In this document: piece after piece, positions 1 to 64,000 of the stretch
Layout: each line of letters opens with the position of its first letter
Numbering within the stretch: the first letter of the stretch is position 1
DNA from: Candidatus Doudnabacteria bacterium
GTDB taxonomy: Bacteria; Patescibacteriota; Doudnabacteria; UBA920; O2-02-FULL-48-8
Reading direction: 5' to 3'
Length of the DNA: 64,000 bases
Assembly (NCBI GenBank): GCA_037200925.1
Contig: JBBCGO010000001.1
Location: 601,607 to 665,606 of the forward strand
The notes under the pieces: generated by a model
The model's database searches: none
Told to the model about the DNA's origin: nothing
The model's input: only the letters and a program-made list of their open reading frames with translations
Translations under genes and position numbers: made by a program

Positions 1-116
1 AACTTTGATCAGAATGGCAAAACTCAAAAGATAATTGGTCAACTGGGACGCCGCCTGGGAGATCCAAAGCTTAGTAAAATCGATATTCTTCAGCACATCA
101 AGATAAGATTTGAACG
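1..116 (-). CDS. MFS-type transporter, N-terminal fragment. The CDS starts at 116 and runs off the window edge.
   Basis: Reverse-strand translation gives MTFKSYLDVLKNIDFTKLWISQAASQLTNYLLSFAILIKV, which resembles a typical MFS N-terminus. Confidence 0.35.
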
Positions 117-506
117 TCATGATCTTTTTTTCGGCAAAGTAATATTCGGCTCCCGGCCGTATTGCGGCTGTGTCATTCTTTTGCCCTTCTGTTTTGCAAG
201 CTGCTGCCAATCGATCTTAAGGCCTGCAGAAATACTAACCACCGGGATACCCAAGCCGTAAGCCAAGGCATTCGCGGCCGCTACTGCTGTGCGGATCTTG
301 GAAAAATGACCGGGACCTGTTACCACAGCGATCTTGTCCAGGTCAGCAAATTTTATTTTTTGTTTCTTTAAGAAAGTTTGGATCTGCCCGATCAATACTT
401 CTGATAAATTATGGCTGACTTTAAAAATGTGATCTATTGTTTTGCTGTTCGAGATCAAAGTTAATTTCGCAGAATCTTGATCAGTAGTATCTATAAATAG
501 CAGCAT
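117..506 (-). CDS. tsaB: tRNA threonylcarbamoyladenosine biosynthesis protein TsaB (YeaZ)
   Basis: The N-terminus MLLFIDTT...VVTGPGHFSKIRTAVAAANALAYGLGIPVVSIS matches the TsaB/YeaZ inactive-Kae1 fold. Confidence 0.7.
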   Translation of the reverse strand: MLLFIDTTDQDSAKLTLISNSKTIDHIFKVSHNLSEVLIGQIQTFLKKQKIKFADLDKIAVVTGPGHFSKIRTAVAAANALAYGLGIPVVSISAGLKIDWQQLAKQKGKRMTQPQYGREPNITLPKKRS

Positions 507-524
507 TAGAAATTAGAAATTTTT

Positions 525-1094
525 TTAAGATGCTTCCTTCCATTTCATGCTCTTTTGTTTGTCGTTGACGCGGATCAGCTTGATGACCTTATCCACCAGG
601 CGCTTCGGATCATCATCGAACACGATCCGCCTCCGGCCGCGCTCGGCCAGTTTCAAGATCCGGTCAATATCCTGTTCAATCCCCCCGGTTTTGGTCAAAA
701 CCCCGACCACCCGCTTGTCTTCAAACGCGGTGGTGAATTCATTAAGAGTGCCGATACGGCCGCAAACCACTATCACGCCGTCGGCGGATCGCGTCATCAG
801 CATGTTGCGCCCCGAATAATCAAACCCCGTATAAATGATAAGATCCATATACCGGGTCGGCAGATGATAGGTGTGAATGTGGGCCTGCTTGGAAACGGCG
901 GGCGACAGTCCGATAGAAATTCCGCCTACGGATTTCGCACCTCGGGTTGCCCATTCCGGTACGCCGACCGTGGCGCCCGTAACCAAAACGCAGCCGTGGA
1001 GCGCGACTTGCCGGCCGATCTCATAAGATTTTTTATACGCGCCTCTTGTGCAATTGTTAGTGGCAGAACCTGAAACAGCTATTTTATAATGCAT
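525..1094 (-). CDS. LOG/TIGR00725-like Rossmann-fold nucleotide-binding protein
   Basis: The motifs VLVTGATVGVPE and VVCGRIGTLNEF resemble the LOG/SLOG PGGxGTxxE region. Confidence 0.5.
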   Translation of the reverse strand: MHYKIAVSGSATNNCTRGAYKKSYEIGRQVALHGCVLVTGATVGVPEWATRGAKSVGGISIGLSPAVSKQAHIHTYHLPTRYMDLIIYTGFDYSGRNMLMTRSADGVIVVCGRIGTLNEFTTAFEDKRVVGVLTKTGGIEQDIDRILKLAERGRRRIVFDDDPKRLVDKVIKLIRVNDKQKSMKWKEAS

Positions 1095-1117
1095 GAACTA
1101 AAAAATTTCTTTAGAAA

Positions 1118-2059
1118 TTAGGATTTAGTACTTAGGATTTTTTTAAGTGTTCGTCCCTGCTTATATACATTATACCAGATGGGGGAAAAAATAAGATCAA
1201 AACTGCCGGGATACTTAACTTCAAATCCGCCAAAGCCTTTTTTGAACCGGCTGATCCCGGCCCAGGCATGACTCTCTTCTTTTGCAGGCGCCACGCCGCC
1301 AAAATCATAGTGTTTGAATCCCAAATTCCGCGCGAGCCTGATCGCTTCCCAATGCAGTAAGTGCGGGGCCATGGCTTCTTTCATTTTTTGTGAAGTTCCT
1401 CCGTGCAAAAAAGTCGCGGTATCGCCAAATAAACTCAAAAGTAAGCCGGCAAGAGGCTGGCCCTTATATTCAGCGATCAGAATCTTTAAATATTTTGGCG
1501 CCAGATGGTCCCACATCTGAAAGTAATAACTTTGCGGATGCAATCTAATTTTATTGCGGTTCGCAGTTTCCAAAAGCAGCTGCCAGACCGTGATCAGATC
1601 AGCTTGAGTTCCTTCCCGCACGACCACACCTTTGCGCTGGGACAAGTTGATGTTGTAGCGGGTTTTGGGTTTCATGCCGATCAGCAATTCTTCCTCGGTT
1701 TTTTCCAGATCCAGGACCCAGTCAATTGCCGGTTGCGTATCTTTGACAGCGCGCGGCAATTTTACAGATTGCAACGGTTCAATGCGCGAAAAAATAATTG
1801 AATGGTCCTCGTCCAGTTTTTTTAGATCAACTAAAGCCGGATCAATATTGCCCAAAGGGCCTCTGGGACAATAGGCGTATTTTTTACCAAACGGCAAAGC
1901 TGTTTCAATAGCCAAGCAAGCAAAATCCTCGCCCGAAAACCTGTGGATTTTTTGTCCCAGCGATTCCTGAAATTCCCCCCATACCCAGCTTTGCAAAATC
2001 GAGCCTCCAAGCTCGATGACTTTTTCATCCCAAGCGTCTTGTGATAGCGGGGTTATCAT
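1118..2059 (-). CDS. FemAB-family peptidoglycan bridge-formation aminoacyltransferase
   Basis: This is a 313-aa protein with a FemAB-like C-terminal acyltransferase region (HLLHWEAIRLARNLGFKHYDFGG). Confidence 0.65.
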   Translation of the reverse strand: MITPLSQDAWDEKVIELGGSILQSWVWGEFQESLGQKIHRFSGEDFACLAIETALPFGKKYAYCPRGPLGNIDPALVDLKKLDEDHSIIFSRIEPLQSVKLPRAVKDTQPAIDWVLDLEKTEEELLIGMKPKTRYNINLSQRKGVVVREGTQADLITVWQLLLETANRNKIRLHPQSYYFQMWDHLAPKYLKILIAEYKGQPLAGLLLSLFGDTATFLHGGTSQKMKEAMAPHLLHWEAIRLARNLGFKHYDFGGVAPAKEESHAWAGISRFKKGFGGFEVKYPGSFDLIFSPIWYNVYKQGRTLKKILSTKS

Positions 2060-2622
2060 TTTTGCAGAGCTTTCAGAGCCATTTTAACTTTTACTTGCAG
2101 ATTTGCAACGTCCTTAGGAACATTTTTCAGCGCATCGCGCGCTTCCTGCTGACTGTAACCTAGAGCAACAAGGGCATCCATGGCATCGGAGTGTTCGCGC
2201 GCCACCGGCATGGCAGATTTTTCGTCTTTGAGTTTTTCTTTCAACTCCACGATCACACGTTCTGCGGTTTTGCGGCCGATACCGGAAACTTTGGTGAACA
2301 CGGAAGGGTCTTCTGAAACAATGGCAGATTTAAGCATATCAATGCTGGCCAAAGACATGATCGCCAATGCTGATTTGGGGCCTACTCCCGAAACTGTGAG
2401 CAGCATTTCAAAAAATTCCAATTCCGAAAAAGTTTGAAAGCCGTATAAAGTGATCTGATCTTCCCTCACATACGTATGAATGACCAGACTCAGTTCCTGG
2501 TTCAGCTTAAATGGCACCAGCAGCACGGGCGGAACAAAAACTTTATATCCCACACCCGCGGTTTCGAGGATAATATAGTTTGCTGATTTATGAGTAATTT
2601 TACCTTTGAGTGAACCGATCAT
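2056..2622 (-). CDS. ruvA: Holliday junction DNA helicase RuvA
   Basis: The N-terminus MIGSLKGKI...GVGYKV and the HhH motifs GVGPKSALAIM and GIGRKTAERV are present, with a C-terminal domain III. Confidence 0.9.
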   Translation of the reverse strand: MIGSLKGKITHKSANYIILETAGVGYKVFVPPVLLVPFKLNQELSLVIHTYVREDQITLYGFQTFSELEFFEMLLTVSGVGPKSALAIMSLASIDMLKSAIVSEDPSVFTKVSGIGRKTAERVIVELKEKLKDEKSAMPVAREHSDAMDALVALGYSQQEARDALKNVPKDVANLQVKVKMALKALQK

Positions 2623-2649
2623 GTCTTGATTATATCGTATATGTTAGCA

Positions 2650-2678
2650 TTGACAAAGTTCCGAAAAGTAAGTTAATT
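2650..2678 (+). promoter_or_regulatory. Candidate sigma70 promoter: TTGACA, a 17-nt spacer, then TTAATT
   Basis: TTGACA lies at 2650-2655 and the spacing to an AT-rich hexamer is 17 nt. It sits upstream of a membrane-protein gene. Confidence 0.3.
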
Positions 2679-2713
2679 TACAACTGAAGATCCAGAAGTT
2701 TATGGAGGAAGTT

Positions 2714-3094
2714 ATGTTGGATTGGCATACTTCGGACCAAAACCGGCTTTTCTACACGCTCTATACGCTTGTATGTTTAGCAAGCACTTTACTGATCAAA
2801 TCCGGAGGGCCGGGTGGAAAATCCAGGAGTTCAGACGACTGGTGGGGAATCATTTGCGGCCTGATTTACACTACAGGATGGTTGGCGATGCCGGCCATCA
2901 TGAATATCAAAGGAGTAGGAGAATTTCTGGCTGGTTTGTTTTTGGTATCGTGCGCATTAGTTCTGCCTGGCCTATTATTTATAGCACTCAGCTTCACTCT
3001 TCTTGCTTTTTGGATCTGTCCATTCGCTGTCGTTTATAATCTCCTTCGAAAACCGGAGCAATGGCACTGCAATCCATTCGATTGGGTTATATAG
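2714..3094 (+). CDS. Hypothetical integral membrane protein
   Basis: GGAGG precedes the ATG at 2714 and several hydrophobic helices are predicted. Confidence 0.4.
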   Translation: MLDWHTSDQNRLFYTLYTLVCLASTLLIKSGGPGGKSRSSDDWWGIICGLIYTTGWLAMPAIMNIKGVGEFLAGLFLVSCALVLPGLLFIALSFTLLAFWICPFAVVYNLLRKPEQWHCNPFDWVI

Positions 3095-3170
3095 AACCCT
3101 GACCTGCCGTGCCACTGGCGCTGCCGGTTTTTTTTTGCCAAAAAAAAGAAGCCGAACTGCGAAGTTCGAC

Positions 3171-3998
3171 TCATTTGGTTTTCCGCCTCGGGGTTATAGA
3201 CAATCCGATCATATCGACCTGCGTCTGGATTTCCGGCATCCAGACCTTGATAATATTGACGTGGGCTCTGCCTGGAATTTTGAAATAGGGAATTTCAAAA
3301 TCAAACAGCCTGATCGCAAACCCCCAATCATATCCGATCGTGATGATTTGCTTCCCGTCCCAGTTGGGTACTCTAACTGCGAGGACTCCCGGGAAAGCGT
3401 ACATCTGCCACCTGCCATGTATATCAATCGTCATGTGAAGCCCTGCCAAGCCATAGGCTCTGGGGCTGGGCTGGGCTTGCATGTTTGTTCCAAGACCGGC
3501 CACGTGAAGGTGCTCGTAGAGAACGGTCTTGACCGTTCGCTCGTTTTGAATGCTGGTTGCCGACATCTGCCGCCGGATCCGCTGGACGACATACCCGTCT
3601 TTCCAGTCAGAGAAAAGTTTGCAGGCTTCAGCGAGCAGATCATCAGCGGCCAGCAATCCCTCCGACTCGACGCATGCTGACTCTAGCCAGTCAGGAGGCA
3701 AAGGCTCGATCCGACGAGGCGATTTGTAGCTGAACAAATCCGGCTCATCTTTCCAAAATGGATACGGAAACGGATACAACACCCACTGGGGTCTATCGAG
3801 CCATTCCGCAGCCCACTTCTGCCAGGCTTTGTACTCCTTAATCCAGGGCTGCGGATCAGGCAATGGCGGCGCTGGAATGTCCAGTCTTAGGTCCTGGGGC
3901 AGGATCGACCGGGATGGCAATAAATCATCCGAGCCTTGCGCCAGCAATATGGCACTTTTGAGCAGTAAACAGGCCAAAACAAGCGTTACGAGGCGCAT
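3171..3998 (-). CDS. Secreted hypothetical protein with a signal peptide and GC of about 57%
   Basis: The N-terminus MRLVTLVLACLLLKSAILLAQG reads as a signal peptide. An AAGGAAAAGGTGG RBS is present and a hairpin plus T-run terminator lies downstream at about 3140-3175. Confidence 0.5.
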   Translation of the reverse strand: MRLVTLVLACLLLKSAILLAQGSDDLLPSRSILPQDLRLDIPAPPLPDPQPWIKEYKAWQKWAAEWLDRPQWVLYPFPYPFWKDEPDLFSYKSPRRIEPLPPDWLESACVESEGLLAADDLLAEACKLFSDWKDGYVVQRIRRQMSATSIQNERTVKTVLYEHLHVAGLGTNMQAQPSPRAYGLAGLHMTIDIHGRWQMYAFPGVLAVRVPNWDGKQIITIGYDWGFAIRLFDFEIPYFKIPGRAHVNIIKVWMPEIQTQVDMIGLSITPRRKTK

Positions 3999-4060
3999 AG
4001 GTCCACCTTTTCCTTTGACGTATCTTAAACCCTATACAGGTTATTGCCAAGTCTGCTAAA

Positions 4061-6069
4061 ATGAAGATTGCTATGAAATTCCAGCTTCAATCCGAATTCA
4101 AACCGGCTGGCGATCAGCCGCAGGCAATAGAAAAACTGATCAAAGGCCTGGAAAAAAAATACCGCTACCAAACCCTGCTTGGCGTCACCGGCTCAGGCAA
4201 GACTTTTACCATGGCCAATGTCATCCAAAAGATCCAGAAACCGACTCTGATCATTTCCCATAATAAAACTTTGGCAGCGCAACTGGCGAGCGAGTTCCAG
4301 GATTTCTTTCCGGAAAACGCCGTGCATTACTTTGTCTCTTACTATGATTACTACCAGCCGGAAGCTTACATCCCCCGCTCTGATACTTACATTGAAAAGG
4401 AGACCGAGATCAATGAAGAAATAGATAAATTGAGAAACGCGGCCACGCAAAGTCTGTTGTCGCGCAAAGACGTGCTCATCGTCGCGTCCGTATCTTGCAT
4501 TTACGGCTTGGGCAATCCGGCCAATTATCTGGAGCTGTCCATGCCCATCAAAACCGGGGAAACTTTTAAGCGCGATAAGTTCCTGCGGCGCCTGACGGAC
4601 CTGCAATTCATGCGCAACGACGTCAACCTGACCCGCGGCACGTTCCGCGTCCGCGGCGATGTGGTGGAACTCATCCCGGCTTCCGCGGACAAGATCCTGC
4701 GCCTGAATTTCAATGGCGACGAGATAGAAAAGATCTCGGAGCATGATCCACTCACCGGCCAGGATTTCGGGGTTCATGAGGAAATAACTATTTTCCCAGC
4801 CAAGCATTTCGTCACGCCCAAAGAAAAATTATTCGCAGCCATCGGCAACATTCGCAATGAACTGGCCGATCAGGTCAAATTTTTCAAATCCCAGGATAAA
4901 CTTGTTGAAGCCCAGAGAATTGAACAGCGCACCAATTTTGACATTGAAATGATGCTTGAAACGGGCTTTGTGGCAGGCATTGAAAACTACTCCAGGCAAC
5001 TGGATTTCCGCAAACCCGGCGAGCCGCCGTCCACGCTGCTGGATTATTTCCCGGATGATTTTTTGCTGTTCATTGACGAGTCGCATATTACCGTTCCCCA
5101 GATCGGCAGCATGTACCTCGGGGATCAGTCGCGGAAAAAAAACCCTCATCGATTACGGCTTCCGTCTGCCGTCTGCCGCTGATAACAGGCCTTTGCAATT
5201 TGAAGAGTTTGAGAAAAGGATCGGCCAGACCATCTTTGTTTCCGCAACACCGAACAAAGAGCGGGAATTGGCTGTTTCCAAGCAAGTGGCCGAGCAGCTC
5301 ATCCGGCCGACCGGACTTTTGGACCCGGAAATAGAGATCCGCCCGACGAAAAACCAGATCGACGACCTTATGGAAGAGATCCAAAAAAGAGTTAAACAAA
5401 AACAGCGCGTACTGGTAACGACATTGACCAAAAATATGGCGGAAGAACTGTCCAACTATTTGGTTGAATACGGCATCCGCGGACAATATCTGCATGCGGA
5501 CATTGAAACCCTGGAGCGGCTGGAGATCCTGCGCGACCTGCGCTTGGGAGTTTATGATGTGGTCGTGGGCATCAATCTTTTGCGTGAAGGATTGGACCTG
5601 CCGGAAGTTTCCCTGGTCGCCATCCTGGATGCGGACAAGGAAGGCTACTTGCGTTCAGAAACTTCGCTCATCCAAACCATGGGCCGGGCCGCCAGGCACG
5701 TGGATGGCCACGTCATTATGTATGCGGACAAGATCACCGGCTCCATGCAGCGCGCCATGGATGAAGTAACCCGCCGCCGGAAGATCCAGCAAGACTACAA
5801 TAAAGAACACGGCATCACTCCTGCCGGGATCATCAAAGGCATCAAAGAAACGCGCCTGGCCGGCATGAAAGTCGCGGAAGAAAAAACAGTCGGACGAGAT
5901 GGATCTGAGCAAAATGAGCAAGCAGGATATCGCCTATGCCATTGAAGAACTGCGGGACCAGATGGACTTGGCTGCGCGCAACCTGGATTTTGAAAAAGCC
6001 GCGTCTCTTCGCGACCGCATCACCGCCATCCGCGCCAAAACGCGGATGAAAAAACATAAATTCAAATAA
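4061..6069 (+). CDS. uvrB: Excinuclease ABC subunit B, split into three frames by two homopolymer indels at about 5135-5142 and 5881-5886
   Basis: The ORF contains GVTGSGKTF and [10 protein letters not shown], then continues as [15 protein letters not shown] in a second frame. The C-terminal UVR domain ([22 protein letters not shown]...[13 protein letters not shown]) lies in a third frame. Confidence 0.85.
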
Positions 6070-6090
6070 CCCGCCTTATTGGAGGCGTCC

Positions 6091-6285
6091 ATGGCAAAAA
6101 AGAAATGCACTGATCCGGAAGCTGCTAAACTTTTGGGAGCTTATTTGCTAGAAGACAATGTGCTGACAAAACGGCAACTCGCGAAATTCGAAAAGCATGT
6201 ACTCGAATGTGAAGCTTGTTGGGCAAAAATCAAACGGCATCAGCAAAGGGAGGATCGAACGCCGAAAGACAAAGATCAGCCTTGA
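6091..6285 (+). CDS. Small zf-HC2-like protein (anti-sigma-factor-type zinc finger)
   Basis: The motif HVLECEACWAKI (H-x3-C-x2-C) is present and a GGAGG RBS lies upstream of the ATG at 6091. Confidence 0.4.
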   Translation: MAKKKCTDPEAAKLLGAYLLEDNVLTKRQLAKFEKHVLECEACWAKIKRHQQREDRTPKDKDQP

Positions 6286-6312
6286 TGCGCATCAAGGCTC
6301 TTTTTATTGTCT

Positions 6313-6341
6313 TGAACAAACTCCAATTACCTGCTATTATC
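6313..6341 (+). promoter_or_regulatory. Sigma70-like promoter for rpsT: TTGAAC, a 17-nt spacer, then TATTAT
   Basis: Both hexamers match the consensus closely and are spaced 17 nt apart, 28 nt upstream of the rpsT start. Confidence 0.55.
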
Positions 6342-6369
6342 CAAAAGCTTATTACTAATCCCACCTCGT

Positions 6370-6633
6370 ATGCCCAACACTAAATCAGCGATCAAAGCCG
6401 CCAGACAGAATATAAAACGCCGCATCAATAACCTCAAATCCTTGGAAGTCGTCCGGAAAACGGGCAAGGCGGTCAAGAAATTTGTAGCGGCTGCCGATAA
6501 ATCCGAAGCCCATAAAGCTTTATCCGCCGCCTTTGCCGCCCTGGACAAAGCTGCCAAGAAAAACATCATTCACAAGAACAACGCCAACCGGCATAAATCA
6601 AGGTTATCGGCCATGGTGGCGAAAATGAAATAG
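6370..6633 (+). CDS. rpsT: 30S ribosomal protein S20
   Basis: The sequence MPNTKSAIKAARQNIKRR...NANRHKSRLS matches S20. Confidence 0.9.
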   Translation: MPNTKSAIKAARQNIKRRINNLKSLEVVRKTGKAVKKFVAAADKSEAHKALSAAFAALDKAAKKNIIHKNNANRHKSRLSAMVAKMK

Positions 6634-6654
6634 TACCCAAGCATGCTCAGTAGC

Positions 6655-6682
6655 AAGAACCGCCTCGTCGGCGGTTTTTTTA
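6655..6682. terminator. Rho-independent terminator hairpin ACCGCC...GGCGGT followed by T7
   Basis: A GC stem and T-run lie directly after rpsT. Confidence 0.6.
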
Positions 6683-7144
6683 TACTTCCCTTAGATCAAA
6701 CTTTTCAAAGCCGGTGTTGTCATCATTGAAATAAAATTCTCCTTCCAGTTTTTGGCCTGCCAAAACCTTTGGCAGCCAATATTTATCGTCCGGCCACATT
6801 TGATCATATGGTATTTCCTTGAACTTGAACCATTGCGGTTTCATTTCCTCGGTTTCAACAGGCTCGCTAGTCCATTTCCTAGCAACAAAGATGCTGACTT
6901 CCTGGTCCCATTCTTTCTTGGTCTTAAAATAAAACTCCAGACAAGCAACTTTTGTCAGATCAGCAGATTCTACTGTCACGCCGATCTCTTCCTGCATTTC
7001 GCGCAGCGCGGTTTGTTCGATATTTTCACCATCCAAAGGCTTGCCCCCGTAACCATTCCACTTACCCGCCCCAAATCCGCGCTTTTTCATGGCCAAGAGA
7101 ATTTCATCATCTCTAACCAATAAACAAAGCGTGGACTGCCGCAT
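6680..7144 (-). CDS. NUDIX hydrolase (MutT-like)
   Basis: The Nudix box GGKPLDGENIEQTALREMQEEIGV is present. Confidence 0.8.
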   Translation of the reverse strand: MRQSTLCLLVRDDEILLAMKKRGFGAGKWNGYGGKPLDGENIEQTALREMQEEIGVTVESADLTKVACLEFYFKTKKEWDQEVSIFVARKWTSEPVETEEMKPQWFKFKEIPYDQMWPDDKYWLPKVLAGQKLEGEFYFNDDNTGFEKFDLREV

Positions 7145-7145
7145 G

Positions 7146-9431
7146 CTAGATCTTTATCTTCTCCATCTCCGACCAGTTGTCGCCGGATTTGGCATGGACC
7201 TCGATCGGGACTTTGAGCTTATAGACATTCTCCATGATATTTTTGATATATTTGGCCTGCTGTTCAGCTTTATTTTTCTCGGTCTCAAACACCAATTCAT
7301 CGTGAACTGATAATAGCATTTGCGCATCCGGGTGTTTTTTATCAATTTCTATCATGGCCATTTTGATTATGTCCGCGGCCAGGGATTGCAGAGGCATATT
7401 GAAAGCCTGCCGCTCTGCGGCTCCCCGCACCGCAAAGTTTGAGGCGTTGATCTCCGGCAAATACCTGATACGGCCCAGAGAATTTGTAATAAATCCCTGC
7501 TTGCGGGTTTTTTCGATCGTGCCGTCAATATATTTTTTGAGTTTTTTGAAAACTTCAAAGTATTGTTTAATGTGCTCGCCGGCTTCAGCGCGGCTCATGT
7601 CGGATCGTGACGAAAGTCCGAATGCTGATACTCCGTACAAGACACTAAAGTTAATGGTTTTCGCATCGCGGCGCTGATTAGGCGTTACCTTGTCTTCCGG
7701 AACATTAAAAATTCTGGCTGCGGTGGCGGTGTGAAAATCCCCGCCTGATTTGAAGATCTTGATCATCTCCGGATCTTCGGAAAGAGAGGCTGCAATGCGC
7801 AATTCGATCTGCGAATAATCCAGCGACAGCAACACTTTTCCTTTTTCCGCGATAAAAGCTTTCCGCACTTCGTTCCCCAGATCCGTACGGATAGGGATGT
7901 TCTGCAAATTAGGATTAATTGAAGACAATCTCCCGGTCGCGGCAATGGTCTGGCTGTAAGTTGTATGGATGCGGCCGTCTGCTTTGGATACAAGCAATGG
8001 CAACGCATCGACGTAAGTGGATTTTAATTTTGTCAGTTCGCGGTATTCAAAGATCAGCTCAATGATCGGATGAAGCTTGCGCATTTTTTCCAGCTCGTTG
8101 GCGGCCGTGGACATGCCGCCGGATTTTTTGTTCTTCTTGATGTTTTCCGTCGGGATCTGCAATGTTTCAAATAATACTTCCTGCAATTGCTTGGGAGAAG
8201 AAATATTGAACTCGCCTCCGGCGTGCTTATGAATTTCTTTTTCTAGCTGTTTAATGCGTTTATCAAGCTGCTTGGATAGATCCGAAAGCCAGACCAGATC
8301 TATTTTAATGCCCCGCTTCTGCATATTTTTAAGCACAGATATCAGAGGCACTTCAATATCCTGGAAAATTTTCAGGACATTTTTTTCTTTTAACTCGGTC
8401 GCCAAATCAGCCCAATCACCAACTTCATAACTGCGCTGGCCCGGATTACACAAATATGCGGCGATCAAGGCTTCTTCAGCCGTTTTGATCACAGCATTTG
8501 GTTTGCCCGGAATAACCGGAGCTGCGACCAATTCTGCCTGCGAACCTTTGGAAACTTTGGGCAGGCGGGCATTCAAAGCCTTGATTCCGAGACTGTTCAA
8601 AAGCCGGACGACTTTCGTTTGATCGTAATCGCCAAGCTTGGTTTTCTCAAAATCAAAATTCAGCTCGCCTTTTTGGTCTATGAAAGCCAGTTTATACGAC
8701 AAGTACGCTTTAGCCTTGCCGTCGATCAATTTTTGCAGAGTCCCGGCTTTGATCTTTTTTGCTTTGTTTTTCCACGGCTTCGTACACGCCATCCAAACTG
8801 CCAAATTGCTTGATGAGTTCTAACGCTCCTTTCTCTCCGATCCCCGGCACTCCCGGAATATTGTCGGAGGTATCTCCACGAATAGCTTTGTAATCCACCC
8901 ATTGCGACGGATGCAGGCCCGTGACCTCAACCATCTTATCAATATCAAAGATCTGAATATCTGAAAATCCGGTTTTGAACCGGTAAACTTGAGTATGATT
9001 ATCTATCAGCTGCAGCAGGTCCATGTCTCCGGTGACAATGATATTCAGAACATCTTTCGGGGTTTTATGAGCAATGATCCCTAGCAGGTCGTCAGCTTCA
9101 AATCCCTCTTTTTCATAAATAGGAATATCCAAAGCCGTCAAAATCTCTTTGATCTTCGGCAATTGCACCAACAACTCATCAGGTGCGGCTTTCCGCGTGG
9201 CTTTATAATCGGTTGTGAGTTTGTCGCGGAAAGTCGGCCCCTTCACGTCAAAAGTAACCAGAGTATGAGATGGTTTAATATCTTCCAATGCTTTAAAGAA
9301 CATGGAAAAAAATCCGAAAATGGCGCCGGTGGAAATCCGTCCTTGTTCGACATCGCCGGCAGAGCGTGGAAGGCGCGATGAAACAGCGCATGCCCGTCGA
9401 TCAATAAAAGTTTTCGTTTGGATTCAGCCAT
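7146..9431 (-). CDS. polA: DNA polymerase I, split into three ORFs by homopolymer indels at about 8750-8760 and 9300-9335
   Basis: The 5'-3' exonuclease N-terminus (LLLIDGHALFHRAFHA..., GFEADD) is present. The polymerase domain carries RRDAKTINFSVLYG and the SVHDELVFE motif C. Confidence 0.85.
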
Positions 9432-9537
9432 AAAAGTATGGTAATCATACCAAAAAACCGCCTTCCTGTCCGACGCTTATTTTTTAGACGTTATAATTAT
9501 ACTAAGATGCAAATTTGATTTGTTTGCAGGAGGAATA

Positions 9538-10122
9538 ATGCCAAGGACAAAGAAACCTGCTGATTTGCCCATGCTCGAACCTGAGGATGCGGCAATTGTC
9601 GTGGGCTATGATCTGGATGAGATGGTGCGCCAGCGCTACTGCGAATGGTGCCTGTTCTGGGATTTTAACCAAGCTTTGGAAACCAGCATCTTTCCAGAGT
9701 CCGCAAGATTAGTGCTGATCAACGCTGCGCTGGGTTCGTCAGGCGAGAAGCTGAAGAACATTTTCGAACAGAAGGGTCTTAAGGTACAGGTCGTATCAAG
9801 CGGAGTGCCCGCCATCCAATCCCTCATGGAAAAATTATTCGGGCCAAACATCAGTAAGGGCAACCGTGGGCCATTTATGCGACGAGTTATTGCTGAACCC
9901 GAACCTGATGCGGAGCTCGTACCCATAGAAGCGATGAAACGCGAACCTACCAGGCCTGCTCCAGATATTAAGAATTCTGGACAGGGCCTGCCCGTCAAGT
10001 CAAAAGACAATGCTGGCGACCTCGAAACGGTAACTCACTCGGATGAGGAATGGCAAGAGCGGCTCGGAGATGCTTTGACAGCACAAAAAAATGTTGAAAA
10101 AACATCTGACCAAGATAAGTAA
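9538..10122 (+). CDS. Hypothetical protein
   Basis: A GCAGGAGG RBS precedes the ATG at 9538. No recognisable domain was found. Confidence 0.35.
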   Translation: MPRTKKPADLPMLEPEDAAIVVGYDLDEMVRQRYCEWCLFWDFNQALETSIFPESARLVLINAALGSSGEKLKNIFEQKGLKVQVVSSGVPAIQSLMEKLFGPNISKGNRGPFMRRVIAEPEPDAELVPIEAMKREPTRPAPDIKNSGQGLPVKSKDNAGDLETVTHSDEEWQERLGDALTAQKNVEKTSDQDK

Positions 10123-10137
10123 TTTGTCTTGGTTTTT

Positions 10138-10380
10138 TTATGCTCGGCGTTTTCCGCTCTGTTCCCGCCTGCGGGTTTCGTCATCCCGGCGCTTTTGGTC
10201 AGCATCCCTTCTGGCCTTGTCTTCTTCCTGTCTTTTGCGGCTTTGCAGATCCGCGATCTTTCTTTTATCCTGTACGATTTTCGGTTCTAGCCTGCGGACA
10301 TCGTCTTGCGCACGCTTAAGATCTGTTTCGTCTTTTCGAAGCTCATCCTCCTGCCAGCGGAGCTCGCTGTTGGTATCCAT
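10138..10380 (-). CDS. Small, highly charged (K/R/D/E-rich) coiled-coil protein
   Basis: This is an 80-aa ORF made up entirely of charged heptads. Confidence 0.3.
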   Translation of the reverse strand: MDTNSELRWQEDELRKDETDLKRAQDDVRRLEPKIVQDKRKIADLQSRKRQEEDKARRDADQKRRDDETRRREQSGKRRA

Positions 10381-10394
10381 AAATTTATTATTAT

Positions 10395-12064
10395 TTATTC
10401 TTCAGTTACGCGGAAAACTTCCTCGACATCGGTGATGCCCTGCAAAGCTTTCAAGATCCCATCCTGCGCCATGGTGATCATGCCGTCCGCGACAGCCTGA
10501 TTCTTGATCTCCGTGGTGGTCGCGCCGCTGGTGATCAATTTTTCTATCTCATCATTGATCGTAAAAACCTCATAAACCCCCAACCGGCCCTTATACCCCA
10601 AGCCTTTGCATTTTTCACAGCCCGGGCTGTGAAAAAAAACCAGTTTTTTCGGGACTTCAACTTTTGAATTTTCGGAACCGTTTTCAGGATCATCTCCACG
10701 CGGGACTGCAGGTTATCGGCCAATTTATATTCTATTTTACAAAACGGACAGATCTTGCGGATCAAACGCTGGCCGATGATCGCATTAATGGCCGGAGCCA
10801 GAGTATACGGCCTGATCCCCAGGTCCAAAAGCCTCGGGACTGCGGCGGGTGCGTTGTTTGTGTGAAGGGTGGAAAGCACGATATGGCCGGTCAGGGCCGC
10901 CTGGCAGGCGGTTTCCGCGGTCTCCAGATCGCGCATTTCGCCGATCATGACAATATCCGGGTCCTGGCGCAAAATAGCCCGAAGGCCTGAGGCAAAAGTC
11001 ATGCCGGCCCGCACGTCGATCGGAGTTTGTGTAATGCCGGCTATCCTATATTCCACCGGATCTTCCAGAGTGATGATCTTCAATCCCGGTTCGTTAAGTT
11101 TATTTAAGATCGCATAGAGCGTGGTCGTTTTACCGCTGCCGGTCGGGCCTGTGGCCAGGATCATGCCGTTGGGCTTGTCCATTTCATGCCTTAATCTTTC
11201 TAATGCGATGCCTGTGAATCCCAGATCCTCAAACTTCAGGCTGCCCTTATCTTGCCGCAGGATTCGCAAGACGATCGATTCGCCGAAAGCCGAAGGAATT
11301 ATGGAAACGCGAATGTCGATGGGCGCGTCATCATAGGTAAAACTAAAGCTGCCGTCCTGCGGAGTGGCAGTCACATTCAGCTTGAGCTTGGAAAGAATTT
11401 TAATGCGCGAGATGATCTGGTGATGCAGATCCAAATGCAGAGAAGCGGCATCCTGCAACACCCCGTCAATGCGGAAACGCACCTTCACGTCGCCTGCTTC
11501 CGGTTCCACGTGGACGTCGGATGCCTCCAAGTGCAGAGCCGCGCCTAAAATTTGCTCGATGATCTCTGTTGCTGAAACTTCGGAAAATTTAGTAGCCAGT
11601 TCCTTCAAAGAACTGACCTGGTAATCGCTGCTTGCAAGCTTAATTGAGCCGGATTTATGGATCGTTTTTACGACCTTTCTATACTCATCAAGAATGCGCT
11701 TAAAACTCGAAAGCGAGATCAGATAACTCTCGACAAAATAACCCTGTTCTGTAAGCTGCTTGACCAGAGGCTGGATCGGCAGCGGAGAGCCCACAACCCC
11801 GATCTTGAGGTTGCGGCCTTCCATATAAAATACTGCGGCATGCAGATCCGCAGCCTGCTCGCGGCTGATCATATTCAAAGCCTGAGTATCAACCGGAAAT
11901 CCGTAAAGATTGATGTACCCGATATTTTGTTCTGCTGCTAATTTTTCGGTTTCTTGCTCTTCGAATTTGCGGTCAAGTTCAGAATAAACCTGCTTGACAT
12001 GCATCGCCTTATCCGAGGTATAAAGCATAGATTTGGCTTTAATTCTATGCTTAGTATAACACAA
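10395..12064 (-). CDS. Type IV pilus / type II secretion assembly ATPase (PilB/GspE family), frameshifted at a homopolymer near 10630-10650
   Basis: Walker A GPTGSGKTT is present together with LEDPVEY. The C-terminal CxxC...GYKGRLGVYEV sits in a shifted frame. Confidence 0.85.
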
Positions 12065-12085
12065 TTCGCTTATTGATTTATATTC

Positions 12086-13225
12086 CTAAATTGTGCTTTT
12101 GAACTTCGTCACTTCCTTGCCAAGGAGGGCCAAAATCTGTTTTTCAGTATTAACCGCCGAATCCGGGACCGTAAATTTCACGGCCTGCGCAGTTACCTCA
12201 TCGGAGTGAAATTGGCTGAACAAACCGGTCAAATTCAGGGGGATCAAGGTATGGCAAAACACTGTCGTGCTGGTTGCCGATTCTTCCTTCAAGAACAAAA
12301 AGATCTTGGCAAAGGAGAGCTGCGAAACCATTTCCTTAATGATCCCCTTCGCGTCCTCTTCAGAAGCGCCGGCCTTAACCAAGTCCGATTGGTTAACCAC
12401 GGAATAAACAAGCAGATTATCAAAATCTTGTTTGAGCCTGGCCAAAACCCTCCCCCATAACTTCAACAGGCCCAAACTCTTGCTCTTATACAAATGCCCG
12501 ACGATCTCCTGCTGATTGGCGCCCAAAGACACAAGCTGGGAAGCCTTGAGGAATGTCTGGGGAGTTGTCCTAATATGCTGGAAGCTGTTGGTCTCAGTAA
12601 TAATTCCGGTCAGCAGCTGTGTAGCGATGTTCTCATCGAGCAGGCTGCTTTCAAATTTATTGATCAGATCCAAAATAATTTCCGATGCCGAGGTCGCGGT
12701 CAGGTCCACGAAATTCAATTGGCCGTAATTCTCGTTGCTGCCCCTAAAATCAATGTTCAGGATCGGGGTTTGGAAGAACAATTGTGCGTTCTGGCTGTAA
12801 AATTCGCCTAGCTGTTCCAGACTTGAAATGCCGATCAGGGCCACCAGCTCAAATGGAAAAGCGGAAGTGTCAAAAGAAATGTCATCAGTGCTAAATTCTC
12901 CTTTTTTTGGCTTGATATAGATAGAGAGCTGGTCCGAATTTTTCTTATAGCTCAATTCCGACATCTGGGTTCTGTTCGTGGCAACATTTATGACCAAGCT
13001 TTTGGTAAGATCGATCCGGGTTATCACTTCGGAATAATCGGGCAAAAAATCAAACCGGGAAGATACTTCCGTAAAGCTTAACAGAGTGACTTCTTTTTCC
13101 AATTTTTTCAGAAACGCCCGCAAAGCCAAAGAAGCCGATAAACCATCGCCGCTTGAGCCTGCGGCAATGATCAGAATGTTTTTGGCCTGGGAAATTTTGG
13201 CAATAATTTGCTGGGGTAGATCCAT
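12086..13225 (-). CDS. DHH/DHHA1 phosphoesterase-like protein (NrnA-like) with catalytic motifs apparently degenerate
   Basis: The overall NrnA-like architecture is present, but GSSGDG replaces the DHH metal-binding residues. Confidence 0.5.
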   Translation of the reverse strand: MDLPQQIIAKISQAKNILIIAAGSSGDGLSASLALRAFLKKLEKEVTLLSFTEVSSRFDFLPDYSEVITRIDLTKSLVINVATNRTQMSELSYKKNSDQLSIYIKPKKGEFSTDDISFDTSAFPFELVALIGISSLEQLGEFYSQNAQLFFQTPILNIDFRGSNENYGQLNFVDLTATSASEIILDLINKFESSLLDENIATQLLTGIITETNSFQHIRTTPQTFLKASQLVSLGANQQEIVGHLYKSKSLGLLKLWGRVLARLKQDFDNLLVYSVVNQSDLVKAGASEEDAKGIIKEMVSQLSFAKIFLFLKEESATSTTVFCHTLIPLNLTGLFSQFHSDEVTAQAVKFTVPDSAVNTEKQILALLGKEVTKFKSTI

Positions 13226-13335
13226 ATATTTATCAAATCATAATACTATATCAGATTCGGCAAACTTGGTCAACCGCCTATCTGCCCGCTGGCCTTACTC
13301 TCGACCGATTTTTGGCTTAAATGCTAGAATAGCTT

Positions 13336-13756
13336 ATGACTGCGTACAAGAATCTAGATTTGAACCAGGTAAAAAAACTGGCAAGAGAACTGGCACGACA
13401 ATTGCGCGGACGGCCCCGCATTGGTTGGTTTAACCGGTCCACTGGGCAGCGGCAAAACCACGTTCATCAAAGCCTTTGCCAAAAGCCTCGGCGTCAAACA
13501 TGTGACCAGCCCGACGTTTGTGGTCACGCACGAATATCCAGTTGCGCAAGGTATTTTTTATCATATAGACTTTTATCGGCTGAAAAAACAAACCGAACTG
13601 CACCCGCTGGGGCTTTCCGATATGATCAAAAACAAAAATTTGGTATTGATCGAATGGGCGGACCGTTTCCCGCAAATATACAGGCAATGTGATATACTGA
13701 TTAACTTAAAAGTTAAAAAAGACAACAAACGTGATGTCAGCATTAAAATCGGCTAA
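13336..13756 (+). CDS. tsaE: tRNA t6A biosynthesis ATPase TsaE (YjeE), frameshifted at a C-run near 13414
   Basis: The P-loop LVGLTGPLGSGKTTF is present. The N-terminal 27 aa lie in the adjacent frame. Confidence 0.7.
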
Positions 13757-14846
13757 ATTAATTTTCATAAGCCTGCTGCTGTTTTTGCCGGCGGTTTTAG
13801 CGCATGCCAAAACGTTGACGTTTCAAGATAAACACTGGGAAGTGCCGGCGGATCAAGCTCAATTAGTGAACCAGGGTTTTGTCCGCAATGACTTTGATCT
13901 GCCGGATGTGGCCCAAGCCGCACTCTTCGGTAATGCCGTAAAACAATCGACCCGATTACTGGATGAAACTTCCGTCAACGATATTGAGCAGATAGAACAA
14001 GAAGTTGACCAGCAGGCGCATCAGGCGGTGCTTGAAATTACAGATAGTGTAGCTACTAAGTTTGATCCGGGCCAGAACGGGCAGGTCATAGATCTATATG
14101 CTTTGCGCGCCCTTTTGACATCAGATATGATCTTGATCGACCTGCCGGTTGTGGAAACTTCCGGAAAGGGCTCCCTGGCTGACACCAATGATCTGGGGAT
14201 CAAGGAGCTGGTCGCAACGGGTGAGTCAAACTTTGCAGGCTCTCCAAGCAATCGCATCCACAACATTAAAGTGGGTGCCGATAAGTTCAACGGTCTGATA
14301 ATCTCGCCCGGGCAGGAATTTTCCTTCGATAAATATCTTGGAGATGTGGATGACGTCCACGGTTTTTTGCCGGAGCTGGTGATCAAGCCTGAAGGCGTGC
14401 TCCCCGAATTTGGCGGCGGCTTGTGCCAGGTTTCGACTACAACTTTTCGGGCTGCCATGAATGCGGGTCTGCCGGTCACTGCACGCAGAAACCATTCATT
14501 TGCCGTGCAGTACTATGCGCCGCAGGGAACAGATGCCACAATTTATCCCGGCTCAGCTGACCTGAAATTCGTGAACAACCTGCCCAGTTCCCTGCTGATC
14601 CGGACCCGAGTGGAGGGGAAAAAATTATACTTTGATTTTTTTGGCACGAAAGACGACCGGGTAGTGGCTTTTGACGGCCCAACCGTATACGATAAAAAAC
14701 CGGATGGGTCCATGAAAGCCGATTGGACCAGGCATGTCACTCTAAATGGCCAGACCACGAATCAGACTTTCAAAAGCACTTATTTGCCGCCTGCGCTTTT
14801 CACCATGATTCTGTCGTTGCTCCCGCAACGCCAAATCCGCAAGTAG
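13731..14846 (+). CDS. VanW-family protein
   Basis: A signal/TM N-terminus is followed by the VanW-like core GGGLCQVSTTTFRAAMNAGLPV. Confidence 0.7.
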   Translation: MMSALKSAKLIFISLLLFLPAVLAHAKTLTFQDKHWEVPADQAQLVNQGFVRNDFDLPDVAQAALFGNAVKQSTRLLDETSVNDIEQIEQEVDQQAHQAVLEITDSVATKFDPGQNGQVIDLYALRALLTSDMILIDLPVVETSGKGSLADTNDLGIKELVATGESNFAGSPSNRIHNIKVGADKFNGLIISPGQEFSFDKYLGDVDDVHGFLPELVIKPEGVLPEFGGGLCQVSTTTFRAAMNAGLPVTARRNHSFAVQYYAPQGTDATIYPGSADLKFVNNLPSSLLIRTRVEGKKLYFDFFGTKDDRVVAFDGPTVYDKKPDGSMKADWTRHVTLNGQTTNQTFKSTYLPPALFTMILSLLPQRQIRK

Positions 14847-14874
14847 CAGGTCAACAATTAACCCACTAATAACT

Positions 14875-16112
14875 ATGTATCTACCTAGCAAAACAATACT
14901 TGACCGTTATGCCAAAGTGCTGGTCCGCTTCGCGCTCGGTAGCGGCAAGGGGATAAAAAAAGGAGAGGTCGTCAGGGTCAGCGCCAACGAATCGGCAAAG
15001 CCGCTGTTTTTGGCAGTCTGCAACGCGGTCGTGGATGCTGGAGGCCACGTCATCTCTCATTATTCCCCGGATGACGAGCAGGGCGACAAACGACGTAATG
15101 AGAGTTTTACCCGCTATTTTTACGAACAAGCGGAACAACACCAATTGGATTTTTTTCCCGACAAATATCTGAAAGGCCTGGTCAACCAGATGGATCATTC
15201 CATATTTCTTCTGTCTACGATTGATCCTCACGCCTTAAGAGGCGTTGATCCCAAAAAAAATCATGCGCCGGGGAGAGGCGCTGAAGCCTTTCATGGATTG
15301 GCGGCATGAAAAAGAGTGGAAAGGAATTTTCACCTGGACAATTGCCCTTTACGGAACAAAAGCCATGGCTGCTGAAGCCGGTCTTTCGGAAAAAGCTTAT
15401 TGGGACCAGATCATCAAGGCCTGCTTTCTGGATCAATCAGATCCCATCGCAAAATGGAAACAGGTTTACAGGGATTTGGAGAGTTACCGTTCCAAGCTTA
15501 ACAAATTAGCGCCCAAAACCGACCGTTTGCATGCGGTGGGTCCTGACATGGACCTTTGGAATCAAGCTTGGAGAAAAGCGCAACTGGCTCGGGGGCAGCG
15601 GCCGCAACATTCCGAGCTTCGAACTGTTCACTTCCCCTGATTGGCGCGGAACAAACGGCTGGATCCGCTTTAATCAGCCGCTCTACCGCTACAGTAATAA
15701 GATCACGGGGATTCAGCTTTGGTTCAAAAACGGCAGGGTGGTTAAAAGCAGTGCTTCGTCGAACGAAAAATTACTGAAACAAATGATCGCAACAAAGGGC
15801 GCCGACAAAATCGGAGAATACTCGCTGACCGACAAGCGCTTCTCGCGCATCACCAAATTCATGGCAGAAACGCTGTTTGACGAGAACATGGGCGGCCCAA
15901 ATGGCAACACACACTTAGCTCTCGGCATGTCCTATCGCGACACTTTCTCAGGCGATGTATCTAAACTTAATAAAAAACAGGCGGCAGCATTGGGATTCAA
16001 CGACTCATCCGTGCATACGGACATCATTTCCACCACCCCGCGGACCGTGACCGCACATCTGAAAAACGGACAGGAAAAAATCATCTACACACAAGGTAAA
16101 TTCGTGATTTGA
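14875..16112 (+). CDS. Aminopeptidase, peptidase M29 (AmpS/PepS-like), split by indels at an A8 run (15253-15260) and a G5 run (15591-15595)
   Basis: The three ORF pieces align consecutively to M29 aminopeptidase, with a C-terminal [13 protein letters not shown]. Confidence 0.7.
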
Positions 16113-16143
16113 TGCCGGTTTCAGGGTAGCCTATACTACCATT

Positions 16144-17185
16144 ATGGCGATTGAAACCAATGACATTGAAATAGACATCATCAGCCCGGCTCCCGTTTCT
16201 GAAGAAACGCTGTTTGAGGCAACTCTCCGTCCCCAAAAACTGTCGGACTACGTCGGTCAGGAAAAGATCAAAGAAAATTTGAAGATTTTGGTTGATGCAG
16301 CATCCGCCCGCAACGAAACATTGGAGCACATTCTGCTTTACGGACCTCCCGGCCTCGGCAAAACCACGCTCGCCCATATCATCGCCCGCGAGATCGGCTC
16401 CAACATCAAGATCACTTCAGGTCCGGCCATTGAAAAAGCCGGAGACCTCGCTTCTCTGCTGACCAATCTGACCGAGAACGACGTATTGTTCATTGATGAG
16501 ATCCATCGCCTGAATAAAACCGTGGAAGAAATTCTTTACCCGGCGATGGAAGATTATTGCCTGGACATCGTGCTCGGCAAAGGAGCCGGGGCCAAAGCGC
16601 TGCGTCTGGATCTGCCGAAGTTCACGCTGATCGGCGCCACCACCAGGATCGGCCTTTTGACCGCACCCTTCCGCGACCGGTTCGGCATGACTTACCGGCT
16701 GGACTATTATGAAGAGCCGGAGATCGGACAGATCATTGAGCGGGCGGCCAAAATTCTGAATATCAAGATCGATGAGATGGGCAAACAGGAAATTGCCAAG
16801 CGCGCCCGGCGAACTCCCAGGGTGGCTAACCGCCTGCTCAAACGCGTCCCGCGATTTTGCCCAAGTCAAAGCCGGTGGTAAAATTAATCAGTCAGTGGCG
16901 CAGCAGGCGCTGGCCCAGCTGGAGGTTGACGATCTGGGCCTCGACGGCAACGACCGCAGGATCCTCCTGGCGCTGATCGAAAAATTTGCCGGCGGCCCGG
17001 TCGGCATCTCCTCTATTGCCGCCGCCACTTCTGAAGACGCAGGCACGATAGAAGAAATTTATGAGCCGTATCTGCTGCGGCTCGGATTGATCGCGAGAAC
17101 CCCCAAGGGCCGGGTGGCCACGCCTGCCGCATATGACCATCTTAAGAAACCTTTGAAAAAAACAGAGATACAAACACTGTTGTAA
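16144..17185 (+). CDS. ruvB: Holliday junction helicase RuvB, frameshifted by an extra C near 16848
   Basis: The motifs [14 protein letters not shown] and LFIDEIHRL are present. The winged-helix C-terminus LLKRV|[10 protein letters not shown] is in the shifted frame. Confidence 0.9.
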
Positions 17186-17193
17186 AAATTCTT

Positions 17194-17418
17194 ATGACCG
17201 CTTACCAACCAACCTCGCTGGGGCGCCACAATTTTAGCCTTAGTATTTTATCTGCTCATGGCCGGGTTTGCGTTATACAGTCTTTTGGCCGTTTATGCGC
17301 TTATCCGCTTCGGCCAGTCGAAGGTTCTGGCATTCATTGTTTCATTCCTATATTTGCTAATTTCGGCCAGCTTATACGCTGCCGCGGTCATCAATCTCAA
17401 TGCCATTAGATTTTAAAC
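17194..17418 (+). CDS. Small two-TM membrane protein, frameshifted at a G-run near 17220
   Basis: The frame-2 translation GATILALVFYLLMAGFALYSLLAVYALIRFGQSKVLAFIVSFLYLLISASLYAAAVI is hydrophobic and stop-free. Confidence 0.3.
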
Positions 17419-17969
17419 ACAGGATCTTATTTCCGGGCCAGCAGGAAAACGAAGAGATCTGTCTGGTCGTGCGCGAACACTGGATGGTCTTCTTTTTTCG
17501 TCTCTTCGCGTGGCTGTTATTTGCAGCTATTCTGCTGCTGTCGAGTTGGGCGATCAATAGTTTTGCTCCGGTGTTAAATACCATGCCTTATCTCGGATAT
17601 GTCAATTTAATTAAAAGCGTCTATTTCATGTTTCTGATGCTGGGCCTTCTGATGATCTGGATAATTTATTATTTAAATGTGCAGATCATAACCGATGAAC
17701 GCGTAGTGGATATTGTCCAGGAATCTTTGATCAGACGAACAGTTTCCGAGCTTCACTTAAGCAGAGTGGAAGACGTTACCCTCCGATGTATCGGGAATTT
17801 TCGGCACTTTTCTTGATTATGGCAACGTATACATTCAAACTGCTGGCCAAACGGAACGGTTCACTTTCTCGCGCGTGCCCAATCCCGCCCGTATTGAAAA
17901 ATTGATCCTGGATCTGTACGAACAGCTGCCGGATACGGAAAAAATCAACAAAGGACCGTTGAAAAAATA
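17400..17969 (+). CDS. Bacterial PH-domain (DUF304/YdbT-like) membrane protein, frameshifted near 17790
   Basis: Two TM helices are followed by a PH-like region that continues in the next frame (YRGIFGTFLDYGNVYIQTAGQTERFTFSRVPNP). Confidence 0.55.
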
Positions 17970-18016
17970 GACTTATAAAATGCGGAGTTGCTTTATATGA
18001 CATTTTCCGGTGTATC

Positions 18017-18025
18017 TGCTATAAT
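18017..18025 (+). promoter_or_regulatory. Extended -10 element TGcTATAAT
   Basis: The element lies 24 nt upstream of the ATG at 18049 and an AAGGTGA RBS follows. Confidence 0.45.
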
Positions 18026-18048
18026 TTAATTCCAAGGTGATTTGAAAT

Positions 18049-18327
18049 ATGAGCGAGTTCGTAAAAATGGATCTTTTCTTCTTTATAACAAGTTTGGTCA
18101 CGGTCGTTTTGGGTATCCTGCTCGTGATTTTGCTGGTTTATCTGATTCGAATTCTAAGCGACGTAAAACACATATCGAATCAGGCTAAAACAGTAAGCGA
18201 TGACCTTAAACAGGATATCGATGATCTGAGGCAAAATGTGCGCACCGAAGGGATCAGATTCGGGCATGTAATAAATTTTTTAAAAATATCTTTAAAAAAA
18301 GTAAGAAAGGAAAATAATGGCAACTAA
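18049..18327 (+). CDS. DUF948 (YtxG-like) membrane-anchored protein
   Basis: An N-terminal TM is followed by a coiled-coil. It is paired with a YtxH-like gene as in Firmicutes. Confidence 0.45.
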   Translation: MSEFVKMDLFFFITSLVTVVLGILLVILLVYLIRILSDVKHISNQAKTVSDDLKQDIDDLRQNVRTEGIRFGHVINFLKISLKKVRKENNGN

Positions 18328-18688
18328 GAACAAGCATTTGGTTCTCAAGACCGGTCTGGGCCTGGCGGCAGTTGCAACAGCGGCCGCAACTTATTATTTT
18401 TTCGGCAAAGACGGGGCGAAACACCGCAAATCCGCAGCAGCCTGGATGAATAAAGCCAAACGGGAAGTTGTGGCAGAGATCAGAAAATTAAAAGAGATCA
18501 ACGAAAAGAATTACAACCTGGCGGCCCAGAAAGTAATGAAAAAGTACCAGAAATTCCAGAAAGAAAACCCTGAAGCCTATGCCATGCTTGCCAAAGAACT
18601 CAAGGCCAATTGGTCGAAGATCAAGAAACACTTGCCGAAGAAGGTCAATAAATTGATCGCGAGCAAAACTTCAGCCAAACGAAAATAG
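18317..18688 (+). CDS. YtxH-like general stress protein
   Basis: The N-terminus MATKNKHLVLKTGLGLAAVATAAATYYFFGKDG and the K-rich helical tail resemble YtxH. Confidence 0.45.
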   Translation: MATKNKHLVLKTGLGLAAVATAAATYYFFGKDGAKHRKSAAAWMNKAKREVVAEIRKLKEINEKNYNLAAQKVMKKYQKFQKENPEAYAMLAKELKANWSKIKKHLPKKVNKLIASKTSAKRK

Positions 18689-18697
18689 TAGAAAGCT

Positions 18698-18727
18698 TTA
18701 AAAAAAGCCGCTCTGCGGCTTTTTTTA
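18698..18727. terminator. Bidirectional rho-independent terminator (AAAAAAAGCCGCTCTGCGGCTTTTTTT)
   Basis: A GC hairpin is flanked by an A-run and a T-run between convergent genes. Confidence 0.6.
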
Positions 18728-19801
18728 TTTTATTTCATTATTTTCAACTTTCAGCATCAGAGCGCTTTTGGCGATTTGGGGCAAATGGTGTTCCTCGGTC
18801 GATGTGATGAAAATCTGGTGGCCGGAAAGATTTTCCAAAAGCCTGCCCCGGCGGATCTCATCAAGCTCGGAAAATACGTCGTCGAGCAGTATGATCGGTT
18901 TTCTTCCGCTTCCGGACAAATATTCGGCCTGCAGGAGCTTTAGGGCCAACACTTGTGCGCGCAACTCGCCCCGGGAAGAGTTATAAATATTAAGCTGGCT
19001 GTCTTTTTGCAATTCAAAATCATCGCGGTGCGGCCCGATCAGGTTTTTTCCGCTTCTGACTTCCGCTTCACCATGCGCTTTGAGGCTGGCAAGCAATTCC
19101 TCCTCTGTATTAGCAAACATCCTTTTATATTCAAGCCGGGCTTGATTGTTAAATCCGGTCAATTGGCTGATCCGGCCTGATAATTTTTGATTAATAAAAT
19201 CAACCAATTCCTGCCGCTTTTTAGTGATCCTTATGGCCACCGGCGCCAATTCCTGATTCCAGACATCAAGCTCAAAAGGCTTGGCCTGGCCCTGATAAAT
19301 TTGCTCGAACAACGCTGTTTTCTGCTTCAAGATATGATCCAGCGATCCTAAGTCCAGAACATAAGTTTGGTCGACCTGAGATATAGTCTCGTCGAAAAAC
19401 TTCCTTCTGAGCACGGGACCCAGATGGAATAAATTCAAATCATTGGGCACAAACAGCACCACGGGAAAAGTTTTCCAGAAAGTACGCTGGGTCTTCTGTC
19501 CGCCCGATTTAAATTGCCTTTTTAGCGCGGGTTTGGTTTGCACTACCAGTTCCAATTTCTGCTCACCGAAAAGCGCTGATAAGTTAAAATAATTTTCCTG
19601 GTTTCTGACCAGCAGATCATCCTGCACTCGGAATGATTTGAGCCGGGATAAAAAATATATGCTTTCCAAAAAATTGGTCTTGCCCGCCGCATTTTCTCCC
19701 AGAATAAGAATTAAGTCAGCGTCGGTCGGAACGCTGACTTTGGAATAATTTCTAAAATTTTCTAAGGATATATTCTGAAGTCTCATGGCTATAAGCTGCA
19801 A
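18725..19801 (-). CDS. recF: DNA replication and repair protein RecF
   Basis: Walker A GENAAGKTN is present, with the SMC-like signature and Walker B (LLDDVFSELD). Confidence 0.9.
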   Translation of the reverse strand: MQLIAMRLQNISLENFRNYSKVSVPTDADLILILGENAAGKTNFLESIYFLSRLKSFRVQDDLLVRNQENYFNLSALFGEQKLELVVQTKPALKRQFKSGGQKTQRTFWKTFPVVLFVPNDLNLFHLGPVLRRKFFDETISQVDQTYVLDLGSLDHILKQKTALFEQIYQGQAKPFELDVWNQELAPVAIRITKKRQELVDFINQKLSGRISQLTGFNNQARLEYKRMFANTEEELLASLKAHGEAEVRSGKNLIGPHRDDFELQKDSQLNIYNSSRGELRAQVLALKLLQAEYLSGSGRKPIILLDDVFSELDEIRRGRLLENLSGHQIFITSTEEHHLPQIAKSALMLKVENNEIK

Positions 19802-19817
19802 TCTTAGTGCTGATAGC

Positions 19818-20915
19818 TTATAGTTTGATCGGCATCACGATATAAATATAATTATCCCGGCCGGTTGGCGTGATGGCGGCCGGCGAAGCGTCATTGATCA
19901 TCTTGAAGTTCACTGTCGGTTCAGAAATATTATTCAGGCAATCGAGAAGATACCGGAAATTGAACACAGCCCGGTTCTCATCACCTTCAACTTTTGCCTT
20001 GATCAAAGTGATGTTCTCGCCTGAGGCCATGGACGCAGCTGTCACGGTAATGCCCGCGGGACCTGCTTCCAAATTGACATTGTTTGAATCAGGCGCAAAC
20101 AAAGCTGCCGCCTTAAGAGCATGGATGAACTCTTCGCGGGAAACCACAGCCTCGGTCTTAAAGTCCTTGGGAATGATCTGGCGGTAGTCCGGGTATTGGC
20201 CGTCAATCAGCCTTGAGATCAGTTCAGTTTCGTCAAACTTGAATAAAACCTGGCTTTCTGAGAAATAGATCTCAACCTGGCCCTTATCAGTGGTAAGAAT
20301 CTTATAAAACTCGGACACGGCTCTGGCCGGGATGATCACTTCCTTCGTACTGGCGGCAGGCTCCAAAAGCTGGGCTGTGCGTTCCGCCAGCCGGTACCGG
20401 TCAGTGGCAGCCACACGAATTGAATCTTGCTCAAAAGCCATAAAAATACCCGATATTTCAGGCTGGGTTTCGTTGGCTGCGGAAGCCCAAATGGTCTCCG
20501 CAAATGCATTTTTCAGTTCAAGAGAATCGATTTTGCTAAACGGCTCCTCACTCACTTGCGGAATAAGGGGAAAGTCTTCATGTGACAGCCCCTTAATGCT
20601 TGTGTGATAGTTTTCTGATTCCAAAGTCAGGGTTGTATTATCTTTGCTTTCAAGGGTGATCTTTTCGCTCGGAAGATTATTAATGTATTCATTGATCAGT
20701 TTCGCCGGTACTGTCAGCGCTCCTTCTTCTTCGATTTTGCCGCCGACCCAGGTATTCACTCCTATCTCTAAATTAGTTGAAGATAGTTTGATCCTTCCCT
20801 GGTCGGTCTTGATCAGAATATTGTTCAAAACCTGCAAAGGGTTCCCGCTTCCCACTACGCGACTGACTATGAACAAACCTTTTTTCAGATTTTCCTTGGT
20901 GCATATTAACTTCAT
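19818..20915 (-). CDS. dnaN: DNA polymerase III beta sliding clamp
   Basis: A 365-aa three-domain clamp lies between dnaA and recF. Confidence 0.9.
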   Translation of the reverse strand: MKLICTKENLKKGLFIVSRVVGSGNPLQVLNNILIKTDQGRIKLSSTNLEIGVNTWVGGKIEEEGALTVPAKLINEYINNLPSEKITLESKDNTTLTLESENYHTSIKGLSHEDFPLIPQVSEEPFSKIDSLELKNAFAETIWASAANETQPEISGIFMAFEQDSIRVAATDRYRLAERTAQLLEPAASTKEVIIPARAVSEFYKILTTDKGQVEIYFSESQVLFKFDETELISRLIDGQYPDYRQIIPKDFKTEAVVSREEFIHALKAAALFAPDSNNVNLEAGPAGITVTAASMASGENITLIKAKVEGDENRAVFNFRYLLDCLNNISEPTVNFKMINDASPAAITPTGRDNYIYIVMPIKL

Positions 20916-21134
20916 GACTTTATTAGATAATAATGATAATAGATTCTGTGGATTTGTGTGTAAGGTTTGTTTAACGAAGTTTTATTAGGTTTTTTGCTGA
21001 CCGTTAAATTTTTTTCCTGTAGTTAAACTGTTGGCAAGCACCTGATAAGAAAATGTTTTAAAGATTTTCTGAAAAGTTACCGACAGGCACACAACACTTA
21101 ACCAATAGTTAGCCCACAGGATGTAAACAAAAAA

Positions 21135-22472
21135 TCATACCAGATAAAGCCTGTCGCGGATCAGTTCTATCTCCTGTTTCAATCCGCTTTTTTCCTTAAT
21201 GATCCGTTCGATCTTATCAATAGCGTGAATAACAGTGGTGTGGTCGCGTCCGCCGAAAAATTCGCCGATGGAAGGCAGCGAGGTTTCGAGTTCTTTGCGG
21301 ATGATATACATGGCTATCTGCCGCGGATTGACGTATTCTTTTTTTCTCGACTGTTTCAGCAGATCTTCAGTTGTGACATTGTAAAAATCAGATACGATCT
21401 CAATGATCTTTTTGGCGGAAACTCCGCGTTTTTTGGGCGGCGTGATGACGTTTACCAGAATGCTTTTGACCTGTTCAATCGTCGGCCTGGTGTTATTCAG
21501 CTGGCAATAGACCATGAGGCGGTTTAGAGCGCCTTCCAGTTCGCGGATGTTGCTCTGTATGGTTTCCGCGATGTAGTTGAGGATCTCGGGGTCAACATTG
21601 TAGTTTTTTTCGCGGGCCTTGGTCTTCAGGATGGCCAGGCGGGTTTCCAGGTCAGGGGCCTGGATATCTGCGATCATCCCCCACTCGAACCGGGAGACCA
21701 GCCGTTCTTCAATGGCCGGTATTTCTTTGGGCAGACGGTCCGAGGTCATGACCACTTGCCTGTTATTTTGGTGCAAAGCGTTAAAAGTATGGAAAAACTC
21801 CTCTTGGGTGCCTTCACGTCCGGCCAAAAACTGGATATCATCCACTAAAAGCACGTCCACGTTGCGATAAAGCGATTTAAACTGGTCAGCCCGGCCCTGG
21901 CCTAAAGCTTGGACGAATTCATTGGTGAACCGTTCGGAGGTAACGTATAAAACTTTGGCATTCGGGTCTTTTTTGGTGATCTCAGCGCCTACCGCCTGCA
22001 TCAGATGGGTTTTCCCCAAACCCACCCCGCCATAAATAAAAAGCGGGTTATAAATATTCCCCGGTTTTCTGCTGACGGCCAGGCTGGCAGCATGAGCGAG
22101 CTGATTGTTTGAGCCGACGATAAAAGTGGTGAAAGTATATTTCGGATTAAGCGTCTGATTCTCGGCCCGTTTGGGCACGGCCGCTGTTCTGGCAACTTCT
22201 TTGGTCGCGGGCTGGGCAGAATACACAGGGCTGACAATTTGGTATTTAACTTCTTTGATCTCGGGAGCGATGGTTTTCAGGGTTTTAACTATATCTTGGT
22301 GGTATTTGTTCTGAAGCCATTCTTTGGTAAACGCATTCGGCACCCCTACCACTATTCCGTATTCGCTTTTTTCAATGATCGAAGTGTTTTTGAACCAAGT
22401 TGTGAAATTCGCCTTACTTAAAGTCAATTCCAAGTTTCCCAGTATTGCCTGCCAAAGCTGTTGGTTTGTCAT
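21135..22472 (-). CDS. dnaA: Chromosomal replication initiator DnaA
   Basis: The AAA+ motifs NPLFIYGGVGLGKTHL and LLVDDIQF are present, with a C-terminal DnaA-box-binding HTH. Confidence 0.95.
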   Translation of the reverse strand: MTNQQLWQAILGNLELTLSKANFTTWFKNTSIIEKSEYGIVVGVPNAFTKEWLQNKYHQDIVKTLKTIAPEIKEVKYQIVSPVYSAQPATKEVARTAAVPKRAENQTLNPKYTFTTFIVGSNNQLAHAASLAVSRKPGNIYNPLFIYGGVGLGKTHLMQAVGAEITKKDPNAKVLYVTSERFTNEFVQALGQGRADQFKSLYRNVDVLLVDDIQFLAGREGTQEEFFHTFNALHQNNRQVVMTSDRLPKEIPAIEERLVSRFEWGMIADIQAPDLETRLAILKTKAREKNYNVDPEILNYIAETIQSNIRELEGALNRLMVYCQLNNTRPTIEQVKSILVNVITPPKKRGVSAKKIIEIVSDFYNVTTEDLLKQSRKKEYVNPRQIAMYIIRKELETSLPSIGEFFGGRDHTTVIHAIDKIERIIKEKSGLKQEIELIRDRLYLV

Positions 22473-22799
22473 CGCGTCGCTTTCAATTCAAAGTGATTGT
22501 TTGTCCCTTGGCCACACTTTGAATTGTTAAATTAATAGCTTATATAAATGTCAACGATTTATTCTAACAGATAAGTTATCAACATGTAAATATAAAAATT
22601 TTGGCTAATTTAAGCCAAAAAAAAGCTATCATGTTAATATCATGTGGATTATGCGTGTATTAAATGTATAAAGCCGGCGTTTAGGTTAAAACAGATGACA
22701 AAAAAGTCTTGATATAGTATAATCATGAAGTTAATAATACAAAAAATTTGAATCGCAGGAATGTCTGACGTTCCCAAGAACAAATTTTGAGATACGACG
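22473..22799. other. Candidate oriC / divergent promoter region between dnaA and rpmH
   Basis: The region is AT-rich. It contains near-consensus DnaA boxes TGTGGATTA (about 22643) and TTATCAACA (about 22576), and a U-type palindromic element at 22741-22791. Confidence 0.5.
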
Positions 22800-22934
22800 A
22801 TGCAACCAACATATCGACCGAAAAAACTGCGGCGCAAGCGGGTACACGGCTTCAGAAAAAGGATGCGAACAAGCAATGGCCGAAATGTTCTGTCGCGCCG
22901 AAGAGCTCGCGGCCGAAAGAAATTGACGGTTTAA
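22800..22934 (+). CDS. rpmH: 50S ribosomal protein L34
   Basis: The 44-aa [47 protein letters not shown] was missed by the ORF track, which has a 60-aa floor. Confidence 0.9.
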
Positions 22935-23276
22935 ATGGGAAAACTGGCTTTGCTTAAAAGCGAGCAGGACTTTGAAGGATTTCGGAACAGCAAGTCATAT
23001 CAGTCAACGAACCTGAAGATAAGGGTCCGCTCTTCATCCCCAGACCAAAACACCCCCCGTTTTGGTTTTATTATCCCCAAAAAACTTGTGCCCAAAGCGG
23101 TTCACAGAAATTTGATCAAGCGCCGGATCAAAAACGCATTGCTCAAATCAGCATCAAATCTTCAGGCAGTTGACGTTCTGTTCTTCCCGCGGCCGCAATT
23201 GCTTCAGAAAAAATTCGCCGATCTGGAGCAAGAGATCAAGCTAATCTTTATCAAAGCACGTTTATGGAAACCCTAA
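22935..23276 (+). CDS. rnpA: RNase P protein component
   Basis: It lies directly after rpmH and has the basic RNR-like motif KAVHRNLIKRRIK. Confidence 0.85.
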   Translation: MGKLALLKSEQDFEGFRNSKSYQSTNLKIRVRSSSPDQNTPRFGFIIPKKLVPKAVHRNLIKRRIKNALLKSASNLQAVDVLFFPRPQLLQKKFADLEQEIKLIFIKARLWKP

Positions 23277-23521
23277 AGTTAATCAGCCGCATATTAGCCT
23301 GGCCACTACGGTTTTTGATCTGGGGTTACCAAAAAACCATTTCTCCGGACCATGGTTTTATCAGCAAGCTGTTTCCTTACGGCTACTGTAAATTCTATCC
23401 GTCCTGTTCAGCCTATGCGGATGCTGTTTTGAAACAACAGGGAATCATCGGCTTGCCTAAAATAATCCGCCGAATAATCAGTTGCCGTCCGGGTGCTCTC
23501 GGCGGGATCAATCTTCCTTAA
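23264..23521 (+). CDS. yidD: Membrane protein insertion efficiency factor YidD
   Basis: The conserved FLIWGYQKTISP...CKFYPSCSAYA is present. Confidence 0.85.
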   Translation: METLKLISRILAWPLRFLIWGYQKTISPDHGFISKLFPYGYCKFYPSCSAYADAVLKQQGIIGLPKIIRRIISCRPGALGGINLP

Positions 23522-23524
23522 TTT

Positions 23525-24238
23525 ATGAATATCGGGCATATTTTCAATTCACTTTTAGTCTACCCGCTGCTGAATTTGCTGGTTTTTTTCTACCACTATA
23601 TCCCTGACATTGGCGTAGTAATAATTCTTTTGACCGTGCTCATCCGCTTGGTGCTTCTCCCTTCATTCCATAAATCACTGAAGCAGCAGAAGGCTTTGGC
23701 GGAACTGCAGCCAAAAATGAATGAGATCAAGGAGAAATATAAGGACGACAAGGAAGCGCAGGCCAAAGCCACAATGGAGCTTTACCAGGTCCACAAGGTC
23801 AACCCGCTCAGCTCCTGTCTGCCGCTTTTGATCCAGCTCCCGATCTTGATCGCGTTATATCAGGTTTTTATTAAAAGCTTAAGCGGAAAAACCCTGGTCG
23901 GTCTGTACAGTTTTGTTCATGCCCCCCAAAGCATTAATCCGATCTTCCTTCACTTTTTAAATTTGGCGCATACGAATGTGGTGATGGCCTTCCTGGCCGG
24001 GATCCTGCAGTATTTCCAAAGCCGCTTAATGTTGCCCAAAACCCGATCCGACGACCCAACGGCCAGAATGCTGGCATATCAAACCATGTATTTTTTACCG
24101 GCAGTTACGATCCTGCTGGGCATCAGGTTCCCGGCCGGGCTGACGCTTTATTGGGTGGTGACGACGCTGTTTGGGATCGGACAGCAGTATTATATTCTGA
24201 GAAAAGAAGCAAAAGGAGCCTTAAATGCAGCCCAGTAA
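23525..24238 (+). CDS. yidC: Membrane protein insertase YidC/Oxa1 (short Gram-positive-type form)
   Basis: The 237-aa protein carries the YidC core helices and LQPKMNEIKEKYK. Confidence 0.85.
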   Translation: MNIGHIFNSLLVYPLLNLLVFFYHYIPDIGVVIILLTVLIRLVLLPSFHKSLKQQKALAELQPKMNEIKEKYKDDKEAQAKATMELYQVHKVNPLSSCLPLLIQLPILIALYQVFIKSLSGKTLVGLYSFVHAPQSINPIFLHFLNLAHTNVVMAFLAGILQYFQSRLMLPKTRSDDPTARMLAYQTMYFLPAVTILLGIRFPAGLTLYWVVTTLFGIGQQYYILRKEAKGALNAAQ

Positions 24239-24725
24239 CGAAACGTTGAAAAATATTATTCTTGAACTGTTAAAGCGCATGGATTATGATGCGCAGGTTT
24301 TTGAGCGACAGGAAGAAGGGCGTACGGTTTTTAATATCAAGACGCGCGATGCACAGCTTCTGATCGGCAAACAGGGGGCGAATATGGAAGCTTTGCAATA
24401 TATTGTCCGCATAATCTTTCGCAAGCAAACTGACGATGACCTCTTTACTTTTGCGCTGGACGTGGATGATTATAAAGATAAGCGGGTCATTTATCTGAAA
24501 GAGCTGGCCCGCAAGGCAGCACATCATGTCCGCCAGACCCGAAAACCCGTGTCGCTTGAGCCAATGCCGTCTTATGAGCGAAGAGTCATCCATAACTATT
24601 TGTCATTATTTTCCGATATTTCATCAGAGAGCGTGGGGAAAGAACCTAACCGCAAACTTGTGATCAAAAATAAACAGCGGCCCAAGACCGCTGACGACGG
24701 TTTCAATTTTATTGAGAATTCCTAA
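24225..24725 (+). CDS. Jag/KhpB RNA-binding protein (KH + R3H)
   Basis: A KH-like LLIGKQGANMEALQYI motif is followed by a C-terminal R3H (YERRVIHNYL). Confidence 0.8.
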   Translation: MQPSNETLKNIILELLKRMDYDAQVFERQEEGRTVFNIKTRDAQLLIGKQGANMEALQYIVRIIFRKQTDDDLFTFALDVDDYKDKRVIYLKELARKAAHHVRQTRKPVSLEPMPSYERRVIHNYLSLFSDISSESVGKEPNRKLVIKNKQRPKTADDGFNFIENS

Positions 24726-25858
24726 ATATGCGCTGCCGCTACCATGAACCAAAATAATACGGATAAATCATTCTTAAAATAAGGAACATCCACCAATCCG
24801 TGTAAGATCACAACCGTGATAAATACACCCGAAGCAAGCGTGAGCGCATTCGGGTGTATTTTATATTGTTTGAAAACAAAAACGCAGACAGCTCCAAAAC
24901 TTATCAATCCCAACAGGCCCATCTCCAGCCAGAAGTTAAAGAATATGTTGTGCGGATAACTTACTCCCTGATTTAGGATCGCAAAGCCGCCTAAGCCGTT
25001 GCCCAAGATCGGATTTTGCATGATTTTTTGCCAGCTCAGGCGGATCAGATCAAGGTGCGCGCTGCTGGAAGGGTCGGCAAGGCCCAACCGAATGCGCTGG
25101 TTGATCGCGGGAATGAAAAATAAAATCAACCCGGCGATCACCACGGCCGGCAGGACTTTTTTCAGGCCGTATTTTCTTGCCAACAAGACCAAAGCTACAA
25201 GCGCAACAGCAAACCAAGCGCCGCGGGAGAAAGTCAGCAAAAGCCCCAGTCCCATAATTATCAAACCTGTTGGCAGCCATTTTTTCAGACCTAAATCGTA
25301 GCGCTTGAGCCAAAGAGTAAAATAAAAACCGATCAAGGGCGCCAAGTATAAGGCCAGGGCATTGGGGTAATCAAAAACCGATGTGATGCGCTCAACTTCG
25401 TCCCCTGTCCCCCAAAACCGCAGAGGCAAATGGATATAAGTAAAATATTGGATTATCCCAAACAGGGAGATCAAGCCTGCGGACAAAAACAGCCAGCGTA
25501 AAACTGTTGCCAATTTTTCTTTTGAATCAATAATTAGAACCGCGGCATAGAAGACCAGCACCGGCTCTATGATAAAAGCTTTCAACTGGCCCAAAGCCGG
25601 CAGTTTTTCCGGCGAGATGATCGTGGAAATAATTCCGGCGAGGACGAACAATCCAATAGCATAGTTGATCTTTCCTAATCGTTTAATAGAAGCCAGTTGA
25701 TTCATCAGCTTTTTTGAGCCAATTAATCGACTGACCACAGTTCCAAACAAAAAAACCACGATCAATAATTCCAGAAAAGTGGTTGGGAGGCCGAATAATT
25801 TTAACCGGATCAAGTACGCCGGCAGCAGCGCCAGAATAAGACTTAATAGATATATCAT
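24722..25858 (-). CDS. O-antigen ligase (Wzy_C) family polytopic membrane protein
   Basis: About 10 TM helices are predicted and the central periplasmic loop carries a FSRGAW motif. Confidence 0.55.
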   Translation of the reverse strand: MIYLLSLILALLPAYLIRLKLFGLPTTFLELLIVVFLFGTVVSRLIGSKKLMNQLASIKRLGKINYAIGLFVLAGIISTIISPEKLPALGQLKAFIIEPVLVFYAAVLIIDSKEKLATVLRWLFLSAGLISLFGIIQYFTYIHLPLRFWGTGDEVERITSVFDYPNALALYLAPLIGFYFTLWLKRYDLGLKKWLPTGLIIMGLGLLLTFSRGAWFAVALVALVLLARKYGLKKVLPAVVIAGLILFFIPAINQRIRLGLADPSSSAHLDLIRLSWQKIMQNPILGNGLGGFAILNQGVSYPHNIFFNFWLEMGLLGLISFGAVCVFVFKQYKIHPNALTLASGVFITVVILHGLVDVPYFKNDLSVLFWFMVAAAHI

Positions 25859-28440
25859 TGCGAATTGACGTTGATATTGAGGCGGATGCTGTTTTGAACA
25901 GTTCCGCCGTTAGGAAGATGTGCTTTCGCAGTCAGGGTCTGCCAGCCATTTTTAACACCGGTGACGGTAAAATTATAAGGCGCCGAATTTTTCGTGCCCA
26001 GGTCCACGTTATCCAAAGAAATATCTACGGCATCGGGAGTAATGCCGTTTAGACCCACTTGCACGACAAAAGGCAGGCTGGTAATTTCTTGATTGCCGGA
26101 AGGGCTGATGATGTTTATGTTTTGGCTGCTTGTGGGCACAGCGCCTGCTGAGCCGTCATCAAACTCAGTCGGAGGATACTCGTACCCGTTAGTCGTAGCC
26201 CAGAGCTCGACCGGCGTTTCCCAGGCCGGGTTATTCGGCATTTCAGAATGGAGCACGGTGAAAACTTTTGTTTCCAGATCCTCAGGCGGAGTTTGACTGG
26301 TGGCCAGCTTGCCGTTCAGTTTGTTGATCTGGACCGGCACATGCACATCATCAAAAGCAGTAGGCAAAGCAAAGCTCGTGAAGACCTCGGATTTTGTAGA
26401 AAGAGTGTATTGGGTCGGCAGTTTGCCGGAGACTGAGTCAACCATAATATGCTGGATGCCGGAAGGCTCGGCGAATTGTTCCGGCGGCGTGCCTTTCAGG
26501 GCATTGCGCATGAACTGGTTCCAGATGGGCGCGGCAACCACTACGCCGTCAGCCCCTTGCTTCATGGGAGTGTAATCATTGTTGCCGACCCAGACGCCGG
26601 CTGCCAGGGATGGGGTAAATCCAAGGGTCCAGCCGTCGCGCCAGGCCTGGGTTGTTCCTGTTTTGGCAGCCACCACGCGGTCAGGCAGGATCAGGGGCGA
26701 TTTGGCGCCGAAAACAAAGGTACGTGCGTCATTATCGGTCATGATGCTGACGATCTGATACGCGATCTGCGGGTCCAAAACCTGCTGGCCGGGATTGTCT
26801 TTGTATTGTTCCAAAACCTTCCCGCTGCTGTCGGTAACGCTCAGAATGGAAGTTTGGTCATGTTTTACTCCTCCATCGGCGAATACCGACATGGCTGAAG
26901 TGTGGTCAAGCAGCGTCACTTCGCATCCGCCCAGAACCAAGGATAAACCGCAGCGGTCCGCGCTAATATCAGATGTAATACCCATGTCTTTGGCGGTATC
27001 AATTGCAGACTGCACCCCGACCAAGGCCAAAGTTTTGACCGCCGGCACGTTCAATGATCCGGCCATGGCTTTGCGGATGTTGACTATGCCATGGTCCTGC
27101 CCGTCGTAATTGGTGGGAATATAATCTTTGTTTCCGTAAGTGCCGAAGTTGGTTTTGACATCCATGAGCATTGTGGCCGGGCTCATGCCTTGTTTAAAGG
27201 CTGTAGCATAGACGTAAGGCTTGATCGATGAGCCGGGCTGTTCCGGAGCAAGCGCGACGTTGACCTGGCAGAAATCGCAATCAGGTTTAAAATAATCTCG
27301 AGATCCGACCATGGCCAAGATCTGATTGGTTTTAGGATCTACGGCCACGAGCGCGGCATTGGAAGCCTTGTCGTTATTTTTTTCATTTTTGGCCACGCCA
27401 TCTTCGACCGCCTGTTCGGCAGTCTGTTGCAAGTTCCAATCCAAGGTCGTTACAACCTTCAGGCCGCCTTCCTCAAGCGTCGTCTCTCCGTATTTTTGGG
27501 CAAGTTGAGATTCCACGTAAAGGACAAAATGCGGAGCCAGGATCGCGTCCCTCACTCCGGTAAAAGCAACTTTTTCGTTTTTTGCGGAGTCGCGCTGATC
27601 TTTCGTGATATATCCTTGGTCAAACATCTGATCCAAGATCGTATTTTTTCTGGCTTCCAGCGCGTCTCGGTGGGCGCTATAGTAGGTCGGAGCTTGGGGG
27701 AGAGCCGCCAGATAAGCGGCTTGCGCTAAGTCCAGATCATGCGCGTGCTTGCCAAAGTAAGTTTGCGCCGCCGCCTCGATGCCGTAGGCGTTCTGGCCGT
27801 AAGGAATTTCATTCAGATAAAGTTTCAGAATGTCGTCTTTGGAATATATTTGATCCAGCTCAATGGCCAAAAGGATCTCTTTGAATTTGCGCGTTATCGT
27901 TTTTTCGCGCGTTAATATCGCGTTACGCACAAACTGCTGCGTAATAGTTGATCCGCCCTGGCTTAAGCTGCCGGAAGTCAGGTCGACCCAGACCGATCGG
28001 ATGATGCCGGTCCAGCTGACGCCCGGGTTTTTATAAAAATTTTTGTCCTCAATGGCGATCGTGGCCTGTTTGACATTGTCCGGAATGTCGTTCCAATCCA
28101 GCAACGTCCGCTTGACCTCGCCGTGAATTTCATAAAGCAGGGTCGTGCCGTCGCGCGCGTAGATCTTGGTTGATTGCGCCACGATCCGGCTGTTTAGCTT
28201 ATTCGGGTCAGGAAGGCTTAAAGAGATCGTCGCAAAGGCCAAGCTTACGAGCAATAAAAGAACCGCTCCCGTGTAGATGAGTGTCTGGAAGATCTTGTGC
28301 CGGAAGTTTTTTTCCGTGCGGAATTTATATATCAAAAATTTGGGATAACTTAAGAGGCCGTCCCAAACTTTTTTGAAGCTTGGCTTTTGATTCCTGTTCC
28401 ATTTGGAATAGTTTAGGTAAACCATAAAATGCCTACTCAT
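25855..28440 (-). CDS. Bifunctional class A penicillin-binding protein (GT51 transglycosylase + transpeptidase) with a C-terminal extension
   Basis: GT51 motifs (EDKNFYKNPGVS) are present, with the transpeptidase SxxK/SxN/KTG (SSIKP, KTGTT). Confidence 0.85.
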   Translation of the reverse strand: MSRHFMVYLNYSKWNRNQKPSFKKVWDGLLSYPKFLIYKFRTEKNFRHKIFQTLIYTGAVLLLLVSLAFATISLSLPDPNKLNSRIVAQSTKIYARDGTTLLYEIHGEVKRTLLDWNDIPDNVKQATIAIEDKNFYKNPGVSWTGIIRSVWVDLTSGSLSQGGSTITQQFVRNAILTREKTITRKFKEILLAIELDQIYSKDDILKLYLNEIPYGQNAYGIEAAAQTYFGKHAHDLDLAQAAYLAALPQAPTYYSAHRDALEARKNTILDQMFDQGYITKDQRDSAKNEKVAFTGVRDAILAPHFVLYVESQLAQKYGETTLEEGGLKVVTTLDWNLQQTAEQAVEDGVAKNEKNNDKASNAALVAVDPKTNQILAMVGSRDYFKPDCDFCQVNVALAPEQPGSSIKPYVYATAFKQGMSPATMLMDVKTNFGTYGNKDYIPTNYDGQDHGIVNIRKAMAGSLNVPAVKTLALVGVQSAIDTAKDMGITSDISADRCGLSLVLGGCEVTLLDHTSAMSVFADGGVKHDQTSILSVTDSSGKVLEQYKDNPGQQVLDPQIAYQIVSIMTDNDARTFVFGAKSPLILPDRVVAAKTGTTQAWRDGWTLGFTPSLAAGVWVGNNDYTPMKQGADGVVVAAPIWNQFMRNALKGTPPEQFAEPSGIQHIMVDSVSGKLPTQYTLSTKSEVFTSFALPTAFDDVHVPVQINKLNGKLATSQTPPEDLETKVFTVLHSEMPNNPAWETPVELWATTNGYEYPPTEFDDGSAGAVPTSSQNINIISPSGNQEITSLPFVVQVGLNGITPDAVDISLDNVDLGTKNSAPYNFTVTGVKNGWQTLTAKAHLPNGGTVQNSIRLNINVNSQ

Positions 28441-28478
28441 TGTACCAAAAAACTGATATAATTGGAATGCACTAAATA

Positions 28479-29654
28479 ATGCTCATGGATAAAAATCAAG
28501 CAGCTGATGAATTATTGAATCGGGCAGTTTCCGAGACGATCGACCGCAAGCATCTGGAAACCGCACTTAAGTCTTCCAAAAAATTACGCGTGAAGCTCGG
28601 TATCGATCCGACAAGTCCAAACCTTCATATTGGCCGCGCAGTGGTGCTTTGGAAATTGCGCCAGTTCCAGGATCTGGGCCATCAGGTAGTGTTAATAGTC
28701 GGAGATTTTACGGGTTTGATCGGAGATACGTCTGATAAAGATTCGGAACGCCCAATGATGACCGAAGTTGCTGTTCGAGCCAATATGAAAACTTATTTGG
28801 AACAAGCTTTCAAGATTCTGGACCCGAAGAAAACTGAGACACATTACAATTCCGAGTGGTTAAAGAAATTGGGCTTCCATGAAATCGGAAAAATGGCCGA
28901 TCTTTTTGGATTGCATGAATTTGAAGCTCGAGAGGTTATTTCAAAACGAATGAAAGCCGGTAAAAGAGTTTCCTTGCGTGAAATCCTCTATCCTTTGATG
29001 CAAGGATACGATTCTGTTGCAATTAAAGCCGATGTGGAACTGGGTGGCACTGATCAGAGGTTTAATTTGCTGGCCGGACGGACGATTCAGCCGACTTACG
29101 GACAGGCGCCGCAGGATATTTTAATGACGAATCTGCTGGAAGGCACGGATGGCCGAAAAATGTCATCGTCTTGGGGTAATGTCATCAATCTGACCGATGA
29201 ACCCAATGATATGTTCGGCAAGGTCATGTCAATTGCCGATGAGTTGATCATAAAGTACTTTGAATACGCTACCCGTCTTTCTATGCATAAGGTCAAACAA
29301 CTGGAAAAAGAATTGAAAGCCGGAACAAATCCTCGTGATATCAAGAAATTGCTGGCTGAAGAGATAGTTTCTTTGTACTATGGCGCCAAAGTTGCCAAGA
29401 AAGCTTCTGCTGAGTGGGCTAAAGTTTTTTCAAACAAAGAAAAACCCTCGGCGATAGAGAAGATGCACGTGAGATCAAAAAATATTGTAGATGTTATGGT
29501 TGAAACCAAACTTGCGGCCAGCAAAAGCGAGGCGAAAAGATTGATTGAGCAAAAAGGCGTGAAGGTGGATGATGAGATTGCTTCTGAATCAGCCAAAGTT
29601 TCAAGCGGTTCTATCATCCAAGTCGGGAAAAGAAAATTTGTCCGGATTAAATAA
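28479..29654 (+). CDS. tyrS: Tyrosine--tRNA ligase
   Basis: A class I HIGH-like motif (PNLHIGRAV) and KMSSS are present, with a C-terminal S4 domain. Confidence 0.85.
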   Translation: MLMDKNQAADELLNRAVSETIDRKHLETALKSSKKLRVKLGIDPTSPNLHIGRAVVLWKLRQFQDLGHQVVLIVGDFTGLIGDTSDKDSERPMMTEVAVRANMKTYLEQAFKILDPKKTETHYNSEWLKKLGFHEIGKMADLFGLHEFEAREVISKRMKAGKRVSLREILYPLMQGYDSVAIKADVELGGTDQRFNLLAGRTIQPTYGQAPQDILMTNLLEGTDGRKMSSSWGNVINLTDEPNDMFGKVMSIADELIIKYFEYATRLSMHKVKQLEKELKAGTNPRDIKKLLAEEIVSLYYGAKVAKKASAEWAKVFSNKEKPSAIEKMHVRSKNIVDVMVETKLAASKSEAKRLIEQKGVKVDDEIASESAKVSSGSIIQVGKRKFVRIK

Positions 29655-29681
29655 GATAAAAAATCGCATCTTAAATAAAAT

Positions 29682-29712
29682 ACCCCGAAACAAGTTCGGG
29701 GTTTCGTTTTAA
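29682..29712. terminator. Bidirectional terminator hairpin CCCCGAAACAAGTTCGGGG followed by a T-run
   Basis: A GC stem and T-tract lie between the convergent tyrS and ruvC. Confidence 0.55.
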
Positions 29713-30182
29713 TATTTCATTCGTCCAATTCCGGCCCAAGCGATAGCAACAGCATCAGCCGCGTCATCCGGCTTTGGGATCTTTTTTAGTTTCAGAACCG
29801 TTTGCATCATGCGGTGGACCTGGCGCTTGTCCGCCTTGCCATAGCCCGTGGATGCAATTTTGACCTGCAGTGGAGTTACTTCAACGATTTTAAGCTTATG
29901 GTCAGCACAAGTCGCAAGAATCACCCCGCGCGCTTGCGATACCATCATGGCAGTTTTGACATTAGCCGCAAAGAATAAAGACTCCACGCAGACGGCGTCA
30001 GGCTTAAATTTTTTGATCAGCTGCGAAAGGTCCTGCTTGATCTCCAAAAGCCGCCGGTATTCCGCATCTCCTATTGTAGTTGTGATACAGCCGACTTCTT
30101 TCAGCGAAATATTATTGCCGGTTTGCTCCAGCAGTGCATATCCTGTCCTTCCCAGCCCCGGATCAATTCCCAGTATTTTCAT
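29709..30182 (-). CDS. ruvC: Crossover junction endodeoxyribonuclease RuvC
   Basis: The catalytic-Asp N-terminus MKILGIDPGLGRTGYA is present, with ESLFF. Confidence 0.9.
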   Translation of the reverse strand: MKILGIDPGLGRTGYALLEQTGNNISLKEVGCITTTIGDAEYRRLLEIKQDLSQLIKKFKPDAVCVESLFFAANVKTAMMVSQARGVILATCADHKLKIVEVTPLQVKIASTGYGKADKRQVHRMMQTVLKLKKIPKPDDAADAVAIAWAGIGRMKY

Positions 30183-30895
30183 AAGTTTGTGTTTGAATGA
30201 ACCGCCACTACATCGTCATCGTCGTTTAACGCATCGATCAGGGTTTGGACTTTTGTCTGATCAGCTTCCTGCAGTTGAGTGGGCTGTTGCGGACGCATGA
30301 CGAGTTCACTAGAAAGTACTTTGATCCTTTTGCTTTCAATGAATTTCTTTGTTTTTTCAATGTCCAGCGGCAAAGTATAAACTTCCATTCCTTCTTCCGT
30401 TTCTTTAACATCCTCGACTCCTTGGTCGATCAGCTCCAGAGACAGATTCTCAAGTCCCGCTTGTTTTTCTATCAGGATCTCGCCTTTTGATTCGAACATC
30501 CAGGCTACAGAACCCTGCTCCCCCATCCGTCCGCCGTTTTTGGAAAAAATATTGCGGATGCTCTGCAGAGTGCGGTTGGAATTGTCAGTCACCGCCTCAA
30601 CTATAAAAGCCGAGCCTGCCGGCCCGTAGCCTTCGTACGTCACCTGTTCAATTGCTTCTTTGCCTTCGCCGGCGCCTCGTTTGATCGATCGGTCAATGTT
30701 GTCTTTCGGCATCCCGGACTCTTTCGCTTTATCCACTGCCATGCGCAACTGAAAATTAAAGGTCGGATCAGGGCCGCCGCCGGTTTTGACGGCAATGGAA
30801 ATATTTTTGGCAAGCTTAGTAAAAAGCGTGCCGCGCTTGGCATCTGCCGCGCCTTTGCTTCGTTTGATTGTCGCCCACTTGCTGTGTCCTGACAT
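30179..30895 (-). CDS. yebC: YebC/PmpR-family transcriptional regulator
   Basis: The N-terminus is MSGHSKWATIKRSKGAADAKRG. It forms an operon with ruvC. Confidence 0.85.
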   Translation of the reverse strand: MSGHSKWATIKRSKGAADAKRGTLFTKLAKNISIAVKTGGGPDPTFNFQLRMAVDKAKESGMPKDNIDRSIKRGAGEGKEAIEQVTYEGYGPAGSAFIVEAVTDNSNRTLQSIRNIFSKNGGRMGEQGSVAWMFESKGEILIEKQAGLENLSLELIDQGVEDVKETEEGMEVYTLPLDIEKTKKFIESKRIKVLSSELVMRPQQPTQLQEADQTKVQTLIDALNDDDDVVAVHSNTNL

Positions 30896-30986
30896 ATAAG
30901 CATTATAACAAAATTTGCTCAGTAGCATGCTCATGATTAAAGTCTTAAGCAAAACAAAACCGCTTCTTTCGAAGCGGTTAGTTTTT

Positions 30987-33453
30987 TTATATCAATGTCG
31001 TAGTCGCAACTTTATCTCCTGCATCTAGGGTCATGATTCTTACGCCTTGCGTAGCGCGGCCCAGGGTTGAGATCTTGGCCAGAGGCGTGCGCAGGGTTTG
31101 GCCGAGCTTACTGATGACGACCAGGTCGTGCTCTTCGGATTTGTCCACCACATGTAAGGATACGATCTTGCCGGTTTTGGGCGTGACTTTCAAAGTCTTG
31201 ATGCCGGAGCCGCCGCGATGCTGTTTTTTGTAGAACTTCAGATCGGTCTTTTTGCCCAAACCGTTTTCCGTGACGATCAAAAGCTGCACATTATCAATGT
31301 TATTTTTCTTGGATACCAGATCCATGCTGATCAGGACATCGTCTTTTTTCAATCGCATGCCTTTGACGCCTGCGGCAGTGCGGCCCATGGCGCGGACATC
31401 TTTTTCATCAAATCGGATTGCTTGGCCGTTGGAAGTAGAAAGGATAACGTCATCATCACCTGCAGAATATTTGACCCAGCGCAGTTCGTCCCCTGTTTTG
31501 ATCTTGATCGCGATGAGACCCGAGCGTCTGACCTTGGCAAACTCTTCAATAGCTGTTTTTTTGATCAAGCCTTTTTTGGTCGCCAGCACCAGGAACTTGG
31601 CCGGGATCTTTTTTGATAAGGTCAGCACTGAAGAGACCAATTCGTCGGTCGGCAGTTCCAGGAAATTGACCAAGGCCTGACCTCTGGCCACACGGGAAGC
31701 TTCCGGCAGTTCGTAAACTTTGGTCTGGAACACGCGGCCTTTGTTGGTGAAGAACAGGATATCATCATGAGTATTGGTCGTGTTGATCCATTCGACCACG
31801 TCCTCTTCCTTGGTGGTCATGCCGATGACGCCTTTGCCGCCGCGGCCCTGGGTTTTGTAAGTGTCAGGCGGCAAACGTTTGACGTAGCCTGATTTGGTGA
31901 TGATGACAATGGCCTGCTGTTCCGGAATCAGATCTTCGACTTTGAACTCGCCGATCGGCTGCTTGACCAGGGTCGTTTTGCGCGGATTATTGTATTTGTC
32001 TTTCAGTTCCAGCAGTTCGGTTTTCACCACGCCGCGGATCTTCTTTTCACTTTTCAGAAGCAGTTCCAGCTCTTCGATCAGTTTGCGTTTTTCTTTCAGT
32101 TCATCGTCAACTTTTTTGCGTTCCAGGCCGGCCAGTGCCCGCAGCTGCATCAATAAAATGGCTGCAGCTTGTTTGTCTGATAATTTAAATTTGCTTATCA
32201 AAGCCGCATGAGCCTCTTCCGTGGTATCAGATTTTCTGATGATTTGGATGACCGCGTCAATGTGGTCCAGAGCGATCTTCAAGCCTTCCAGGATGTGTGC
32301 GCGTTCTTTGGCGCGATTAAGATCGAAAACTGTTCTGCGCGTGATGATCTGGACTCGGTGCTTGATGTAATATTCCAGAATATTTTTCAGGTTCAAAACC
32401 TGCGGCTCGATCCCGTCCACCAGCGCCAGCATGTTGACGTGGAAAGTATCCTGCAAGGAAGAATATTTGAACAGCTGATTCAGGATTTTATTCGGCAGGC
32501 CTTCTTTTTTCAATTCAATGACGATCCGCACGCCGTCTTTGTCTGATTCATCGCGCAGATCTTTGATGCCCTCTATCTTTTTATCCTTGACCAGCTCCGC
32601 GAACTGTTCCAAGAGAGTTGCCTTGTTCACCTGATACGGGATCTCGTTGATGATGATCTTGTGCTGACCTTTTTCTTCCACGATCTCGGTGCGGGCGCGC
32701 ATGACAACCGGTCCTTTGCCCGTGGCGTAAACCTGCTTGATCGTGTTCCAGTCATAAATAAATCCGCCGGTGGGAAAATCCGGACCTTTCACGAATTCCA
32801 GCAGATCTTCCGTGGTGGCAGACGGCTCATCAATGAGCTTGACCGTGGCATCCACAACCTCGCCCAGATTATGCGGCGGAATGTTAGTCGCCATGCCGAC
32901 CGCAATTCCCAGAGTGCCGTTAAGCAGGAGGTTCGGCGCTTTGGCTGGCAGGACTTTTGGCTCCTGCCTTGTGGCGTCGTAGTTGTCCATCCAATCCACG
33001 GTTTCTTTATCCAAATCGGTCAGCATTTCTTCGGCCAGCGCCATCATGCGGGCCTCGGTATAGCGCATTGCGGCCGGCGCATCGCCGTCCATGGAGCCGA
33101 AGTTACCCTGCCCGTTCACCAGCGGGTACCGCATGGCGAATTCTTGGGCCATGCGAGCCATGGAATCATAGACCGCGGCATCGCCGTGGGGGGTGGTATT
33201 TGGCCAGCACTTCTCCGACCACAGCTGCGGATTTTCGGAATTTGGCATTGGAGCGAAGGCCGAGCTCTGACATGGCGTAAAGGATCCTTCGGTGCACAGG
33301 TTTGAGCCCGTCGCGCACATCCGGCAGGGCTCGCTGGACGATCACGCTCATGGCGTAATCCAAATATGACTCCTCCATTTCCCGTTCAATGGACCGGGGG
33401 TTGATCTGCCCTATATTTTTATCAATGGCTGCAGGTTCGTTAGGTTTGGCCAT
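30987..33453 (-). CDS. gyrA: DNA gyrase subunit A, frameshifted at a C6 run near 33188-33193
   Basis: The segment ...[11 protein letters not shown]...AKYHP|[15 protein letters not shown] spans the frame junction. GyrA beta-pinwheel repeats follow. Confidence 0.9.
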
Positions 33454-33458
33454 ATAGA

Positions 33459-34019
33459 TTAGTTCCTTAGGTTATTCGGTTTTCCCAGTTTTTTCAGATC
33501 CAGATCAAGTTTTTGGCTTAAGATCTGATCGGGAGAGCCTTCAAAAAACATTTGGTCAAAAGTAAGCTGGGCCGAAGCGCCATCAATTTTTGGAAAGACC
33601 AAAATTCCGAAGTTCTGAGTGTGTGAAAGAATTTTTTGCACGAACGGCTTGCCCTGTCTGTCCGTCATCTGGCTGGGTGCGATTGATGCGCCATTGGCGG
33701 TCAGGCTTATGTTGCTCAGGGACGAGACGTTCAAAATGTCGTCAGTTGTGTTATTAAAATTAAAGAATATTTTCAGGTTACCGGAACCGGTATCGACCCG
33801 TTCCACCGCGGCGTAATTAACTTTGGTTGAATTTGCACCTGCCGTGCTGGGCGATTTCAGCAGATCGCTGGTATCCAGATGTTTTATGCTTGACCTAAGG
33901 GTCAGGACCCACAGCCCGAATAAGATTATGGCCGCGACAACCACGCTCCCCCAGAGGATTTTTACCCGGGTATTGTACGGTTGTTTTTGCAGTTTGGTTA
34001 AAAAATCTTGAGCAGTCAT
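33459..34019 (-). CDS. Hypothetical membrane-anchored protein
   Basis: There is a single N-terminal TM. No recognisable domain was found. Confidence 0.35.
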
Positions 34020-34696
34020 CTTTGCGGCGTTAAAATGATCAGTTGGGTTTGCTCGCCTGTCAGATCTTTTTTCTTCAGGGTCAGTTTTTCTTCCTCGGTG
34101 TGCTTGCCGCCCATTTCCTGCAGAAACTTATCCAGCTTATCAAGGTTTAATGTAAGCCCCGCAGTTTTATAGCTGTGCGGAATGATAATGAACGGCTCAA
34201 GCTGGGTGGCGATCTTCGTGGCATTCTCATAGTCCAGGATCTGCTTGCCGCCGACCGGGACCAAGACAATGTCTGAGCCTTCGAGCGTTTCTTTTTGCTC
34301 GTCAGTCAGCGAAGCTTGCTTGATCGGCCCTAAAAAAGCGATCCTGATCCCTTCAACCTCTATGCTGTAGATCGTATTCTTGCCAAGTTCCTTGTTCTCA
34401 GCTTCGGTGCCGATCACAAACGCGTCTTTAATATCGTATTCCCCCGGACCGTCGATCATAAAAGGATTGCCGGAGATGGATGAAAAATTATTGCACCAGT
34501 CAAGCTCGGGATTTGTGCAAATGACAACATCAGCCGCTCCCCGCACAGCGGTGAGTCCAGTGGCTTTGCCGAACGGATCTGTAATAATGGTGATTTCACG
34601 GCCTGTGATTTTAAAGCTGGAAAGCCCAAACCAAGATATGGTCATAGATAGAAGATATAATTTGGAATATAGAAATTGGAATAAAAAGGCACTCAA
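34016..34696 (-). CDS. MBL-fold metal-dependent hydrolase (UlaG-like). An alternative start lies at 34645.
   Basis: The sequence ITIITDPF...VVICTNPELD...IIPHSY is typical of the metallo-beta-lactamase superfamily. Confidence 0.6.
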   Translation of the reverse strand: MSAFLFQFLYSKLYLLSMTISWFGLSSFKITGREITIITDPFGKATGLTAVRGAADVVICTNPELDWCNNFSSISGNPFMIDGPGEYDIKDAFVIGTEAENKELGKNTIYSIEVEGIRIAFLGPIKQASLTDEQKETLEGSDIVLVPVGGKQILDYENATKIATQLEPFIIIPHSYKTAGLTLNLDKLDKFLQEMGGKHTEEEKLTLKKKDLTGEQTQLIILTPQR

Positions 34697-34760
34697 ATGA
34701 GCCTTTAAATCCTCTATTATTTTAGCAAATTTTAGACATTTTTGGAAGCCCTAAAAGCCC

Positions 34761-34789
34761 TTGATTTTTGCCCGGATTTGGCTTATAAT
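34761..34789 (+). promoter_or_regulatory. Sigma70-like promoter: TTGATT, a 17-nt spacer, then TATAAT
   Basis: A perfect -10 hexamer lies 64 nt upstream of the rpsA ATG at 34853. Confidence 0.55.
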
Positions 34790-34852
34790 CGTAAGGCTAA
34801 GAAAGGGTTAAATCGTCGTAGCATCGAATGGTTTAACACCAACAAAATTATC

Positions 34853-35998
34853 ATGGCAAATACAGCAACCTTCACGGCAGATCCCAAGACCATGCAGGAG
34901 CTTTTGGCCCAGGAAGGCGTGGATATCAAGGTTCCCAAAGTTGGCGATGTCCTGGAAGCAAAAGTTTTGTCAGTAGGCAAAAATGAAGTTTTTGTGGACA
35001 TTGACGGGATAGGCTTAGGCGTGGTGCGGGGACGAGAGCTTTTTGACGAATCCGTCAGAGCCAGCTCCCTCAAGATCGGCGATCAGGTCATCGCTTCGGT
35101 GATAGAACCGGAGAACAAAGACGGCAATATTGAATTGTCATTCCGGGCAGCCGGCCAGGAACGCGTCTGGCAGACTTTGCAGGAGCGCTTAAAATCGCGC
35201 GAAGTGATCAAGACCAAGATCCTGGAAGCCAACAAAGGCGGGCTGATGGTGGAGGTTAATGGCGTCATCGGTTTCTTGCCGGTTTCCCAGCTTTCATCGG
35301 AACATTATCCGCGCGTGGAAGAAGGCGATAAGAATAAGATCCTGGGCGTACTCAAAAGTTATGTCGGCAAAATTTTTGACGTGCAGATCATCACTGCCGA
35401 TCCTGCGGATGAAAAATTGATAGTCTCGGAAAAAGCGGTCAGTGAAGAAGAACTGCGCTCCAAGATCGGTAAACTGCAATTGGGAGCCATAGTGGAAGGC
35501 GAAGTTTCCGGCATTGTGGACTTTGGGATATTCTTAAAGTTCGGCGAAGGCCTGGAAGGCCTGGTCCATATTTCCGAACTGGCCTGGACCCGAATTGACC
35601 ATCCGAAAGACCTGTTCCGCGTCGGCCAGAAAGTGCAAGCCCAGGTCATTTCCATTGACCGCGACCGCATCTCCCTGTCCATCAAGCGCCTGCAGCCTGA
35701 CCCGTGGGCGGAATCAATAAAAAAATACCAGGTCGGGCAGATTGTCCTCGGCAAGGTCACGAAAGTCATGTCATTCGGGGCTTTCGTGGAGCTGGACCCG
35801 GATATTTACGGTCTGGTCCACTCCGTGGAGCTTTCCAATGAAGAAGTCAAAGACCCGTCAGAATTAGTGAAGGTCGGCCAAGAGATGGAATTCAAGATAA
35901 TCTCTATTGAACCGCAGGAACACCGTCTGGGCTTGTCGCTCCGCGCAGTCGCATCCCCTGCTGAAGCACCTGAAGTTAAAGAAGAAAAAACCGCCTAA
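34853..35998 (+). CDS. rpsA: 30S ribosomal protein S1 (4 S1 domains)
   Basis: S1-fold repeats are present (GDVLEAKVLSV..., GAIVEGEVSGIVDFG..., GQIVLGKVTKVMSFGAFVEL). Confidence 0.8.
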   Translation: MANTATFTADPKTMQELLAQEGVDIKVPKVGDVLEAKVLSVGKNEVFVDIDGIGLGVVRGRELFDESVRASSLKIGDQVIASVIEPENKDGNIELSFRAAGQERVWQTLQERLKSREVIKTKILEANKGGLMVEVNGVIGFLPVSQLSSEHYPRVEEGDKNKILGVLKSYVGKIFDVQIITADPADEKLIVSEKAVSEEELRSKIGKLQLGAIVEGEVSGIVDFGIFLKFGEGLEGLVHISELAWTRIDHPKDLFRVGQKVQAQVISIDRDRISLSIKRLQPDPWAESIKKYQVGQIVLGKVTKVMSFGAFVELDPDIYGLVHSVELSNEEVKDPSELVKVGQEMEFKIISIEPQEHRLGLSLRAVASPAEAPEVKEEKTA

Positions 35999-36010
35999 CG
36001 GCGGTTTTTT
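35983..36010. terminator. Terminator hairpin AAAACCGCCTAACGGCGGTTTTTT
   Basis: A GC stem and T6 lie immediately after the rpsA stop. Confidence 0.65.
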
Positions 36011-36693
36011 CATAAATTATTTTCTATTGAGACCAGATCATCGTAGACAGTCCTGTTGTTGGCCACCCAATGATCTGCCGGCGGCTGCTTGTATAGTCCG
36101 TTCATTTGTTCAAAGCTCATCTGCGCATATTTGATCGGCGAGTGCAAAGGATATTTGTTTAAAAAATGATTCATGGTGATCACTCCATCGCCAAGGTTCG
36201 TGCCCATGTTCCAAGGGCTTGTTCCCCCGACCCCCCAGCAGTTGGATGTATCAATATGGTAATGCAGGCACATGGAGCTTTCGGCGTTGGACAGCGCCAC
36301 GATCTGTTTCCAGTTGCGGAGTGTGACCAAGGTTGAGGCATATTCGGCCAAGGGAGATCTTTGCTCCTGAAGATATGTCCGGACTTTGGATGTGAGCTCC
36401 TGCTGTCTCATCGCCTGCTGGCGTATCTGCGCCTGGTAATATTGATCGCTCAGTTCCAGGGAGCGCATATCCAGATAATCATTGAAGCTGGCATCGGACA
36501 GATCAAACACCAGTAAGGGTCCTATGTCCGGCTGATTGACTTTGGTGTCTGCAGCATAGGTTACGTGGGGGATAACGGTTGTGGACAGGCTGACCAAAAG
36601 AACGATCAGGACCAGTTTATGTTTCAGGGCAAGTGTAGTGAAGCTTGCTTTCAGCTGGGGAAATTTTATTTTAAAGATTATATCAAGATCCAT
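36010..36693 (-). CDS. Secreted protein with a C-terminal SNAES...C...NCWGVGG domain of unknown function
   Basis: An N-terminal TM/signal is present. The C-terminal domain is shared with the paralog at 40668..41252. Confidence 0.5.
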   Translation of the reverse strand: MDLDIIFKIKFPQLKASFTTLALKHKLVLIVLLVSLSTTVIPHVTYAADTKVNQPDIGPLLVFDLSDASFNDYLDMRSLELSDQYYQAQIRQQAMRQQELTSKVRTYLQEQRSPLAEYASTLVTLRNWKQIVALSNAESSMCLHYHIDTSNCWGVGGTSPWNMGTNLGDGVITMNHFLNKYPLHSPIKYAQMSFEQMNGLYKQPPADHWVANNRTVYDDLVSIENNL

Positions 36694-36835
36694 GGGAAAT
36701 TTAGGATACCAAATTCACATAAGCAACCATATCAGAATTATGTCCAATGGTCAATCTTAGCATGTGGATTGTTTGTGGGGTAATTTATTAGTCTTTAAAA
36801 AAAGACTAAAAAAAGCTATAATATTATTAATTCAC

Positions 36836-36885
36836 GAAAAAACTGAGTCGCAGGCGCAAAGGCGCCGAGAACAGTTTTTTCGAGA
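36836..36885 (+). repeat. U-type palindromic element (A5-CTGAGTCGCAG-hairpin-GAGAACAG-T6-CGAGAG)
   Basis: It has three further copies, at 22741, 57274 and 57422. The outer and inner stems covary between copies. Confidence 0.7.
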
Positions 36886-36950
36886 GAAGCAGCTGTAGAC
36901 CGTAGCGTATTTGCGAAGCAAATCGCGAAGTGTCTACCAGACTGCGACGA

Positions 36951-37024
36951 GGCGTCATGGCCGAGCGGTTAGGCAGAGGTCTGCAAAACCTTTTACACCG
37001 GTTCAACTCCGGTTGACGCCTCCA
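36951..37024 (+). tRNA. tRNA-Cys (GCA)
   Basis: The sequence folds into a cloverleaf with acceptor GGCGTCA/TGACGCC, anticodon loop CTGCAAA and T-arm ACCGG-TTCAACT-CCGGT. It ends with a discriminator T followed by CCA. Confidence 0.8.
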
Positions 37025-37029
37025 ATAAA

Positions 37030-37116
37030 GCCTGGGTGGCGGAACTGGCATACGCATGGGACTTAAAATCCCAGGCCCGCAAGGGATTGAGGGTTCGATT
37101 CCCTCCCCAGGCACCA
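37030..37116 (+). tRNA. tRNA-Leu (TAA)
   Basis: The acceptor is GCCTGGG/CCCAGGC and the anticodon loop is CTTAAAA. It has a long variable arm, the T-arm GAGGG-TTCGATT-CCCTC, and ends ACCA. Confidence 0.9.
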
Positions 37117-37326
37117 GAAATCGGAATCGAAGGGCAGAAGTGAAGCGAAGCTGAACGTCGACGAATGCGAGCAAGCGCAGCATTCGGCGCTGCCCCGGAC
37201 AGATTCCCTCCCCAGGCACCAGAAATCGGAATCGAAGGGCAGAAGTGAAGCGAAGCTGAACGTCGACGAATGCGAGCAAGCGCAGCATTCGGCGCTGCCC
37301 CGGACAGATTCCCTCCCCAGGCACCA
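37117..37326 (+). repeat. Two perfect tandem copies of a 105-bp unit, each an 85-bp structured D element plus an exact copy of the last 20 nt of tRNA-Leu
   Basis: The units at 37117-37221 and 37222-37326 are identical. Each ends gattccctccccaggcacca, matching tRNA-Leu 37097-37116. Confidence 0.85.
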
Positions 37327-37350
37327 GATTGATATACTATAACCATAACC

Positions 37351-39723
37351 ATGAATAAGAAAAATAAAATCTCCGCATCCAGTAAGAAAACCCTTAAGCT
37401 TAAAGTTTTAGCCAAGGAAAAGGAAGGTATCAGGCGCAGACTGGCTGTGACCGCAGGCAAACTTCGCCTTAAAGCCGAAAAACTTGCAGTGACGGCCAAA
37501 AAAAAGGAAAGCGTCAGGCGCAAGCTGGCCGTGAGGGCTAAGAGGCTTCCTATTAAAGCCGAAAAGTTGGCGGTAACAGCCAAAGAAAAGGAAAGTATCA
37601 GACGAAGGCTGGCTGTGACCGCAGAGAAACTTGCCATTACTGCCAAGGAAAAAGAAAGCATCAGGCGCAACCTGGCTGTGACCGCAAGACAACTTGCCAG
37701 AACAGCGAAAGAAAAAGAAAGCGTTCGGAACAAGCTGGTGGTAACGGCAGAGAAACTTGCTATAACAGCTAAGGAAAGAGAAAGCATCAGGCAAAATCTT
37801 GCCGTAACCGCCAAGGAAAAAGAAAGCGTTCGGAACAAGCTGGTGGTAACGGCAGAAAAGCTGGCTGTGACCGCCAAGGAAAAAGAAAGTGTGAGGCGCA
37901 ATTTGGCTGTGACCGCCAAGGAAAAAGAAAGCGTTCGGAACAAGCTGGTGGTTACTGCTAAAAAGCTCGCAATTACCGCCAAGGAAAAAGAAAGCGTTCG
38001 GAACAAGCTGGTGGTAACGGCAGAAAAGCTGGCTGTGACCGCCAAGGAAAAAGAAAGTGTGAGGCGCAATTTGGCTGTGACCGCCAAGGAAAAAGAAAGC
38101 GTTCGGAACAAGCTGGTGGTTACTGCTAAAAAGCTCGCAATTACCGCCAAGGAAAAAGAAAGCGTTCGGAACAAGCTGGTGGTAACGGCAGAGAAACTTG
38201 CTATAACAGCTAAGGAAAGAGAAAGCATCAGGCAAAATCTTGCCGTAACCGCCAAGGAAAAAGAAAGCATCAGGCGCAACCTGGCTGTGACCGCAGAGAA
38301 ACTTGCCATTACTGCCAAGGAAAAAGAAAGCATCAGACAGAACTTGGCAGTGACAGCCAAGGAAAAAGAAAGCATCAGACAGAACCTGGCTGTGACTGCC
38401 AAGGAGCTTGCCGTAACCGCCAAGGAAAAAGAAAGCATCAGACAGAACTTGGCAGTGACAGCAAAAGAAAAAGAAAGTATCAGGGAAAACCTGGCAGTGA
38501 CAGCAAAAGAAAAAGAAAGTATCAGACAGAACCTGGCTGTGACAGCAGAAAAACTGGCCGTGACTGCCATAGAAAAAGAAACAATGATCGCCAGTATCGG
38601 GGAGGGGCTTATTGCTACCGATGAAAAAGGAATTATTACCGTTATAAATAATACGGCTGAAAAACTGCTTGATATTAAAAGCGAAGAAGTTATAGGAAAA
38701 GTTTTTTCCGAAGTGATCCCTATGGAAGACGAAAAAGGAGCATCAATTCCGCCCCAAAAACGTCCTATGATCATGGCTTTGACAGCCGGTACGACTACCA
38801 GCACAACAACAGAGGGCGCAAGCTATTATTACGTGCGGAAAGACAAAACAAAATTTCCGGTCGCAATGGTGGTGACGCCTATTATTCTTGACAGCAAGGT
38901 CATCGGGACCATTGAAGTTTTCCGTGATATCACGCGGGAAAAAGAAGTTGACCGGGCTAAAAGCGAATTTGTGTCGCTTGCTTCTCATCAGCTCCGCACT
39001 CCGCCCACGAGCATGAAATGGTTTTTGGAAATGCTGCTTTCCGGTGAGGTCGGAGAATTAAACGAAAAACAGAGAGAATATTTCGAAGAGGTGTATAGGA
39101 ACAATCAGCGGATGATAACCCTTGTTAATACACTGCTTAATGTGTCGCGGATCGATCTTGGTGTGTTCGCCATTCAGCCCGAACCAACCGACGTAGTAGC
39201 CCTCACCAAGGGAATAATTGAAGAAATGAACCCGCAAATACACGAAAAAGAATTGCGCGTGAATGAAAAATATTCGAAGAACCTTCAAAAGATTTTCGTT
39301 GATCCGAAACTCATAAGCATCGCGATACAAGATGTTGTCAGCAATGCGGTGAAATATACGCCGCCGAAAGGAACTATTGATGTGGAGATCTCCTTGAAAC
39401 AAAACGGTGAGAGTATCGGAGGCCGATTGATCAAAAAAGACAGTTTGGTCGTATTTATATCGGACACCGGCTACGGTATTCCCAAAGACCAGCAGGATAA
39501 GATCTTTACCAAGCTTTTCCGCGCTGACAATGTGAAAGAAAAGGATACGGACGGGACAGGATTAGGGCTGTACCTGGCCAAGTCTATCATTGACCACGCC
39601 CAAGGGAATATTTGGTTCGAGTCTGAACTGAACAAGGGATCGAAATTCTATCTTACGATCCCGCTCGAAGGCATGAAGAAAAAAGAAGGAATAACAAAGA
39701 TCACCAGCGGTTCTACCGGTTAG
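37351..39723 (+). CDS. Cytoplasmic sensor histidine kinase with about 400 aa of N-terminal near-identical coiled-coil tandem repeats, then PAS, HisKA and HATPase domains
   Basis: The H-box SHQLRTP is present, with the N/G boxes (DTGYGIP, GTGLGL). A PAS domain carries a Thr-rich insert. The N-terminal region consists of 14-aa LAVTAKEKESVRRN units. Confidence 0.8.
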   Translation: MNKKNKISASSKKTLKLKVLAKEKEGIRRRLAVTAGKLRLKAEKLAVTAKKKESVRRKLAVRAKRLPIKAEKLAVTAKEKESIRRRLAVTAEKLAITAKEKESIRRNLAVTARQLARTAKEKESVRNKLVVTAEKLAITAKERESIRQNLAVTAKEKESVRNKLVVTAEKLAVTAKEKESVRRNLAVTAKEKESVRNKLVVTAKKLAITAKEKESVRNKLVVTAEKLAVTAKEKESVRRNLAVTAKEKESVRNKLVVTAKKLAITAKEKESVRNKLVVTAEKLAITAKERESIRQNLAVTAKEKESIRRNLAVTAEKLAITAKEKESIRQNLAVTAKEKESIRQNLAVTAKELAVTAKEKESIRQNLAVTAKEKESIRENLAVTAKEKESIRQNLAVTAEKLAVTAIEKETMIASIGEGLIATDEKGIITVINNTAEKLLDIKSEEVIGKVFSEVIPMEDEKGASIPPQKRPMIMALTAGTTTSTTTEGASYYYVRKDKTKFPVAMVVTPIILDSKVIGTIEVFRDITREKEVDRAKSEFVSLASHQLRTPPTSMKWFLEMLLSGEVGELNEKQREYFEEVYRNNQRMITLVNTLLNVSRIDLGVFAIQPEPTDVVALTKGIIEEMNPQIHEKELRVNEKYSKNLQKIFVDPKLISIAIQDVVSNAVKYTPPKGTIDVEISLKQNGESIGGRLIKKDSLVVFISDTGYGIPKDQQDKIFTKLFRADNVKEKDTDGTGLGLYLAKSIIDHAQGNIWFESELNKGSKFYLTIPLEGMKKKEGITKITSGSTG
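37411..38566 (+). repeat. Coding tandem repeat with a 42-bp unit (14 aa = 2 heptads), about 27 copies, and higher-order 168-bp near-perfect duplications
   Basis: Identical blocks such as gtgaggcgcaatttggctgtgaccgccaag recur at 37891 and 38059. Confidence 0.9.
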
Positions 39724-39762
39724 GAATTCATTGACATTGCAGCTTGTGCTATAATTCAGGCT

Positions 39763-40155
39763 ATGACAGATACATCAAATAAAAAAATACTTATTGTAGA
39801 AGATGAGATGTCCCAGCGGAAAGCTCTTGTGGATAAATTTACACGGGAAGGTTTTCAGGTTGTTTCGGCCAGAGACGGCGAGGAAGGATTGAGCACCGCC
39901 CTTAAGGAAAAACCCGACCTAATTCTCCTCGACATTGTAATGCCCAAAATGGACGGCATGACCATGCTCAAAAAACTGAGGCAAGAGAACGAATGGAGCA
40001 AAACTGTTCCTGTGATAATGCTTACGAACTTAAGCGCCGATGACGATAAAATAATGAAGGGAGTCACTGAAGATCTACCTTCATATTATTTGGTGAAATC
40101 AAACTGGGCGATCAATGATGTGGTGGAAAAGGTCAAAGACCGTCTTTCTCAATAA
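39763..40155 (+). CDS. Stand-alone response-regulator receiver (CheY-like) protein
   Basis: The acidic pocket DE-D (EDE...D), the phospho-acceptor LLDIVMP and a conserved K are present. Confidence 0.8.
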   Translation: MTDTSNKKILIVEDEMSQRKALVDKFTREGFQVVSARDGEEGLSTALKEKPDLILLDIVMPKMDGMTMLKKLRQENEWSKTVPVIMLTNLSADDDKIMKGVTEDLPSYYLVKSNWAINDVVEKVKDRLSQ

Positions 40156-40161
40156 AATTAT

Positions 40162-40629
40162 ATGCCGGAATCAGCAAGTGCTTTAGAAAATAGACCCAGC
40201 ACGGATAGTCCTGATATCATTGAAAACCAAAAAGAGCAACTGAGTCCGCTTGAGAAAAAAATAGAAGAACTCCGTGATCTGGAAGGGATCATTGGTGCTC
40301 TGGATTTGGATTATAATTTCCAGAATAGTGAATCAGATCTCGTTGTAAAAAAAGACAGTAGCGTGAAGACCCATGTCAACAAGATATTGGATCGGATCAG
40401 ACAAGGATATGAAGGTAAGTTAAAAGGTAAGGATATTGCTGAGCATATCAAGCACGTTCTTTTCGAAGGAAATTTAAAAGAACAAGATCTGACAGATAGG
40501 ATAAATAATATTTATGCCGATCTTGCAAATTTAGAGGAACGGTTGCAGTCGGCTAAAACTGAGGATGATATAAGCAATTCAATTCAACCTATTGTAGATA
40601 AATATGGAGGCCAGGACTGGCCGGAATAA
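40162..40629 (+). CDS. Hypothetical protein, likely co-operonic with the histidine kinase and response regulator
   Basis: The ORF lies 7 nt after the response-regulator stop. No recognisable domain was found. Confidence 0.4.
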   Translation: MPESASALENRPSTDSPDIIENQKEQLSPLEKKIEELRDLEGIIGALDLDYNFQNSESDLVVKKDSSVKTHVNKILDRIRQGYEGKLKGKDIAEHIKHVLFEGNLKEQDLTDRINNIYADLANLEERLQSAKTEDDISNSIQPIVDKYGGQDWPE

Positions 40630-40667
40630 TAAATTAAAAAAGCCCTCCGTGCGGAGGGCTTTTTTAA

Positions 40668-41252
40668 TTAGTTTTGCAGGGGTAATTGATTCAATTGATT
40701 TAAAATTTGGTTTACCGCCAATACCCAGTTTGCATTGGGATGCCCGACATATCGGTTCACGATTTTTTTCGGAGTGTCTGCGCCGGCCGCAATATATTTG
40801 GTGGCCAGCAGCTGGTCGACGTCTGCGAACCCTTCAGAGAAAGACTCGTAGCGTTTCAGGTTCCAAGCGCCGCCCACGCCCCAGCAATTGTTGTACATCT
40901 GATGCTTGCAGAGTGTTGATTCTCCGTTGGAAATGGCCAAAACCAATTTCCAATTGTCATTCTGTAAGATGTCAGCGGCATATGGCGCCAAAGGCGAATT
41001 TTTTTGCTCCAGATAAGTTTGTAAGATCGCGATGTTCGGATCCGGTTGTTCGGGCTGTTGGGTTTGAAGCACATCCGCAGCCTGATCGTTATTGTTCTGC
41101 ACAAGCGGAGCCAGATCAGTAAGATTGACGTTTTGTAGTGTTTGTATTTCAAGGACGAGTTTTGTGTTTTGTGTTTGGGCTGAAGCTGAGTATGGCAGTA
41201 ATGAAACCGCCGAAGTCACAATCAGTGTAGCCAAGACAAAACGGGCTGTCAT
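40668..41252 (-). CDS. Secreted paralog carrying the SNGES...C...NCWGVGG domain
   Basis: A GGGGAAA RBS precedes the ATG at 41252. The signal peptide is MTARFVLATLIVTSAVSLLPYSASA. The C-terminal domain is homologous to 36010..36693. Confidence 0.5.
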   Translation of the reverse strand: MTARFVLATLIVTSAVSLLPYSASAQTQNTKLVLEIQTLQNVNLTDLAPLVQNNNDQAADVLQTQQPEQPDPNIAILQTYLEQKNSPLAPYAADILQNDNWKLVLAISNGESTLCKHQMYNNCWGVGGAWNLKRYESFSEGFADVDQLLATKYIAAGADTPKKIVNRYVGHPNANWVLAVNQILNQLNQLPLQN

Positions 41253-41419
41253 TGAATATTTCCCCACGCGTTCATAATCCAGGAACCGGGTCACTCTGCT
41301 GAGGTTGCAATTCAGGAAAGTTCACATTGAAGTGAGGACCCAGGTATGGGCAATAAACGGTTCGGTAGACCTTTAAATATTCTTAAAGAGCTGTTGCGCG
41401 GTTTTACATAGTTTGAATT

Positions 41420-41550
41420 AGCGAGGGTGTTGCAGAAAAAAGAATTCTGAGGCCGAAGTCACATTGCCGTGACGAGGCCGAGGACTTAGGTGTAAATTTG
41501 TGACTAGCAAATTTATACCGTCTTTTTTCGCAATACCCGAGCGCCCTATG
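41420..41550 (+). repeat. Element 'A': a conserved 27-nt box (AGCGAGGGTGTTGCAGAAAAAAGAATT), variable hairpins and a terminator-like hairpin with T6. It is a candidate small RNA.
   Basis: The 27-mer and the block CGTCTTTTTTYGCAATRCCCGAGCGYCCT are both repeated in inverse orientation at 63195-63300. Confidence 0.45.
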
Positions 41551-41599
41551 TTGCCTGCCCCCGCCTGGCACGGGGCCAGGACGGGGTACGCAACTATCA

Positions 41600-41628
41600 A
41601 TATTAGCAAAAAAAAGCTATTTTGTCAA
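41600..41628 (-). promoter_or_regulatory. Minus-strand sigma70-like promoter: TTGACA, a 17-nt spacer, then TAATAT
   Basis: The reverse strand reads ctaTTGACAaaatagcttttttttgcTAATAT. A near-identical cassette lies at 44929-44957. Confidence 0.4.
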
Positions 41629-41725
41629 TAGCCGGAGGAAGAGGGCAAAAGGCCAAATTGCCCTTAATATATTGGGTATATTTGGTCAAAATAAAAAAGG
41701 TTTCTGACAAAATGTCAGAAACCTG

Positions 41726-42508
41726 TTAGCCCAGGTGGTCGACCAAAAAATCGGTCGTGTAACTGACCACTTTGGGAACGTGTGCGTCCAGCCGGTGGTT
41801 GCCGCCGCTGATCACCATCAGCTCCATTTTGGGATAGAGCCCGATCAGTTTTTTGGATTGCTCCAGCGGAATGGACTCATCGTTCTCGCCGTGGATGATC
41901 ATGACCGGACATTTGATGTGGCCGGCCTCGGCGTAGAAATCGATCCCCTTGCCTACAGGCAGCATGATGCGGTTCTCGACGCGGCCGTTTGGGCCGTCGA
42001 AGCTGTACATGTCCTGCCTGACTTCGCTGAAGTCCAAACGGGGCGAGATGAGGACGCCGCAGCGGAATGCGGCCGGATGATAAGCCATTGCCAGCAATGC
42101 TGCGGAAGCTCCGATCGAAGCGCCCACGATCCCGATGCCTCTGGGATTGACCCGCGGATTGGTCACAAGATATGCGCAGGCGGCGGCAACATCTTCCGCC
42201 TCGGTGGAAACGCTGATTTGGCGGATGTCGCCTTCAGAATCTCCGTGTCCGCGGAAGTCGAATGACAGTGAGCCGATCCCTTCTTGGGCCAGCTTTGTGG
42301 CCAGCATGGAGTTGCGCGCTCCCTGCCGGTTGGATTTCCAGCCATGCAGCAGCAGAACGATGTTGACTTCGTTCGTACCACGCGGCATCGTCATGGTTCC
42401 TGTGAGCATACTATCGTCTACCGTCGGAAAGCGAACAGTCTCGGACATGGTTCTACCTCCTTTTCCGAATCCTTCTGTGAGTTTTGCGAACCAGGAAGTA
42501 TACTTCAT
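41726..42508 (-). CDS. Alpha/beta hydrolase (dienelactone hydrolase / BAAT-like), GC about 58%
   Basis: The nucleophile elbow is GASIGAS. A HGW...GHGDS N-terminal region is present, and the catalytic His lies near the C-terminus. Confidence 0.65.
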   Translation of the reverse strand: MKYTSWFAKLTEGFGKGGRTMSETVRFPTVDDSMLTGTMTMPRGTNEVNIVLLLHGWKSNRQGARNSMLATKLAQEGIGSLSFDFRGHGDSEGDIRQISVSTEAEDVAAACAYLVTNPRVNPRGIGIVGASIGASAALLAMAYHPAAFRCGVLISPRLDFSEVRQDMYSFDGPNGRVENRIMLPVGKGIDFYAEAGHIKCPVMIIHGENDESIPLEQSKKLIGLYPKMELMVISGGNHRLDAHVPKVVSYTTDFLVDHLG

Positions 42509-42521
42509 TTGGAGTTGTTTG

Positions 42522-43973
42522 TCAATGCCGCAGCAGGTTGCCCATGGAGCTTAGTATCTCCCCGTAGAGCGGCTTGATCTTATTCGTTGCTTCCGCGATC
42601 GTGTGCGGAAAAATAAATTTAAACAATCTGGGCACGCCCTGCATTATCGGCTGATTCAATCTTGGGACTGGGTCGATGATAATAAATTCCCGATCATTTT
42701 TCAGTTCGTGCAAAAAAGCCCCGGGTCTTAAATATTCCAATGCTTTTTCTTTTTCATGGTAAGTGTAGATCCCGCAGGCAAGATTGACCTTCATCGTTTC
42801 GATGCCATAAGGCACGATCGCAATATGGGCAACATTGTGCGGTTGTTTCCATGCGTCGTTGACTGCGTTGAAATCGAACTGGACCGGTATTTTCAGATAA
42901 GATACCAGGGTAAAAAAATCTATAGGCGGAACGCCTGTCAATAAATTAAGCTGGGAATATACGGGAATAGCGCCCGTGAATCTGGGATTGCACTCTAGGG
43001 GATAAAGGTCGTTTTTCTCCTGATCCAAGATAAAATCTATTCCAAAAATCCCTGTATATCCCCGGCGGTACAGCCAATGGCCGATCGTTTCAACGATCTT
43101 TTGCGCTTTTTTTTCGGTTTCCGAAGACCACGGATGGAACCCCCAGTCATGGCCGAAAAAATGCCCTGAGGCCGGATGCCCGTGCAGCGATTCCGGAACG
43201 TCCACTAATTGCAGCTGCAATGTTGAAGTCAGCACGCCTTGTTCCGTGGCGCATCCGAGCATGCTTAAGGCATTGCCCGTGACGAAAGGAGTAAGTTTGA
43301 TCGTATGCACTTTTTCAAATTTTTCGGAGATCACCGTTTGTTTTGCCAGCAAGAGGTCCTGTTCGGAATGGATGAACATCGTGCCGCCTGAAATTTCATA
43401 GTCCCCGGGTTGTACGACAACGCTGCTCCCCCAGCGTTTGAAAATTTCCTCAAAATTTTTATCCCGAAATTCCGCGACGGACAGCGTCCAGTCTTCGAGA
43501 TGCTTGAGTTTTAAAGATTTTAAAAGATTGCGGAAAGTGTCTTTGTGAAGCACCGGATCAAAGGATTTCGGATCATTGCCGATCCAGGGAATATTTTCGG
43601 CATTCAGAAAATCAACGATCGGTTTGGTGGTCTGATAAAAAAGCAGCGTATATTGGGATCTCTGATTTTTAAGAAACCCCTGGAACATATAATTTTTAAG
43701 AAGATATCCGGTGGATTGGACTTTCAGGGCGATCTTGGGGTTTTTCTGTTCCAGACAGTAAATATTGGCGTAGTTTTGAAGCACATCAATGTCAGCCGAA
43801 TCTCTGACGCAATATATCTGGTAATGGGACCGGCGCATAAAAAAAGCCGGAATTATCCGCTGGTACGGCGCCACTCCCACAGCGATGATTTGTTGCAGAT
43901 GGAGCTGTTCAATTACGTCATCCAGGTTCCGGACGTATTTGCGCCAAGAATGTGTGAGATCGTTCATGAACAT
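42522..43973 (-). CDS. ATP-grasp family protein (putative peptide or amino-acid ligase)
   Basis: The C-terminal half carries ATP-grasp signatures including LECNPRFTG. The stop lies 14 nt upstream of the start of the hydrolase gene. Confidence 0.6.
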   Translation of the reverse strand: MFMNDLTHSWRKYVRNLDDVIEQLHLQQIIAVGVAPYQRIIPAFFMRRSHYQIYCVRDSADIDVLQNYANIYCLEQKNPKIALKVQSTGYLLKNYMFQGFLKNQRSQYTLLFYQTTKPIVDFLNAENIPWIGNDPKSFDPVLHKDTFRNLLKSLKLKHLEDWTLSVAEFRDKNFEEIFKRWGSSVVVQPGDYEISGGTMFIHSEQDLLLAKQTVISEKFEKVHTIKLTPFVTGNALSMLGCATEQGVLTSTLQLQLVDVPESLHGHPASGHFFGHDWGFHPWSSETEKKAQKIVETIGHWLYRRGYTGIFGIDFILDQEKNDLYPLECNPRFTGAIPVYSQLNLLTGVPPIDFFTLVSYLKIPVQFDFNAVNDAWKQPHNVAHIAIVPYGIETMKVNLACGIYTYHEKEKALEYLRPGAFLHELKNDREFIIIDPVPRLNQPIMQGVPRLFKFIFPHTIAEATNKIKPLYGEILSSMGNLLRH

Positions 43974-44095
43974 ATTATAAGCTATTGACGGCTTTTGCTC
44001 TATAACGAAGAAGAACCAGATAAGCGTAAGCTATATCTGGTTCTTTTCTTTTGCCCGTCCCCTGTTGGTAAGACGGAGCGATGTGCGATCGTGAA

Positions 44096-44764
44096 TTAGA
44101 TGCTGCGGCTGATTGCCTCGGCCAGCGGCAGACCCCGAAGCGGATGGGTTTCCTTGCCGCCCTCGATTGAGGTGAACCGGTCAGCGATGAGCGGGATGTT
44201 CTCCGCGCTCGCCGCAGGGAATGGTCCGTGGCTTTTGCGCACTACGGTGAAATGCTCCTTGCCGCGGGTGACCGTCATCTTGTCGACGGCGAGAACGATG
44301 TTGCCGTCGGCCTGTCGGTTGAGCCGGATGACGAAGAAGAATCGAAGTCCTTCCCCTGCCTTATCAAGGCCGTGGAGCGGCATTGAGTAGACATAGTCGC
44401 CATTGTCGCGCTTGGCCTGCGTCTTGTCAAAATCCCAAAGCTTGCCTTTGCGATCATCGGTGACCATGGCAAGATTGGCATAGCGGCCAATCGGCAGCGG
44501 AGTGACCAGCTTTACCATCATGTGCCCGCCGTAACGAGTGAACACGTCGATGACATGGTGCGGGATGTCCACTGTTCCGTTCTGGTCGATCTCGGCCGGG
44601 ATGGCGAAGTGCTTGGTCGGATCTGGCCGCGTTTTTGTGCGCGCCCAGTTGACCTTGGCGTCCTTGCCGAGCAGACTCTCGAGCTCCCGGTAGGATGCCT
44701 GCGTGCTCTTGATCCGGAAACCGAACTCGAGCCTGGCATTTTCATCGAGCGCATACTGCTTCAC
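44096..44764 (-). CDS. Hypothetical protein, GC about 60% and compositionally atypical
   Basis: An AAGGAGGG RBS and a GTG start are present. No recognisable domain was found. Confidence 0.45.
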   Translation of the reverse strand: MKQYALDENARLEFGFRIKSTQASYRELESLLGKDAKVNWARTKTRPDPTKHFAIPAEIDQNGTVDIPHHVIDVFTRYGGHMMVKLVTPLPIGRYANLAMVTDDRKGKLWDFDKTQAKRDNGDYVYSMPLHGLDKAGEGLRFFFVIRLNRQADGNIVLAVDKMTVTRGKEHFTVVRKSHGPFPAASAENIPLIADRFTSIEGGKETHPLRGLPLAEAISRSI

Positions 44765-44928
44765 GATACTACCCTCCTTAAAATCAACCTCACAAGCGTG
44801 AAGTTGTGCATGTATTATTTACCCCATACCGGGCTTGTGCCGTTATGGCATCCGCTTCTACAGTCTCTTCAGAAACTACAGGAGCGGAGGCCAAAAGGCG
44901 GGTTTTATAAGGAACTACTAGATTTTAC

Positions 44929-44957
44929 ATATTAGCACAAAAAGGTGGTTTTGTCAA
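44929..44957 (-). promoter_or_regulatory. Minus-strand sigma70-like promoter: TTGACA, a 17-nt spacer, then TAATAT
   Basis: The reverse strand reads ctaTTGACAaaaccacctttttgtgcTAATAT. It sits about 165 nt upstream of the GTG start at 44764. Confidence 0.45.
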
Positions 44958-45029
44958 TAGTAATGACGTGGCCATAACAAAAACCCCGCTTTTAGAGCGG
45001 AGTGGCTGCTTTTTTTATCGCGAGATGCT

Positions 45030-46016
45030 TCACCAGATAATCAGAACGGCCATAACACCTATTCCAATGACAAGAGTGGATGTAATTATTGCATTAACCG
45101 GTGTTGCAAATAAACTTTTTGCGGACTGAACAAGCGTTTGGCCTGAGGTTGGCGAAGTTGTGGTGAGGGAAGGTACTGTTTCCGGGAGCGGAGAAGGAGT
45201 TGCCGGAATGGCAACCGGGGTTGGCGAAGGAGTAGCTGGCGGAGTCGGTGTCGGTGTGGAAGCGGGAGTAGGTGAAGGTGTGGCCTCCGGAGTCGTTGTT
45301 GGCGTGGTTGAAGTAGGATTAACCGATATGGGGCCTTCTGACGGTATGGCATCAGTGAATACCACAAGCCGTTGGGGGTACATACCGTTAACCTGATTCC
45401 AAATTCCTTCGCAGGTAATAAGATTTAAGTGCGCTAGGCCGTCGGTAGATGTGAAAACAGTCGTGGCATCCGCATCCCGGTCAAATGAATTGATGGCGCG
45501 GACCTGGAATGCAAGAGTTTCATTTTTATCATCCAGTATATATATTTTATCGCCGACCCGCAGCTTGTCCAAATTATAAAAAACCCATGGCACTCCGTTG
45601 CTGATGCCGAAGTGTCCGCCGATGACCGCGCTTCCCGTATCGCCGGGGTGTGGACCCAAGGCAAACCAGGCAACATTCACAGAACCGGCCGGCACATCCA
45701 TTCTCCCGTCAGAAGTGATGAGTGCGTCCTCAATTAAAGAGTCCACTCCTATAACCGGGATCTGAAGGCGGACCGGGAGTCCTGAAGGTATGCCTCCAGG
45801 ATCGCGGATGTCGGAATAAGCGACCTGGCCGCCCGATCCGGTTGTCGGGAATTTCGTTACCGGGAATTTCCAGCCGAAAAGCGCATCGGGTACGAGTGTC
45901 ACCGGCTTATTCTTGTTGAGGTGAGGCAACAACAGCAAATACCCGGCTCCCAATATTACTATGGAAACAATTACGATCAATATTCTTTTTAATCTTGATT
46001 TGGATTTTCTTTTCAT
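45030..46016 (-). CDS. Sortase-family transpeptidase with an N-terminal TM, a PT-rich linker and a C-terminal TM
   Basis: The catalytic TLxTC-type motif HLNLITCEGIW is present, with the conserved His region GGHFGI. Confidence 0.75.
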   Translation of the reverse strand: MKRKSKSRLKRILIVIVSIVILGAGYLLLLPHLNKNKPVTLVPDALFGWKFPVTKFPTTGSGGQVAYSDIRDPGGIPSGLPVRLQIPVIGVDSLIEDALITSDGRMDVPAGSVNVAWFALGPHPGDTGSAVIGGHFGISNGVPWVFYNLDKLRVGDKIYILDDKNETLAFQVRAINSFDRDADATTVFTSTDGLAHLNLITCEGIWNQVNGMYPQRLVVFTDAIPSEGPISVNPTSTTPTTTPEATPSPTPASTPTPTPPATPSPTPVAIPATPSPLPETVPSLTTTSPTSGQTLVQSAKSLFATPVNAIITSTLVIGIGVMAVLIIW

Positions 46017-46033
46017 TGTTTTTTTACCGTTCT

Positions 46034-46978
46034 TTAGGATTTGCGCTTATTTACCGGCTTCCCGAATTTTCTCCGGTAGACGAATCCGATAATAAGCAGC
46101 ACTAGAAGGCCGGCCAAGATCTCCCACACAATACTTTTGCTGTTATTGTTGACCGATCCTGTTTCCGGGAAATTGGGATTTGCCTGAGCAGTCGCGGCAG
46201 GCGAAGTGGCTACGTAGACGGTAAGAGCCACGTTATCTGAAGCCTGCAAACCGTTGGCAAAACCAGTTACTGTAGCTGTGTTCGTGGTTGTTTGCGTCAG
46301 GGTCGTGTCGCAGGTATAGATCCAGGCTTCACTAACATCCAGAAGATTGTTGCCGTTAGTGTCTCCCAGCTTGTTGGATATAGCGCTGCACTTATTGTCA
46401 GTAACGGTCACGTAGCTTAAAGGCACCACTCCCGGATTGGTGACCCTATAAGTATAGGTGATCTTGCCCCCTTCGGGAGGCAGGGATAAAGGGTAAGCAA
46501 CTTTGGTGATGTTGATAATGCTGACCAGCGGAGGCGGAGTCTTGGAACCGACAACGACGGTGGCATATGCCTGGTGCGTTGCGGTTATATCATTGGCAGT
46601 GCCAGTGGCTGTGGCAGTGCTTTGGGTAGTTTGGGAAACGGTTTTTGTACAGGTAAATCTCCATGTCTCGCTAAAGTCCAACTTTTTATCACCGTTGTCG
46701 TCGCCTTCTGAAAATTTAACAGGGCTGCAGTTGTCGTCAGAAACCTTTATGTCGGTCAAAGGCACTTCTTGAAGAAAATTCTTGACCGCATATTTGTATG
46801 TTACCTTGCCGGGTCCTTTCGGCAGTGCCAGCGGCTCCGGCACTTCGGTTATGCCGATCAAGGGAACATATAAAACGCTCGGGCTGGTTTGGGCAAGACT
46901 CGCCTTTGTGCCGTATCCAAATACCAATGCCGCGGCCAGTATCAGAACAAGGCCCGATGATTTAACTGTTTGTTTCAT
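46034..46978 (-). CDS. Surface protein with tandem DUF11-like repeat domains and a C-terminal cell-wall sorting signal (NFPETG + TM + RRKFGK)
   Basis: A signal peptide is present. The repeats read D-NCSPV...GDDNGD..LD..E.W.YTCT and GKITYTYRVTNPGVVPL. The C-terminus carries the tripartite sorting signal. Confidence 0.7.
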   Translation of the reverse strand: MKQTVKSSGLVLILAAALVFGYGTKASLAQTSPSVLYVPLIGITEVPEPLALPKGPGKVTYKYAVKNFLQEVPLTDIKVSDDNCSPVKFSEGDDNGDKKLDFSETWRFTCTKTVSQTTQSTATATGTANDITATHQAYATVVVGSKTPPPLVSIINITKVAYPLSLPPEGGKITYTYRVTNPGVVPLSYVTVTDNKCSAISNKLGDTNGNNLLDVSEAWIYTCDTTLTQTTTNTATVTGFANGLQASDNVALTVYVATSPAATAQANPNFPETGSVNNNSKSIVWEILAGLLVLLIIGFVYRRKFGKPVNKRKS

Positions 46979-46989
46979 ATTAAATTATT

Positions 46990-47769
46990 TTAATTACTTT
47001 TTTTATTTATAACCTTGATGGTCAGAGCGACATTATCAGTGGCCTGCAAACCGTTGGCAAAGGCGGTAACATGAGCCGTATCTGTTGTTGTTTGCGTCAG
47101 AGTTGCGGTGCATGTATAAACCCAGATTTCATTTATATCCAAAAGATTATTGCCGTTGGTATCTCCGAGTCTGCCGGACATATCGGTGCATTTATCGTCA
47201 GTGACCGTTACATTGCTTAAAGGCACTACGCCCGGATTGCCGACTCGGAAAGTATAGGTGATCTTGCCCCCTGCGATGGGCAAGGGTAAAGGATAGGCAA
47301 TTTTGGTGACGTTAACAATACTGACCAGCGGGGGCGGAGTCTTGGAGCCGACAACAACAGTGGCATAGGCTTTATGTGTTGCGGTTAGGTTATTGGCAAC
47401 TCCTGTTGCCGTCGCAGTGCTGAGAGTCGTTTGGGAAAGTTTTGCAGTGCAGGTATATCTCCATGTTTCATTATAATCAAGTCTGGCATTGCGATTGTCA
47501 TCGCCGGTTACAAACCTGACAGGGCTGCAGTTGTCATCGACAACCCTGACACCGGCCAAAGGCGCTTCTTTAACGAAACTTTTAACCGCATAACTGTAAG
47601 TGATGTTACCCGGCCCATTCGGCAGTGCCAGCGGTTTGGGCACAGATGTAATGCCGATCAAAGGGACATATAATGTTTGTGCCAGCACCGTCTTTAAAGC
47701 GTAAACAGATACGAATCCGATTAGCAGTATCAGCACAAAACTTACTATTGATTTAATCGTTTGTTTCAT
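46990..47769 (-). CDS. Tandem paralog of the DUF11-repeat surface protein, lacking the sorting signal
   Basis: About 70% identity to 46034..46978 over two repeat domains. The C-terminus ends KVINKKSN with no anchor. Confidence 0.65.
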   Translation of the reverse strand: MKQTIKSIVSFVLILLIGFVSVYALKTVLAQTLYVPLIGITSVPKPLALPNGPGNITYSYAVKSFVKEAPLAGVRVVDDNCSPVRFVTGDDNRNARLDYNETWRYTCTAKLSQTTLSTATATGVANNLTATHKAYATVVVGSKTPPPLVSIVNVTKIAYPLPLPIAGGKITYTFRVGNPGVVPLSNVTVTDDKCTDMSGRLGDTNGNNLLDINEIWVYTCTATLTQTTTDTAHVTAFANGLQATDNVALTIKVINKKSN

Positions 47770-47864
47770 GTTTGATTATTCCGATTCTTGCTTATAGCTT
47801 AACATTTTTCGGCAACTTTGTATTGTTCGTCTGTGGGTAAGTTGAATACTTTTTTCCGGGTTTT

Positions 47865-49721
47865 TTAATCCCCTAACTCCGAAATGAGTTTGGCGCGCGT
47901 CAACGGGCCGAAAACACCGACCTGCGGCAATCCTGTGTTTGCCTGGTATTTTTTGACTGCCGCTCTCGTTAGCTGACCGTAGAACCCGTAAGCAACCCCA
48001 GCCGGAATTCGCAGAAACCCTTTTTGCACCAGAACTGTTTGAAGCGCTTTGACATCCGCGCCGCGCGCGCCCGTGCCGAGCGATCTGCGGAAAATAGTAT
48101 TCGCTTCAGTTTTGTTCATTTGAATGGTTCCAGTATTGGGAAAACCGGGAACAACCGGGAGGGCGGACAGGCCGGGAACAGACACAATGACAGTAACAGA
48201 AGCCGAATCTGTCGCAGTGATCCCATTGGCTGTTCCGGTAGCCGTGGCCGTGTTCGTTGTGGTAGTTTTGAGATTTGTCCTGCAGGCGTAACTCCAAGTT
48301 TCCGAAACATCAAGCAAATTATTGCTATTGGCATCACCGGAAGGGTCTGAGAGCGGACTGCATGTATTATCAATTAGATTCACATTGCTCAAAGCGACGA
48401 TACCCGGATTGGTTACTGTATATGAGTAGGCAATCATTCCTCCTCCAACAGGCAGTGACATTGGACTTGGAATTTTTGTCACATGAATTAAGGGCGGGAT
48501 CACGACTCCTGTATTCGGCAGTCCCGGAGCGCCGACAACTACTGTTGCTGTTGCGGTATCAGTGGTGCTCAGCCCATTGGCGAATCCTGTCGCCGTGACT
48601 GTGTTCGTCTGGGTCGCTGTAAGTGTCGTTGTGCAGGTGTAGACCCAAGTTTCATTCGCATCGAGCGCGCCGTTGTTATTGGCATCGCCTGAAACCAAGG
48701 TTAACGGGCTGCAAGAATCATCCGTCAAAGTTACCGTGGTCATAGGGACTGTTCCGATATTGCGAACCGTATAGTTGTAGATTACAGGCCCTGGTCCTGC
48801 CGGCAGAGCGAGAGGGCTAGGTACTTTCACGACATCGATCATGGGCGGAACCGGGACCGGGCCGGAGCTTGCAGATGCAGGGACGCCGCCGGGAACGGGC
48901 ACCGGTCCGCTGAAAGAAGAAAAATTATCGATCAAGAATCCATTGCCCAAGGTCGCCGGGGCGGCTGTGCCAGCAACGCGGAACATTATTGAATCGACGG
49001 GGAAAGGTATGCCGCCGGCAAAATCGCGGAAATAATCTTCCCAGCTCGTTCCCGTGTGGATGAGTACGCCGTCCAGGTAGACGTTCACAATATCGTTTTC
49101 TGCCCCATCGATGAATTGCATCGTTATTTTGACCGTGTGCGGGACCGTTCTGTCGATACCGGTGGCGATGGGAGTGAGGACAAAATTCGATATTGAGTGC
49201 TGGTAATCCTCAAAATTAAGCTGGAGGCCTGCGGGAGTATCCTGCATCTGCAGCCAGCTCATTCGCATTGTGTCGCCGCGATCCGGGCTTGCGACCACGG
49301 ACAGGCCTGGCTGTTCGCTTCCCGGGACTGTTGAAGCAAAATCCCATTGCGCTTCAAAATACGGCTGGCGTGTTCCTCCGGAAAATGCGCTGCTGCCAGC
49401 CAATGTTTCCCCTGCCTCATCCGCCAAAGATTTGGAAAAAGTCTGGTCGTTAAAACTGCCGCAGGTAATGGCATTGGAAATGCGCAAGCTTTGGGTTCCG
49501 AAATTTGCAAAGCCCGCGGTATTGGGAACCACAGCTACGTCATACAAAGGACAGGTCGAAGACCCGTGTCCGCTGGTCCAGCCATCCTGGCCATTTAAGT
49601 CGCCAAGGGTGAAACCGTCAAAATTCGTACTATTAGTATCGGCAGCAGCTTTCTTCCCTCCCGCCAGGACCAGAATGGCCATAATAAAACCCAAAAAAAA
49701 GCGTTTGAATGTTTTCAACAT
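47865..49721 (-). CDS. Large secreted protein with an N-terminal beta-rich domain, DUF11-like repeats and a C-terminal peptidoglycan-binding domain (PG_binding_1)
   Basis: Internal LPNTG and FPNTG motifs are present. The C-terminal GADVKALQTVLVQKGF...AVKKYQANTGLPQVG region is a PG-binding fold. Confidence 0.65.
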   Translation of the reverse strand: MLKTFKRFFLGFIMAILVLAGGKKAAADTNSTNFDGFTLGDLNGQDGWTSGHGSSTCPLYDVAVVPNTAGFANFGTQSLRISNAITCGSFNDQTFSKSLADEAGETLAGSSAFSGGTRQPYFEAQWDFASTVPGSEQPGLSVVASPDRGDTMRMSWLQMQDTPAGLQLNFEDYQHSISNFVLTPIATGIDRTVPHTVKITMQFIDGAENDIVNVYLDGVLIHTGTSWEDYFRDFAGGIPFPVDSIMFRVAGTAAPATLGNGFLIDNFSSFSGPVPVPGGVPASASSGPVPVPPMIDVVKVPSPLALPAGPGPVIYNYTVRNIGTVPMTTVTLTDDSCSPLTLVSGDANNNGALDANETWVYTCTTTLTATQTNTVTATGFANGLSTTDTATATVVVGAPGLPNTGVVIPPLIHVTKIPSPMSLPVGGGMIAYSYTVTNPGIVALSNVNLIDNTCSPLSDPSGDANSNNLLDVSETWSYACRTNLKTTTTNTATATGTANGITATDSASVTVIVSVPGLSALPVVPGFPNTGTIQMNKTEANTIFRRSLGTGARGADVKALQTVLVQKGFLRIPAGVAYGFYGQLTRAAVKKYQANTGLPQVGVFGPLTRAKLISELGD

Positions 49722-49735
49722 AAAAAAATTAATGA

Positions 49736-50404
49736 TTAATTAGTAGTTTCTTTATCGGTAAATACGATGAGCCGTTTGGAGTAACTCTTCTGGGCTTCAT
49801 CCCAAACCCCTTCGCAGGTGATCAGGTTAAGGTGGGCTTTTCCGTCTGTGGAGCCAAAAATATCCGATGAGTCCGCGTCCGGTTCATAGTTTTTGCTGCC
49901 AACCACAACGAAAGTCATAATCGTTCCAGTGTCGTCTTCGATGTATAATTTATCACCGCTGCGCAATTTATATAAATTATCAAACACAGACTTGTCCCCG
50001 TTTTTCCAAATTCCATAATGGCCGTCAAGAACAGCGCTGCCTGTTTGCCCCGGCCGGGAACCGAGTTGGAACCATCCTACGTCTGAAGGCGCTTTCGGTA
50101 CATCCATCGCTCCGTCAGCAGCAAGGCCAAGATCTACAACTGCGGCATCAACATTTATTGCAGGGATCTTGAGACGAACCGGAAGTCCCGGGCCTGCTTC
50201 GGAATCGGGAGATTCAACTGACTGTCCGCTGATCAGATTTTGGGAAGATTGGCTTGCAACTGAGCCTTGCGGCGCGCCGAGAAAAAAAGTAACTATTAAA
50301 GAGATCGAAGAGAAGGCAACTCCCGCAATGCTGATATAAAGCCAAGACCGTTCAAATGAGATTTTCGATCGCATAGATTTTTTTCCGTCAAAAGCGGCGG
50401 GCAA
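49736..50404 (-). CDS. Sortase-family transpeptidase, paralog of 45030..46016
   Basis: The motifs HLNLITCEGVW and LDGHYGI are present, with an N-terminal TM. Confidence 0.75.
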   Translation of the reverse strand: MPAAFDGKKSMRSKISFERSWLYISIAGVAFSSISLIVTFFLGAPQGSVASQSSQNLISGQSVESPDSEAGPGLPVRLKIPAINVDAAVVDLGLAADGAMDVPKAPSDVGWFQLGSRPGQTGSAVLDGHYGIWKNGDKSVFDNLYKLRSGDKLYIEDDTGTIMTFVVVGSKNYEPDADSSDIFGSTDGKAHLNLITCEGVWDEAQKSYSKRLIVFTDKETTN

Positions 50405-50408
50405 AGTT

Positions 50409-50972
50409 TCATTTATTTACGGGCGGAGTTTCGCCGATTGCCTCGTCTGCGCTGTCGGCATCAGCGTCAGCCTTAGTTTTATGGATTCGGCCGTCAATAT
50501 GATTGGGAGGAGCATAGACTGTGTAAATTTTGAGGTCTTGCGTGCCGGTATTAGTGAAATTATGTTCCGTCCCCGGGACCACGACGACGACATCGCCGGG
50601 TTTGATGGGGAATTTTTTACCGTCCAGTTCGCCCTCGCCCGTACCCGAAAGGAAGAACAGCGTTTGTTCGGTGTACTTATGCGTCTCCGCTCCGACCTCG
50701 CCTCCTGGCGGAATGCTCATGATGACCAGCTGGCTGTTCGCACCGGTGAACAGAACGCGCCGGAAATAATCGTTAGCTTGCGTATCTTTGATGATGTTTG
50801 TATGGTAGCTCATTTTTTTTGGGGTCTGAACGGCGGCCGTAGGCGCTGGTTTCGTATATAATACCATGCCGCGCTGACCGAGTGTCAGAAAGAAAATAAT
50901 TATTGATAAGAAAGCAATTCCTGCGATGCCGATGTTCAACAATGGCCATTTTGACGAAATTTTTGGTCGCAT
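50409..50972 (-). CDS. Membrane-anchored cupin-domain protein
   Basis: The cupin motifs G(X)5HXH-like ETHKYTEQTLFFLSG and PGTEHNFTN are present. Confidence 0.55.
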   Translation of the reverse strand: MRPKISSKWPLLNIGIAGIAFLSIIIFFLTLGQRGMVLYTKPAPTAAVQTPKKMSYHTNIIKDTQANDYFRRVLFTGANSQLVIMSIPPGGEVGAETHKYTEQTLFFLSGTGEGELDGKKFPIKPGDVVVVVPGTEHNFTNTGTQDLKIYTVYAPPNHIDGRIHKTKADADADSADEAIGETPPVNK

Positions 50973-51101
50973 AGATCTTTTATGAGCTTCTAAGGTAAAG
51001 GCTCCGCTTGAGCGGAGCCTTTACAGTCTTTAGGCTAAGCGCATTTTGCTGACACTTAACATCTAGATTAAGTTGCGTTTTAAAACTACAGTGGACTATG
51101 A

Positions 51102-52664
51102 TTAAGCTGTCAGTTTTTTTCTCATCAAGTAGGATGAGAACAATCCGAGGAAGATCCCGGCTGTCGGAATGACGATGCCCCAAGGAGTGTTTTTCTTTTC
51201 CGGAGCAAATCCCGCTGCCGGCAAAGGCGGAGCTACGATCGCAGCCGGAGCCAGGCTCGGTACAACCACTGTAGCGGTAGCGACATCTGTTGCGGTAATG
51301 CCATTGGCAGTTCCGGTCGCTGTTGCCGTGTTCGTTGTGGTTGCGGTCAGGTTTGAGGTGCAGGTATACGTCCAGGTTTCCGTAGGATCAAGCAAATTAT
51401 CGGCATTGATGTCGCCGGTATGCCCTGAGATGCCGCTGCAGAAGTTATCGGTCAGAGTGACGTTGCTTAGAGCAACAGTGCCAGGATTGGTTAAATTGTA
51501 AGTGTATGTGACCAGTCCGCCGTTGGCTGAAGGAGTGACGAACATGTTTGGTGTTTTTACCACATGGATCAGGGGCGGAATAATTGCCGCGCCAACAATC
51601 ACTGTTGCGCTGGCAATATGGGTTGTGCTCTGGCCAAGATAATATCCGGTCGCTGTGACAGTGTTCGTGTGCGTGGCCGCAAGCGTCGTGGTGCAGGTGT
51701 AGACCCAGGTTTCATTCACATCCAGCGCGCCGTTGTTATTAGTGTCTCCTGACTGCAGAACTATCGGGCTGCAGGTATCACCAACCATGGTTACTGTGGT
51801 CATGGGCACGGTTCCAATATTAGTGGCAGTGTAAGTATAAGTTACGGGCCCTGGTCCTCCCGGCAGAGCCAAAGGATTTGGTACTTTCAAGACATCAATA
51901 AGCGGTGGAACAACAACTGGGCCATTGGAACCCGCTGGAGGCGTACCCGCGCATGTCGGTGGTACGTTAATGGTGTCGGTATCGGTCGTTACTGTTCCGC
52001 CAAATGCCAAAAGCCTTCCAGACCAGTTTGTAGTACTGCCGACAGTAATACCTGCAGCATCAATATCAGTTCCAATCATTGTAGTATTAGCACTAAGCGT
52101 CGTGGCCTGGGTCGGTGTCCAAAAAACATCGCATGGTGAAGCTCCGGCGAGTGCGACAATCGCTCCGGGCGATGAAGTAAGAGCGCCAACAGCTCTGAAG
52201 ATGTAAGTTCCAGCACCTGTAAGAGTAATTGTAGCCGATATATTCATTGCCCCTCCACTGCAATATATTCCAGGAGCATAAACTCCAATCGTACCATGAA
52301 TAACGTCAGTTCCAAGATCTATTGGACCTCCCCACGTGGTTGTGCACGGTGATTGGGCAGCCAAAGCAGCTAAGGCTGCACCTTGATCCGTACCTGCCGT
52401 GGTATATGGAGGGGTATTGCCATAACGTGCCTGAGCTCCCGCAGGATGGACGGGCGCTCCTGTAGTAAATCCGATATCGCCATTGACTGTGGTTCCTGCG
52501 GTTGTGTTAGTAAAGGTACTGGCAAGAATAGCATAGGATGTCGCAGCGCCAAGGTTAGGCGTAGTTGCTGCGATTGCGGCCATTGGCTCGGCAAAACCCA
52601 GGGCCAAGAGCGTTAAACAGGCTACAAATAGTGTTAAAATAGAGTTTTTATTGAATATTTTCAT
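51102..52664 (-). CDS. Surface protein with an N-terminal DUF3494 (ice-binding-like) domain, DUF11-like repeats and a C-terminal sorting signal (LPAAG + TM + MRKK)
   Basis: The DUF3494 signature SYAILASTFTNTTAGTTVNGDIG is present. The DUF11 repeats resemble those in neighbouring genes. The C-terminus reads PPLPAAGFAPEKKNTPWGIVIPTAGIFLGLFSSYLMRKKLTA. Confidence 0.7.
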   Translation of the reverse strand: MKIFNKNSILTLFVACLTLLALGFAEPMAAIAATTPNLGAATSYAILASTFTNTTAGTTVNGDIGFTTGAPVHPAGAQARYGNTPPYTTAGTDQGAALAALAAQSPCTTTWGGPIDLGTDVIHGTIGVYAPGIYCSGGAMNISATITLTGAGTYIFRAVGALTSSPGAIVALAGASPCDVFWTPTQATTLSANTTMIGTDIDAAGITVGSTTNWSGRLLAFGGTVTTDTDTINVPPTCAGTPPAGSNGPVVVPPLIDVLKVPNPLALPGGPGPVTYTYTATNIGTVPMTTVTMVGDTCSPIVLQSGDTNNNGALDVNETWVYTCTTTLAATHTNTVTATGYYLGQSTTHIASATVIVGAAIIPPLIHVVKTPNMFVTPSANGGLVTYTYNLTNPGTVALSNVTLTDNFCSGISGHTGDINADNLLDPTETWTYTCTSNLTATTTNTATATGTANGITATDVATATVVVPSLAPAAIVAPPLPAAGFAPEKKNTPWGIVIPTAGIFLGLFSSYLMRKKLTA

Positions 52665-52933
52665 AATTTTTTATTTTTTGGTTAATGATTTGTGTGAGTT
52701 GTATATTGATGTTTACAGGGTTGAAGATATTGGTTTAAGCGGGTCGACCACTCAGCTTGTTCCAATATTTGATGTTTTGTTAAGTAATTTTGGCAACAAA
52801 AAATTCCGGGCCAGATTCCCAACTGTCTTTATAATATGATCCTTTGTCTTTTTTTGTTTCAATGTCTTATTAACTTAAGCTATATATATATTATAGCACA
52901 ATTACAAAAAAATTGCAATATCCACAGAGTAGC

Positions 52934-53341
52934 TTACGTTGTTGGTGTTTTTTCTTCAGGCTGATTGTTTTTTGCAAGAAACCTTTTTACTTTCTCGACA
53001 ATATCGCCTACAGCCTGGTTTGATTTGATCAGATATTCGTCTGATCCCAGTCCAAGGCCTTTTTTGATGTCTTCGTCTTCGCCAAGTAGCGTGAGTATTA
53101 CCACAGGGATGGCTTTCGTGTCAGGAGAATTTTTTAATTCCTCGAGCACTTCCAGGCCCGGCTTTTTTGGAAGGATGAGATCAAGCATCACTACATCGGG
53201 GCGCTTGGACTTCACCAGTTCCAGACCGGCAATACCATCAAATGCCTGAAAGACCTCAAATCCGGCATCTCTGAATTCCGTAGAAAGCACTTTGGACAGA
53301 ATTTCATCGTCTTCAATCAATGCTATTTTTTTTGCGCTCAT
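52934..53341 (-). CDS. Stand-alone response-regulator receiver protein, paralog of 39763..40155
   Basis: The receiver motifs are present (EDDE, D in MLDLILP, conserved K). The gene lies immediately downstream of the histidine kinase. Confidence 0.8.
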   Translation of the reverse strand: MSAKKIALIEDDEILSKVLSTEFRDAGFEVFQAFDGIAGLELVKSKRPDVVMLDLILPKKPGLEVLEELKNSPDTKAIPVVILTLLGEDEDIKKGLGLGSDEYLIKSNQAVGDIVEKVKRFLAKNNQPEEKTPTT

Positions 53342-53369
53342 ATAAATTCCGCATTCGCGCCTAATTTAT

Positions 53370-54995
53370 TTATTTAAGATTTTTAACATATGCCAATCCG
53401 CTTCCTCCGGCTTTGGACGGCGATATCAAAGGCAGTTCAACAAAGAAAGTCGTGCCTTTTTCTTCCGGCAGTGTGGGCGATTCAACCCAGATCTTTCCTC
53501 CCAGCAGTTTTGCCGCTTCGCGGGCGATGTAAAGACCCAATCCCGTGCCGTCGGTTTTTGTAACAACTGCATTGCTCGCGCGCATGAACTTTTCAAACAA
53601 ATGTTCCTGATCCTTCTTGGGGATCCCGATGCCGGAGTCTTTGACCTGGAGGATCACCGAATTTTCCTTCTTCTCCAGCAAGATATCGATCTTTCCGGCG
53701 GGCGGAGTATAATCTATTGCATTGGTAACGAGATTCTGCAGGATGTATTCGAGCAGGTTCATATCCGTAACAATCGTAATTTCTTCCGGGTGCGGCGTGA
53801 ATTTAAGCGACAATTTTTTCTTTTCGGAAAGCAGGCGGTATTCGCCAATGTGTTTTTCGATAAAACCGACCAACTCCAGGGATTCAGCATGTACACCGAC
53901 GCTCCCGTTCTCGATCCGGGAAGTATCCAGCAACAATTTTACCAGTGCATTGGAGCGTTGAACCGAATAAAGAATATCATTGAGATATTCTTTACCTTTG
54001 TCCGTTAATTTTTCTTTTTTCATGATCAGCTCGATCAGCCACCTTATGCCCGTAAGCGGTGTGCGCAATTGGTGTGATGCGAGCGAAACGAATTCAGTTT
54101 TGGCGCGGTCGATCTCTTTTTCGCGGGTTATATCCCGGAAGATGTTTATTGCTCCTATGACTTTGCCGCCAAGGACTATGGGAGACACGGTTCTTGATAC
54201 AGGGAATTTTGTCCCGTCCTTTCTTATGTAATAAAAGGAAGTTGTTATAGTTGTGGTCGTGGTTGCGGCCGTTGTCAGAGCGGCATGTATAGCCCCTTCC
54301 TCAGCTGACAGCGGATTGCCCTTCTCGTCCTCGCGAATCAGGATCTCATACCATTGCTTGCCGATCGATTCGGAGCTGTTATAGCCGAGCATCTGTTCGG
54401 CCGTGTGGTTCATAAAAATGATCTTCCCTTTCTCATCAAGCGCTATCAGCCCGTCGCCGACCGAAAGCAAGATCGCCTCTTCTTTGGCTTTTGCCTGCGC
54501 TAGCTTTTCCGCCTCAGCCTGAAGATCTTCGTAGACATTCCGCGCGGCTATCTTTGCGTTTTCCAGATCTTTCTCCACCCGTTTCCTGGTAGAGATATTT
54601 TGAAATGAAGCTGCGCCTATAATACCTACCGCTATGAGAAGAGAGGAGGTGGTCAGCCCGTCCAGTGGAGTTGCATATAAACTTTTTGCAGAAACAGCTG
54701 CTGCTTGAGGGACCTGAATTGATCCTGTTAACGGGAATTTAACCGTTTGGGATAAAGCGGTCTGGGGTAAACTTTGGTTGGATGGAGGCAGCAATAGAAA
54801 ATAGATCTCAGCTCCAAGGATCACAAAAAAAATTAAGATCAGAATCAAATTGAATAAATATGCAGTTTTTTTTTGAGTCTTCTGTTGCCTGCTTTTTTTG
54901 GTTAAAAAGAAAAAAATAAAAAGTGCTAACAATGCACCTGATAAGATGCTCCATACTATGATCTTTATATCGGAATTCACCGTAATAGAGTTCAT
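53370..54995 (-). CDS. Membrane sensor histidine kinase (2 TM, coiled-coil, PAS, HisKA, HATPase)
   Basis: The H-box SHQLRTP is present, with DSGIGIP and GTGLGL. The PAS domain has the same Thr-rich insert as the kinase at 37351. Confidence 0.85.
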   Translation of the reverse strand: MNSITVNSDIKIIVWSILSGALLALFIFFFLTKKSRQQKTQKKTAYLFNLILILIFFVILGAEIYFLLLPPSNQSLPQTALSQTVKFPLTGSIQVPQAAAVSAKSLYATPLDGLTTSSLLIAVGIIGAASFQNISTRKRVEKDLENAKIAARNVYEDLQAEAEKLAQAKAKEEAILLSVGDGLIALDEKGKIIFMNHTAEQMLGYNSSESIGKQWYEILIREDEKGNPLSAEEGAIHAALTTAATTTTTITTSFYYIRKDGTKFPVSRTVSPIVLGGKVIGAINIFRDITREKEIDRAKTEFVSLASHQLRTPLTGIRWLIELIMKKEKLTDKGKEYLNDILYSVQRSNALVKLLLDTSRIENGSVGVHAESLELVGFIEKHIGEYRLLSEKKKLSLKFTPHPEEITIVTDMNLLEYILQNLVTNAIDYTPPAGKIDILLEKKENSVILQVKDSGIGIPKKDQEHLFEKFMRASNAVVTKTDGTGLGLYIAREAAKLLGGKIWVESPTLPEEKGTTFFVELPLISPSKAGGSGLAYVKNLK

Positions 54996-54998
54996 TTG

Positions 54999-55817
54999 TC
55001 AGCGATTTTTTTGATTACCATCGCCGTTTTTGATTTGTTTTTTCAGGTCATCGATTTCTTTTTTGAGCTCCACCATTTTCAGTTCCCTGCCGATCATGCT
55101 TTTATTCACTGATTCCAATTCTGTTACTCTGCTGAGCAGTTCTTTTGCGCGCTCGGCGATCTTGACCTCGAGGCTTTTGGTATATTCGGCTAATTTACCC
55201 TCAAGCCCTTTTCTGGTGGTGATGTCTTCCATGGCCAGGATGATCAGTTGCACAGTGTCTATTTGTTTGGCATTGAGCAGTATAGTTTTTTCACCGATGG
55301 TTTCGAAAGTATGCGTGACGCCGTAATCCCTGACCATTTTTTTCTCCGGCAGAATTTCTTCCAGCAGGCTCTTCAGTTCAGGAATATTCCACTGGCCGTT
55401 CCCCAGTTTATAAAGAAGAATATTTTCCGTTTCTTGGGGCGAAACCTGAAAGGTTTCATAGAAAGTCGGATTCGCTTCAACCACGCGAAGATCAGCGTCA
55501 AGAATTAAGAACGACTCTCTGGCAACGTCTACCAAAGTTTTCATATAATGCAAAGCTTCCTGTTGTGATTCTTTGATCTCCTGCTTTGATTCTGTTAACT
55601 GCGCTTCTGATTCTTTTATTTTCTCTTCCGATTCTGTTATATTCTGCTTTGATTCTGTTAACTGCGCTTCTGATTTTTTTATTTTTTGTTTCGATTCTTT
55701 TACATCCTGCTTTGATTCTCTAATGTCCTCTTCGGATTCTCTTACTCCCAGTTTTGATTCTTTTAACTCCGCTTCCGATTCTTTTAATGTATCTGATTTT
55801 TTTGTGTCGTCGTTCAT
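54999..55817 (-). CDS. PAS-like domain protein with N-terminal ESK-rich coiled-coil tandem repeats, upstream partner of the histidine kinase and response regulator
   Basis: Repeats of KESEAQLTESKQ are followed by a PAS-like core and a C-terminal coiled-coil. The underlying DNA repeat spans 55560-55800. Confidence 0.55.
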   Translation of the reverse strand: MNDDTKKSDTLKESEAELKESKLGVRESEEDIRESKQDVKESKQKIKKSEAQLTESKQNITESEEKIKESEAQLTESKQEIKESQQEALHYMKTLVDVARESFLILDADLRVVEANPTFYETFQVSPQETENILLYKLGNGQWNIPELKSLLEEILPEKKMVRDYGVTHTFETIGEKTILLNAKQIDTVQLIILAMEDITTRKGLEGKLAEYTKSLEVKIAERAKELLSRVTELESVNKSMIGRELKMVELKKEIDDLKKQIKNGDGNQKNR

Positions 55818-56035
55818 ATTTTTGATCCCCCCAGTTAGTTTTAAGATTTTTAAGCTAAAATTAGTTTAATATTCCCTACGGTATAAAATCAGAATAGTTA
55901 AATTTTACCCCAATGTCAATAAACGCCAGTAAATCACTATATATCCGGCCAAAAATATTATAAATTGAGCGGGGTTTAATAATAAGGGCTTCGCAAAAGC
56001 CGCGAAGCCCCGAGTCCCAGCAGGACGCGTAACAG

Positions 56036-56905
56036 TCAGTACTTTTTTTTGTCCTTGTCGTGATCTTTGTCTTTGTGTTCGTCCTTGTGGTCTTTATCGT
56101 GATCCTTATGATCCTTGTCCTTGTGGTGATCACGATCGTGGTCCTTGTCGTGGTGATGATGGTGGTGCTTCTTGGGCGGCACTTCGCACTTTTCCACCGG
56201 CGGGAAAGTGGAACCCTTTGAGCAGACGGCGACATGGTTCGTGTCCATCGTCACCGCTGCCGTGAGGGCTATCACACTGCCGGAAACATTGACGCCGGTC
56301 GTCAGGGTGACGCTCGCCAGTGCCAGAATGTTTCCCGCAAATTGCGTGCCGGTTCCGAGGGTAGCGGAGCTTCCGATCTGCCAAAAGACATTTCCGCAAT
56401 TCGTTGCATCCATCATGACAACGTGCGAGTTGCTTGCGGTTGTCAGCGTGCTTGCGATCTGGAAAACCCAGGGACCGGACCCGGTCAGAACGAGCGTTCC
56501 GGTCAGCTGCGCCGAGGAGTTGAAACAGTACACTCCCGGCGGAAGCGTGAGCGTGCCCAGATCTTGGCCGGTCAGATTATTGACGCTTGGGCAAGGCAAC
56601 GCTTTTAGCGCGGCGTACGCCAGGTGGGCATCTGCTTGAGCTGTTGCCGCGCGCATGTTGCCCGCGTTTATTGTTCCTCCGACCACGACTCCCGGCGGGA
56701 AGCCGGTGATCGAGGTGCCGGGACTGACCCCGAGATCACCGGTGACGACGCTCGCGCCGGTGTTGGTGACCGTCGTGGCGCCAAGCACGGCGAAGTTCTG
56801 CGCCGAACCGAGCGACTGGGCGGATGCCGCGGAAGCGAAGAGAACAATCGCAGCGAGAGGGACAGACACAAACCACCGCATCTTCTTTCGCATACAATCC
56901 TCCAT
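56036..56905 (-). CDS. Secreted DUF3494 (ice-binding-like) domain protein with a C-terminal His/Asp/Lys-rich tail, GC about 62%
   Basis: A signal peptide is present. The DUF3494 signature is FAVLGATTVTNTGASVVTGDLGVSPGTSITGF. The tail reads HHHHHHDKDHDRDHHKDKDHKDHDKDHKDEHKDKDHDKDKKKY. Confidence 0.65.
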   Translation of the reverse strand: MEDCMRKKMRWFVSVPLAAIVLFASAASAQSLGSAQNFAVLGATTVTNTGASVVTGDLGVSPGTSITGFPPGVVVGGTINAGNMRAATAQADAHLAYAALKALPCPSVNNLTGQDLGTLTLPPGVYCFNSSAQLTGTLVLTGSGPWVFQIASTLTTASNSHVVMMDATNCGNVFWQIGSSATLGTGTQFAGNILALASVTLTTGVNVSGSVIALTAAVTMDTNHVAVCSKGSTFPPVEKCEVPPKKHHHHHHDKDHDRDHHKDKDHKDHDKDHKDEHKDKDHDKDKKKY

Positions 56906-57020
56906 GGAAAACCGAGTATAGCTTCATTATAAAATGTTATTTATTCAATTACAAAAGAAAAAAAACGGAACAGGTCCGTTTACGAAAATTATTTCTGAAT
57001 TCAGGCCATTATAAAATTGA

Positions 57021-57049
57021 TTGACCTAAGAACGAAATTTGCTTATAAT
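57021..57049 (+). promoter_or_regulatory. Sigma70-like promoter for the tRNA operon: TTGACC, a 17-nt spacer, then TATAAT
   Basis: The hexamers are near-consensus and lie 31 nt upstream of tRNA-Leu(GAG). Confidence 0.6.
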
Positions 57050-57079
57050 TGATAGGATTTTTGTGCAAATTGAATTCAT

Positions 57080-57165
57080 GCACGGGTGGCGAAATGGTAC
57101 ACGCACTACCTTGAGGTGGTAGCGCCCGCAAGGGCTTGGAGGTTCGAGTCCTCTCCCGTGCACCA
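57080..57165 (+). tRNA. tRNA-Leu (GAG)
   Basis: The acceptor is GCACGGG/CCCGTGC and the anticodon loop is TTGAGGT. It has a long variable arm and ends ACCA. Confidence 0.85.
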
Positions 57166-57166
57166 C

Positions 57167-57241
57167 GGGCGGTTAGCTCAGTGGTAGAGCGTCTCGTTTA
57201 CACCGAGAAGGCCGTAGGTCCGATCCCTACACCGCCCACCA
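57167..57241 (+). tRNA. tRNA-Val (TAC)
   Basis: The acceptor is GGGCGGT/ACCGCCC, the D-arm is GCTCAGTGGTAGAGC and the anticodon loop is TTTACAC. It ends ACCA. Confidence 0.85.
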
Positions 57242-57273
57242 ATAAGATTTGGTATAATAGGATTTCTAAGACC

Positions 57274-57325
57274 AAAAAATTGAGTCGCAGTCCCGATTTA
57301 TCGGGACGAGAACAATTTTTTTGAG
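57274..57325 (+). repeat. U-type palindromic element (A6-TTGAGTCGCAG-TCCCGAtttaTCGGGA-CGAGAACAA-T7-GAG)
   Basis: It belongs to the same family as 36836, 57422 and 22741, and abuts tRNA-Phe. Confidence 0.7.
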
Positions 57326-57328
57326 GAC

Positions 57329-57403
57329 GCCTCGGTAGCTCATTGGTAGAGCGCAGCCCTGAAGAGGCTGGCGTAGTCAGTTCGATTCTGACCCGAGGCA
57401 CCA
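57329..57403 (+). tRNA. tRNA-Phe (GAA)
   Basis: The acceptor is GCCTCGG/CCGAGGC and the anticodon loop is CTGAAGA. It ends ACCA. Confidence 0.85.
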
Positions 57404-57421
57404 AAGAATATAAGGAATTAC

Positions 57422-57467
57422 AAAAAATTTGAGTCGCAGGCCGAAGGCCGAGAACAAATTTTTTGAG
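57422..57467 (+). repeat. U-type palindromic element (A6-TTTGAGTCGCAG-GGCCgaaGGCC-GAGAACAAA-T6-GAG)
   Basis: It is followed by a roughly 65-nt leader homologous to the one preceding tRNA-Cys. Confidence 0.7.
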
Positions 57468-57533
57468 AGGAGCGACGACCAGACCGTAGCACTTTTACGG
57501 GGTAAAATGCGAAGCGTCTGTCAGTCGCGACGA

Positions 57534-57607
57534 GCGGGTATGGTTCAGTGGTAGAACATTGCCTTGCCAAGGCAGAGATGCGGGTTCGATTCCCGCTACC
57601 CGCTCCA
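57534..57607 (+). tRNA. tRNA-Gly (GCC)
   Basis: The acceptor is GCGGGTA/TACCCGC and the anticodon loop is CTTGCCAA. It ends with a discriminator T followed by CCA. Confidence 0.85.
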
Positions 57608-57617
57608 AAAGAAAGTG

Positions 57618-57646
57618 CTCCATATGAGGTGATGGAGTTTTTTTTT
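57618..57646 (+). terminator. Terminator hairpin CTCCATatgaggtgATGGAG followed by T9
   Basis: A GC/AT stem and a long T-run lie directly after tRNA-Gly. Confidence 0.6.
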
Positions 57647-57777
57647 GGAATCGAACGGGCAGAAGCGAGACGAGGCATCAGCCGAAGTCGAGCGTCGATG
57701 AAAGCGAGCAAGCGCAGCTTTCAGCGCTGCCCCGGGCAAGGCGCATTAGCGCCGCGGAATTCCCGCTACCCGCTCCA
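57647..57777 (+). repeat. D-type structured element homologous to the 37117 units, followed by a 19-nt exact copy of the tRNA-Gly 3' end (attcccgctacccgctcca)
   Basis: The conserved blocks are GGAATCGAACGGGCAGAAG...GCGAGCAAGCGCAGC...GCGCTGCCCCGG. The inner stem TGAAAG/CTTTCA here corresponds to CGAATG/CATTCG in the Leu copies. Confidence 0.8.
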
Positions 57778-57780
57778 AAG

Positions 57781-57812
57781 AAAAAATCCGACCATAATGT
57801 CGGATTTTTTCT
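57781..57812. terminator. Bidirectional terminator AAAAAATCCGACCataatGTCGGATTTTTT
   Basis: A perfect hairpin is flanked by an A-run and a T-run. Confidence 0.65.
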
Positions 57813-57815
57813 TTG

Positions 57816-58634
57816 CTAAACTTTCCTGTCGCGGCCCACGATTATTTTCAATGCCTTGGGCAGGATCTCTATCACCGCAGGTGTTTTGGCGATGACGCGG
57901 CTCCCGACGCGCAGGGGCAAGCCGGTGGGCGTCAGGACTTCTATTTTATTGGCGTGGATGACCGACGCTTCGGGAATTTCCTGATAATCGCCTGTGAGAA
58001 TTTGCTTGCGGTACCGGAAAGTTTTGGATTTGGACAGTTTGGGTAAAAGCAATACTTCGGCGCTGCCTTTGGCGTCATGGTTATTTGTGATTATTCCGCT
58101 GACCACTTTTGTGCTGGCCTGGTATTGTCCGTTCACCGAGAATTTAACTTCAAACGCAGGAAGATTAAAAAGCGAACGGATCAATTTTAAATTGAACAGG
58201 CTGCCAAATCCCCCATCCGGATTGATGCTTGGTCCGAACATGAGCTTTGATAAAAAATAATTGCCGTTCACCAGGCCCAGATCCAGTTCTTCTATTCTGC
58301 GGCCGCCGATGATCTTGGCCGCGCGCGCGATATCCATGATCCCGAGCATCTGGCCGATCCGGGTCTCAAAGATCGGAATAAAACCCACTACTATTTCCCG
58401 ATTTTTGATCGCATTGATCACGTCGTGCAGGGTATCGTCATAACCCACGGCGACAATGGTTTTGGCGCCGTGAAAAAAAGCGTTCTCCACCAGCTGATTG
58501 ATGGTGCGAAGCCCGGTCGAGCGCACGACTTCGCCCGAAACCCGGTACTCAGACAAAGACGAGTACAAAAGGTTTTGTACTCGTTCAAACTCTCTTTGTG
58601 AGATTTTCTGCGGGTCAACAATGTAGTAGTACAT
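57816..58634 (-). CDS. Diacylglycerol/lipid kinase catalytic-domain family protein (YegS/BmrU-like)
   Basis: The DAGK_cat region is present, with the motif IVAVGYDDTLHDVINA (an A in the usual first-Gly position of GGDGT). Confidence 0.65.
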   Translation of the reverse strand: MYYYIVDPQKISQREFERVQNLLYSSLSEYRVSGEVVRSTGLRTINQLVENAFFHGAKTIVAVGYDDTLHDVINAIKNREIVVGFIPIFETRIGQMLGIMDIARAAKIIGGRRIEELDLGLVNGNYFLSKLMFGPSINPDGGFGSLFNLKLIRSLFNLPAFEVKFSVNGQYQASTKVVSGIITNNHDAKGSAEVLLLPKLSKSKTFRYRKQILTGDYQEIPEASVIHANKIEVLTPTGLPLRVGSRVIAKTPAVIEILPKALKIIVGRDRKV

Positions 58635-58635
58635 A

Positions 58636-58995
58636 CTATTCCTGCGCGTCAGCTACAGCTTTCGGCTCCTGCATTTTGCATGCTCCCGAGAAGTAAGCTC
58701 CTTCGCGGATGCCCAAAGAACCGCAGCTGATATTGCCGATGACCTTTGCTGTTTCCAAAAGCAGCAATGATTCTTTGACCGTGACATTGCCTTTGACCAC
58801 CCCGCCTATCACTGCGTTGGCAGCGATGATGTCGGCGTCGATCTGGGCGTTCGGGCCGACGAGCAGATCCTGGGAAGTATGAACTTTACCGGAAACTACA
58901 CCGTCAATTTTTACGTTGCCGTTTGATTTCAGCTCGCCATCGATCCGCATGGAAGCGGCGACAATTGTTTCCGGATTTTGTTCTTGTCGGGCCAT
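58636..58995 (-). CDS. Bactofilin (DUF583) cytoskeletal protein
   Basis: The repetitive beta-helix pattern IDGELKSNGNVKIDGVVSGKV...ANAVIGGVVKGNVTV is present. Confidence 0.75.
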   Translation of the reverse strand: MARQEQNPETIVAASMRIDGELKSNGNVKIDGVVSGKVHTSQDLLVGPNAQIDADIIAANAVIGGVVKGNVTVKESLLLLETAKVIGNISCGSLGIREGAYFSGACKMQEPKAVADAQE

Positions 58996-59076
58996 AAAAA
59001 GTAAATTTCTAATTACTAATTTCTAATTGACCTAAATAATTAGAAATTAGATCAATTAGACTAATTAGGCCAATTT

Positions 59077-59541
59077 TTATTTTGCTTCTTTTATCGCCTG
59101 AATTTCTTCTTCGGTTAATTTGGATTCAGACAAACCGGCTTTCACGGCTTTGGCATAAATTCTGGTCCCTTCTCGGCCGTGAAGGGACGAGATGACTATT
59201 CCCTCGTCTGAAGCATCGAGCAGCGCCAAAGTAAAACTGATATTGCCGCCGGCATCATCAAACGGATTGAAACGCAAAAATCCAACCTTTTGGATATTGG
59301 AACGGTTATCTTTGTAAAGCCTGGTCAGGCTTTCATCCAGTTCAGTAAGTTCCTGGTTGATCTTCGTGATGCCGCGGTTCTGGTCGATCAGAATCTGCTC
59401 CAGGTCCTTGCCCAGGCCGGAAGAAAAAAACTCCCGGCGAACTCGGTCGAGTTTGGCAAGCTTTAACGCCAGCCAAATGACCGCAATAAGCAAGATGGCG
59501 CTTAAAATAGTGCTGATCAAAACTAAATATTGATTGTTCAT
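59077..59541 (-). CDS. DUF4446-like membrane-anchored protein
   Basis: An N-terminal TM is followed by a conserved LALLDASDEGIVISSLHGREGTRIYAK region. Confidence 0.45.
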   Translation of the reverse strand: MNNQYLVLISTILSAILLIAVIWLALKLAKLDRVRREFFSSGLGKDLEQILIDQNRGITKINQELTELDESLTRLYKDNRSNIQKVGFLRFNPFDDAGGNISFTLALLDASDEGIVISSLHGREGTRIYAKAVKAGLSESKLTEEEIQAIKEAK

Positions 59542-59545
59542 AATT

Positions 59546-59619
59546 TGGTGGACTTAGGCAGAATCGAACTGCCGCTTCCACAATGCGAATGTGGCGTCAT
59601 ACCACTAGACCATAAGCCC
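59546..59619 (-). tRNA. tRNA-Ala (CGC)
   Basis: The reverse strand reads GGGCTTA...TAAGTCC-A-CCA and carries the G3:U70 Ala identity pair. The anticodon loop is TTCGCAT. Confidence 0.8.
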
Positions 59620-59624
59620 ATGAA

Positions 59625-59855
59625 TTAAAATTTCAGCAAGTGGGAGAAAAACGCGTCAACGCGGCCGGTCGAACGATTGAAAAAATATAAACCGAGCAAA
59701 AGGGCCAGGAAGATCAGGTTCATCGTTACGACAAAGATCAGGTCCCGGCGCACTTGGCGATATTCTTCTTCCTCATTTCTTACTAAAACAGGATTATTTT
59801 TTATCATAAAAGTAGCTTGATTATATAGGTAATCGATAATTTTCTCAACCCTCAA
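59625..59855 (-). CDS. Small hypothetical membrane protein
   Basis: This is a 76-aa ORF with one TM. Confidence 0.25.
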   Translation of the reverse strand: MRVEKIIDYLYNQATFMIKNNPVLVRNEEEEYRQVRRDLIFVVTMNLIFLALLLGLYFFNRSTGRVDAFFSHLLKF

Positions 59856-59881
59856 TATCGCGCATTTATTTTGATCAAATT

Positions 59882-60103
59882 TTACAAACCGTTGATGGTC
59901 CGCTCAATGCGGGCTTGCGCTTCGCGCAGGTCCTGCTTGAGTTTGTTGCGCTCATCCTGTTCGCCTTGCAAACTCTCAGGCGGAGAATCATAGTGGCGGT
60001 CTATCGTGTCTTTTATGATTCCCAGGACATCATCGCGCATGTTTTGCAAATATTTCATTGCTTCCAAATGTTTATCCTTGGCTTCTTGTATTTCATCTGC
60101 CAT
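59882..60103 (-). CDS. Small hypothetical coiled-coil protein
   Basis: This is a 73-aa charged helical ORF. Confidence 0.3.
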   Translation of the reverse strand: MADEIQEAKDKHLEAMKYLQNMRDDVLGIIKDTIDRHYDSPPESLQGEQDERNKLKQDLREAQARIERTINGL

Positions 60104-60116
60104 AAATTTTTGTTAA

Positions 60117-61442
60117 TTATTTTTTAATTGATTTTTTTAGCTCTTCTCTTGCCACTTCTCTGTCGTCCCAGGGAATATAACCGTTTTTGACAGCCATTGT
60201 TTGCTCAGCCCCCTTGCCCGTGATGAGTACCAGATCATTTTGACCGGCGAGACTGAACGCTTTGGCGATCGCTTCCCGCCTGTCTGTAATTTTGAAAAGA
60301 TCTTCATTCAGTTTTTTTCCTTTTTCAATGCAGCCTGTTGCGACTTCATTAATAATTTTTTCGGGATTTTCGTCATAAGGATCATCCGTGGTCAGAATAA
60401 CCATGTCAGCACCGGCTGCCAGTCTGCCAAGAATCGGCCGGCGGGCTTTGTCCCGTCCTCCGCCTGTTCCACCCAGGACGTGAATGATTTTTCCATGCGC
60501 CCAGTTGTTAATCGTAGCATAAAGCTGGCGAAGAGCTTCCGGTTCATAAGCGTAATCAACCAGGACGCGGAAATTTTGGCCTTCATCTATCAGTTCCACC
60601 CGGCCGGGAATGTTCGGGATCTTTTCCAGCGCTTTTTTTGCAACAGTTATATCCACGTCAGAGCCGATCGCTGTAGCAATTGCCGCTAAGGCATTATAGA
60701 AGTCAAAAACTCCTTTTAAGTGAAGGCTAAAATCAGTATCCCATGCCTTAAATCTTATCCCCTGCTCTGAAGCTGACAAATCCGTGCCTCTGACTCGGGC
60801 TGTCGGATTTTTTCCATAGGTAATAATTTTATCAACCTTGAAATTCGTAAATTCCGCCTCGTATCGGTCATCCGCGTTGATAACTATCCCCTTCGGAATT
60901 TTTTCTTCGTTGATGATTTTGTAAGGCGACCTTTCCAGATGCCGAAAATATTCCAGCTTCGCGTTTTTGTAATTTTCAAATCCCTTATGAGCTTCGATAT
61001 GCTCCGGCGTCAGGTTCGTGAACACCATGGCGTCATAGTGTATGCCGATATGGCGGTGTTGCATGATGCCTTCGGATGAAGATTCAATGATCGCAAACCG
61101 GCAGCCGGCTTTTACCCCGTCTGATAAAAGTTTTTGCAAAAAAAATCTTCCCGGCATGGTGATCTTTTTTGGGTTTAACCATTCTCTGTCCGCAATTTTG
61201 AGGCTCACGGTTGATGATACGGCCGTTTTGAACCCGGCTTCTTCCAGAATTTTGGATATCAAATTGGCAGTGGTTGATTTGCCGTTCGTGCCGGTCACTC
61301 CGATAACGATCAATTTTTCCGAAGGCCGGCCGTAAATAAAATTCGCCAGATGTGCGAGCGACAAATGATACCAGTTCAGCAAAAAGTCCGGAGTAAATTT
61401 TTTAATCAGGTTTTTGAGCATATATATTCGGCAAAGCGGCAA
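60117..61442 (-). CDS. murE: Mur ligase family enzyme, MurE-like UDP-MurNAc-tripeptide synthetase
   Basis: The motif GVTGTNGKSTTANLI is present, with the Mur ligase middle and C-terminal domains. Confidence 0.65.
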   Translation of the reverse strand: MPLCRIYMLKNLIKKFTPDFLLNWYHLSLAHLANFIYGRPSEKLIVIGVTGTNGKSTTANLISKILEEAGFKTAVSSTVSLKIADREWLNPKKITMPGRFFLQKLLSDGVKAGCRFAIIESSSEGIMQHRHIGIHYDAMVFTNLTPEHIEAHKGFENYKNAKLEYFRHLERSPYKIINEEKIPKGIVINADDRYEAEFTNFKVDKIITYGKNPTARVRGTDLSASEQGIRFKAWDTDFSLHLKGVFDFYNALAAIATAIGSDVDITVAKKALEKIPNIPGRVELIDEGQNFRVLVDYAYEPEALRQLYATINNWAHGKIIHVLGGTGGGRDKARRPILGRLAAGADMVILTTDDPYDENPEKIINEVATGCIEKGKKLNEDLFKITDRREAIAKAFSLAGQNDLVLITGKGAEQTMAVKNGYIPWDDREVAREELKKSIKK

Positions 61443-62715
61443 TTAATCCCAATACCGTGAAAAACATCAGCCTCCCCTGCTGTATTGTAACAAAATAATG
61501 ATCGAACAGGCTCATAAATAAAAATAAGATTCCCAGGACCGCAAAAGTAAATGTCAGTGTTTCCCATGAAACATTTTTTAGCCTTGAAAATATTTCAAAC
61601 AGGATCAGAATGAATAATCCCAACCCAAGTATTCCGAGTTCTGCCGCAATAAAGATGAAAATATTATGAGCCGGCTGATATTGCCAGGCATCAAGTTTGT
61701 TTGCGGCTTCCAATGCGGGAATATAGTTCCCCACCCCGACCCCAAACAATGGATGATGGCTGAACAATTCTAAACCCAACCGGTCAAAGAAGGCTCTGTC
61801 AGTAATACTGGCTGAATTAGTATCTGAAACCCGTGCCTTAAGCGTATTTGGCATCAAGATAAGTATCGTTGCACATGAAACAATTACCGGAACAAGAATT
61901 AAGGCCATGAGTTCTCTTCTATTAACTTTGAGGTAATAGAAGAGGAAGCTTATGGTTGCGATCGTTCCCCCAACCCAGGCTAATCTTGAGAAACTAGCGA
62001 ATAGGCCTAACATTATTATAAGTAAGCCCACTGAAATTAGGGATTTTTGTCTCTTTGTTGCATGTGAAACAATAAAAAGACCGGATATCAGCCCAAAAAC
62101 AAGAAAAGCACCTAAAATGTTCGGATGCGGCATAGTTCCATAAGCCCGGATCAGTTTTTGGCTCCCAACTTGGATTGTTGCAAGCCCGGAAGTTCCAAGT
62201 GGGGCAATATATTCTCCCAAAAACCCAAGACCTAGAGAATGTTGCACGTGGAACTGAATTAAACCCAATATGCTTTGAAAGACTGCAGCGAGAAAAGTGA
62301 TCCAAAAAACTGTTAGGAACTGAACCTGAGTTTTTAAGACTTGGGAAACATATAGGATTATCAGAAGTAGTTCAGACCATTTTAAAGCGTTATATAAGCC
62401 TAAATCTAATCGTTTCATATGGAACAAGCTTAGCAAAATTAGGGTAAAAAAGGCTAATATAAGCCATAATAACCCATTTTTTGTAATCTTTGGTTGATCA
62501 AAGAGAAACCAGGCTATGAAACACACGATTAACAGAAGATCTGAAAGATAAACAAACAAAGCCAGATGATAGTTAAAATACCAACCTATATATGCCTGCT
62601 CCGGTTTGTAAAGAATTCTGGTTTGGATAGGAATAAAAAAAAGGAAAACATAGAACAAGAGCTCGTGAATTGGCTTATTTATTGTAGTATTTATAAATTG
62701 TTTCACGTGAAACAT
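61402..62715 (-). CDS. O-antigen ligase/polymerase-like polytopic membrane protein
   Basis: At least 10 TM helices are predicted, with a FSRLAW motif analogous to 24722..25858. Confidence 0.5.
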   Translation of the reverse strand: MFHVKQFINTTINKPIHELLFYVFLFFIPIQTRILYKPEQAYIGWYFNYHLALFVYLSDLLLIVCFIAWFLFDQPKITKNGLLWLILAFFTLILLSLFHMKRLDLGLYNALKWSELLLIILYVSQVLKTQVQFLTVFWITFLAAVFQSILGLIQFHVQHSLGLGFLGEYIAPLGTSGLATIQVGSQKLIRAYGTMPHPNILGAFLVFGLISGLFIVSHATKRQKSLISVGLLIIMLGLFASFSRLAWVGGTIATISFLFYYLKVNRRELMALILVPVIVSCATILILMPNTLKARVSDTNSASITDRAFFDRLGLELFSHHPLFGVGVGNYIPALEAANKLDAWQYQPAHNIFIFIAAELGILGLGLFILILFEIFSRLKNVSWETLTFTFAVLGILFLFMSLFDHYFVTIQQGRLMFFTVLGLIAALPNIYAQKPD

Positions 62716-63194
62716 ATATTATTTTGTTGTATATATAAGAATTATACATTTAAAAGAGGATTTGCATGTTATAGATTATTTTTCCTCTTGAAATGCCGGG
62801 CAAGACGTGTTAATAATTAATTACTTTCAATAGAAAGGGGGGATTGGTAGTGGCATCCGATGTAGCTCGCAAGAACAAGCTCATCAAACAGGGTCGTTTG
62901 CTCCGTGATCAGCCGGAAAAAGCCGAGATGACGCTTGGCGAGTGGTTTGCAGAATACGAAATACTCAGTGAAGAAGGAGAATTTTTGGAGGAGCAGGCCG
63001 CAATCGTGAAGAGACTGGCAAGCGTACTTACTTCCGTGCAGCTCGCCCGGCAGTCCAGAGAATCGAACGCAGCATCTGCTTGAGGTGTCGTCGATGCCCA
63101 CCCGCGTTTTAGAAAAAAGGCTAGTGTTCGTCTTGTGATGCAAAGTTGTTGCCCCCCAGCAGCATACAAACCATCATGACACTAGCCTTTCGTC

Positions 63195-63300
63195 GCGTCA
63201 GGACGCTCGGGCATTGCAAAAAAAGACGTCCGCTGAAGCGGACTAAGGCTCACCGCATTGGAAAGCGGTTCGCAATTCTTTTTTCTGCAACACCCTCGCT
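63195..63300 (-). repeat. Element 'B': an inverse-orientation homolog of element A (27-nt box at 63274-63300 as reverse complement, plus hairpin GTCCGCttcaGCGGAC with a T-run)
   Basis: The 27-mer matches 41420-41446 exactly. A conserved downstream block and terminator-like hairpin are present. It lies immediately downstream of tRNA-Pro. Confidence 0.45.
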
Positions 63301-63319
63301 GAAGGAATAATGGAAAAAT

Positions 63320-63342
63320 AAAAAACGCCTGAGCGTTTTTAT
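63320..63342 (-). terminator. Terminator hairpin AAAAACGCCTGAGCGTTTTT
   Basis: A GC stem is flanked by A and T runs after tRNA-Pro. Confidence 0.55.
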
Positions 63343-63416
63343 TGGTCGGGGTGCTGGGAATTGAACCCAGTCTACACGCACCCGAAGCGTGCGTACTACC
63401 GGTATACGACACCCCG
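63343..63416 (-). tRNA. tRNA-Pro (CGG)
   Basis: The reverse strand has a C1:G72 acceptor CGGGGTG/CACCCCG and anticodon loop TTCGGGT, ending ACCA. Confidence 0.8.
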
Positions 63417-63451
63417 TTTCATGATGTTTAACAATATACTATACTTTTTGT

Positions 63452-63883
63452 ATGAAAAAGGGAATTGATTTTATCGGAGTCGCAGTAGTTTATTTTTGCC
63501 ATGACGGCAAAGGAAATGTTTTGATGGGAAAAAGAAGCAAGCAGGCACGGGATGAAAATGGCAGATGGGATATCGGCGGCGGGGGCGTGGAGTTTGGTGA
63601 AACAGTTGAAGGCACTTTGAAAAAAGAGATCAAGGAAGAATACAGTGCCGATGTTCTAAGTTTTGAATTTTTGGGGTTTCGCGATGTGCACCGAGCGCAT
63701 GATGGGCAAAAAACGCATTGGCTTGCGCTTGATTATAAAGTTTTGATAAATCCTTTGAATGTAAAAATAGGAGAGCCGCATAAGTTTGACGACCTGAAAT
63801 GGTTTACGCTGGAAAATTTGCCTGAACCCGTGCACTCCCAATTTCCTGAGTTCCTTGAAAAATACAAAGAAAAGTTGAAATAA
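63452..63883 (+). CDS. NUDIX hydrolase
   Basis: The Nudix box GGGGVEFGETVEGTLKKEIKEE is present. Confidence 0.75.
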   Translation: MKKGIDFIGVAVVYFCHDGKGNVLMGKRSKQARDENGRWDIGGGGVEFGETVEGTLKKEIKEEYSADVLSFEFLGFRDVHRAHDGQKTHWLALDYKVLINPLNVKIGEPHKFDDLKWFTLENLPEPVHSQFPEFLEKYKEKLK

Positions 63884-64000
63884 AAAACCGCAGGAGATTA
63901 GTCGTGCGGCGGCTTCTTAAAAGCCTTGATCCTGTGTCTAGCTGAATTTATACCTGCCCTACTTTATGGCTGTGGCGATGTTTTTCGAGGATCGTTTCCA

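What the first reader, a model, noticed from the sequence alone, without database searches (positions are those of the whole stretch)
36836..36950. Family of palindromic 'U' elements (4 copies) upstream of tRNA-Cys, tRNA-Phe, tRNA-Gly and rpmH, with covarying stems
Seen in sequence: four copies lie at 36836-36885, 57274-57325, 57422-57467 and 22741-22791. They share the layout A5-6, (T)TGA(G/A)TCGCAG, a GC hairpin, (C)GAGAAC/AAGAAC, A/T, then T4-7 and GAG.

The outer stem changes with compensation between copies: CTG/CAG, TTG/CAA and TTTG/CAAA. The inner hairpin sequence differs in each copy but always pairs: GCGCaaaGGCGCC, TCCCGAtttaTCGGGA, GGCCgaaGGCC and GGAAtgtctgacgTTCC. The asymmetric internal motifs AGTCGCAG and GAGAAC are invariant.

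In two copies (before tRNA-Cys and tRNA-Gly) the element is followed by a homologous leader of about 65 nt (GAGAGRAGC...AGACCGTAGC, a hairpin, GCGAAGYGTCT...CGCGACGAG). The leader contains another covarying hairpin, ATTTGC-gaa-GCAAAT versus TTTTAC-ggg-GTAAAA.

The A-tract/hairpin/T-tract form resembles a bidirectional terminator. That function does not fit the copy in the divergent dnaA-rpmH promoter region.

Inference: this is a REP/BIME-like repeat or a conserved RNA-processing or regulatory structure specific to genes of the translation machinery.
Basis: seen in the sequence. Interest (0 to 1): 0.7.

Follow-up and report, generated by a model that had tools for sequence, protein, structure and literature searches.

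The report
Conserved leader hairpin before tRNA genes
A small group of ultra-small groundwater bacteria (Candidatus Doudnabacteria and relatives) carries a folded RNA leader that matches no catalogued RNA family, placed between the promoter and the start of many tRNA, ribosomal-protein and transcription-factor genes; the structure is well supported, but what it does is only inferred.

Summary
All four copies are at the stated coordinates, and a full covariance-model scan finds no others in the window.

Exact-pattern scans of public genomes and metagenomes gave 22 more non-redundant copies. All are on contigs that resemble Candidatus Doudnabacteria. Base pairing is strongly supported: 98.5% of cells paired against 85% in shuffles, with 8 of 18 pairs showing compensatory changes. 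The two internal loops (AG/A and GCA/GA, separated by UC/GA) and the A5-6 and U5-7 tracts hardly vary.

Most copies are followed by a second covarying hairpin, "L". Its base lies 1-3 nt from tRNA +1 or from an AUG. All 26 copies point the same way as the downstream gene, and most sit 1-14 nt after a -10-like box. The downstream genes are about 15 tRNAs, L34, L33, L23, S8, S20, nusA, nusB, mutM and pilC. One copy sits in the P8 loop of a group I intron in 16S rRNA. Orthologous sites in relatives often lack the element; rpmH there appears leaderless.

There is no Rfam match, and it fails the REP/BIME features that could be tested.

My best guess (confidence 0.33) is a factor-gated, terminator-like attenuator. 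The rivals are a processing or stabilising cassette and a selfish repeat.

The parts
22718..22723 (+). -10 box TATAAT of the rpmH promoter (ATGACA-17-TATAAT), 16 nt upstream of the hairpin base
   Evidence: The same promoter in relatives lies 7-8 nt from the rpmH ATG.
22740..22789 (+). U hairpin copy 4. The most divergent copy: GAAUCGCAG ... CAAGAAC, with only 4 U.
   Evidence: -12.4 kcal/mol, z -2.7; 38 bits.
22790..22799 (+). Linker AGAUACGACG between the hairpin and the rpmH ATG. With the closing G at 22789 it reads GAGA + UACGACG, which looks like the two ends of an L hairpin whose interior was deleted.
   Evidence: Compare the L057 and L012 leaders, which end ...AUUACGACGAUG. This is an inference.
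22800..22934 (+). rpmH (ribosomal protein L34, 44 aa), followed by rnpA, yidD, yidC and jag
   Evidence: The Pfam gene order comes from relatives.
36817..36822 (+). -10 box TATAAT, 12 nt upstream of the hairpin base
36835..36882 (+). U hairpin copy 1. Outer stem CGAAAAAACUG/CAGUUUUUUCG; loops AG, GCA / GA, A; inner stem GGCGC/GCGCC.
   Evidence: -25 kcal/mol, z -4.6; 74.9 bits.
36882..36950 (+). L hairpin copy 1: GAGAGAAGC ... ACCGUAGC - apical hairpin - GCGAAG ... GCGACGA. Its basal C (36948) is 2 nt before tRNA +1.
   Evidence: (69.8 bits).
36951..37024 (+). tRNA-Cys(GCA), followed 5 nt later by tRNA-Leu(UAA)
57253..57258 (+). -10 box (TGGTATAAT) between tRNA-Val and tRNA-Phe. It is conserved at the orthologous site in relatives whether or not the element is present.
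57273..57323 (+). U hairpin copy 2 (inner stem GUCCCGA/UCGGGAC). No L hairpin; 5 nt (AGGAC) separate it from tRNA-Phe.
   Evidence: 62.8 bits.
57329..57403 (+). tRNA-Phe(GAA)
57409..57414 (+). -10-like TATAAG, 6 nt upstream of the hairpin base
   Evidence: read directly from the sequence. It is weak and was not called by the promoter scan.
57421..57465 (+). U hairpin copy 3 (inner stem GGCC/GGCC). It is orthologous to the copies before tRNA-Gly in L023 and L026.
   Evidence: z -4.5; 74.1 bits.
57465..57533 (+). L hairpin copy 2. Its basal C (57531) is 2 nt before tRNA +1.
   Evidence: (71.7 bits).
57534..57607 (+). tRNA-Gly(GCC)

Best explanation
The U element is the first hairpin of a transcribed leader module found in a subgroup of Candidatus Doudnabacteria-like bacteria (Patescibacteria/CPR). 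The module order is: -10 box, U hairpin, the linker GARA, L hairpin, 1-3 nt, then tRNA +1 or AUG.

**Anatomy of U.** U is built like this genome's ordinary intrinsic terminators: an A-tract, a G+C-rich clamp hairpin, then a U-tract. The difference is that the clamp is held 9-10 nt away from the U-tract by two near-invariant, purine-rich internal loops (5'-AG/A-3' and 5'-GCA/GA-3') separated by an invariant UC/GA step.

**Proposed mechanism (inferred).** I propose that U is a conditional, factor-gated terminator or pause signal, that is, a promoter-proximal attenuator. On its own, the weak A-U lower stem next to the U-tract closes poorly and RNA polymerase reads through. A trans-acting factor would recognise the invariant loops. 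A protein is most likely, perhaps a Nus-type factor or a ribosomal protein; a small ligand is less likely. By rigidifying or opening the helix, the factor would set how much transcription continues into tRNAs and into translation and transcription genes.

The L hairpin completes the leader. It places an 8-nt anti-Shine-Dalgarno complement (GARAGGAG) and the gene start at its base.

**Shown:** the structure, its conservation, its position and orientation, its gene set, and its patchy phylogenetic distribution.

**Inferred:** that it is transcribed, that it terminates or pauses transcription, and that a factor binds it.
For: 1. **Real RNA-type structure.** Across 26 distinct copies, 98.5% of cells are paired against 85% in shuffles (0 of 500 reach it). 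Eight of 18 pairs have compensatory changes, and pairing collapses when partners are slid. G-U pairs occur on the sense strand.
2. **The tracts are selected as sequence, not just as a helix.** Five A-U columns, the U-A/G-C step next to the loop and the UC/GA step are identical in all 26 copies. The neighbouring outer-stem positions and the whole inner stem covary freely. A run of 5-7 U right after a hairpin is the hallmark of an intrinsic terminator.
3. **Same chassis as local terminators.** The window's ordinary terminators have the same outer design, for example AAAAAAAGCCGC-UCUG-GCGGCUUUUUUU. The U core hairpin has comparable stability, with a mean of -10.8 kcal/mol.
4. **Promoter-proximal position.** -10-like hexamers pile up 1-14 nt upstream of the hairpin base (34 of 53 hits in a 60-nt span). 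Clear TTGACA/TATAAT promoters precede several copies.
5. **No competing structure.** The sequence between the promoter and U is neither conserved nor of fixed length. Any control therefore has to act on U itself.
6. **Coherent gene set.** About 15 tRNAs, L34, L33, L23 (twice), S8, S20, nusA and nusB. From my own knowledge: attenuators in ribosomal-protein leaders (the L4/NusA-dependent S10 leader) and termination-based autoregulation of nus genes are established precedents.
7. **The intron copy is compatible.** From my own knowledge, rRNA transcription is antitermination-modified, which would tolerate the copy inside the 16S intron.
Against: - There are no transcript data, so termination, pausing and factor binding are all untested.
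- The G+C clamp is not adjacent to the U-tract, and the simple terminator scan does not call any copy.
- Copies sit between genes needed in equal amounts (L4|L23, S14|S8, pilB|pilC). An attenuator there is awkward unless the -10-like boxes just upstream are real internal promoters.
- L is as conserved as U (12 of 14 pairs compensatory). It is transcribed after any decision at U, so the attenuator model leaves L unexplained.
- The element is absent from orthologous sites in close relatives, and the rpmH copy looks degenerate. Both fit a dispensable or selfish element as well.
- No candidate factor was identified.
Confidence: 0.33

Rival explanations
1. RNA processing, end-protection and expression cassette. 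U (a helix equivalent to about 20-24 bp with internal loops) would be a recognition site for an endoribonuclease such as RNase III, or for a protective RNA-binding protein. Together with the 8-nt anti-Shine-Dalgarno complement GARAGGAG it would work as a 5' stabiliser. L would place that SD-like sequence at an effective 5-8 nt from the AUG, or would mark the cut that yields the mature 5' end. In this SD-poor genome the module would be a portable high-expression leader and a punctuation mark between RNAs.
For: - The L base is 1-3 nt from the AUG in 9 of 9 mRNA copies and 2-3 nt from tRNA +1 in 12 of 13 tRNA copies. This suggests the module's 3' edge coincides with an RNA 5' end.
- The genome is SD-poor (4 of 50 ORFs), with -10 boxes enriched 4-11 nt before ATGs. 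rpmH appears leaderless in five relatives.
- GARAGGAG is complementary to the 16S 3' tail ...CACCUCCUUUCU of a genome that carries the module, and its variable third base (A or G) would still pair with U.
- STAB-SD sequences with 5' structures stabilise mRNAs against RNase J1 (PMC4113751).
- An RNase III gene is present in a relative.
- Copies lie at boundaries between separately functioning RNAs.
- Phage T7's RNase III sites have a similar layout (my own knowledge).
Against: - For tRNAs, the majority class, RNase P removes any leader, so a stabiliser or an SD has no obvious use. Yet GARAGGAG and L are equally conserved there.
- GGAG can instead pair with CGAC at the L base (G-C, G.A, A.G, G-C). 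Its conservation may therefore be structural.
- Neither RNase III cleavage nor a protective hairpin requires invariant A and U tracts or sequence-specific loops.
- Cleavage inside P8 of the 16S intron would probably harm splicing.
- No RNA ends have been mapped.
Confidence: 0.27
2. A selfish or neutral dispersed repeat (MITE- or REP-like) that spreads at the DNA level. It would survive only where it does no harm: in leaders that RNase P removes, in front of ORFs because it brings its own SD-like sequence, and in a tolerant intron loop. The conserved termini and loops would be recognition features for an unknown recombinase.
For: - Presence and absence vary at orthologous sites. In the Leu-Val-Phe-Gly tRNA cluster, L018 has none, the window has U before Phe and U+L before Gly, and L022 has U+L before Phe.
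- rpmH has the element only in the window genome.
- About 100 kb from relatives with 48-73% RnpA identity holds no copy.
- One copy sits in the P8 loop of a group I intron.
- Non-orthologous L copies within one MAG are roughly 90% identical by eye (L006 mutM against L012 rpmG).
- The rpmH copy is degenerate and has lost L.
- These genomes carry other small insertions that target tRNA genes.
Against: - All 26 copies are co-oriented with the downstream gene and end 1-10 nt from its start, yet they share no target sequence and no target-site duplication.
- Every copy has a different, perfectly paired inner stem, while the loops stay the same. This needs selection for pairing at each locus.
- Orthologous copies (tRNA-Gly in the window, L023 and L026) keep the loops while the stems drift.
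- No transposase or RAYT domain was reported among the 40 window ORFs scanned.
- No hits in viral contigs.
Confidence: 0.2
3. Ordinary constitutive (bidirectional) intrinsic terminators that happen to share sequence through common descent.
For: - The A-tract / hairpin / U-tract layout matches local terminators.
- Many copies lie 6-30 nt after the stop codon of an upstream gene on the same strand, or after a tRNA.
Against: - Copies lie directly downstream of promoters with no upstream gene to terminate (rpmH next to divergent dnaA; L006 after a terminator plus TATAAT).
- Downstream genes, several of them presumably essential, have no room for a promoter after U.
- The loops are conserved across MAGs while the stems drift.
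- The consensus terminator scan does not call them.
Confidence: 0.07
4. A DNA-level site such as an operator for a transcription factor, a cruciform, or a DNA-uptake sequence, overlapping the start of transcription.
For: - It lies close to -10 boxes.
- The outer arms are palindromic and A/T-rich.
- C-GAA-G apical loops are frequent. From my own knowledge, such loops are very stable in single-stranded DNA.
Against: - The conserved blocks GAGUCGCAG and GAGAAC are not reverse complements of each other, so there is no dyad for a dimeric factor.
- The distance to the -10 box varies from 1 to about 40 nt.
- Compensatory changes maintain pairing, which duplex DNA binding does not require.
- Some copies have no recognisable promoter (L026, L012), and one copy lies inside an intron.
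Confidence: 0.05

Closest known systems
Leader attenuators of ribosomal-protein and nus operons (E. coli S10 leader with L4/NusA-dependent termination; NusA-dependent terminators in Bacillus subtilis)
   Same: - A promoter-proximal hairpin followed by a U-tract, in front of translation and transcription genes.
- A weak or imperfect terminator hairpin whose efficiency depends on a protein.
- Here the nusA and nusB genes are themselves among the targets.
   Different: - One identical motif serves many unlinked genes and mostly tRNAs, rather than one operon-specific leader.
- There is no sequence similarity and no demonstrated factor.
- The comparison rests on my own knowledge of those systems and was not tested here.
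HMP-PP (thiS) riboswitch and similar small aptamers embedded in a terminator stem
   Same: Conserved internal-loop nucleotides sit inside a hairpin that is itself followed by a U-tract, with no separate antiterminator.
   Different: - No Rfam match, even at E<=10.
- The gene set is not metabolic.
- One copy lies in an intron.
- No ligand is suggested.
RNase III processing signals of phage T7 early mRNA (R0.3 to R1.3) and of Bacillus phage SP82
   Same: - A dispersed family of about two-turn hairpins with conserved asymmetric internal loops.
- They lie just upstream of genes and their ribosome-binding sites in polycistronic RNA.
- Stems differ between copies.
   Different: - These are chromosomal and mainly precede tRNAs.
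- The invariant A/U tracts are not a feature of RNase III sites.
- Cleavage was not tested; the comparison is from my own knowledge.
5' stabilisers of Gram-positive mRNAs (STAB-SD of cry3A; aprE and ermC leader stem-loops)
   Same: A 5'-proximal stem-loop plus a Shine-Dalgarno-like sequence (GAAAGGAG / GAGAGGAG here). In cry3A such a sequence does not direct translation but can pair with the 16S 3' end (PMC4113751).
   Different: - It is found before tRNAs, where such stabilisation has no clear purpose.
- The hairpin carries sequence-specific loops.
- The SD-like sequence may be sequestered at the L base.
REP/BIME elements and Correia-type MITEs
   Same: Short, structured, repeated extragenic palindromes that are co-transcribed with neighbouring genes and vary in presence between strains.
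   Different: - Strict co-orientation with the downstream gene and a position at 5' ends.
- No GTAG head on U, no clusters of alternating orientation, no target-site duplication.
- Inner sequences differ between copies.
- No RAYT or transposase found.
Bulged-G (loop E / sarcin-ricin) RNA motif
   Same: The lower loop, 5'-G-AGU-C-3' / 5'-G-AA-C-3', has the A.A, bulged G and U.A arrangement of that motif. L carries a GUA/GAA 3x3 loop. Both are typical protein-binding platforms.
   Different: - The flanking sheared A.G pair is replaced by a C-G pair.
- The resemblance was judged by eye from the sequence and was not tested with a 3D-motif tool.

Membership tests
Any Rfam 15 family | Reaches the family's gathering score, or at least gives a suggestive E-value, against one of 4227 covariance models | tested here: not met
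   - Window at gathering threshold: only 8 tRNAs.
- Regions 36780-36960 and 57240-57540 at E<=10: only noise, the best being TD-1 on the opposite strand at 20 bits against a cut-off of 64.5.
- Twenty related loci: only tRNAs, one 16S rRNA and one group I intron.
REP / BIME (RAYT-associated) | A conserved GT[AG]G tetranucleotide at the 5' end, followed by an imperfect palindrome | tested here: not met
   - U starts with C/A-rich bases and an A-tract, with no GTAG head.
- L contains an internal CGUAGC, but that position varies (GGAG, AUAG, GUAA) and lies in an internal loop rather than at the element's 5' end.
REP / BIME (RAYT-associated) | Copies occur in both orientations, often in alternating clusters, mostly after the 3' ends of genes | tested here: not met
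   All 26 copies are co-oriented with the downstream gene and end 1-10 nt from its start, with no clusters.
REP / BIME (RAYT-associated) | A RAYT (TnpA-REP, Y1 HUH transposase) gene in the genome | tested here: inconclusive
   No transposase or RAYT domain was reported in 40 Pfam-scanned ORFs of the 64-kb window. The rest of the genome was not available.
MITE | Terminal inverted repeats with a target-site duplication, and near-identical internal sequence among copies | tested here: not met
   - Filled and empty orthologous sites show no duplication and no fixed 5' boundary.
- The inner stems differ in every copy.
Canonical intrinsic terminator | A G+C-rich stem whose base is 0-2 nt from a run of U | tested here: not met
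   - The consensus scan finds no terminator at any of the four copies.
- The G+C clamp is 9-10 nt from the U-tract. Only a 3-4 bp A-U stem and the loops lie between them.
Canonical intrinsic terminator | Located at the 3' end of a transcription unit | tested here: not met
   - The rpmH copy lies between its own promoter and the ATG, next to divergent dnaA.
- The L006 copy follows a terminator plus TATAAT.
- Downstream genes have no promoter of their own after U.
Transcription attenuator (factor- or ligand-gated terminator in a leader) | A hairpin plus U-tract between the promoter and the gene, with conserved nucleotides beyond those needed for pairing | tested here: met
   - -10-like boxes lie 1-14 nt upstream.
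- A U5-7 tract follows the hairpin in all but the rpmH copy, which has 4 U.
- The loops are near-invariant.
Transcription attenuator (factor- or ligand-gated terminator in a leader) | Condition-dependent termination at the U-tract | not testable with these tools
   This needs Term-seq or in vitro transcription.
RNase III processing site | About two helical turns of mostly double-stranded RNA; internal loops are allowed | tested here: met
   The outer stem of 11-13 bp, the 2-bp step, the two loops and the inner stem of 4-8 bp add up to about 20-24 bp-equivalents. An RNase III gene is present in a relative.
RNase III processing site | Staggered cleavage by RNase III | not testable with these tools
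   No RNA-end data are available.
Kink-turn (L7Ae / box C/D type) | A 3-nt bulge followed by tandem sheared G.A / A.G pairs on the correct strands | tested here: not met
   Threading by hand the U loops, the L internal loop and the L base (GGAG/CGAC, which has tandem G.A but no bulge because G8-C87 and N9-N86 covary as pairs) gives no register that satisfies the consensus.

The most novel reading that the evidence does not exclude
The two-hairpin module is a dedicated punctuation leader. An RNase (RNase P for tRNAs; an RNase Z-, RNase III- or RNase Y-like activity, or the RNA itself, for mRNAs) removes it at a cut 1-3 nt after the base of L. This would create the 5'-terminal AUG of a leaderless mRNA in the same way that it creates tRNA 5' ends. 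It would be a bacterial counterpart of mitochondrial tRNA punctuation, in an organism that otherwise appears to start many genes directly at the promoter. The released ~120-nt leader, with its invariant loops, could itself be an abundant protein-binding small RNA.
Probability: 0.1. Interest if true: 0.85.

Novelty: new variant of a known kind. Interest (0 to 1): 0.62.

Why it matters
**If the best reading is right.** One short RNA motif would gate transcription into tRNAs, ribosomal proteins and Nus factors together. That would be a single cis-acting handle on growth-rate control of the translation apparatus, in bacteria with reduced genomes whose regulation is almost unknown. It would point directly to an unidentified RNA-binding regulator.

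**If the processing reading is right.** It would show how an SD-poor organism, which appears to use leaderless starts widely, expresses genes that are not at a transcription start.

**In either case:**
- It is a well-supported candidate RNA family that matches no Rfam family, with an unusual architecture: a terminator chassis with an inserted, invariant double loop.
- It comes with two covariance models that can be run on all CPR genomes.
- It has natural "with" and "without" alleles at orthologous loci, which make the question testable.

Tried and rejected
- **Rfam.** Gathering and E<=10 searches on the window and on 20 loci found no family.
- **Viral contigs.** No hits.
- **Literature.** Full-text searches for CPR or Patescibacteria RNA motifs, for the motif string itself, and for leaderless translation in CPR found nothing relevant.
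- **NusA-binding RNA.** I recalled a GAACUCAAUAG sequence but could not find it in the library, and it matches poorly. Dropped.
- **Extra window copies.** The GAGTCGCAG match at 63477 and the pattern hit at 48009 lie inside long ORFs and lack the flanking tracts; treated as chance matches.
- **Kink-turn, box C/D or hammerhead readings.** No register fits (hand threading).
- **Pseudoknot between loop GUCGC and the 3' GCGAC.** Rejected, because the GC preceding GACGA covaries as part of the L stem (GC/GC against GU/AC), leaving only 3 nt.
- **Promoter inside the element.** The distance between TTGAGT and any -10-like box would vary with the 12-50 nt inner hairpin.
- **boxA / Nus site.** No boxA-like sequence on the sense strand.
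- **Integron attC, DNA-uptake sequence, IS200/IS605 ends.** The two conserved blocks are different and non-palindromic, the orientation is fixed, and the density is low (about 1 per 8-16 kb).
- **rRNA complementarity or mimicry.** The reverse complement of AGUCGCAG is absent from the 16S of L014. 5S rRNA was not among the E<=10 Rfam hits on the leader. No 23S sequence was available.
- **Contig of origin.** The window's L34 protein is not on record, and the 99%-identical RnpA contig has no DNA held. The rest of this genome could not be tabulated.
Full report
**1.

The four copies are at the coordinates given. Each lies on the + strand just upstream of tRNA-Cys, tRNA-Phe, tRNA-Gly or the 44-codon rpmH gene. 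Each folds into the hairpin described, with z-scores from -2.7 to -4.6 against dinucleotide shuffles.

The combined pattern TCGCAG-N8-36-AGAAC occurs 5 times against 0.66 expected. The extra hit, and a further GAGTCGCAG match at 63477, lie inside long ORFs and lack the flanking tracts.

I built a covariance model (R1) from 12 related copies and ran it over the whole window without filters. It finds exactly these four copies (38-75 bits). The next sense-strand hits, below 20 bits, are ordinary terminators.

- The rpmH copy departs from both "invariant" motifs.
- The outer stem runs 1-3 bp beyond the A/U tracts, with extra compensation.

**2. It is a family, confined to a narrow CPR clade**

An exact-pattern scan of 185,579 species genomes gave 24 loci.
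- Eleven are clear family members.
- They come from MAGs labelled Candidatus Doudnabacteria, Patescibacteria and "Saccharibacteria", plus MAGs labelled Verrucomicrobiia and Methylomirabilota.
- The contigs from those last two MAGs share the window's tRNA cluster and promoter, so they are probably mis-binned.
- The other 13 loci lack the flanking tracts and are chance matches.

A metagenome scan that required the T-tract but not the A-tract gave 39 loci. I judged about 19 of them to be true members, and every true member also has the A-tract. Viral contigs gave nothing.

The window's RnpA is 71% identical to a protein annotated as from Candidatus Doudnabacteria. About 100 kb from relatives with 48-73% RnpA identity contains no copy of either hairpin.

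**3. The structure is strongly supported**

For U, across 26 distinct copies:
- 98.5% of cells form standard pairs, against 85% in shuffles (0 of 500 reach it).
- 8 of 18 pairs show compensatory changes.
- Sliding the partners by one column drops pairing to about 50%.
- The inner stem differs in every copy. Its apical loop tolerates insertions of up to about 35 nt (L026, L033).

What never varies across the 26 aligned copies is informative: five A-U columns of the tracts, the U-A/G-C step next to the loop, and the UC/GA step. In the loops, only the rpmH copy departs: the AG and GCA residues on the 5' side and GA and A on the 3' side. The tracts are therefore conserved as sequence, not merely as a helix.

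**4. A second hairpin, L, belongs to the same unit**

Twenty-one of 26 U copies are followed by GARAGGAG and a hairpin of about 60-75 nt; a 22nd L copy follows the substitute hairpin in L026 (below). RNAalifold and pair counting give 12 of 14 pairs with compensatory changes (0 of 500 shuffles).

L has a conserved internal loop (C-GUA-GC / GC-GAA-G). At its base, GGAG faces CGAC, which can form G-C, G.A, A.G, G-C.

A model of L (R2) finds it only immediately 3' of U. The one exception is in L026, where it follows a different plain hairpin. It never occurs alone in the window or in 213 kb of loci.

The four U-only copies keep GAGA plus (UA)CGAC(G). They look like derivatives in which the interior of L was deleted (this is an inference).

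**5. Context**

*Orientation and spacing.*
- All 26 copies share the orientation of the downstream gene.
- The L base lies 2-3 nt from tRNA +1 in 12 of 13 tRNA copies, and 1-3 nt from the AUG in 9 of 9 mRNA copies.

*Downstream genes*:
- about 15 tRNAs
- rpmH
- rpmG
- rplW (two loci)
- rpsH
- rpsT
- nusA
- nusB
- mutM
- pilC

*Upstream.*
- The neighbour is often a co-directional gene ending 6-30 nt away: L32 before nusB, S14 before rpsH, pilB before pilC. L4 ends 77 nt before rplW.
- -10-like hexamers are concentrated 1-14 nt upstream of the hairpin base (34 of 53 hits in a 60-nt span).
- Clear promoters precede several copies.

*The intron copy.* One copy of U+L fills the P8 loop of a group I intron inside a 16S rRNA gene.

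**6. Gain and loss**

In the orthologous tRNA cluster Leu-Val-Phe-Gly, the internal promoter TGKTATAAT is conserved, but the module is not:

| Locus | Before tRNA-Phe | Before tRNA-Gly |
|---|---|---|
| L018 | none | none |
| window | U only | U+L |
| L022 | U+L | none |
| L026 | substitute hairpin + L | U only |

For rpmH, five relatives have TATAAT followed by 7-8 nt and then the ATG, which implies a leaderless mRNA. Only the window genome has U inserted there. A more distant relative (L066) has an unrelated hairpin of about 190 nt whose base abuts the AUG.

The window genome is SD-poor (4 of 50 ORFs), and -10 boxes are enriched 4-11 nt before ATGs. The 16S 3' tail of a carrier genome is nevertheless canonical (CACCUCCUUUCU), so GARAGGAG is an 8-nt complement to it.

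**7. What it is not**

- **No Rfam family** matches.
- **REP/BIME:** it fails the testable REP/BIME features. No transposase or RAYT domain was reported among the 40 window ORFs scanned.
- **Plain terminator:** several copies follow promoters with nothing upstream to terminate. Downstream genes have no promoter of their own after U. The consensus scan does not call the copies.
- **Duplex-DNA operator:** the conserved blocks are not each other's complement, and the spacing to the -10 box varies from 1 to about 40 nt.

**8. Mechanism**

The ordinary terminators of this genome are an A-tract, a perfect G+C hairpin and a U-tract. U has the same chassis, with an invariant double internal loop inserted between the clamp and the tracts. 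Its core stability is comparable, with a mean of -10.8 kcal/mol.

Three observations drive my choice:
- The tracts are invariant while the stems covary.
- U is usually promoter-proximal.
- For tRNAs, which are the majority, a leader can matter in cis essentially only at the level of transcription.

I therefore favour a factor-gated terminator or pause, that is, an attenuator (confidence 0.33).

The weaknesses are real. L is left unexplained. Some copies lie between genes needed in equal amounts. Nothing has been measured.

The main rival (0.27) is a processing, stabilising and translation cassette. It is supported by the constant 1-3 nt spacing to both kinds of RNA start, by the apparently leaderless habit of the clade, by the STAB-SD-like GARAGGAG (PMC4113751), and by the presence of RNase III in a relative.

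A selfish repeat (0.20) explains the patchiness, the intron copy and the decayed rpmH copy. It does not explain the strict orientation, the per-locus compensation, or the conservation of the loops in orthologous copies.

**9. Verdict**

This is a real, statistically robust structured RNA module that matches no Rfam 15 family and that I could not find in the literature searched. Its architecture is distinctive and its gene association is striking. It is limited to a subgroup of Doudnabacteria-like CPR bacteria. Its function is inferred, not shown.

Noticed in passing
window 37097-37326 and 57640-57783; also L026 and L019: After tRNA-Leu(UAA), a 105-nt unit is repeated twice, 100% identical. Each unit is an 85-nt structured insert (GGGCAG...CUGCCC) plus a fresh copy of the tRNA's last 20 nt. 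A related insert (86% identical over the 56-nt core) follows tRNA-Gly and is again followed by a copy of that tRNA's own 3' end. Similar inserts follow tRNA-Leu or tRNA-Val in relatives. It looks like a tiny element that targets tRNA 3' ends, or like att-site scars.
   Followed up: partly
L014 1887-5013+, intron at 4175-4507: The 16S rRNA gene of a Doudnabacteria MAG spans more than 3.1 kb. It contains a group I intron (Rfam 59.6 bits) near E. coli position ~1070. At least one further long insertion lies before the 3' end, which reads ...GGAUCACCUCCUUUCU only around position 5580.
   Followed up: partly
window, many gene starts (e.g. 2622-, 16144+, 39763+, 56905-): Shine-Dalgarno motifs are rare (4 of 50 ORFs). 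TATAAT-like boxes sit 5-12 nt before several ATGs, which suggests widespread leaderless or near-leaderless mRNAs in this organism. rpmH in five relatives has TATAAT, then 7-8 nt, then the ATG.
   Followed up: partly
L066 about 9700-9865: In a more distant relative, the rpmH leader holds an unrelated insert of about 190 nt. It forms a long hairpin (CCCAGUAAUACUUCUUCGAU ... AUCGAAGAAGAUAUACUGGG) whose base ends 1 nt before the AUG. This is the same "hairpin abutting the start codon" layout as L.
   Followed up: no
L036 2776-3170 (- strand): After the U+L module come the first 34 nt of tRNA-Ala(GGC), interrupted after nt 21 by a 53-nt perfect hairpin. Then follows a small ORF that by eye resembles a GIY-YIG nuclease (not scanned), and then a complete tRNA-Ala. 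This is an insertion that duplicated the 5' part of the tRNA. The orthologous site in L018 is uninterrupted.
   Followed up: no
window 37351-39723: A 790-aa PAS/HisKA/HATPase histidine kinase. Its N-terminal ~400 residues are encoded by nested tandem repeats with periods of 21, 42, 63 and 105 nt (37410-38580).
   Followed up: no
window 7146-9303, 14875-16112, 16144-16881, 4061-5182: Several housekeeping genes appear split or truncated compared with relatives. polA is split into an ORF with the polymerase domain and an overlapping ORF with the 5'-3' exonuclease domain. Peptidase M29 is in two ORFs. RuvB is 245 aa against 345 aa in relatives. UvrB is truncated. These are either frameshifts from assembly errors or pseudogenes.
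   Followed up: no
L062 1-125: The heptamer GGAATAT is repeated at least seven times in tandem directly upstream of the U element that precedes rplW. Each unit carries a -10-like GAATAT.
   Followed up: no
L002, L019, L023 (DASPKQ01) and L018 (DATJFX01): MAGs labelled Verrucomicrobiia and Methylomirabilota contain contigs whose tRNA clusters, promoters and U/L modules match the Doudnabacteria-like window. This is probably binning contamination.
   Followed up: partly
window 55540-55829: A run of ten 21-nt tandem repeats inside the ORF at 54999-55817 on the - strand (family D3).
   Followed up: no

What the first reader, a model, noticed from the sequence alone, without database searches (positions are those of the whole stretch)
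37030..37326. tRNA-Leu is followed by two perfect tandem 105-bp units, each ending in an exact 20-nt copy of the tRNA 3' end; a homologous unit follows tRNA-Gly
Seen in sequence: the region 37117-37221 is identical to 37222-37326. Each unit is an 85-bp element plus gattccctccccaggcacca, which equals tRNA-Leu 37097-37116. After tRNA-Gly (57534-57607) the same layout occurs: a terminator, then a roughly 110-bp element at 57647-57758, then attcccgctacccgctcca (57759-57777), which is an exact copy of the tRNA-Gly 3' end.

The Leu and Gly elements share conserved blocks GGAATCGAA(C)GGGCAGAAG, GCGAGCAAGCGCAGC and GCGCTGCCCCGG. An outer stem GGGCAG/CTGCCC is present in both. An inner stem changes with full compensation, from CGAATG/CATTCG in the Leu copies to TGAAAG/CTTTCA in the Gly copy. 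Each element also begins with the inverse complement of the tRNA T-loop (GGAATCGAA).

Established knowledge: duplication of a tRNA 3' end is the classical attL/attR footprint of tyrosine-integrase insertion. Here, however, the insert is only about 85 bp, is tandemly iterated, and shows base-pair covariation between loci.

Inference: this is either a miniature non-autonomous element family that targets tRNA 3' ends, or a structured RNA co-transcribed with and processed from tRNA operons. I do not recognise this as a described element class.
Basis: partly seen in the sequence, partly recalled or inferred. Interest (0 to 1): 0.85.

Follow-up and report, generated by a model that had tools for sequence, protein, structure and literature searches.

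The report
RtT-like tRNA-tail RNA repeat family
Two tRNA genes of this Candidatus Doudnabacteria genome are followed by copies of a small, strongly structured RNA element that ends in a duplicate of the tRNA's own 3' end. The element belongs to a widespread family in Patescibacteria that is absent from the RNA family catalogue (Rfam 15) and is built like the poorly understood E. coli RtT repeat.

Summary
tRNA-Leu(UAA) is followed by two identical 105-bp units, and tRNA-Gly(GCC) by a terminator plus one homologous 131-nt element. Each ends in an exact 19-20-nt copy of its tRNA from the T-loop to CCA.

A motif scan and a covariance model found 61 copies on metagenome contigs, several of them from Patescibacteria (CPR) lineages. 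They lie behind tRNAs of nine amino-acid specificities and usually carry the cognate tail.

- **Structure:** helices P1-P5 are supported by covariation (95.9% paired versus 83-85% in shuffles).
- **Strand:** 60 G-U against 11 A-C mismatches show that the tRNA-sense strand folds.
- **Turnover:** copies are present or absent at orthologous tRNAs, form arrays and decay.
- **Tail:** it tracks acceptor-stem changes of its tRNA.

No integrase, phage, plasmid or Rfam match was found. The architecture equals that of E. coli RtT (RF00391), but there is no detectable homology.

Best reading (about 0.45): a non-autonomous passenger RNA repeat that is co-transcribed with the tRNA, borrows a tRNA-type 3' end, and is amplified and homogenised by recombination between the two tail copies. 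How it reaches new tRNAs and what it does remain unknown. New variant of a known kind; interest 0.65.

The parts
36794..36822 (+). Promoter-like site (TTTAAA-17-TATAAT) upstream of the tRNA-Cys/tRNA-Leu operon
   Evidence: Consensus scan only. This is weak evidence.
36951..37024 (+). tRNA-Cys(gca), first gene of the operon
   Evidence: ARAGORN; Rfam tRNA 62.8 bits.
37030..37116 (+). tRNA-Leu(taa). Its last 20 nt (37097-37116, from T-loop G57 to CCA) are the first copy of the direct repeat.
37117..37221 (+). Unit 1 (short form). It consists of a spacer (37117-37122), a structured core (37123-37201) and a tail (37202-37221). P1 is 37123-37128 with 37202-37207, P2 is 37132-37137 with 37190-37195, P3 is 37140-37156, and P4 is 37159-37189. 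The tail equals the tRNA-Leu 3' end.
   Evidence: Tandem Repeats Finder; covariance model R1 98.7 bits; fold; coordinates.
37222..37326 (+). Unit 2, identical to unit 1, with its tail at 37307-37326. No terminator lies between it and the histidine-kinase ATG at 37351.
57534..57607 (+). tRNA-Gly(gcc). Its last 19 nt (57589-57607, from A58 to CCA) are the first copy of the direct repeat.
57617..57646 (+). Terminator A (hairpin plus T9) between tRNA-Gly and the element. It is not orthologous to the terminator found at empty sites in relatives.
57647..57777 (+). Long-form element. P1 is 57647-57651 with 57759-57763, P2 is 57657-57662 with 57727-57732, P3 is 57665-57693, P4 is 57696-57726, and P5 is 57740-57753. 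The tail at 57759-57777 equals the tRNA-Gly 3' end.
   Evidence: Covariance model R1 126.5 bits; consensus fold and covariation; coordinates.
57781..57810 (+). Terminator B. It is orthologous to the terminator that directly follows tRNA-Gly in relatives without the element (L004, L011, L015).
   Evidence: empty-site comparison.

Best explanation
These are three copies of an uncatalogued family of RtT-like 'tRNA-tail' elements of Patescibacteria.

**Anatomy.** Each copy is an 80-165-nt module on the tRNA strand, placed 6-70 nt after a tRNA gene and usually behind its terminator. It starts with GGAAUCGAAC, the antisense of the T-loop. It carries a conserved multi-helix core. It ends in a duplicate of that tRNA's last 17-22 nt, from T-loop position 55-58 to the discriminator or CCA.

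**RNA level.**
- Shown: the tRNA-sense strand is the one that folds. Helix P1 pairs the 5' motif with the T-loop/T-stem part of the tail. The acceptor 3' strand and CCA are left as a 3' overhang.
- Shown for the Leu locus: no terminator separates the tRNA from the units.
- Inferred: the module is transcribed with the tRNA, directly at tRNA-Leu and by terminator read-through at tRNA-Gly.
- Inferred by analogy with E. coli rtT RNA: the duplicated tRNA 3' end lets the tRNA 3'-maturation enzymes define and protect its 3' terminus, giving unit-length RNAs.

**DNA level.**
- Shown: it is a non-autonomous repeat with fast turnover. It is gained and lost at orthologous tRNAs, is found behind nine tRNA specificities with the cognate tail, forms arrays and decays.
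- Inferred: the tRNA 3' end and the tail act as short direct repeats whose unequal recombination or slippage gives tandem amplification (the two perfect 105-bp units) and deletion. The same process keeps the tail identical to the evolving tRNA.
- Inferred, weakest step: new tRNAs are colonised by an event anchored in the near-universal T-loop sequence. This event copies the target from the T-loop to the insertion point, for example by a double template switch or break repair.

Whether the RNA benefits the host or is purely selfish is open.
For: **Family and structure.**
- The motif scan gave 58 metagenome loci, and covariance model R1 gave 61 hits.
- 95.9% of cells are paired versus 85.4% and 82.6% in shuffles (0/500). 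Double-sided changes number 109 and 168 versus 30 and 42. Slid controls give about 40%.

**Strand and RNA character.**
- G-U/U-G 60 versus A-C/C-A 11, p=2.6e-9.
- GGAA and cUUCGg loops are seen in P3 and P5.

**Co-transcription.** There is no terminator between tRNA-Leu, the units and the next gene.

**Cognate tails.** 23 of 46 tails are 16/16 identical to the tRNA 9-69 nt upstream and 4 are 15/16. The following 25 nt are identical in only 3.

**Tail tracks the tRNA in homologous pairs.**
- Window versus L007 for tRNA-Gly.
- L066 versus L087.
- Window versus L065 for tRNA-Leu.

**Turnover.**
- Empty sites occur in most relatives, and terminator B is orthologous to the empty-site terminator.
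- Decayed or truncated copies and arrays occur.

**Range.**
- Nine tRNA specificities.
- Several Patescibacteria lineages.

**Architecture.** It is identical to RtT: an outer helix with the T-stem part of a 19-nt tRNA-Tyr copy that starts at A58, an unpaired CCACCA end, and tandem units.

**P1 extension.** P1 extends into tRNA-specific complementarity more than chance (1.72 versus 1.01, 0/2000). The extension is longer at CCA-less tRNA genes (2.9 versus 1.0, p=0.008). This fits a need for a paired acceptor-like helix for endonucleolytic 3' processing.
Against: - No expression data exist for any copy.
- At the Gly locus and in most family members a terminator lies between the tRNA and the element. 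No conserved promoter is seen, so RNA levels may be low.
- Many copies are truncated or have decayed tails. An orphan copy keeps a tail that no longer matches the nearest tRNA (L083). A needed RNA would not be expected to show this.
- The strong conservation of unpaired core sequences and of the never-covarying P2 helix suggests a specific partner or activity that this model does not name.
- Homogenisation of 17-22-nt repeats by recombination is assumed, not shown.
- The step that creates a new cognate tail at a new tRNA is undemonstrated.
Confidence: 0.45

Rival explanations
1. Host-functional trans-acting RNA. The conserved core binds a protein or is catalytic. The tRNA-identical single-stranded tail, together with the 5' T-loop antisense motif, is the working part. 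It could act as a mimic or decoy of the cognate tRNA's acceptor end for a nuclease, toxin or modifying enzyme. Alternatively it could pair with the tRNA's 5' strands or with the tRNA gene. Tail identity would then be kept by selection.
For: - The tail tracks tRNA acceptor-stem changes in three homologous pairs.
- Junction sequences and P2 are invariant, whereas P3 and P4 covary.
- The tRNA-sense strand folds and RNA-type tetraloops are present.
- The tail's acceptor part pairs with nothing inside the element.
- Full-length transcripts are predicted to pair the tRNA 5' acceptor strand with the distal tail about as well as with the proximal one.
Against: - The distribution is patchy even among close relatives, with different core types at the same tRNA.
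- Many copies are truncated or decayed.
- There is no conserved promoter and no conserved neighbouring gene, apart from a weak GIY-YIG association.
- Tail identity can also come from recombination between the repeats. The perfect tandem in the window shows that this happens.
Confidence: 0.2
2. Recombination site of a site-specific system. The element would be a mini integrative (CIME-like) element, or a folded single-strand att site comparable to integron attC or the CTX phage attP. It would be mobilised in trans by a tyrosine recombinase that crosses over in the tRNA T-loop. The tail would be the displaced original tRNA 3' end (attR).
For: - The direct repeat starts in the T-loop and runs to the tRNA 3' end. 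From established knowledge, this matches the T-loop class of tRNA-integrating elements.
- P1 recreates as a duplex the sequence of the tRNA gene at the T-loop/T-stem, with up to 19 nt of perfect inverted copy in L090.
- Arrays occur, some with diverged units.
- Cargo genes lie between the tRNA and the element in L083 and L058. In L058 a foreign tail plus terminator lies just upstream of the core.
- GCGAAGC-type mini-hairpins are also stable in DNA.
Against: - No recombinase lies in or next to the elements.
- No kb-scale islands flanked by tail repeats occur in 41 loci.
- No copy occurs in viral contigs, phages or plasmids.
- An element carrying its own tail could only enter the cognate tRNA without destroying it. 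Yet related cores sit at many different tRNAs within a lineage.
- The right edge of the repeat varies from 17 to 57 nt.
- cUUCGg and GNRA loops and the 60:11 G-U excess fit RNA at least as well.
Confidence: 0.15
3. Scar and filler of break repair at tRNA genes. Small free-standing GIY-YIG homing endonucleases that sit immediately upstream of tRNA genes in these bacteria would cut tRNA genes. Repair by template switching would copy the core from another locus and duplicate the tRNA from the T-loop onward.
For: - GIY-YIG ORFs of 79-94 aa abut or overlap the 5' end of a tRNA in 7 of 8 sampled families.
- They occur at 5 of the metagenome loci that carry the element, against 2 such ORFs among 195 tRNAs in 41 unselected loci. 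One of those two lies in the L007 tRNA cluster whose tRNA-Gly carries the element.
- L118-L120 show GIY-YIG, then tRNA-Glu, then two elements.
- The repeat edges are microhomology-like: the left edge falls anywhere from position 55 to 61 of the T-loop/T-stem, and the right edge often falls after the terminator T-run.
- L120 has a 49-nt deletion from the T-loop into the terminator.
Against: - About 90% of elements have no GIY-YIG gene nearby, and none lies in this window.
- The cleavage specificity of these proteins is unknown.
- Random filler would not keep a covarying structure across phylum-level distances.
Confidence: 0.1
4. Assembly artefact or chance similarity.
For: - A perfect 105-bp tandem cannot be counted reliably from short reads.
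- The Logan contig of the same sample breaks just before the locus.
Against: - The element itself is found in dozens of independent assemblies.
- The Gly copy is single and is flanked by unique sequence.
- The controls for chance are clean.
- Only the copy number at tRNA-Leu is uncertain.
Confidence: 0.02

Closest known systems
E. coli RtT RNA / tyrT-tyrV 178-bp repeats (Rfam RF00391)
   Same: - It lies directly 3' of a tRNA on the same strand.
- Each unit ends in an exact copy of the tRNA's last 19 nt, starting at T-loop A58.
- An upstream segment pairs with the T-stem part of that copy to close a multi-helix structure, leaving the CCACCA end unpaired.
- Units are tandemly iterated (3.1 copies, plus one between the two tRNA genes).
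- From the literature as I recall it, the RNA is released from the tRNA transcript and its role is still unknown. That the mode of action is unknown is also stated in bioRxiv 10.1101/2024.07.17.603846.
   Different: - There is no detectable sequence or covariance-model similarity in either direction.
- The core differs: 5' GGAAUCGAAC, P2 GGGCAG, and 80-165 nt against about 160 nt.
- The host is Patescibacteria, not Enterobacteria.
- It occurs behind at least nine tRNA specificities rather than tRNA-Tyr only.
- It usually lies behind a terminator.
attL/attR of tRNA-integrating genomic islands and phages (T-loop class), and integrase-less CIMEs
   Same: A direct repeat of the tRNA 3' end that begins in the T-loop. 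Arrays occur by repeated insertion. Cargo is occasionally present between the tRNA and the distal repeat.
   Different: - There is no integrase, and the insert is only 80-165 nt.
- There is no counterpart on phages or plasmids.
- The right edge of the repeat is variable.
- The insert is a covarying single-strand structure.
Folded single-strand recombination sites (integron attC, CTX phage attP) and REPIN/MITE-type structured repeats
   Same: Conserved structure with variable sequence. End sequences pair with each other. The sites are non-autonomous. P1 mimics the duplex target sequence.
   Different: - No IntI or RAYT-type enzyme was found.
- It is strictly linked to tRNA 3' ends and carries a tRNA-specific tail.
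- There is no fixed target-site duplication.
- Copy number is apparently a few per genome region, not hundreds.
Group I introns in Patescibacteria tRNA genes (bioRxiv 10.1101/2025.07.03.662931)
   Same: Selfish structured RNAs that live in or at tRNA genes of the same phylum.
   Different: Those introns sit in the anticodon loop (position 35/36), are over 200 nt and self-splice. That paper does not mention T-loop or 3'-end elements. Rfam intron models do not hit here.

Membership tests
RtT RNA (RF00391) | Lies immediately downstream of a tRNA gene, on the same strand | tested here: met
   (6-69 nt after the tRNA); E. coli reference.
RtT RNA (RF00391) | Unit ends in an exact copy of the tRNA 3' end beginning in the T-loop | tested here: met
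   E. coli AATCCTTCCCCCACCACCA.
RtT RNA (RF00391) | Outer helix between an upstream segment and the T-stem part of the copy; acceptor/CCA end unpaired | tested here: met
   P1; RtT consensus structure.
RtT RNA (RF00391) | Match to the Rfam covariance model at or near its gathering score (45 bits) | tested here: not met
   There is no RtT hit even at E<=10. Model R1 does not hit the E. coli units.
RtT RNA (RF00391) | Accumulates as a discrete RNA processed from the tRNA transcript | not testable with these tools
   No expression data are available. The only evidence is the absence of a terminator at the Leu locus.
tRNA-integrating element (integrase att sites) | Direct repeat of the tRNA 3' part flanking the insert | tested here: met
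tRNA-integrating element (integrase att sites) | Integrase gene in the insert, or a larger relative that carries one | tested here: not met
   The inserts are 80-165 nt without an ORF. No distant tail repeats occur in 41 loci. Cargo in L083 and L058 encodes no recombinase.
tRNA-integrating element (integrase att sites) | Matching attP on a phage, plasmid or ICE | tested here: not met
MITE / transposase-mobilised repeat | Terminal inverted repeats and a target-site duplication of fixed length | tested here: not met
   The only inverted repeat is P1, and its right arm lies within the tail (the direct repeat). The repeat length ranges from 17 to 57 nt.
Integron attC | R''/R' core sites RYYYAAC / GTTRRRY and an integron integrase | tested here: inconclusive
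   ATCGAAC and the T-loop GTTCGAT each match 6 of 7 positions by eye. The right arm lacks GTT. No IntI search was possible genome-wide.
Known self-cleaving ribozymes, tmRNA, Y RNA, T-box and other Rfam families | Covariance-model match | tested here: not met
   Only sub-threshold noise was found.

The most novel reading that the evidence does not exclude
The family could be an RNA-based mobile or RNA-directed system. In this reading the conserved core is a catalytic or protein-recruiting scaffold. The tRNA-identical 3' tail and the T-loop-antisense 5' motif address it to the cognate tRNA gene or transcript. It might work with the small GIY-YIG nucleases that abut tRNA genes in these bacteria. 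The element would then copy itself next to tRNA genes, or act on tRNAs, by base pairing.
Probability: 0.1. Interest if true: 0.9.

Novelty: new variant of a known kind. Interest (0 to 1): 0.65.

Why it matters
RtT has been an unexplained oddity of one E. coli tRNA operon for decades. This work finds the same design in a different phylum: a structured RNA closed by, and ending in, a copy of the neighbouring tRNA's 3' end, and tandemly iterated. The new family has dozens of diverged copies behind many tRNAs and clear covariation.

That turns a single case into a comparative problem. Three questions can now be addressed with sequence data and simple RNA experiments:
- why a tRNA-type 3' end is copied;
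- how the copy stays identical to the tRNA;
- what the conserved core does.

The result also adds a candidate RNA family and a marker of tRNA-locus plasticity. Along with tRNA introns and tRNA-abutting GIY-YIG genes, this matters for the very small genomes of Patescibacteria. Every retained non-coding element in such genomes calls for an explanation.

Tried and rejected
- **Strict core scans.** Exact-pattern scans with the P4-P2 block GCGAGCAAGCGCAGCNNNNNNGCGCTGCC found nothing in genome contigs or metagenome contigs. That block proved to be a subtype, so the 5' motif was used instead.
- **Sequence-only profile.** An nhmmer profile from the three first copies found only itself in 41 Doudnabacteria loci.
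- **Viral, phage and plasmid searches.** The viral-contig scan and blastn against phages and plasmids gave no match.
- **Rfam.** Scans at the gathering score and at E<=10 gave only tRNAs and noise.
- **Large islands.** A search for kb-scale islands bounded by tail repeats found none.
- **Tail pairing inside the element.** A search for pairing between the tRNA-specific part of the tail and any internal column found none.
- **Independent check of the two-copy tandem.** The Logan contig stops short of the locus.
- **Literature.** Searches on tRNA-linked RNAs in Patescibacteria, on the motif sequence, on partial tRNA repeats and on GIY-YIG with tRNA found nothing describing the element. The Patescibacteria tRNA-intron preprint concerns the anticodon loop only.
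- **Ideas considered and set aside.**
  - Priming from mature tRNA: tails of CCA-less genes lack CCA and the repeat runs into the trailer.
  - A tRNA gene on the opposite strand, or a functional T-arm: stems are not kept (by eye).
  - A TnpB/omega-like guide RNA: it would target the intact tRNA in the same genome and no nuclease gene is linked. This idea is kept only within the novel case.
Full report
**1. The observation**

The window comes from a Candidatus Doudnabacteria (Patescibacteria/CPR) genome, GCA_037975565.1, on a 964-kb contig. ARAGORN and Rfam find tRNA-Cys at 36951-37024, tRNA-Leu(taa) at 37030-37116 and tRNA-Gly(gcc) at 57534-57607.

Tandem Repeats Finder reports 37097-37328 as 2.2 copies of a 105-bp unit at 100% identity. 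Each unit ends in the 20 nt GATTCCCTCCCCAGGCACCA of tRNA-Leu.

After tRNA-Gly come a terminator (57617-57646) and a 131-nt element (57647-57777). The last 19 nt of the element equal the tRNA-Gly 3' end.

The layout is not chance. In 195 tRNAs of 42 related loci, near-copies of the last 16 nt occur 12 times within 1 kb downstream on the same strand. They never occur in three control placements.

The only point I could not verify is the copy number of two. The Logan contig of the same sample ends about 20 nt before tRNA-Cys.

**2. It is a family**

A synteny scan with the neighbouring S1 protein fetched 41 Doudnabacteria-like loci. Most have tRNA-Leu(taa) and tRNA-Gly(gcc) followed directly by a terminator, that is, empty sites.

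The terminator that follows tRNA-Gly at empty sites is orthologous to window terminator B, which in the window follows the tail copy. The inserted segment is therefore terminator A plus core plus tail.

L007 has a homologous element at tRNA-Gly. Other relatives carry elements with the same layout but different cores:
- L025 and L035;
- L028 and L029;
- L031;
- degenerate copies in L009 and L041.

A scan of metagenome contigs with the 5' motif GGAATCGAA(N)GGGCAGAAGNGA returned 58 loci. A covariance model built from 41 copies (A3, R1) finds 61 matches in the fetched loci. In the window and the 41 related loci it finds only the three window copies and L007.

The elements lie 43-69 nt after a tRNA, behind its terminator. 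A short form without P5 lies 6-18 nt after the tRNA. The tRNAs are Gly, Leu, Glu, Trp, Pro, Lys, Cys, Met and His, with 13 anticodons in all.

Host names recovered for some contigs are Patescibacteria group and Kerfeldbacteria/Parcubacteria. Two further copies lie in Moranbacteria. No copy was found in viral contigs, phage records or plasmids.

**3. Structure**

The consensus structure has five helices:
- P1: GGAAU with AUUCC of the tail, or 8 bp (GGAAUCGA with UCGAUUCC) in the short form.
- P2: GGGCAG with CUGCCC, invariant.
- P3 and P4: covarying hairpins inside P2.
- P5: an optional hairpin.

The acceptor 3' strand and CCA form a 3' overhang.

| Measure | MAFFT alignment | Model-based alignment |
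|---|---|---|
| Cells forming standard pairs | 95.9% | 95.9% |
| Same, in shuffles | 85.4% (0/500 reach the observed value) | 82.6% (0/500) |
| Cells with changes on both sides | 109 | 168 |
| Same, in shuffles | 30 | 42 |

Slid controls give about 40% pairing in both alignments.

G-U/U-G mismatches outnumber A-C/C-A by 60 to 11 (p=2.6e-9), so the tRNA-sense strand is the one that folds. GGAA and cUUCGg loops are frequent, which points to RNA rather than duplex DNA.

The tRNA-specific part of the tail pairs with nothing inside the element. In a subset, the sequence just 5' of GGAAU is complementary to the tail. This extends P1 by up to 9 bp in L090. The mean extension is 1.72 against 1.01 in shuffles (0/2000). 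The extension is longer at tRNA genes that do not encode CCA (2.9 against 1.0, p=0.008, not corrected for phylogeny).

**4. Behaviour at the DNA level**

The left edge of the direct repeat always lies in the T-loop or at the start of the T-stem (positions 55-61). The right edge varies:
- It is usually the tRNA end.
- In three copies it runs 46-57 nt through the spacer or terminator (L052, L064, L090).

Of 46 tails, 23 are 16/16 identical to the upstream tRNA and 4 are 15/16. The next 25 nt are otherwise near random.

In three pairs of homologous elements the tail follows changes in its own tRNA:
- window and L007 (tRNA-Gly);
- L066 and L087 (tRNA-Gly, CTA against CCA);
- window and L065 (tRNA-Leu acceptor stem).

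Arrays, 3'-truncated relics and decayed tails are common. In L083 and L058 a gene lies between the tRNA and the element. In L083 the tail no longer matches the nearest tRNA. No integrase or other recombinase is linked, and no large islands bounded by tail repeats were seen.

**5. Transcription**

A promoter-like site precedes tRNA-Cys. No terminator-like site lies between tRNA-Leu, the two units and the histidine-kinase start at 37351. The Leu units must therefore be part of the operon transcript.

At tRNA-Gly the element lies behind a terminator whose T-run abuts it. It can only be made by read-through.

Thermodynamic folding of the whole transcripts pairs the tRNA 5' acceptor strand with the distal tail. 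The duplicate can therefore compete with the genuine 3' end. Co-transcriptional folding would favour the tRNA.

**6. Comparison with what is known**

No Rfam family matches, even at E<=10. Literature searches found no description. The recent preprint on group I introns in Patescibacteria tRNAs concerns position 35/36 and does not mention such elements.

The E. coli tyrT-tyrV locus, which I recalled and then examined, is the closest precedent:
- Its 178-bp units each end in AATCCTTCCCCCACCACCA, the tRNA-Tyr 3' end from A58.
- The Rfam RtT model closes the structure with GGGGAAGGAU/AUCCUUCCCC and leaves CCACCA unpaired.
- There are 3.1 tandem units plus one between the two tRNA genes.

The design is therefore the same, but the covariance models do not cross-hit. 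The window element works like RtT but is not a member of RF00391. The function of RtT itself is unknown.

**7. Interpretation**

I take the elements to be RtT-like passenger RNAs of tRNA operons that behave as non-autonomous repeats.

Shown:
- the family;
- its structure on the tRNA strand;
- the cognate tails;
- gain, loss and decay;
- co-transcription at the Leu locus.

Inferred:
- use of the tRNA 3'-maturation machinery;
- amplification, deletion and tail homogenisation by recombination between the 17-22-nt repeats, of which the perfect tandem in the window is the visible example;
- colonisation of new tRNAs by an event anchored in the universal T-loop sequence.

Confidence is about 0.45. 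The rivals are:
- a trans-acting functional RNA that uses the tail (0.2);
- a structured att site for an unlinked recombinase (0.15);
- break-repair filler linked to GIY-YIG nucleases (0.1);
- an artefact (0.02, and only for the copy number).

**8. Verdict**

This is a new variant of a known but obscure kind. Interest is 0.65. The family is widespread, clearly structured, uncatalogued and mechanistically unexplained, and it gives comparative leverage on the old RtT problem. No function is shown, and a selfish repeat remains the simplest reading.

Noticed in passing
window 22748-22795, 36830-36880, 57270-57325, 57420-57475 (+ strand): A second small repeat, A-run + TGAGTCGCAG + variable hairpin + GAGAACA + T-run, with compensated outer and inner stems. 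Three copies lie in the 5' leader or spacers of the tRNA operons (before tRNA-Cys, tRNA-Phe and tRNA-Gly). The copies before Cys and Gly share a further ~70 nt. The repeat is absent from all 41 related loci and has no Rfam match.
   Followed up: partly
L007 9314-9556, L038 12864-13103, L056, L058, L077, L099, L113-L130: Small GIY-YIG ORFs (79-94 aa) have more than 7,700 homologues, mostly in Patescibacteria. They sit immediately 5' of a tRNA gene on the same strand, or overlap it by up to 9 nt, in 7 of 8 sampled families. The eighth lies next to a tmRNA-like gene. They are enriched at tRNAs that carry the element.
   Followed up: partly
L126 1816-2016: tRNA-Glu(ctc) is followed by 2.7 perfect 74-bp tandem units that run to the contig end. 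Each unit is an A-rich spacer, then GGGGTTC, then a 32-nt hairpin insert, then GATTCCCCGTAGCGCTAC (the tRNA 3' end from G57). This amounts to a T-arm with an insertion at T-loop position 56/57, and is another core type with the same logic.
   Followed up: partly
L025 15600-15860 (-) and 16816-17480 (+); L035; L028 12500-12868 (-); L029: Other core families share the same layout. The L025 type has a conserved loop GAAUACUUGGAG and compensated stems, with four to five diverged tandem units after tRNA-Leu(gag). The L028/L029 type has two units in L028 and one in L029.
   Followed up: partly
L031 about 5000-5340 (- strand): A tRNA-Ile(tat) gene is nested inside a second tRNA-like gene, in place of its anticodon arm. 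It is flanked by the 13-bp inverted repeat GCCCCGCACCTTT/AAAGGTGCGGGGC. The outer gene is followed by an element with a 21-nt tail copy.
   Followed up: no
L012 12057-12190; L120 1570-1660: These are signs of tRNA gene turnover. In L012 a tRNA-Cys is followed by a truncated second tRNA-Cys. In L120 a tRNA-Glu lacks 49 nt from the T-loop into its terminator, relative to the otherwise identical L118 and L119.
   Followed up: no
window 37351-39723, repeats 37574-38547: The histidine kinase just downstream of the Leu units has a long N-terminal region of 42/63/105/168-bp tandem repeats. It may be transcribed from the tRNA operon, because no terminator intervenes.
   Followed up: no
window 63200-63290 (- strand), downstream of tRNA-Pro(cgg): A long hairpin, TTGCAGAAAAAAGA...TCTTTTTTTGCAA, encloses two smaller hairpins behind the tRNA-Pro terminator. 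It has no tail copy and is not the R1 family.
   Followed up: no
L007 6465-6729, between tRNA-Cys and tRNA-Leu: An 87-aa ORF with no Pfam hit fills a 555-bp gap between two tRNAs that are adjacent in the window. A homologue lies in L087.
   Followed up: no

What the first reader, a model, noticed from the sequence alone, without database searches (positions are those of the whole stretch)
37351..39723. Histidine kinase whose sensor region is about 400 aa of near-identical 14-aa (two-heptad) coiled-coil repeats with no TM segment
Seen in sequence: the C-terminal half is a canonical PAS/HisKA/HATPase kinase with SHQLRTP, DTGYGIP and GTGLGL. The N-terminal half, 37411-38566, is about 27 copies of LAVTAKEKES(V/I)R(R/Q)N interspersed with LVVTAEK half-units.

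The copies are almost perfect at the DNA level. The unit is 42 bp, and 168-bp blocks repeat identically, for example at 37891 and 38059. This implies recent expansion or concerted evolution.

There is no hydrophobic TM segment. The protein is therefore a cytoplasmic kinase with a very long homotypic coiled-coil stalk.

Inference: the perfect DNA repeats make this a likely length-variable (contingency) locus, with the number of heptads tuning signalling or localisation.

The paralogous module at 53370-55817 carries its repeats on a separate PAS protein, KESEAQLTESKQ at 55560-55800, which suggests domain fission or fusion between the two loci.
Basis: partly seen in the sequence, partly recalled or inferred. 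Interest (0 to 1): 0.75.

Follow-up and report, generated by a model that had tools for sequence, protein, structure and literature searches.

The report
Histidine kinase with expandable coiled-coil stalk
A soluble signalling kinase from a tiny "Candidatus Doudnabacteria" bacterium has about 400 residues of seven-residue helical repeats in front of its sensor domain; this undescribed repeat module occurs in hundreds of related kinases, and in relatives its length differs between near-identical strains.

Summary
The gene is real: 37351-39723(+) encodes a 790-aa PAS-HisKA-HATPase kinase with no membrane segment. Residues 17-415 are 57 uninterrupted heptads of two kinds, LA(V/I)TAxx (36 copies) and KES(V/I)Rxx (21 copies).

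Heptad units average 68-72% nucleotide identity, and the conserved residues use all synonymous codons. On top of this old array sit a few very recent block duplications, including 218 bp exact at an offset of 168.

The array is not peculiar to this genome. At least 169 Patescibacteria kinases carry the same two heptads, spanning 6-87 heptads. The array lies N-terminal to PAS, between PAS domains, between PAS and DHp, or directly on DHp, always in a fixed heptad phase. Pfam, NCBIfam, the PDB and the searched literature do not describe it.

Near-identical alleles in relatives differ only by in-frame 7n-residue indels. One 589/568-aa pair was recovered in nine assemblies.

The best reading is an expandable, polybasic (+50) coiled-coil stalk continuous with the PAS cap helix, whose length changes by recombination. 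"Sensor region", "contingency locus" and fission or fusion with the second locus are not supported as stated.

I rate it a new variant of a known kind, of moderate interest.

The parts
37351..39723 (+). Histidine kinase gene, 790 aa (NCBI MEJ0021655.1, 'ATP-binding protein', Candidatus Doudnabacteria MAG)
   Evidence: ORF; exact match to the public record; domains
37351..37398 (+). 16-residue N-terminal leader MNKKNKISASSKKTLK. The family consensus is M-N-K-K-x-x-I-S-A-S-D-D-I-I-L-N, with a fixed length of 16 in 82% of 103 members.
37399..38595 (+). Array of 57 uninterrupted heptads (residues 17-415): 36 LA(V/I)TAxx and 21 KES(V/I)Rxx. Net charge is +50 over 392 residues. The array is predicted to be all alpha-helix.
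   Evidence: heptad parse, charge; AlphaFold: helix 12-414; TRF
37807..38192 (+). Most recent expansion: a perfectly 168-bp-periodic block (8 heptads, 56 aa), where 37807-38024 is identical to 37975-38192
37711..37827 (+). First copy of a 117-bp exact repeat. The second copy is 38152-38268, at offset 441 = 21 heptads.
38152..38268 (+). Second copy of the 117-bp exact repeat
38575..38934 (+). PAS domain (residues 409-528). The last array heptads, LAVTAIE KETMIAS, run straight into its N-terminal cap.
   Evidence: helix to residue 414, first strand at 419
38956..39159 (+). HisKA/DHp domain (residues 536-603). The phospho-acceptor is His546 in SHQLRTP (codon 38986-38988).
39301..39669 (+). HATPase_c catalytic domain (residues 651-773) with N, G1 (DTGYGIP), F and G2 (GTGLGL) boxes
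39763..40155 (+). Cognate single-domain response regulator (130 aa, receiver only). It is 44% identical to the stand-alone receivers next to array kinases in two other genomes.
40162..40629 (+). 155-aa ORF with no family match, the last gene of the apparent operon. It was not seen in the five distinct other array-kinase loci whose gene tables were examined.
40632..40669 (.). Strong palindromic terminator-like hairpin (17 pairs) flanked by A and T runs, closing the operon
37097..37328 (+). Perfect 105-bp tandem repeat (2.2 copies) directly upstream of the start codon. Each copy begins with the last 20 nt of tRNA-Leu(taa).

Best explanation
This is a soluble WalK/VicK-like PAS-DHp-CA histidine kinase. 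It belongs to a Patescibacteria-specific family and signals to an adjacent single-domain response regulator.

Its first 415 residues are not a sensor. They are an expandable alpha-helical heptad array built from two conserved heptads, LAxTAxx and KExVRRK. The array most likely forms a long parallel coiled-coil stalk. At the standard coiled-coil rise per residue, 57 heptads would be roughly 59 nm. The stalk is continuous with the N-terminal cap helix of the PAS domain. In PAS-less relatives it is continuous with helix 1 of the DHp domain.

The stalk would hold the kinase protomers together. Being strongly polybasic, it may also tether them to a polyanion.

The peptide motif is ancient and selectively maintained. 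The number of heptads changes quickly, by slippage or unequal recombination between repeats in multiples of 21 bp, which preserves the coiled-coil register. This genome carries the longest uninterrupted array retrieved, enlarged by very recent block duplications.

Shown:
- the domain architecture
- the heptad phase
- the helical prediction
- the family distribution
- the synonymous divergence
- the length polymorphism in relatives

Inferred:
- coiled-coil pairing and orientation
- the dimerising or tethering role
- any effect of length on signalling
For: Architecture and catalytic motifs:
- Domains are and invariant residues.
- Foldseek's best PDB matches are WalK 9a5d, VicK 4i5s and YF1 4gcz.
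- A receiver-only response regulator lies 40 bp downstream. It is 44% identical to the receivers beside array kinases elsewhere.

Helix and register:
- There are 57 heptads without a phase break.
- 135 of 169 family arrays have no phase shift.
- All 32 array-to-DHp proteins share one phase relative to the phospho-His.
- All 107 array-to-PAS junctions fall in only two of seven possible phases.
- AlphaFold predicts helix for residues 12-414, running up to the first PAS strand.
- In P0124 a single helix, 145-245, runs from the array through His228.
- Type A heptads that precede a B heptad end in Glu, which could pair with the invariant Arg at B position 5 as a g-e' salt bridge (the pairing is inference).

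Module behaviour:
- The same array is found N-terminal to PAS, between two PAS domains (P0003), between PAS and DHp (P0225), and directly on DHp.

Selection on the peptide:
- L, T, A and R use all their synonymous codons within the window array.
- Homologs P0002 and P0003 keep the peptide repeats with at most 30-32 bp of exact DNA repeat.

Length instability:
- P0016 and P0071 are identical over 530 aa apart from 28- and 56-aa indels. Their loci are otherwise near-identical across about 5 kb.
- The 589-aa and 568-aa alleles differ by one 63-bp unit. They sit in loci that are 0.9% diverged, and were recovered 3 and 6 times, on both SNP backgrounds.
- Other pairs differ by 21, 42 and 63 aa.

Basic charge:
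- The window array is +50 over 392 residues. Family arrays average +0.12 per residue and are never negative.
Against: - The hydrophobic core is weak and its register is ambiguous. With Leu at a, the d positions are Thr or Val and every B heptad puts Lys at a. If the register is continuous with the ERT-bearing linker of most homologs, Leu sits at d and Ala/Arg at a (PMC1592074).
- Leu at a with beta-branched residues at d is the pattern that favours tetramers in model peptides (my own knowledge). A dimer is therefore not assured.
- A chain carrying +50 should resist in-register homodimerisation unless the charge is neutralised.
- AlphaFold confidence in the array is only 50-79. The monomer model folds back at arbitrary low-confidence breaks at 176-178 and 365-370.
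- No oligomer prediction or coiled-coil predictor could be run.
- The copy number of the 168-bp block could be mis-assembled, because the exact repeat of 218 bp exceeds typical short-read and k-mer lengths.
- No variation has been seen at this locus itself.
Confidence: 0.6

Rival explanations
1. Tunable rheostat or contingency locus. Heptad number is under diversifying or fluctuating selection, and sets kinase output, a stability or thermal threshold, or reach. Repeat instability would then be an adaptive mutational mechanism rather than a neutral by-product.
For: - Two length alleles coexist in one near-clonal population, on both SNP backgrounds.
- Array length ranges from 6 to 87 heptads across the family.
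- The window gene has fresh block duplications.
- The weak core (Thr, Lys, Ala) would make stability depend on length (inference).
Against: - There are no data on phenotype or expression.
- The changes are in-frame and graded, unlike classical on/off simple-sequence contingency loci.
- The protein is cytoplasmic, so immune or phage selection is not an obvious driver.
- The wide tolerated range of lengths is equally what neutral drift under a register constraint would give.
- Most units in the window are old, not hypervariable.
Confidence: 0.2
2. Polycationic tether. The main job of the array is electrostatic binding of a polyanion such as nucleoid DNA, RNA, polyphosphate or the acidic inner-leaflet membrane. 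This would localise or concentrate a kinase that has no membrane anchor, with avidity scaling with repeat number.
For: - Net charge is +50 in the window array.
- Net charge is non-negative in all 169 family arrays, with a mean of +0.12 per residue.
- The B heptad KExVRRK is +3.
- There is no TM segment.
Against: - No known nucleic-acid-binding or lipid-binding family matches.
- A strict heptad phase relative to PAS and DHp is not needed for simple electrostatic binding.
- Some family arrays are near neutral (minimum 0.0).
- The 3.5-residue periodicity suits coiled coils rather than flat membrane-surface amphipathic helices (my own knowledge).
Confidence: 0.2
3. Assembly artefact. The array exists, but its length in this contig, particularly the 2.3 copies of the 168-bp block, is an expansion or collapse produced by the assembler.
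For: - The exact 218-bp repeat at offset 168 is longer than typical Illumina reads and k-mers.
- A second perfect tandem repeat lies immediately upstream.
- Only one contig with this protein could be read.
Against: - Arrays of the same two heptads occur in hundreds of independent assemblies.
- The rest of the array is diverged enough to assemble uniquely.
- The contig is 964 kb and contiguous through the region.
- The exact protein is on record on 2 contigs.
- At most a multiple of 56 aa is in doubt.
Confidence: 0.15
4. Single alpha-helix or disordered spacer. The region is a non-associating charged helix or a flexible linker that merely spaces the conserved 16-residue N-terminal peptide away from the kinase.
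For: - It is rich in K, E and R, with many possible i to i+3/i+4 intrahelical salt bridges.
- AlphaFold confidence is only moderate.
- The N-terminal leader is conserved.
Against: - 41% of array residues are A, V, L or I, and Leu is invariant at heptad position 1. That is unlike known single-alpha-helix domains, which are nearly devoid of hydrophobic residues (my own knowledge).
- The heptad phase is kept into PAS and DHp.
- The array also occurs between domains where there is no free N-terminus.
Confidence: 0.08

Closest known systems
WalK/VicK-type cytoplasmic PAS-DHp-CA histidine kinases (PDB 4i5s, 9a5d)
   Same: - The PAS-HisKA-HATPase order and all catalytic boxes are present.
- These are the best structural matches.
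- They also give the best NCBIfam hit, HK_WalK, E 2.8e-65.
   Different: - The score of 221 bits is far below the WalK cut-off of 725, so it is not an ortholog.
- It has no TM, extracellular or HAMP part.
- It has a 57-heptad array, and its partner is a receiver-only regulator rather than an OmpR-type one.
Signalling helix (S-helix; Anantharaman, Balaji and Aravind 2006, PMC1592074)
   Same: - It is a parallel coiled-coil segment joining PAS and other sensory modules to kinase modules.
- Most family members carry an ERT-containing linker (LEKKVLERTKSLE) between the array and PAS.
- The array occupies the same architectural positions.
   Different: - The S-helix is about 40 residues, or 5 heptads, with an ERT signature in the central heptad, and lies between two domains.
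- The window protein has no ERT, has 57 heptads, and the array is N-terminal with nothing upstream.
N-terminal A'alpha coiled coil of LOV/PAS kinases such as YF1 (PDB 4gcz)
   Same: An N-terminal helix abuts the PAS core and pairs in the dimer. YF1 is among the top structural matches. The functional comparison is from my own knowledge.
   Different: The A'alpha helix is about 20 residues and non-repetitive. Here the helix is about 400 residues, repetitive and variable in length.
Repeat-number-variable coiled-coil and repeat proteins (streptococcal M proteins, H. pylori CagY, group B streptococcal alpha C)
   Same: In-frame intragenic recombination between DNA repeats changes protein length while keeping the fold periodicity (my own knowledge).
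   Different: Those are surface or secretion-system proteins under host selection. This one is a cytoplasmic signalling enzyme of an uncultivated groundwater-type symbiont lineage.
Phase-variable two-component genes (Campylobacter jejuni flgS/flgR)
   Same: A repeat-mediated mutational mechanism acts on a two-component system (my own knowledge).
   Different: Those use homopolymeric tracts that frameshift the gene on or off. Here the units are multiples of 21 bp and stay in frame.

Membership tests
Class I (HisKA) two-component sensor histidine kinase | DHp domain with an H-box phospho-acceptor histidine | tested here: met
   Pfam HisKA E 1.8e-15, residues 536-603. SHQLRTP is present, and H546 is invariant in 96 homologs.
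Class I (HisKA) two-component sensor histidine kinase | HATPase_c domain with N, G1, F and G2 boxes | tested here: met
   Pfam HATPase_c E 7.2e-24. N665, D705/G707/G709 and G735/G737/G739 are invariant.
Class I (HisKA) two-component sensor histidine kinase | Adjacent cognate response regulator | tested here: met
   39763-40155 matches Response_reg at E 3.1e-22. Related receivers flank array kinases in other genomes.
WalK/VicK orthologs | Score above the NCBIfam equivalog cut-off, with a membrane-anchored N-terminus | tested here: not met
   HK_WalK scores 221 bits against a cut-off of 725, and HK_VicK 150 against 680. There is no TM segment.
Canonical heptad coiled coil | Long uninterrupted 7-residue periodicity in a helical segment | tested here: met
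   57 heptads with no phase break. AlphaFold predicts helix for 12-414.
Canonical heptad coiled coil | Hydrophobic residues at both a and d positions | tested here: inconclusive
   Leu is invariant at position 1. The partner core position is either Thr/Val (position 4) or Ala/Arg (position 5), and Lys occupies position 1 of B heptads.
Canonical heptad coiled coil | Self-association of helices, with defined oligomer state and orientation | not testable with these tools
   Only monomer prediction was available.
S-helix (PMC1592074) | About 5 heptads with an ERT signature in the central heptad, located between two signalling domains | tested here: not met
   The window protein has no ERT, and the array is N-terminal and 57 heptads long. 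Many homologs do have an ERT linker after the array.
Contingency (phase-variable repeat) locus | Hypermutable repeat tract in or near the gene | tested here: met
   Exact direct repeats of 218, 117, 56 and 50 bp lie inside the ORF.
Contingency (phase-variable repeat) locus | Repeat-number differences between near-identical isolates at this locus | not testable with these tools
   There is no close relative of this genome; the best hit is 56% identical. The feature is met for relatives: 589 vs 568 aa alleles, and P0016 vs P0071.
Contingency (phase-variable repeat) locus | Repeat change switches expression on or off, or alters an exposed antigen | tested here: not met
   All observed indels are multiples of 21 bp and in frame. 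The protein has no signal peptide or TM segment.
Single alpha-helix (SAH) domain | E/K/R-rich helix essentially lacking hydrophobic residues | tested here: not met
   A+V+L+I make up 162 of 392 residues (41%), and Leu is invariant each heptad.

The most novel reading that the evidence does not exclude
The LAxTAxx/KExVRRK array is a dedicated, genetically expandable coiled-coil module. Patescibacteria would use it as a rheostat for cytoplasmic two-component signalling. Gain and loss of heptads by recombination would tune kinase oligomerisation, a thermal or ionic stability threshold, or polyanion tethering. Populations would then carry standing length alleles of a signalling enzyme. That would be in-frame contingency variation acting on signal transduction rather than on surface antigens.
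Probability: 0.15. Interest if true: 0.75.

Novelty: new variant of a known kind. Interest (0 to 1): 0.55.

Why it matters
Histidine kinases transmit signals through coiled-coil helices, and the register and length of those helices are central to current models. Here nature offers a family-wide series of one linker module in exact heptad increments, from 6 to 87 heptads. The module occurs at every architectural position: N-terminal, between PAS domains, between PAS and DHp, and directly on DHp. Strain-level length alleles also exist.

That is a ready-made experimental system for asking how coiled-coil length and stability set kinase output. It also flags an unannotated repeat module, absent from Pfam, NCBIfam and the PDB, in a lineage whose signalling is almost unstudied.

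If length turns out to be functionally tuned, this would extend repeat-mediated contingency variation from surface proteins to cytoplasmic signalling enzymes.

Tried and rejected
- **Family and structure searches for the array.** A PDB sequence search with the array gave no hit at E up to 1. Pfam and NCBIfam gave only sub-threshold noise: Fil_haemagg, DUF3557 and SMC.
- **Literature.** Six full-text searches found nothing describing this array. They yielded only the S-helix paper, which I used for comparison.
- **Genome-collection scan.** It keyed on catalytic-core patterns and returned mostly array-less kinases across Patescibacteria. Only L005, L078 and L080 carried arrays, so it added little DNA-level data.
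- **Domain fission/fusion with the second locus.** Rejected, because the 272-aa PAS protein shows no similarity (E 3.8).
- **Membrane anchoring.** Rejected.
- **Fold-back breaks in the AlphaFold monomer models.** I treat the breaks at 176-178 and 365-370, and at 133-144 in P0124, as artefacts. They have pLDDT below 50 and no turn motif.
- **Hits judged to be different repeats.** P0164 has an EELQSTNEELQ coiled coil. The giant proteins P0198 (LDLTATx), P0201 (ALSAKEF) and P0203 were matched on composition only.
- **Antisense ORF 36993-38804.** I consider it a by-product of codon symmetry, not a gene.
- **P0016 vs P0071 indels.** Assembly collapse cannot be excluded here, since P0071 has 2.2x coverage and the flanking repeats are 53 and 26 bp. 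I therefore relied mainly on the 589/568-aa allele pair, which was recovered repeatedly and whose 105-bp repeat is shorter than the k = 141 of the assembly that gave the shorter allele.
Full report
**1. What is in the sequence**

The ORF 37351-39723(+) encodes 790 aa. It is identical to NCBI protein MEJ0021655.1, an "ATP-binding protein" from a Candidatus Doudnabacteria MAG, on a 964-kb contig of GCA_037975565.1.

Pfam places PAS at residues 409-528, HisKA at 536-603 and HATPase_c at 651-773. The H, N, G1 and G2 box residues are invariant in an alignment of 96 homologs. The highest 19-residue hydropathy mean is 1.53, inside the PAS core, against 2.87 for the membrane-anchored paralog in the same window. 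The kinase is therefore soluble.

Forty bases downstream lies a receiver-only response regulator (39763-40155). It is followed by a 155-aa ORF with no family match and then by a strong hairpin terminator.

**2. The array**

Written in sevens from residue 17, the protein shows 57 consecutive heptads up to residue 415, with no stutter or stammer.
- 36 are type A, LA(V/I)TA(K/E)(E/K).
- 21 are type B, KES(V/I)R(R/N/Q)(N/K).
- The order is a mixture of A-B units (42 bp) and A-A-B units (63 bp).

The composition is K 65, A 63, E 51, V 42, L 38, R 36 and T 32. This gives a net charge of +50, and 41% of residues are A, V, L or I.

**3. The DNA level**

The array is a mosaic, not a set of near-perfect copies.
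- Mean pairwise identity of the 21-bp units is 68% for A and 72% for B.
- The conserved Leu, Thr, Ala and Arg positions use all their synonymous codons. Leu, for example, uses CTG 17 times, CTT 12, TTG 5 and CTC 2.
- Self-identity of the array is only 48% at lag 42.

Superimposed on this are a few very recent duplications.
- 37807-38024 equals 37975-38192 exactly: 218 bp at offset 168, or 8 heptads.
- 37711-37827 equals 38152-38268: 117 bp at offset 441.
- There are also 56-bp and 50-bp exact pairs.
- Every offset is a multiple of 21.
- Six control segments of the same size elsewhere in the window have no exact repeat longer than 12 bp.

The picture is of old repeats held by purifying selection on the peptide, plus fresh block expansion.

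**4. The array is a family trait**

A search with the whole protein returned 2271 hits. The best 120 are nearly all Patescibacteria kinases: Paceibacterota, Nomurabacteria, Taylorbacteria, Liptonbacteria, Parcubacteria and others. They carry the same two heptads and a conserved 16-residue leader, MNKKxxISASDDIILN. The closest is only 56% identical, so no near relative of this genome is available.

A search with the array alone gave 441 hits at E <= 1e-6. The top 120 are essentially all kinases, of two architectures: array-PAS-HisKA-HATPase and array-HisKA-HATPase.

An exhaustive HMMER scan of 1.84 billion cluster representatives found 148 proteins at E <= 1e-3 and 49 at E <= 1e-10. The bona fide ones are again PAS or kinase signalling proteins.

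The array also appears between two PAS domains (P0003, 1060 aa) and between PAS and DHp (P0225).

Across 169 members the array spans 6-87 heptads, with a median of 25. The window protein has the longest uninterrupted array retrieved.

No Pfam, NCBIfam or PDB entry covers the array, and six literature searches found no description of it.

**5. Structural inference**

AlphaFold predicts residues 12-414 as alpha-helix, with pLDDT of 50-79. The helix runs up to the first PAS strand, and PAS, DHp and CA are modelled confidently. The two breaks in the helix have pLDDT below 50 and no turn motif, so I regard them as monomer fold-back artefacts.

In the PAS-less relative P0124, one helix (145-245) runs from the array through the phospho-His.

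The register is conserved.
- 135 of 169 arrays have no phase shift.
- All 32 array-to-DHp proteins place the His in the same heptad phase.
- All 107 array-to-PAS junctions use only two of seven phases.

These counts are inflated by shared ancestry, but they fit a continuous coiled coil.

Position-specific frequencies over 2357 A and 978 B heptads, which were selected by requiring Leu at A1, Ala at A5 and Arg/Lys at B5, are as follows.
- Thr 81% at A4.
- Lys 91% at B1, Glu 99% at B2, and Val/Ile 87% at B4.
- Within the Arg/Lys allowed at B5, Arg accounts for 97%.

Leu is clearly a core residue. Whether the second core position is A4/B4 (Thr, Val) or A5/B5 (Ala, Arg) cannot be settled. The ERT-bearing linker of most homologs, read with the S-helix register of PMC1592074, would put Leu at d.

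Foldseek matches the globular part to WalK, VicK and YF1. NCBIfam scores are far below the WalK and VicK cut-offs, so this is a relative in fold, not an ortholog.

**6. Length variation**

Among the retrieved proteins, several pairs with near-identical kinase domains differ only by in-frame indels inside the array.
- P0016/P0071: 530 of 530 residues identical apart from 28- and 56-aa gaps.
- P0150/P0172: one 21-aa gap.
- P0008/P0015: 21 aa.
- P0036/P0057: 42 aa.
- P0066/P0099: 63 aa.
- P0121/P0129: 21 aa.

At the DNA level, the P0016 and P0071 loci are otherwise near-identical across about 5 kb, with 84- and 168-bp deletions between 53- and 26-bp direct repeats. The shorter contig has only 2.2x coverage, so collapse cannot be excluded there.

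The P0150-type locus is cleaner. Loci from different samples are 0.9% diverged and differ by one 63-bp unit within a 105-bp exact repeat, shorter than the k = 141 of the assembly that produced the shorter allele. The 589-aa allele was recovered three times and the 568-aa allele six times. Both occur on both variants of an N-terminal SNP.

Array length is thus genuinely polymorphic within near-clonal populations, in heptad multiples. For the window locus itself this could not be tested.

**7. How it most likely works**

The array is best read as an expandable coiled-coil stalk or linker module that is continuous with the PAS cap helix or with DHp helix 1. At the standard coiled-coil rise per residue (my own knowledge), 57 heptads correspond to roughly 59 nm, a sizeable fraction of an ultra-small cell.

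The array would hold protomers together. Being polybasic in every family member, it may also bind a polyanion.

Heptad number drifts or is tuned through slippage and unequal recombination, which automatically preserves the register. The PAS domain remains the only recognisable sensor.

Output goes to a single-domain receiver that is conserved next to array kinases elsewhere, at 44% identity. The downstream target of that receiver is unknown.

**8.

On the interpretation:
- The cytoplasmic long-stalk kinase is supported.
- Length variability is supported for the family only.
- "Sensor region", "concerted evolution" and "contingency locus" in the classical sense are not supported.
- The fission/fusion link to 53370-55817 is not supported. 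That kinase is a 41% paralog with TM segments, and its neighbour's ES(K/E)Q heptads are unrelated.

**9. Novelty and score**

The kinase is of a known kind. The repeat module, its strict two-heptad grammar, its use at all linker positions and its strain-level length alleles appear undescribed. I rate it a new variant of a known kind, with interest 0.55. The main uncertainties are the oligomeric state, the functional meaning of length, and the exact copy number in this assembly.

Noticed in passing
window 37097-37328 (with tRNA-Leu 37030-37116): A perfect 105-bp tandem repeat (2.2 copies, 100% match) starts inside the 3' end of tRNA-Leu(taa). The last 20 nt of the tRNA, GATTCCCTCCCCAGGCACCA, recur exactly at 37202 and 37307, each followed by the same 85 bp, and end 24 bp before the kinase start codon. 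No other copy exists in the window. It looks like stacked att-site scars or a tandem duplication, and it could equally be an assembly oddity (no Rfam match beyond the tRNAs).
   Followed up: partly
window 36993-38804 (-): A 603-aa antisense ORF stays open across the whole array and itself reads ...SFSLAVTA.... The codons for A-V-T-A (GCN GTN ACN GCN) are reverse-complement symmetric at codon positions 1-2, so the opposite strand, shifted by one base, encodes AVTA again. Each unit also forms a small imperfect hairpin. This is probably a by-product, but it might favour slippage.
   Followed up: partly
window 36010-36693 (-) and 40668-41294 (-): The tRNA-kinase-regulator cassette sits between two diverged paralogous genes for small, apparently secreted proteins (29% identity, E 8e-18; shared SPLAxYA...NCWGVGG motif). 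Neither matches a Pfam family.
   Followed up: partly
window 52934-55817 (-): A second two-component module has three genes. One is a 272-aa PAS protein whose first ~85 residues are ES(K/E)Q-type heptad repeats (TRF period 21/63). One is a 541-aa TM-anchored PAS kinase, 41% identical to the target's core. One is a 135-aa receiver-only regulator, 41% identical to the target's regulator.
   Followed up: partly
window ~45030-49721 (L001 17680-22371); also L003, L085, L088/L089: Array-kinase loci in several genomes lie close to genes for sortase and for Ice_binding or CLIPPER_2 surface proteins. In the window, a sortase and three CLIPPER_2 proteins lie 5-10 kb downstream. This may hint at what the system regulates, or it may be coincidence.
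   Followed up: no
window 56036-56905 (-), repeat 56110-56170: A 289-aa secreted-looking protein ends in an extraordinary His/Asp/Lys tail, KKHHHHHHDKDHDRDHHKDKDHKDHDKDHKDEHKDKDHDKDKKKY, encoded by a 24-bp tandem repeat. This may be a metal-binding tail.
   Followed up: no
P0198 (2727 aa), P0201 (2625 aa), P0215 (1518 aa) from the representative search: Giant proteins are built from other strict 7-residue repeats (LDLTATx, ALSAKEF, EKDLTIT). They were matched to the array by composition only. They are unrelated in context but are striking heptad arrays in their own right.
   Followed up: no
window 40162-40629 (+): A 155-aa acidic, helical-looking ORF ends the kinase operon. It has no Pfam or NCBIfam family and was not seen in the five distinct other array-kinase loci whose gene tables were examined.
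   Followed up: partly
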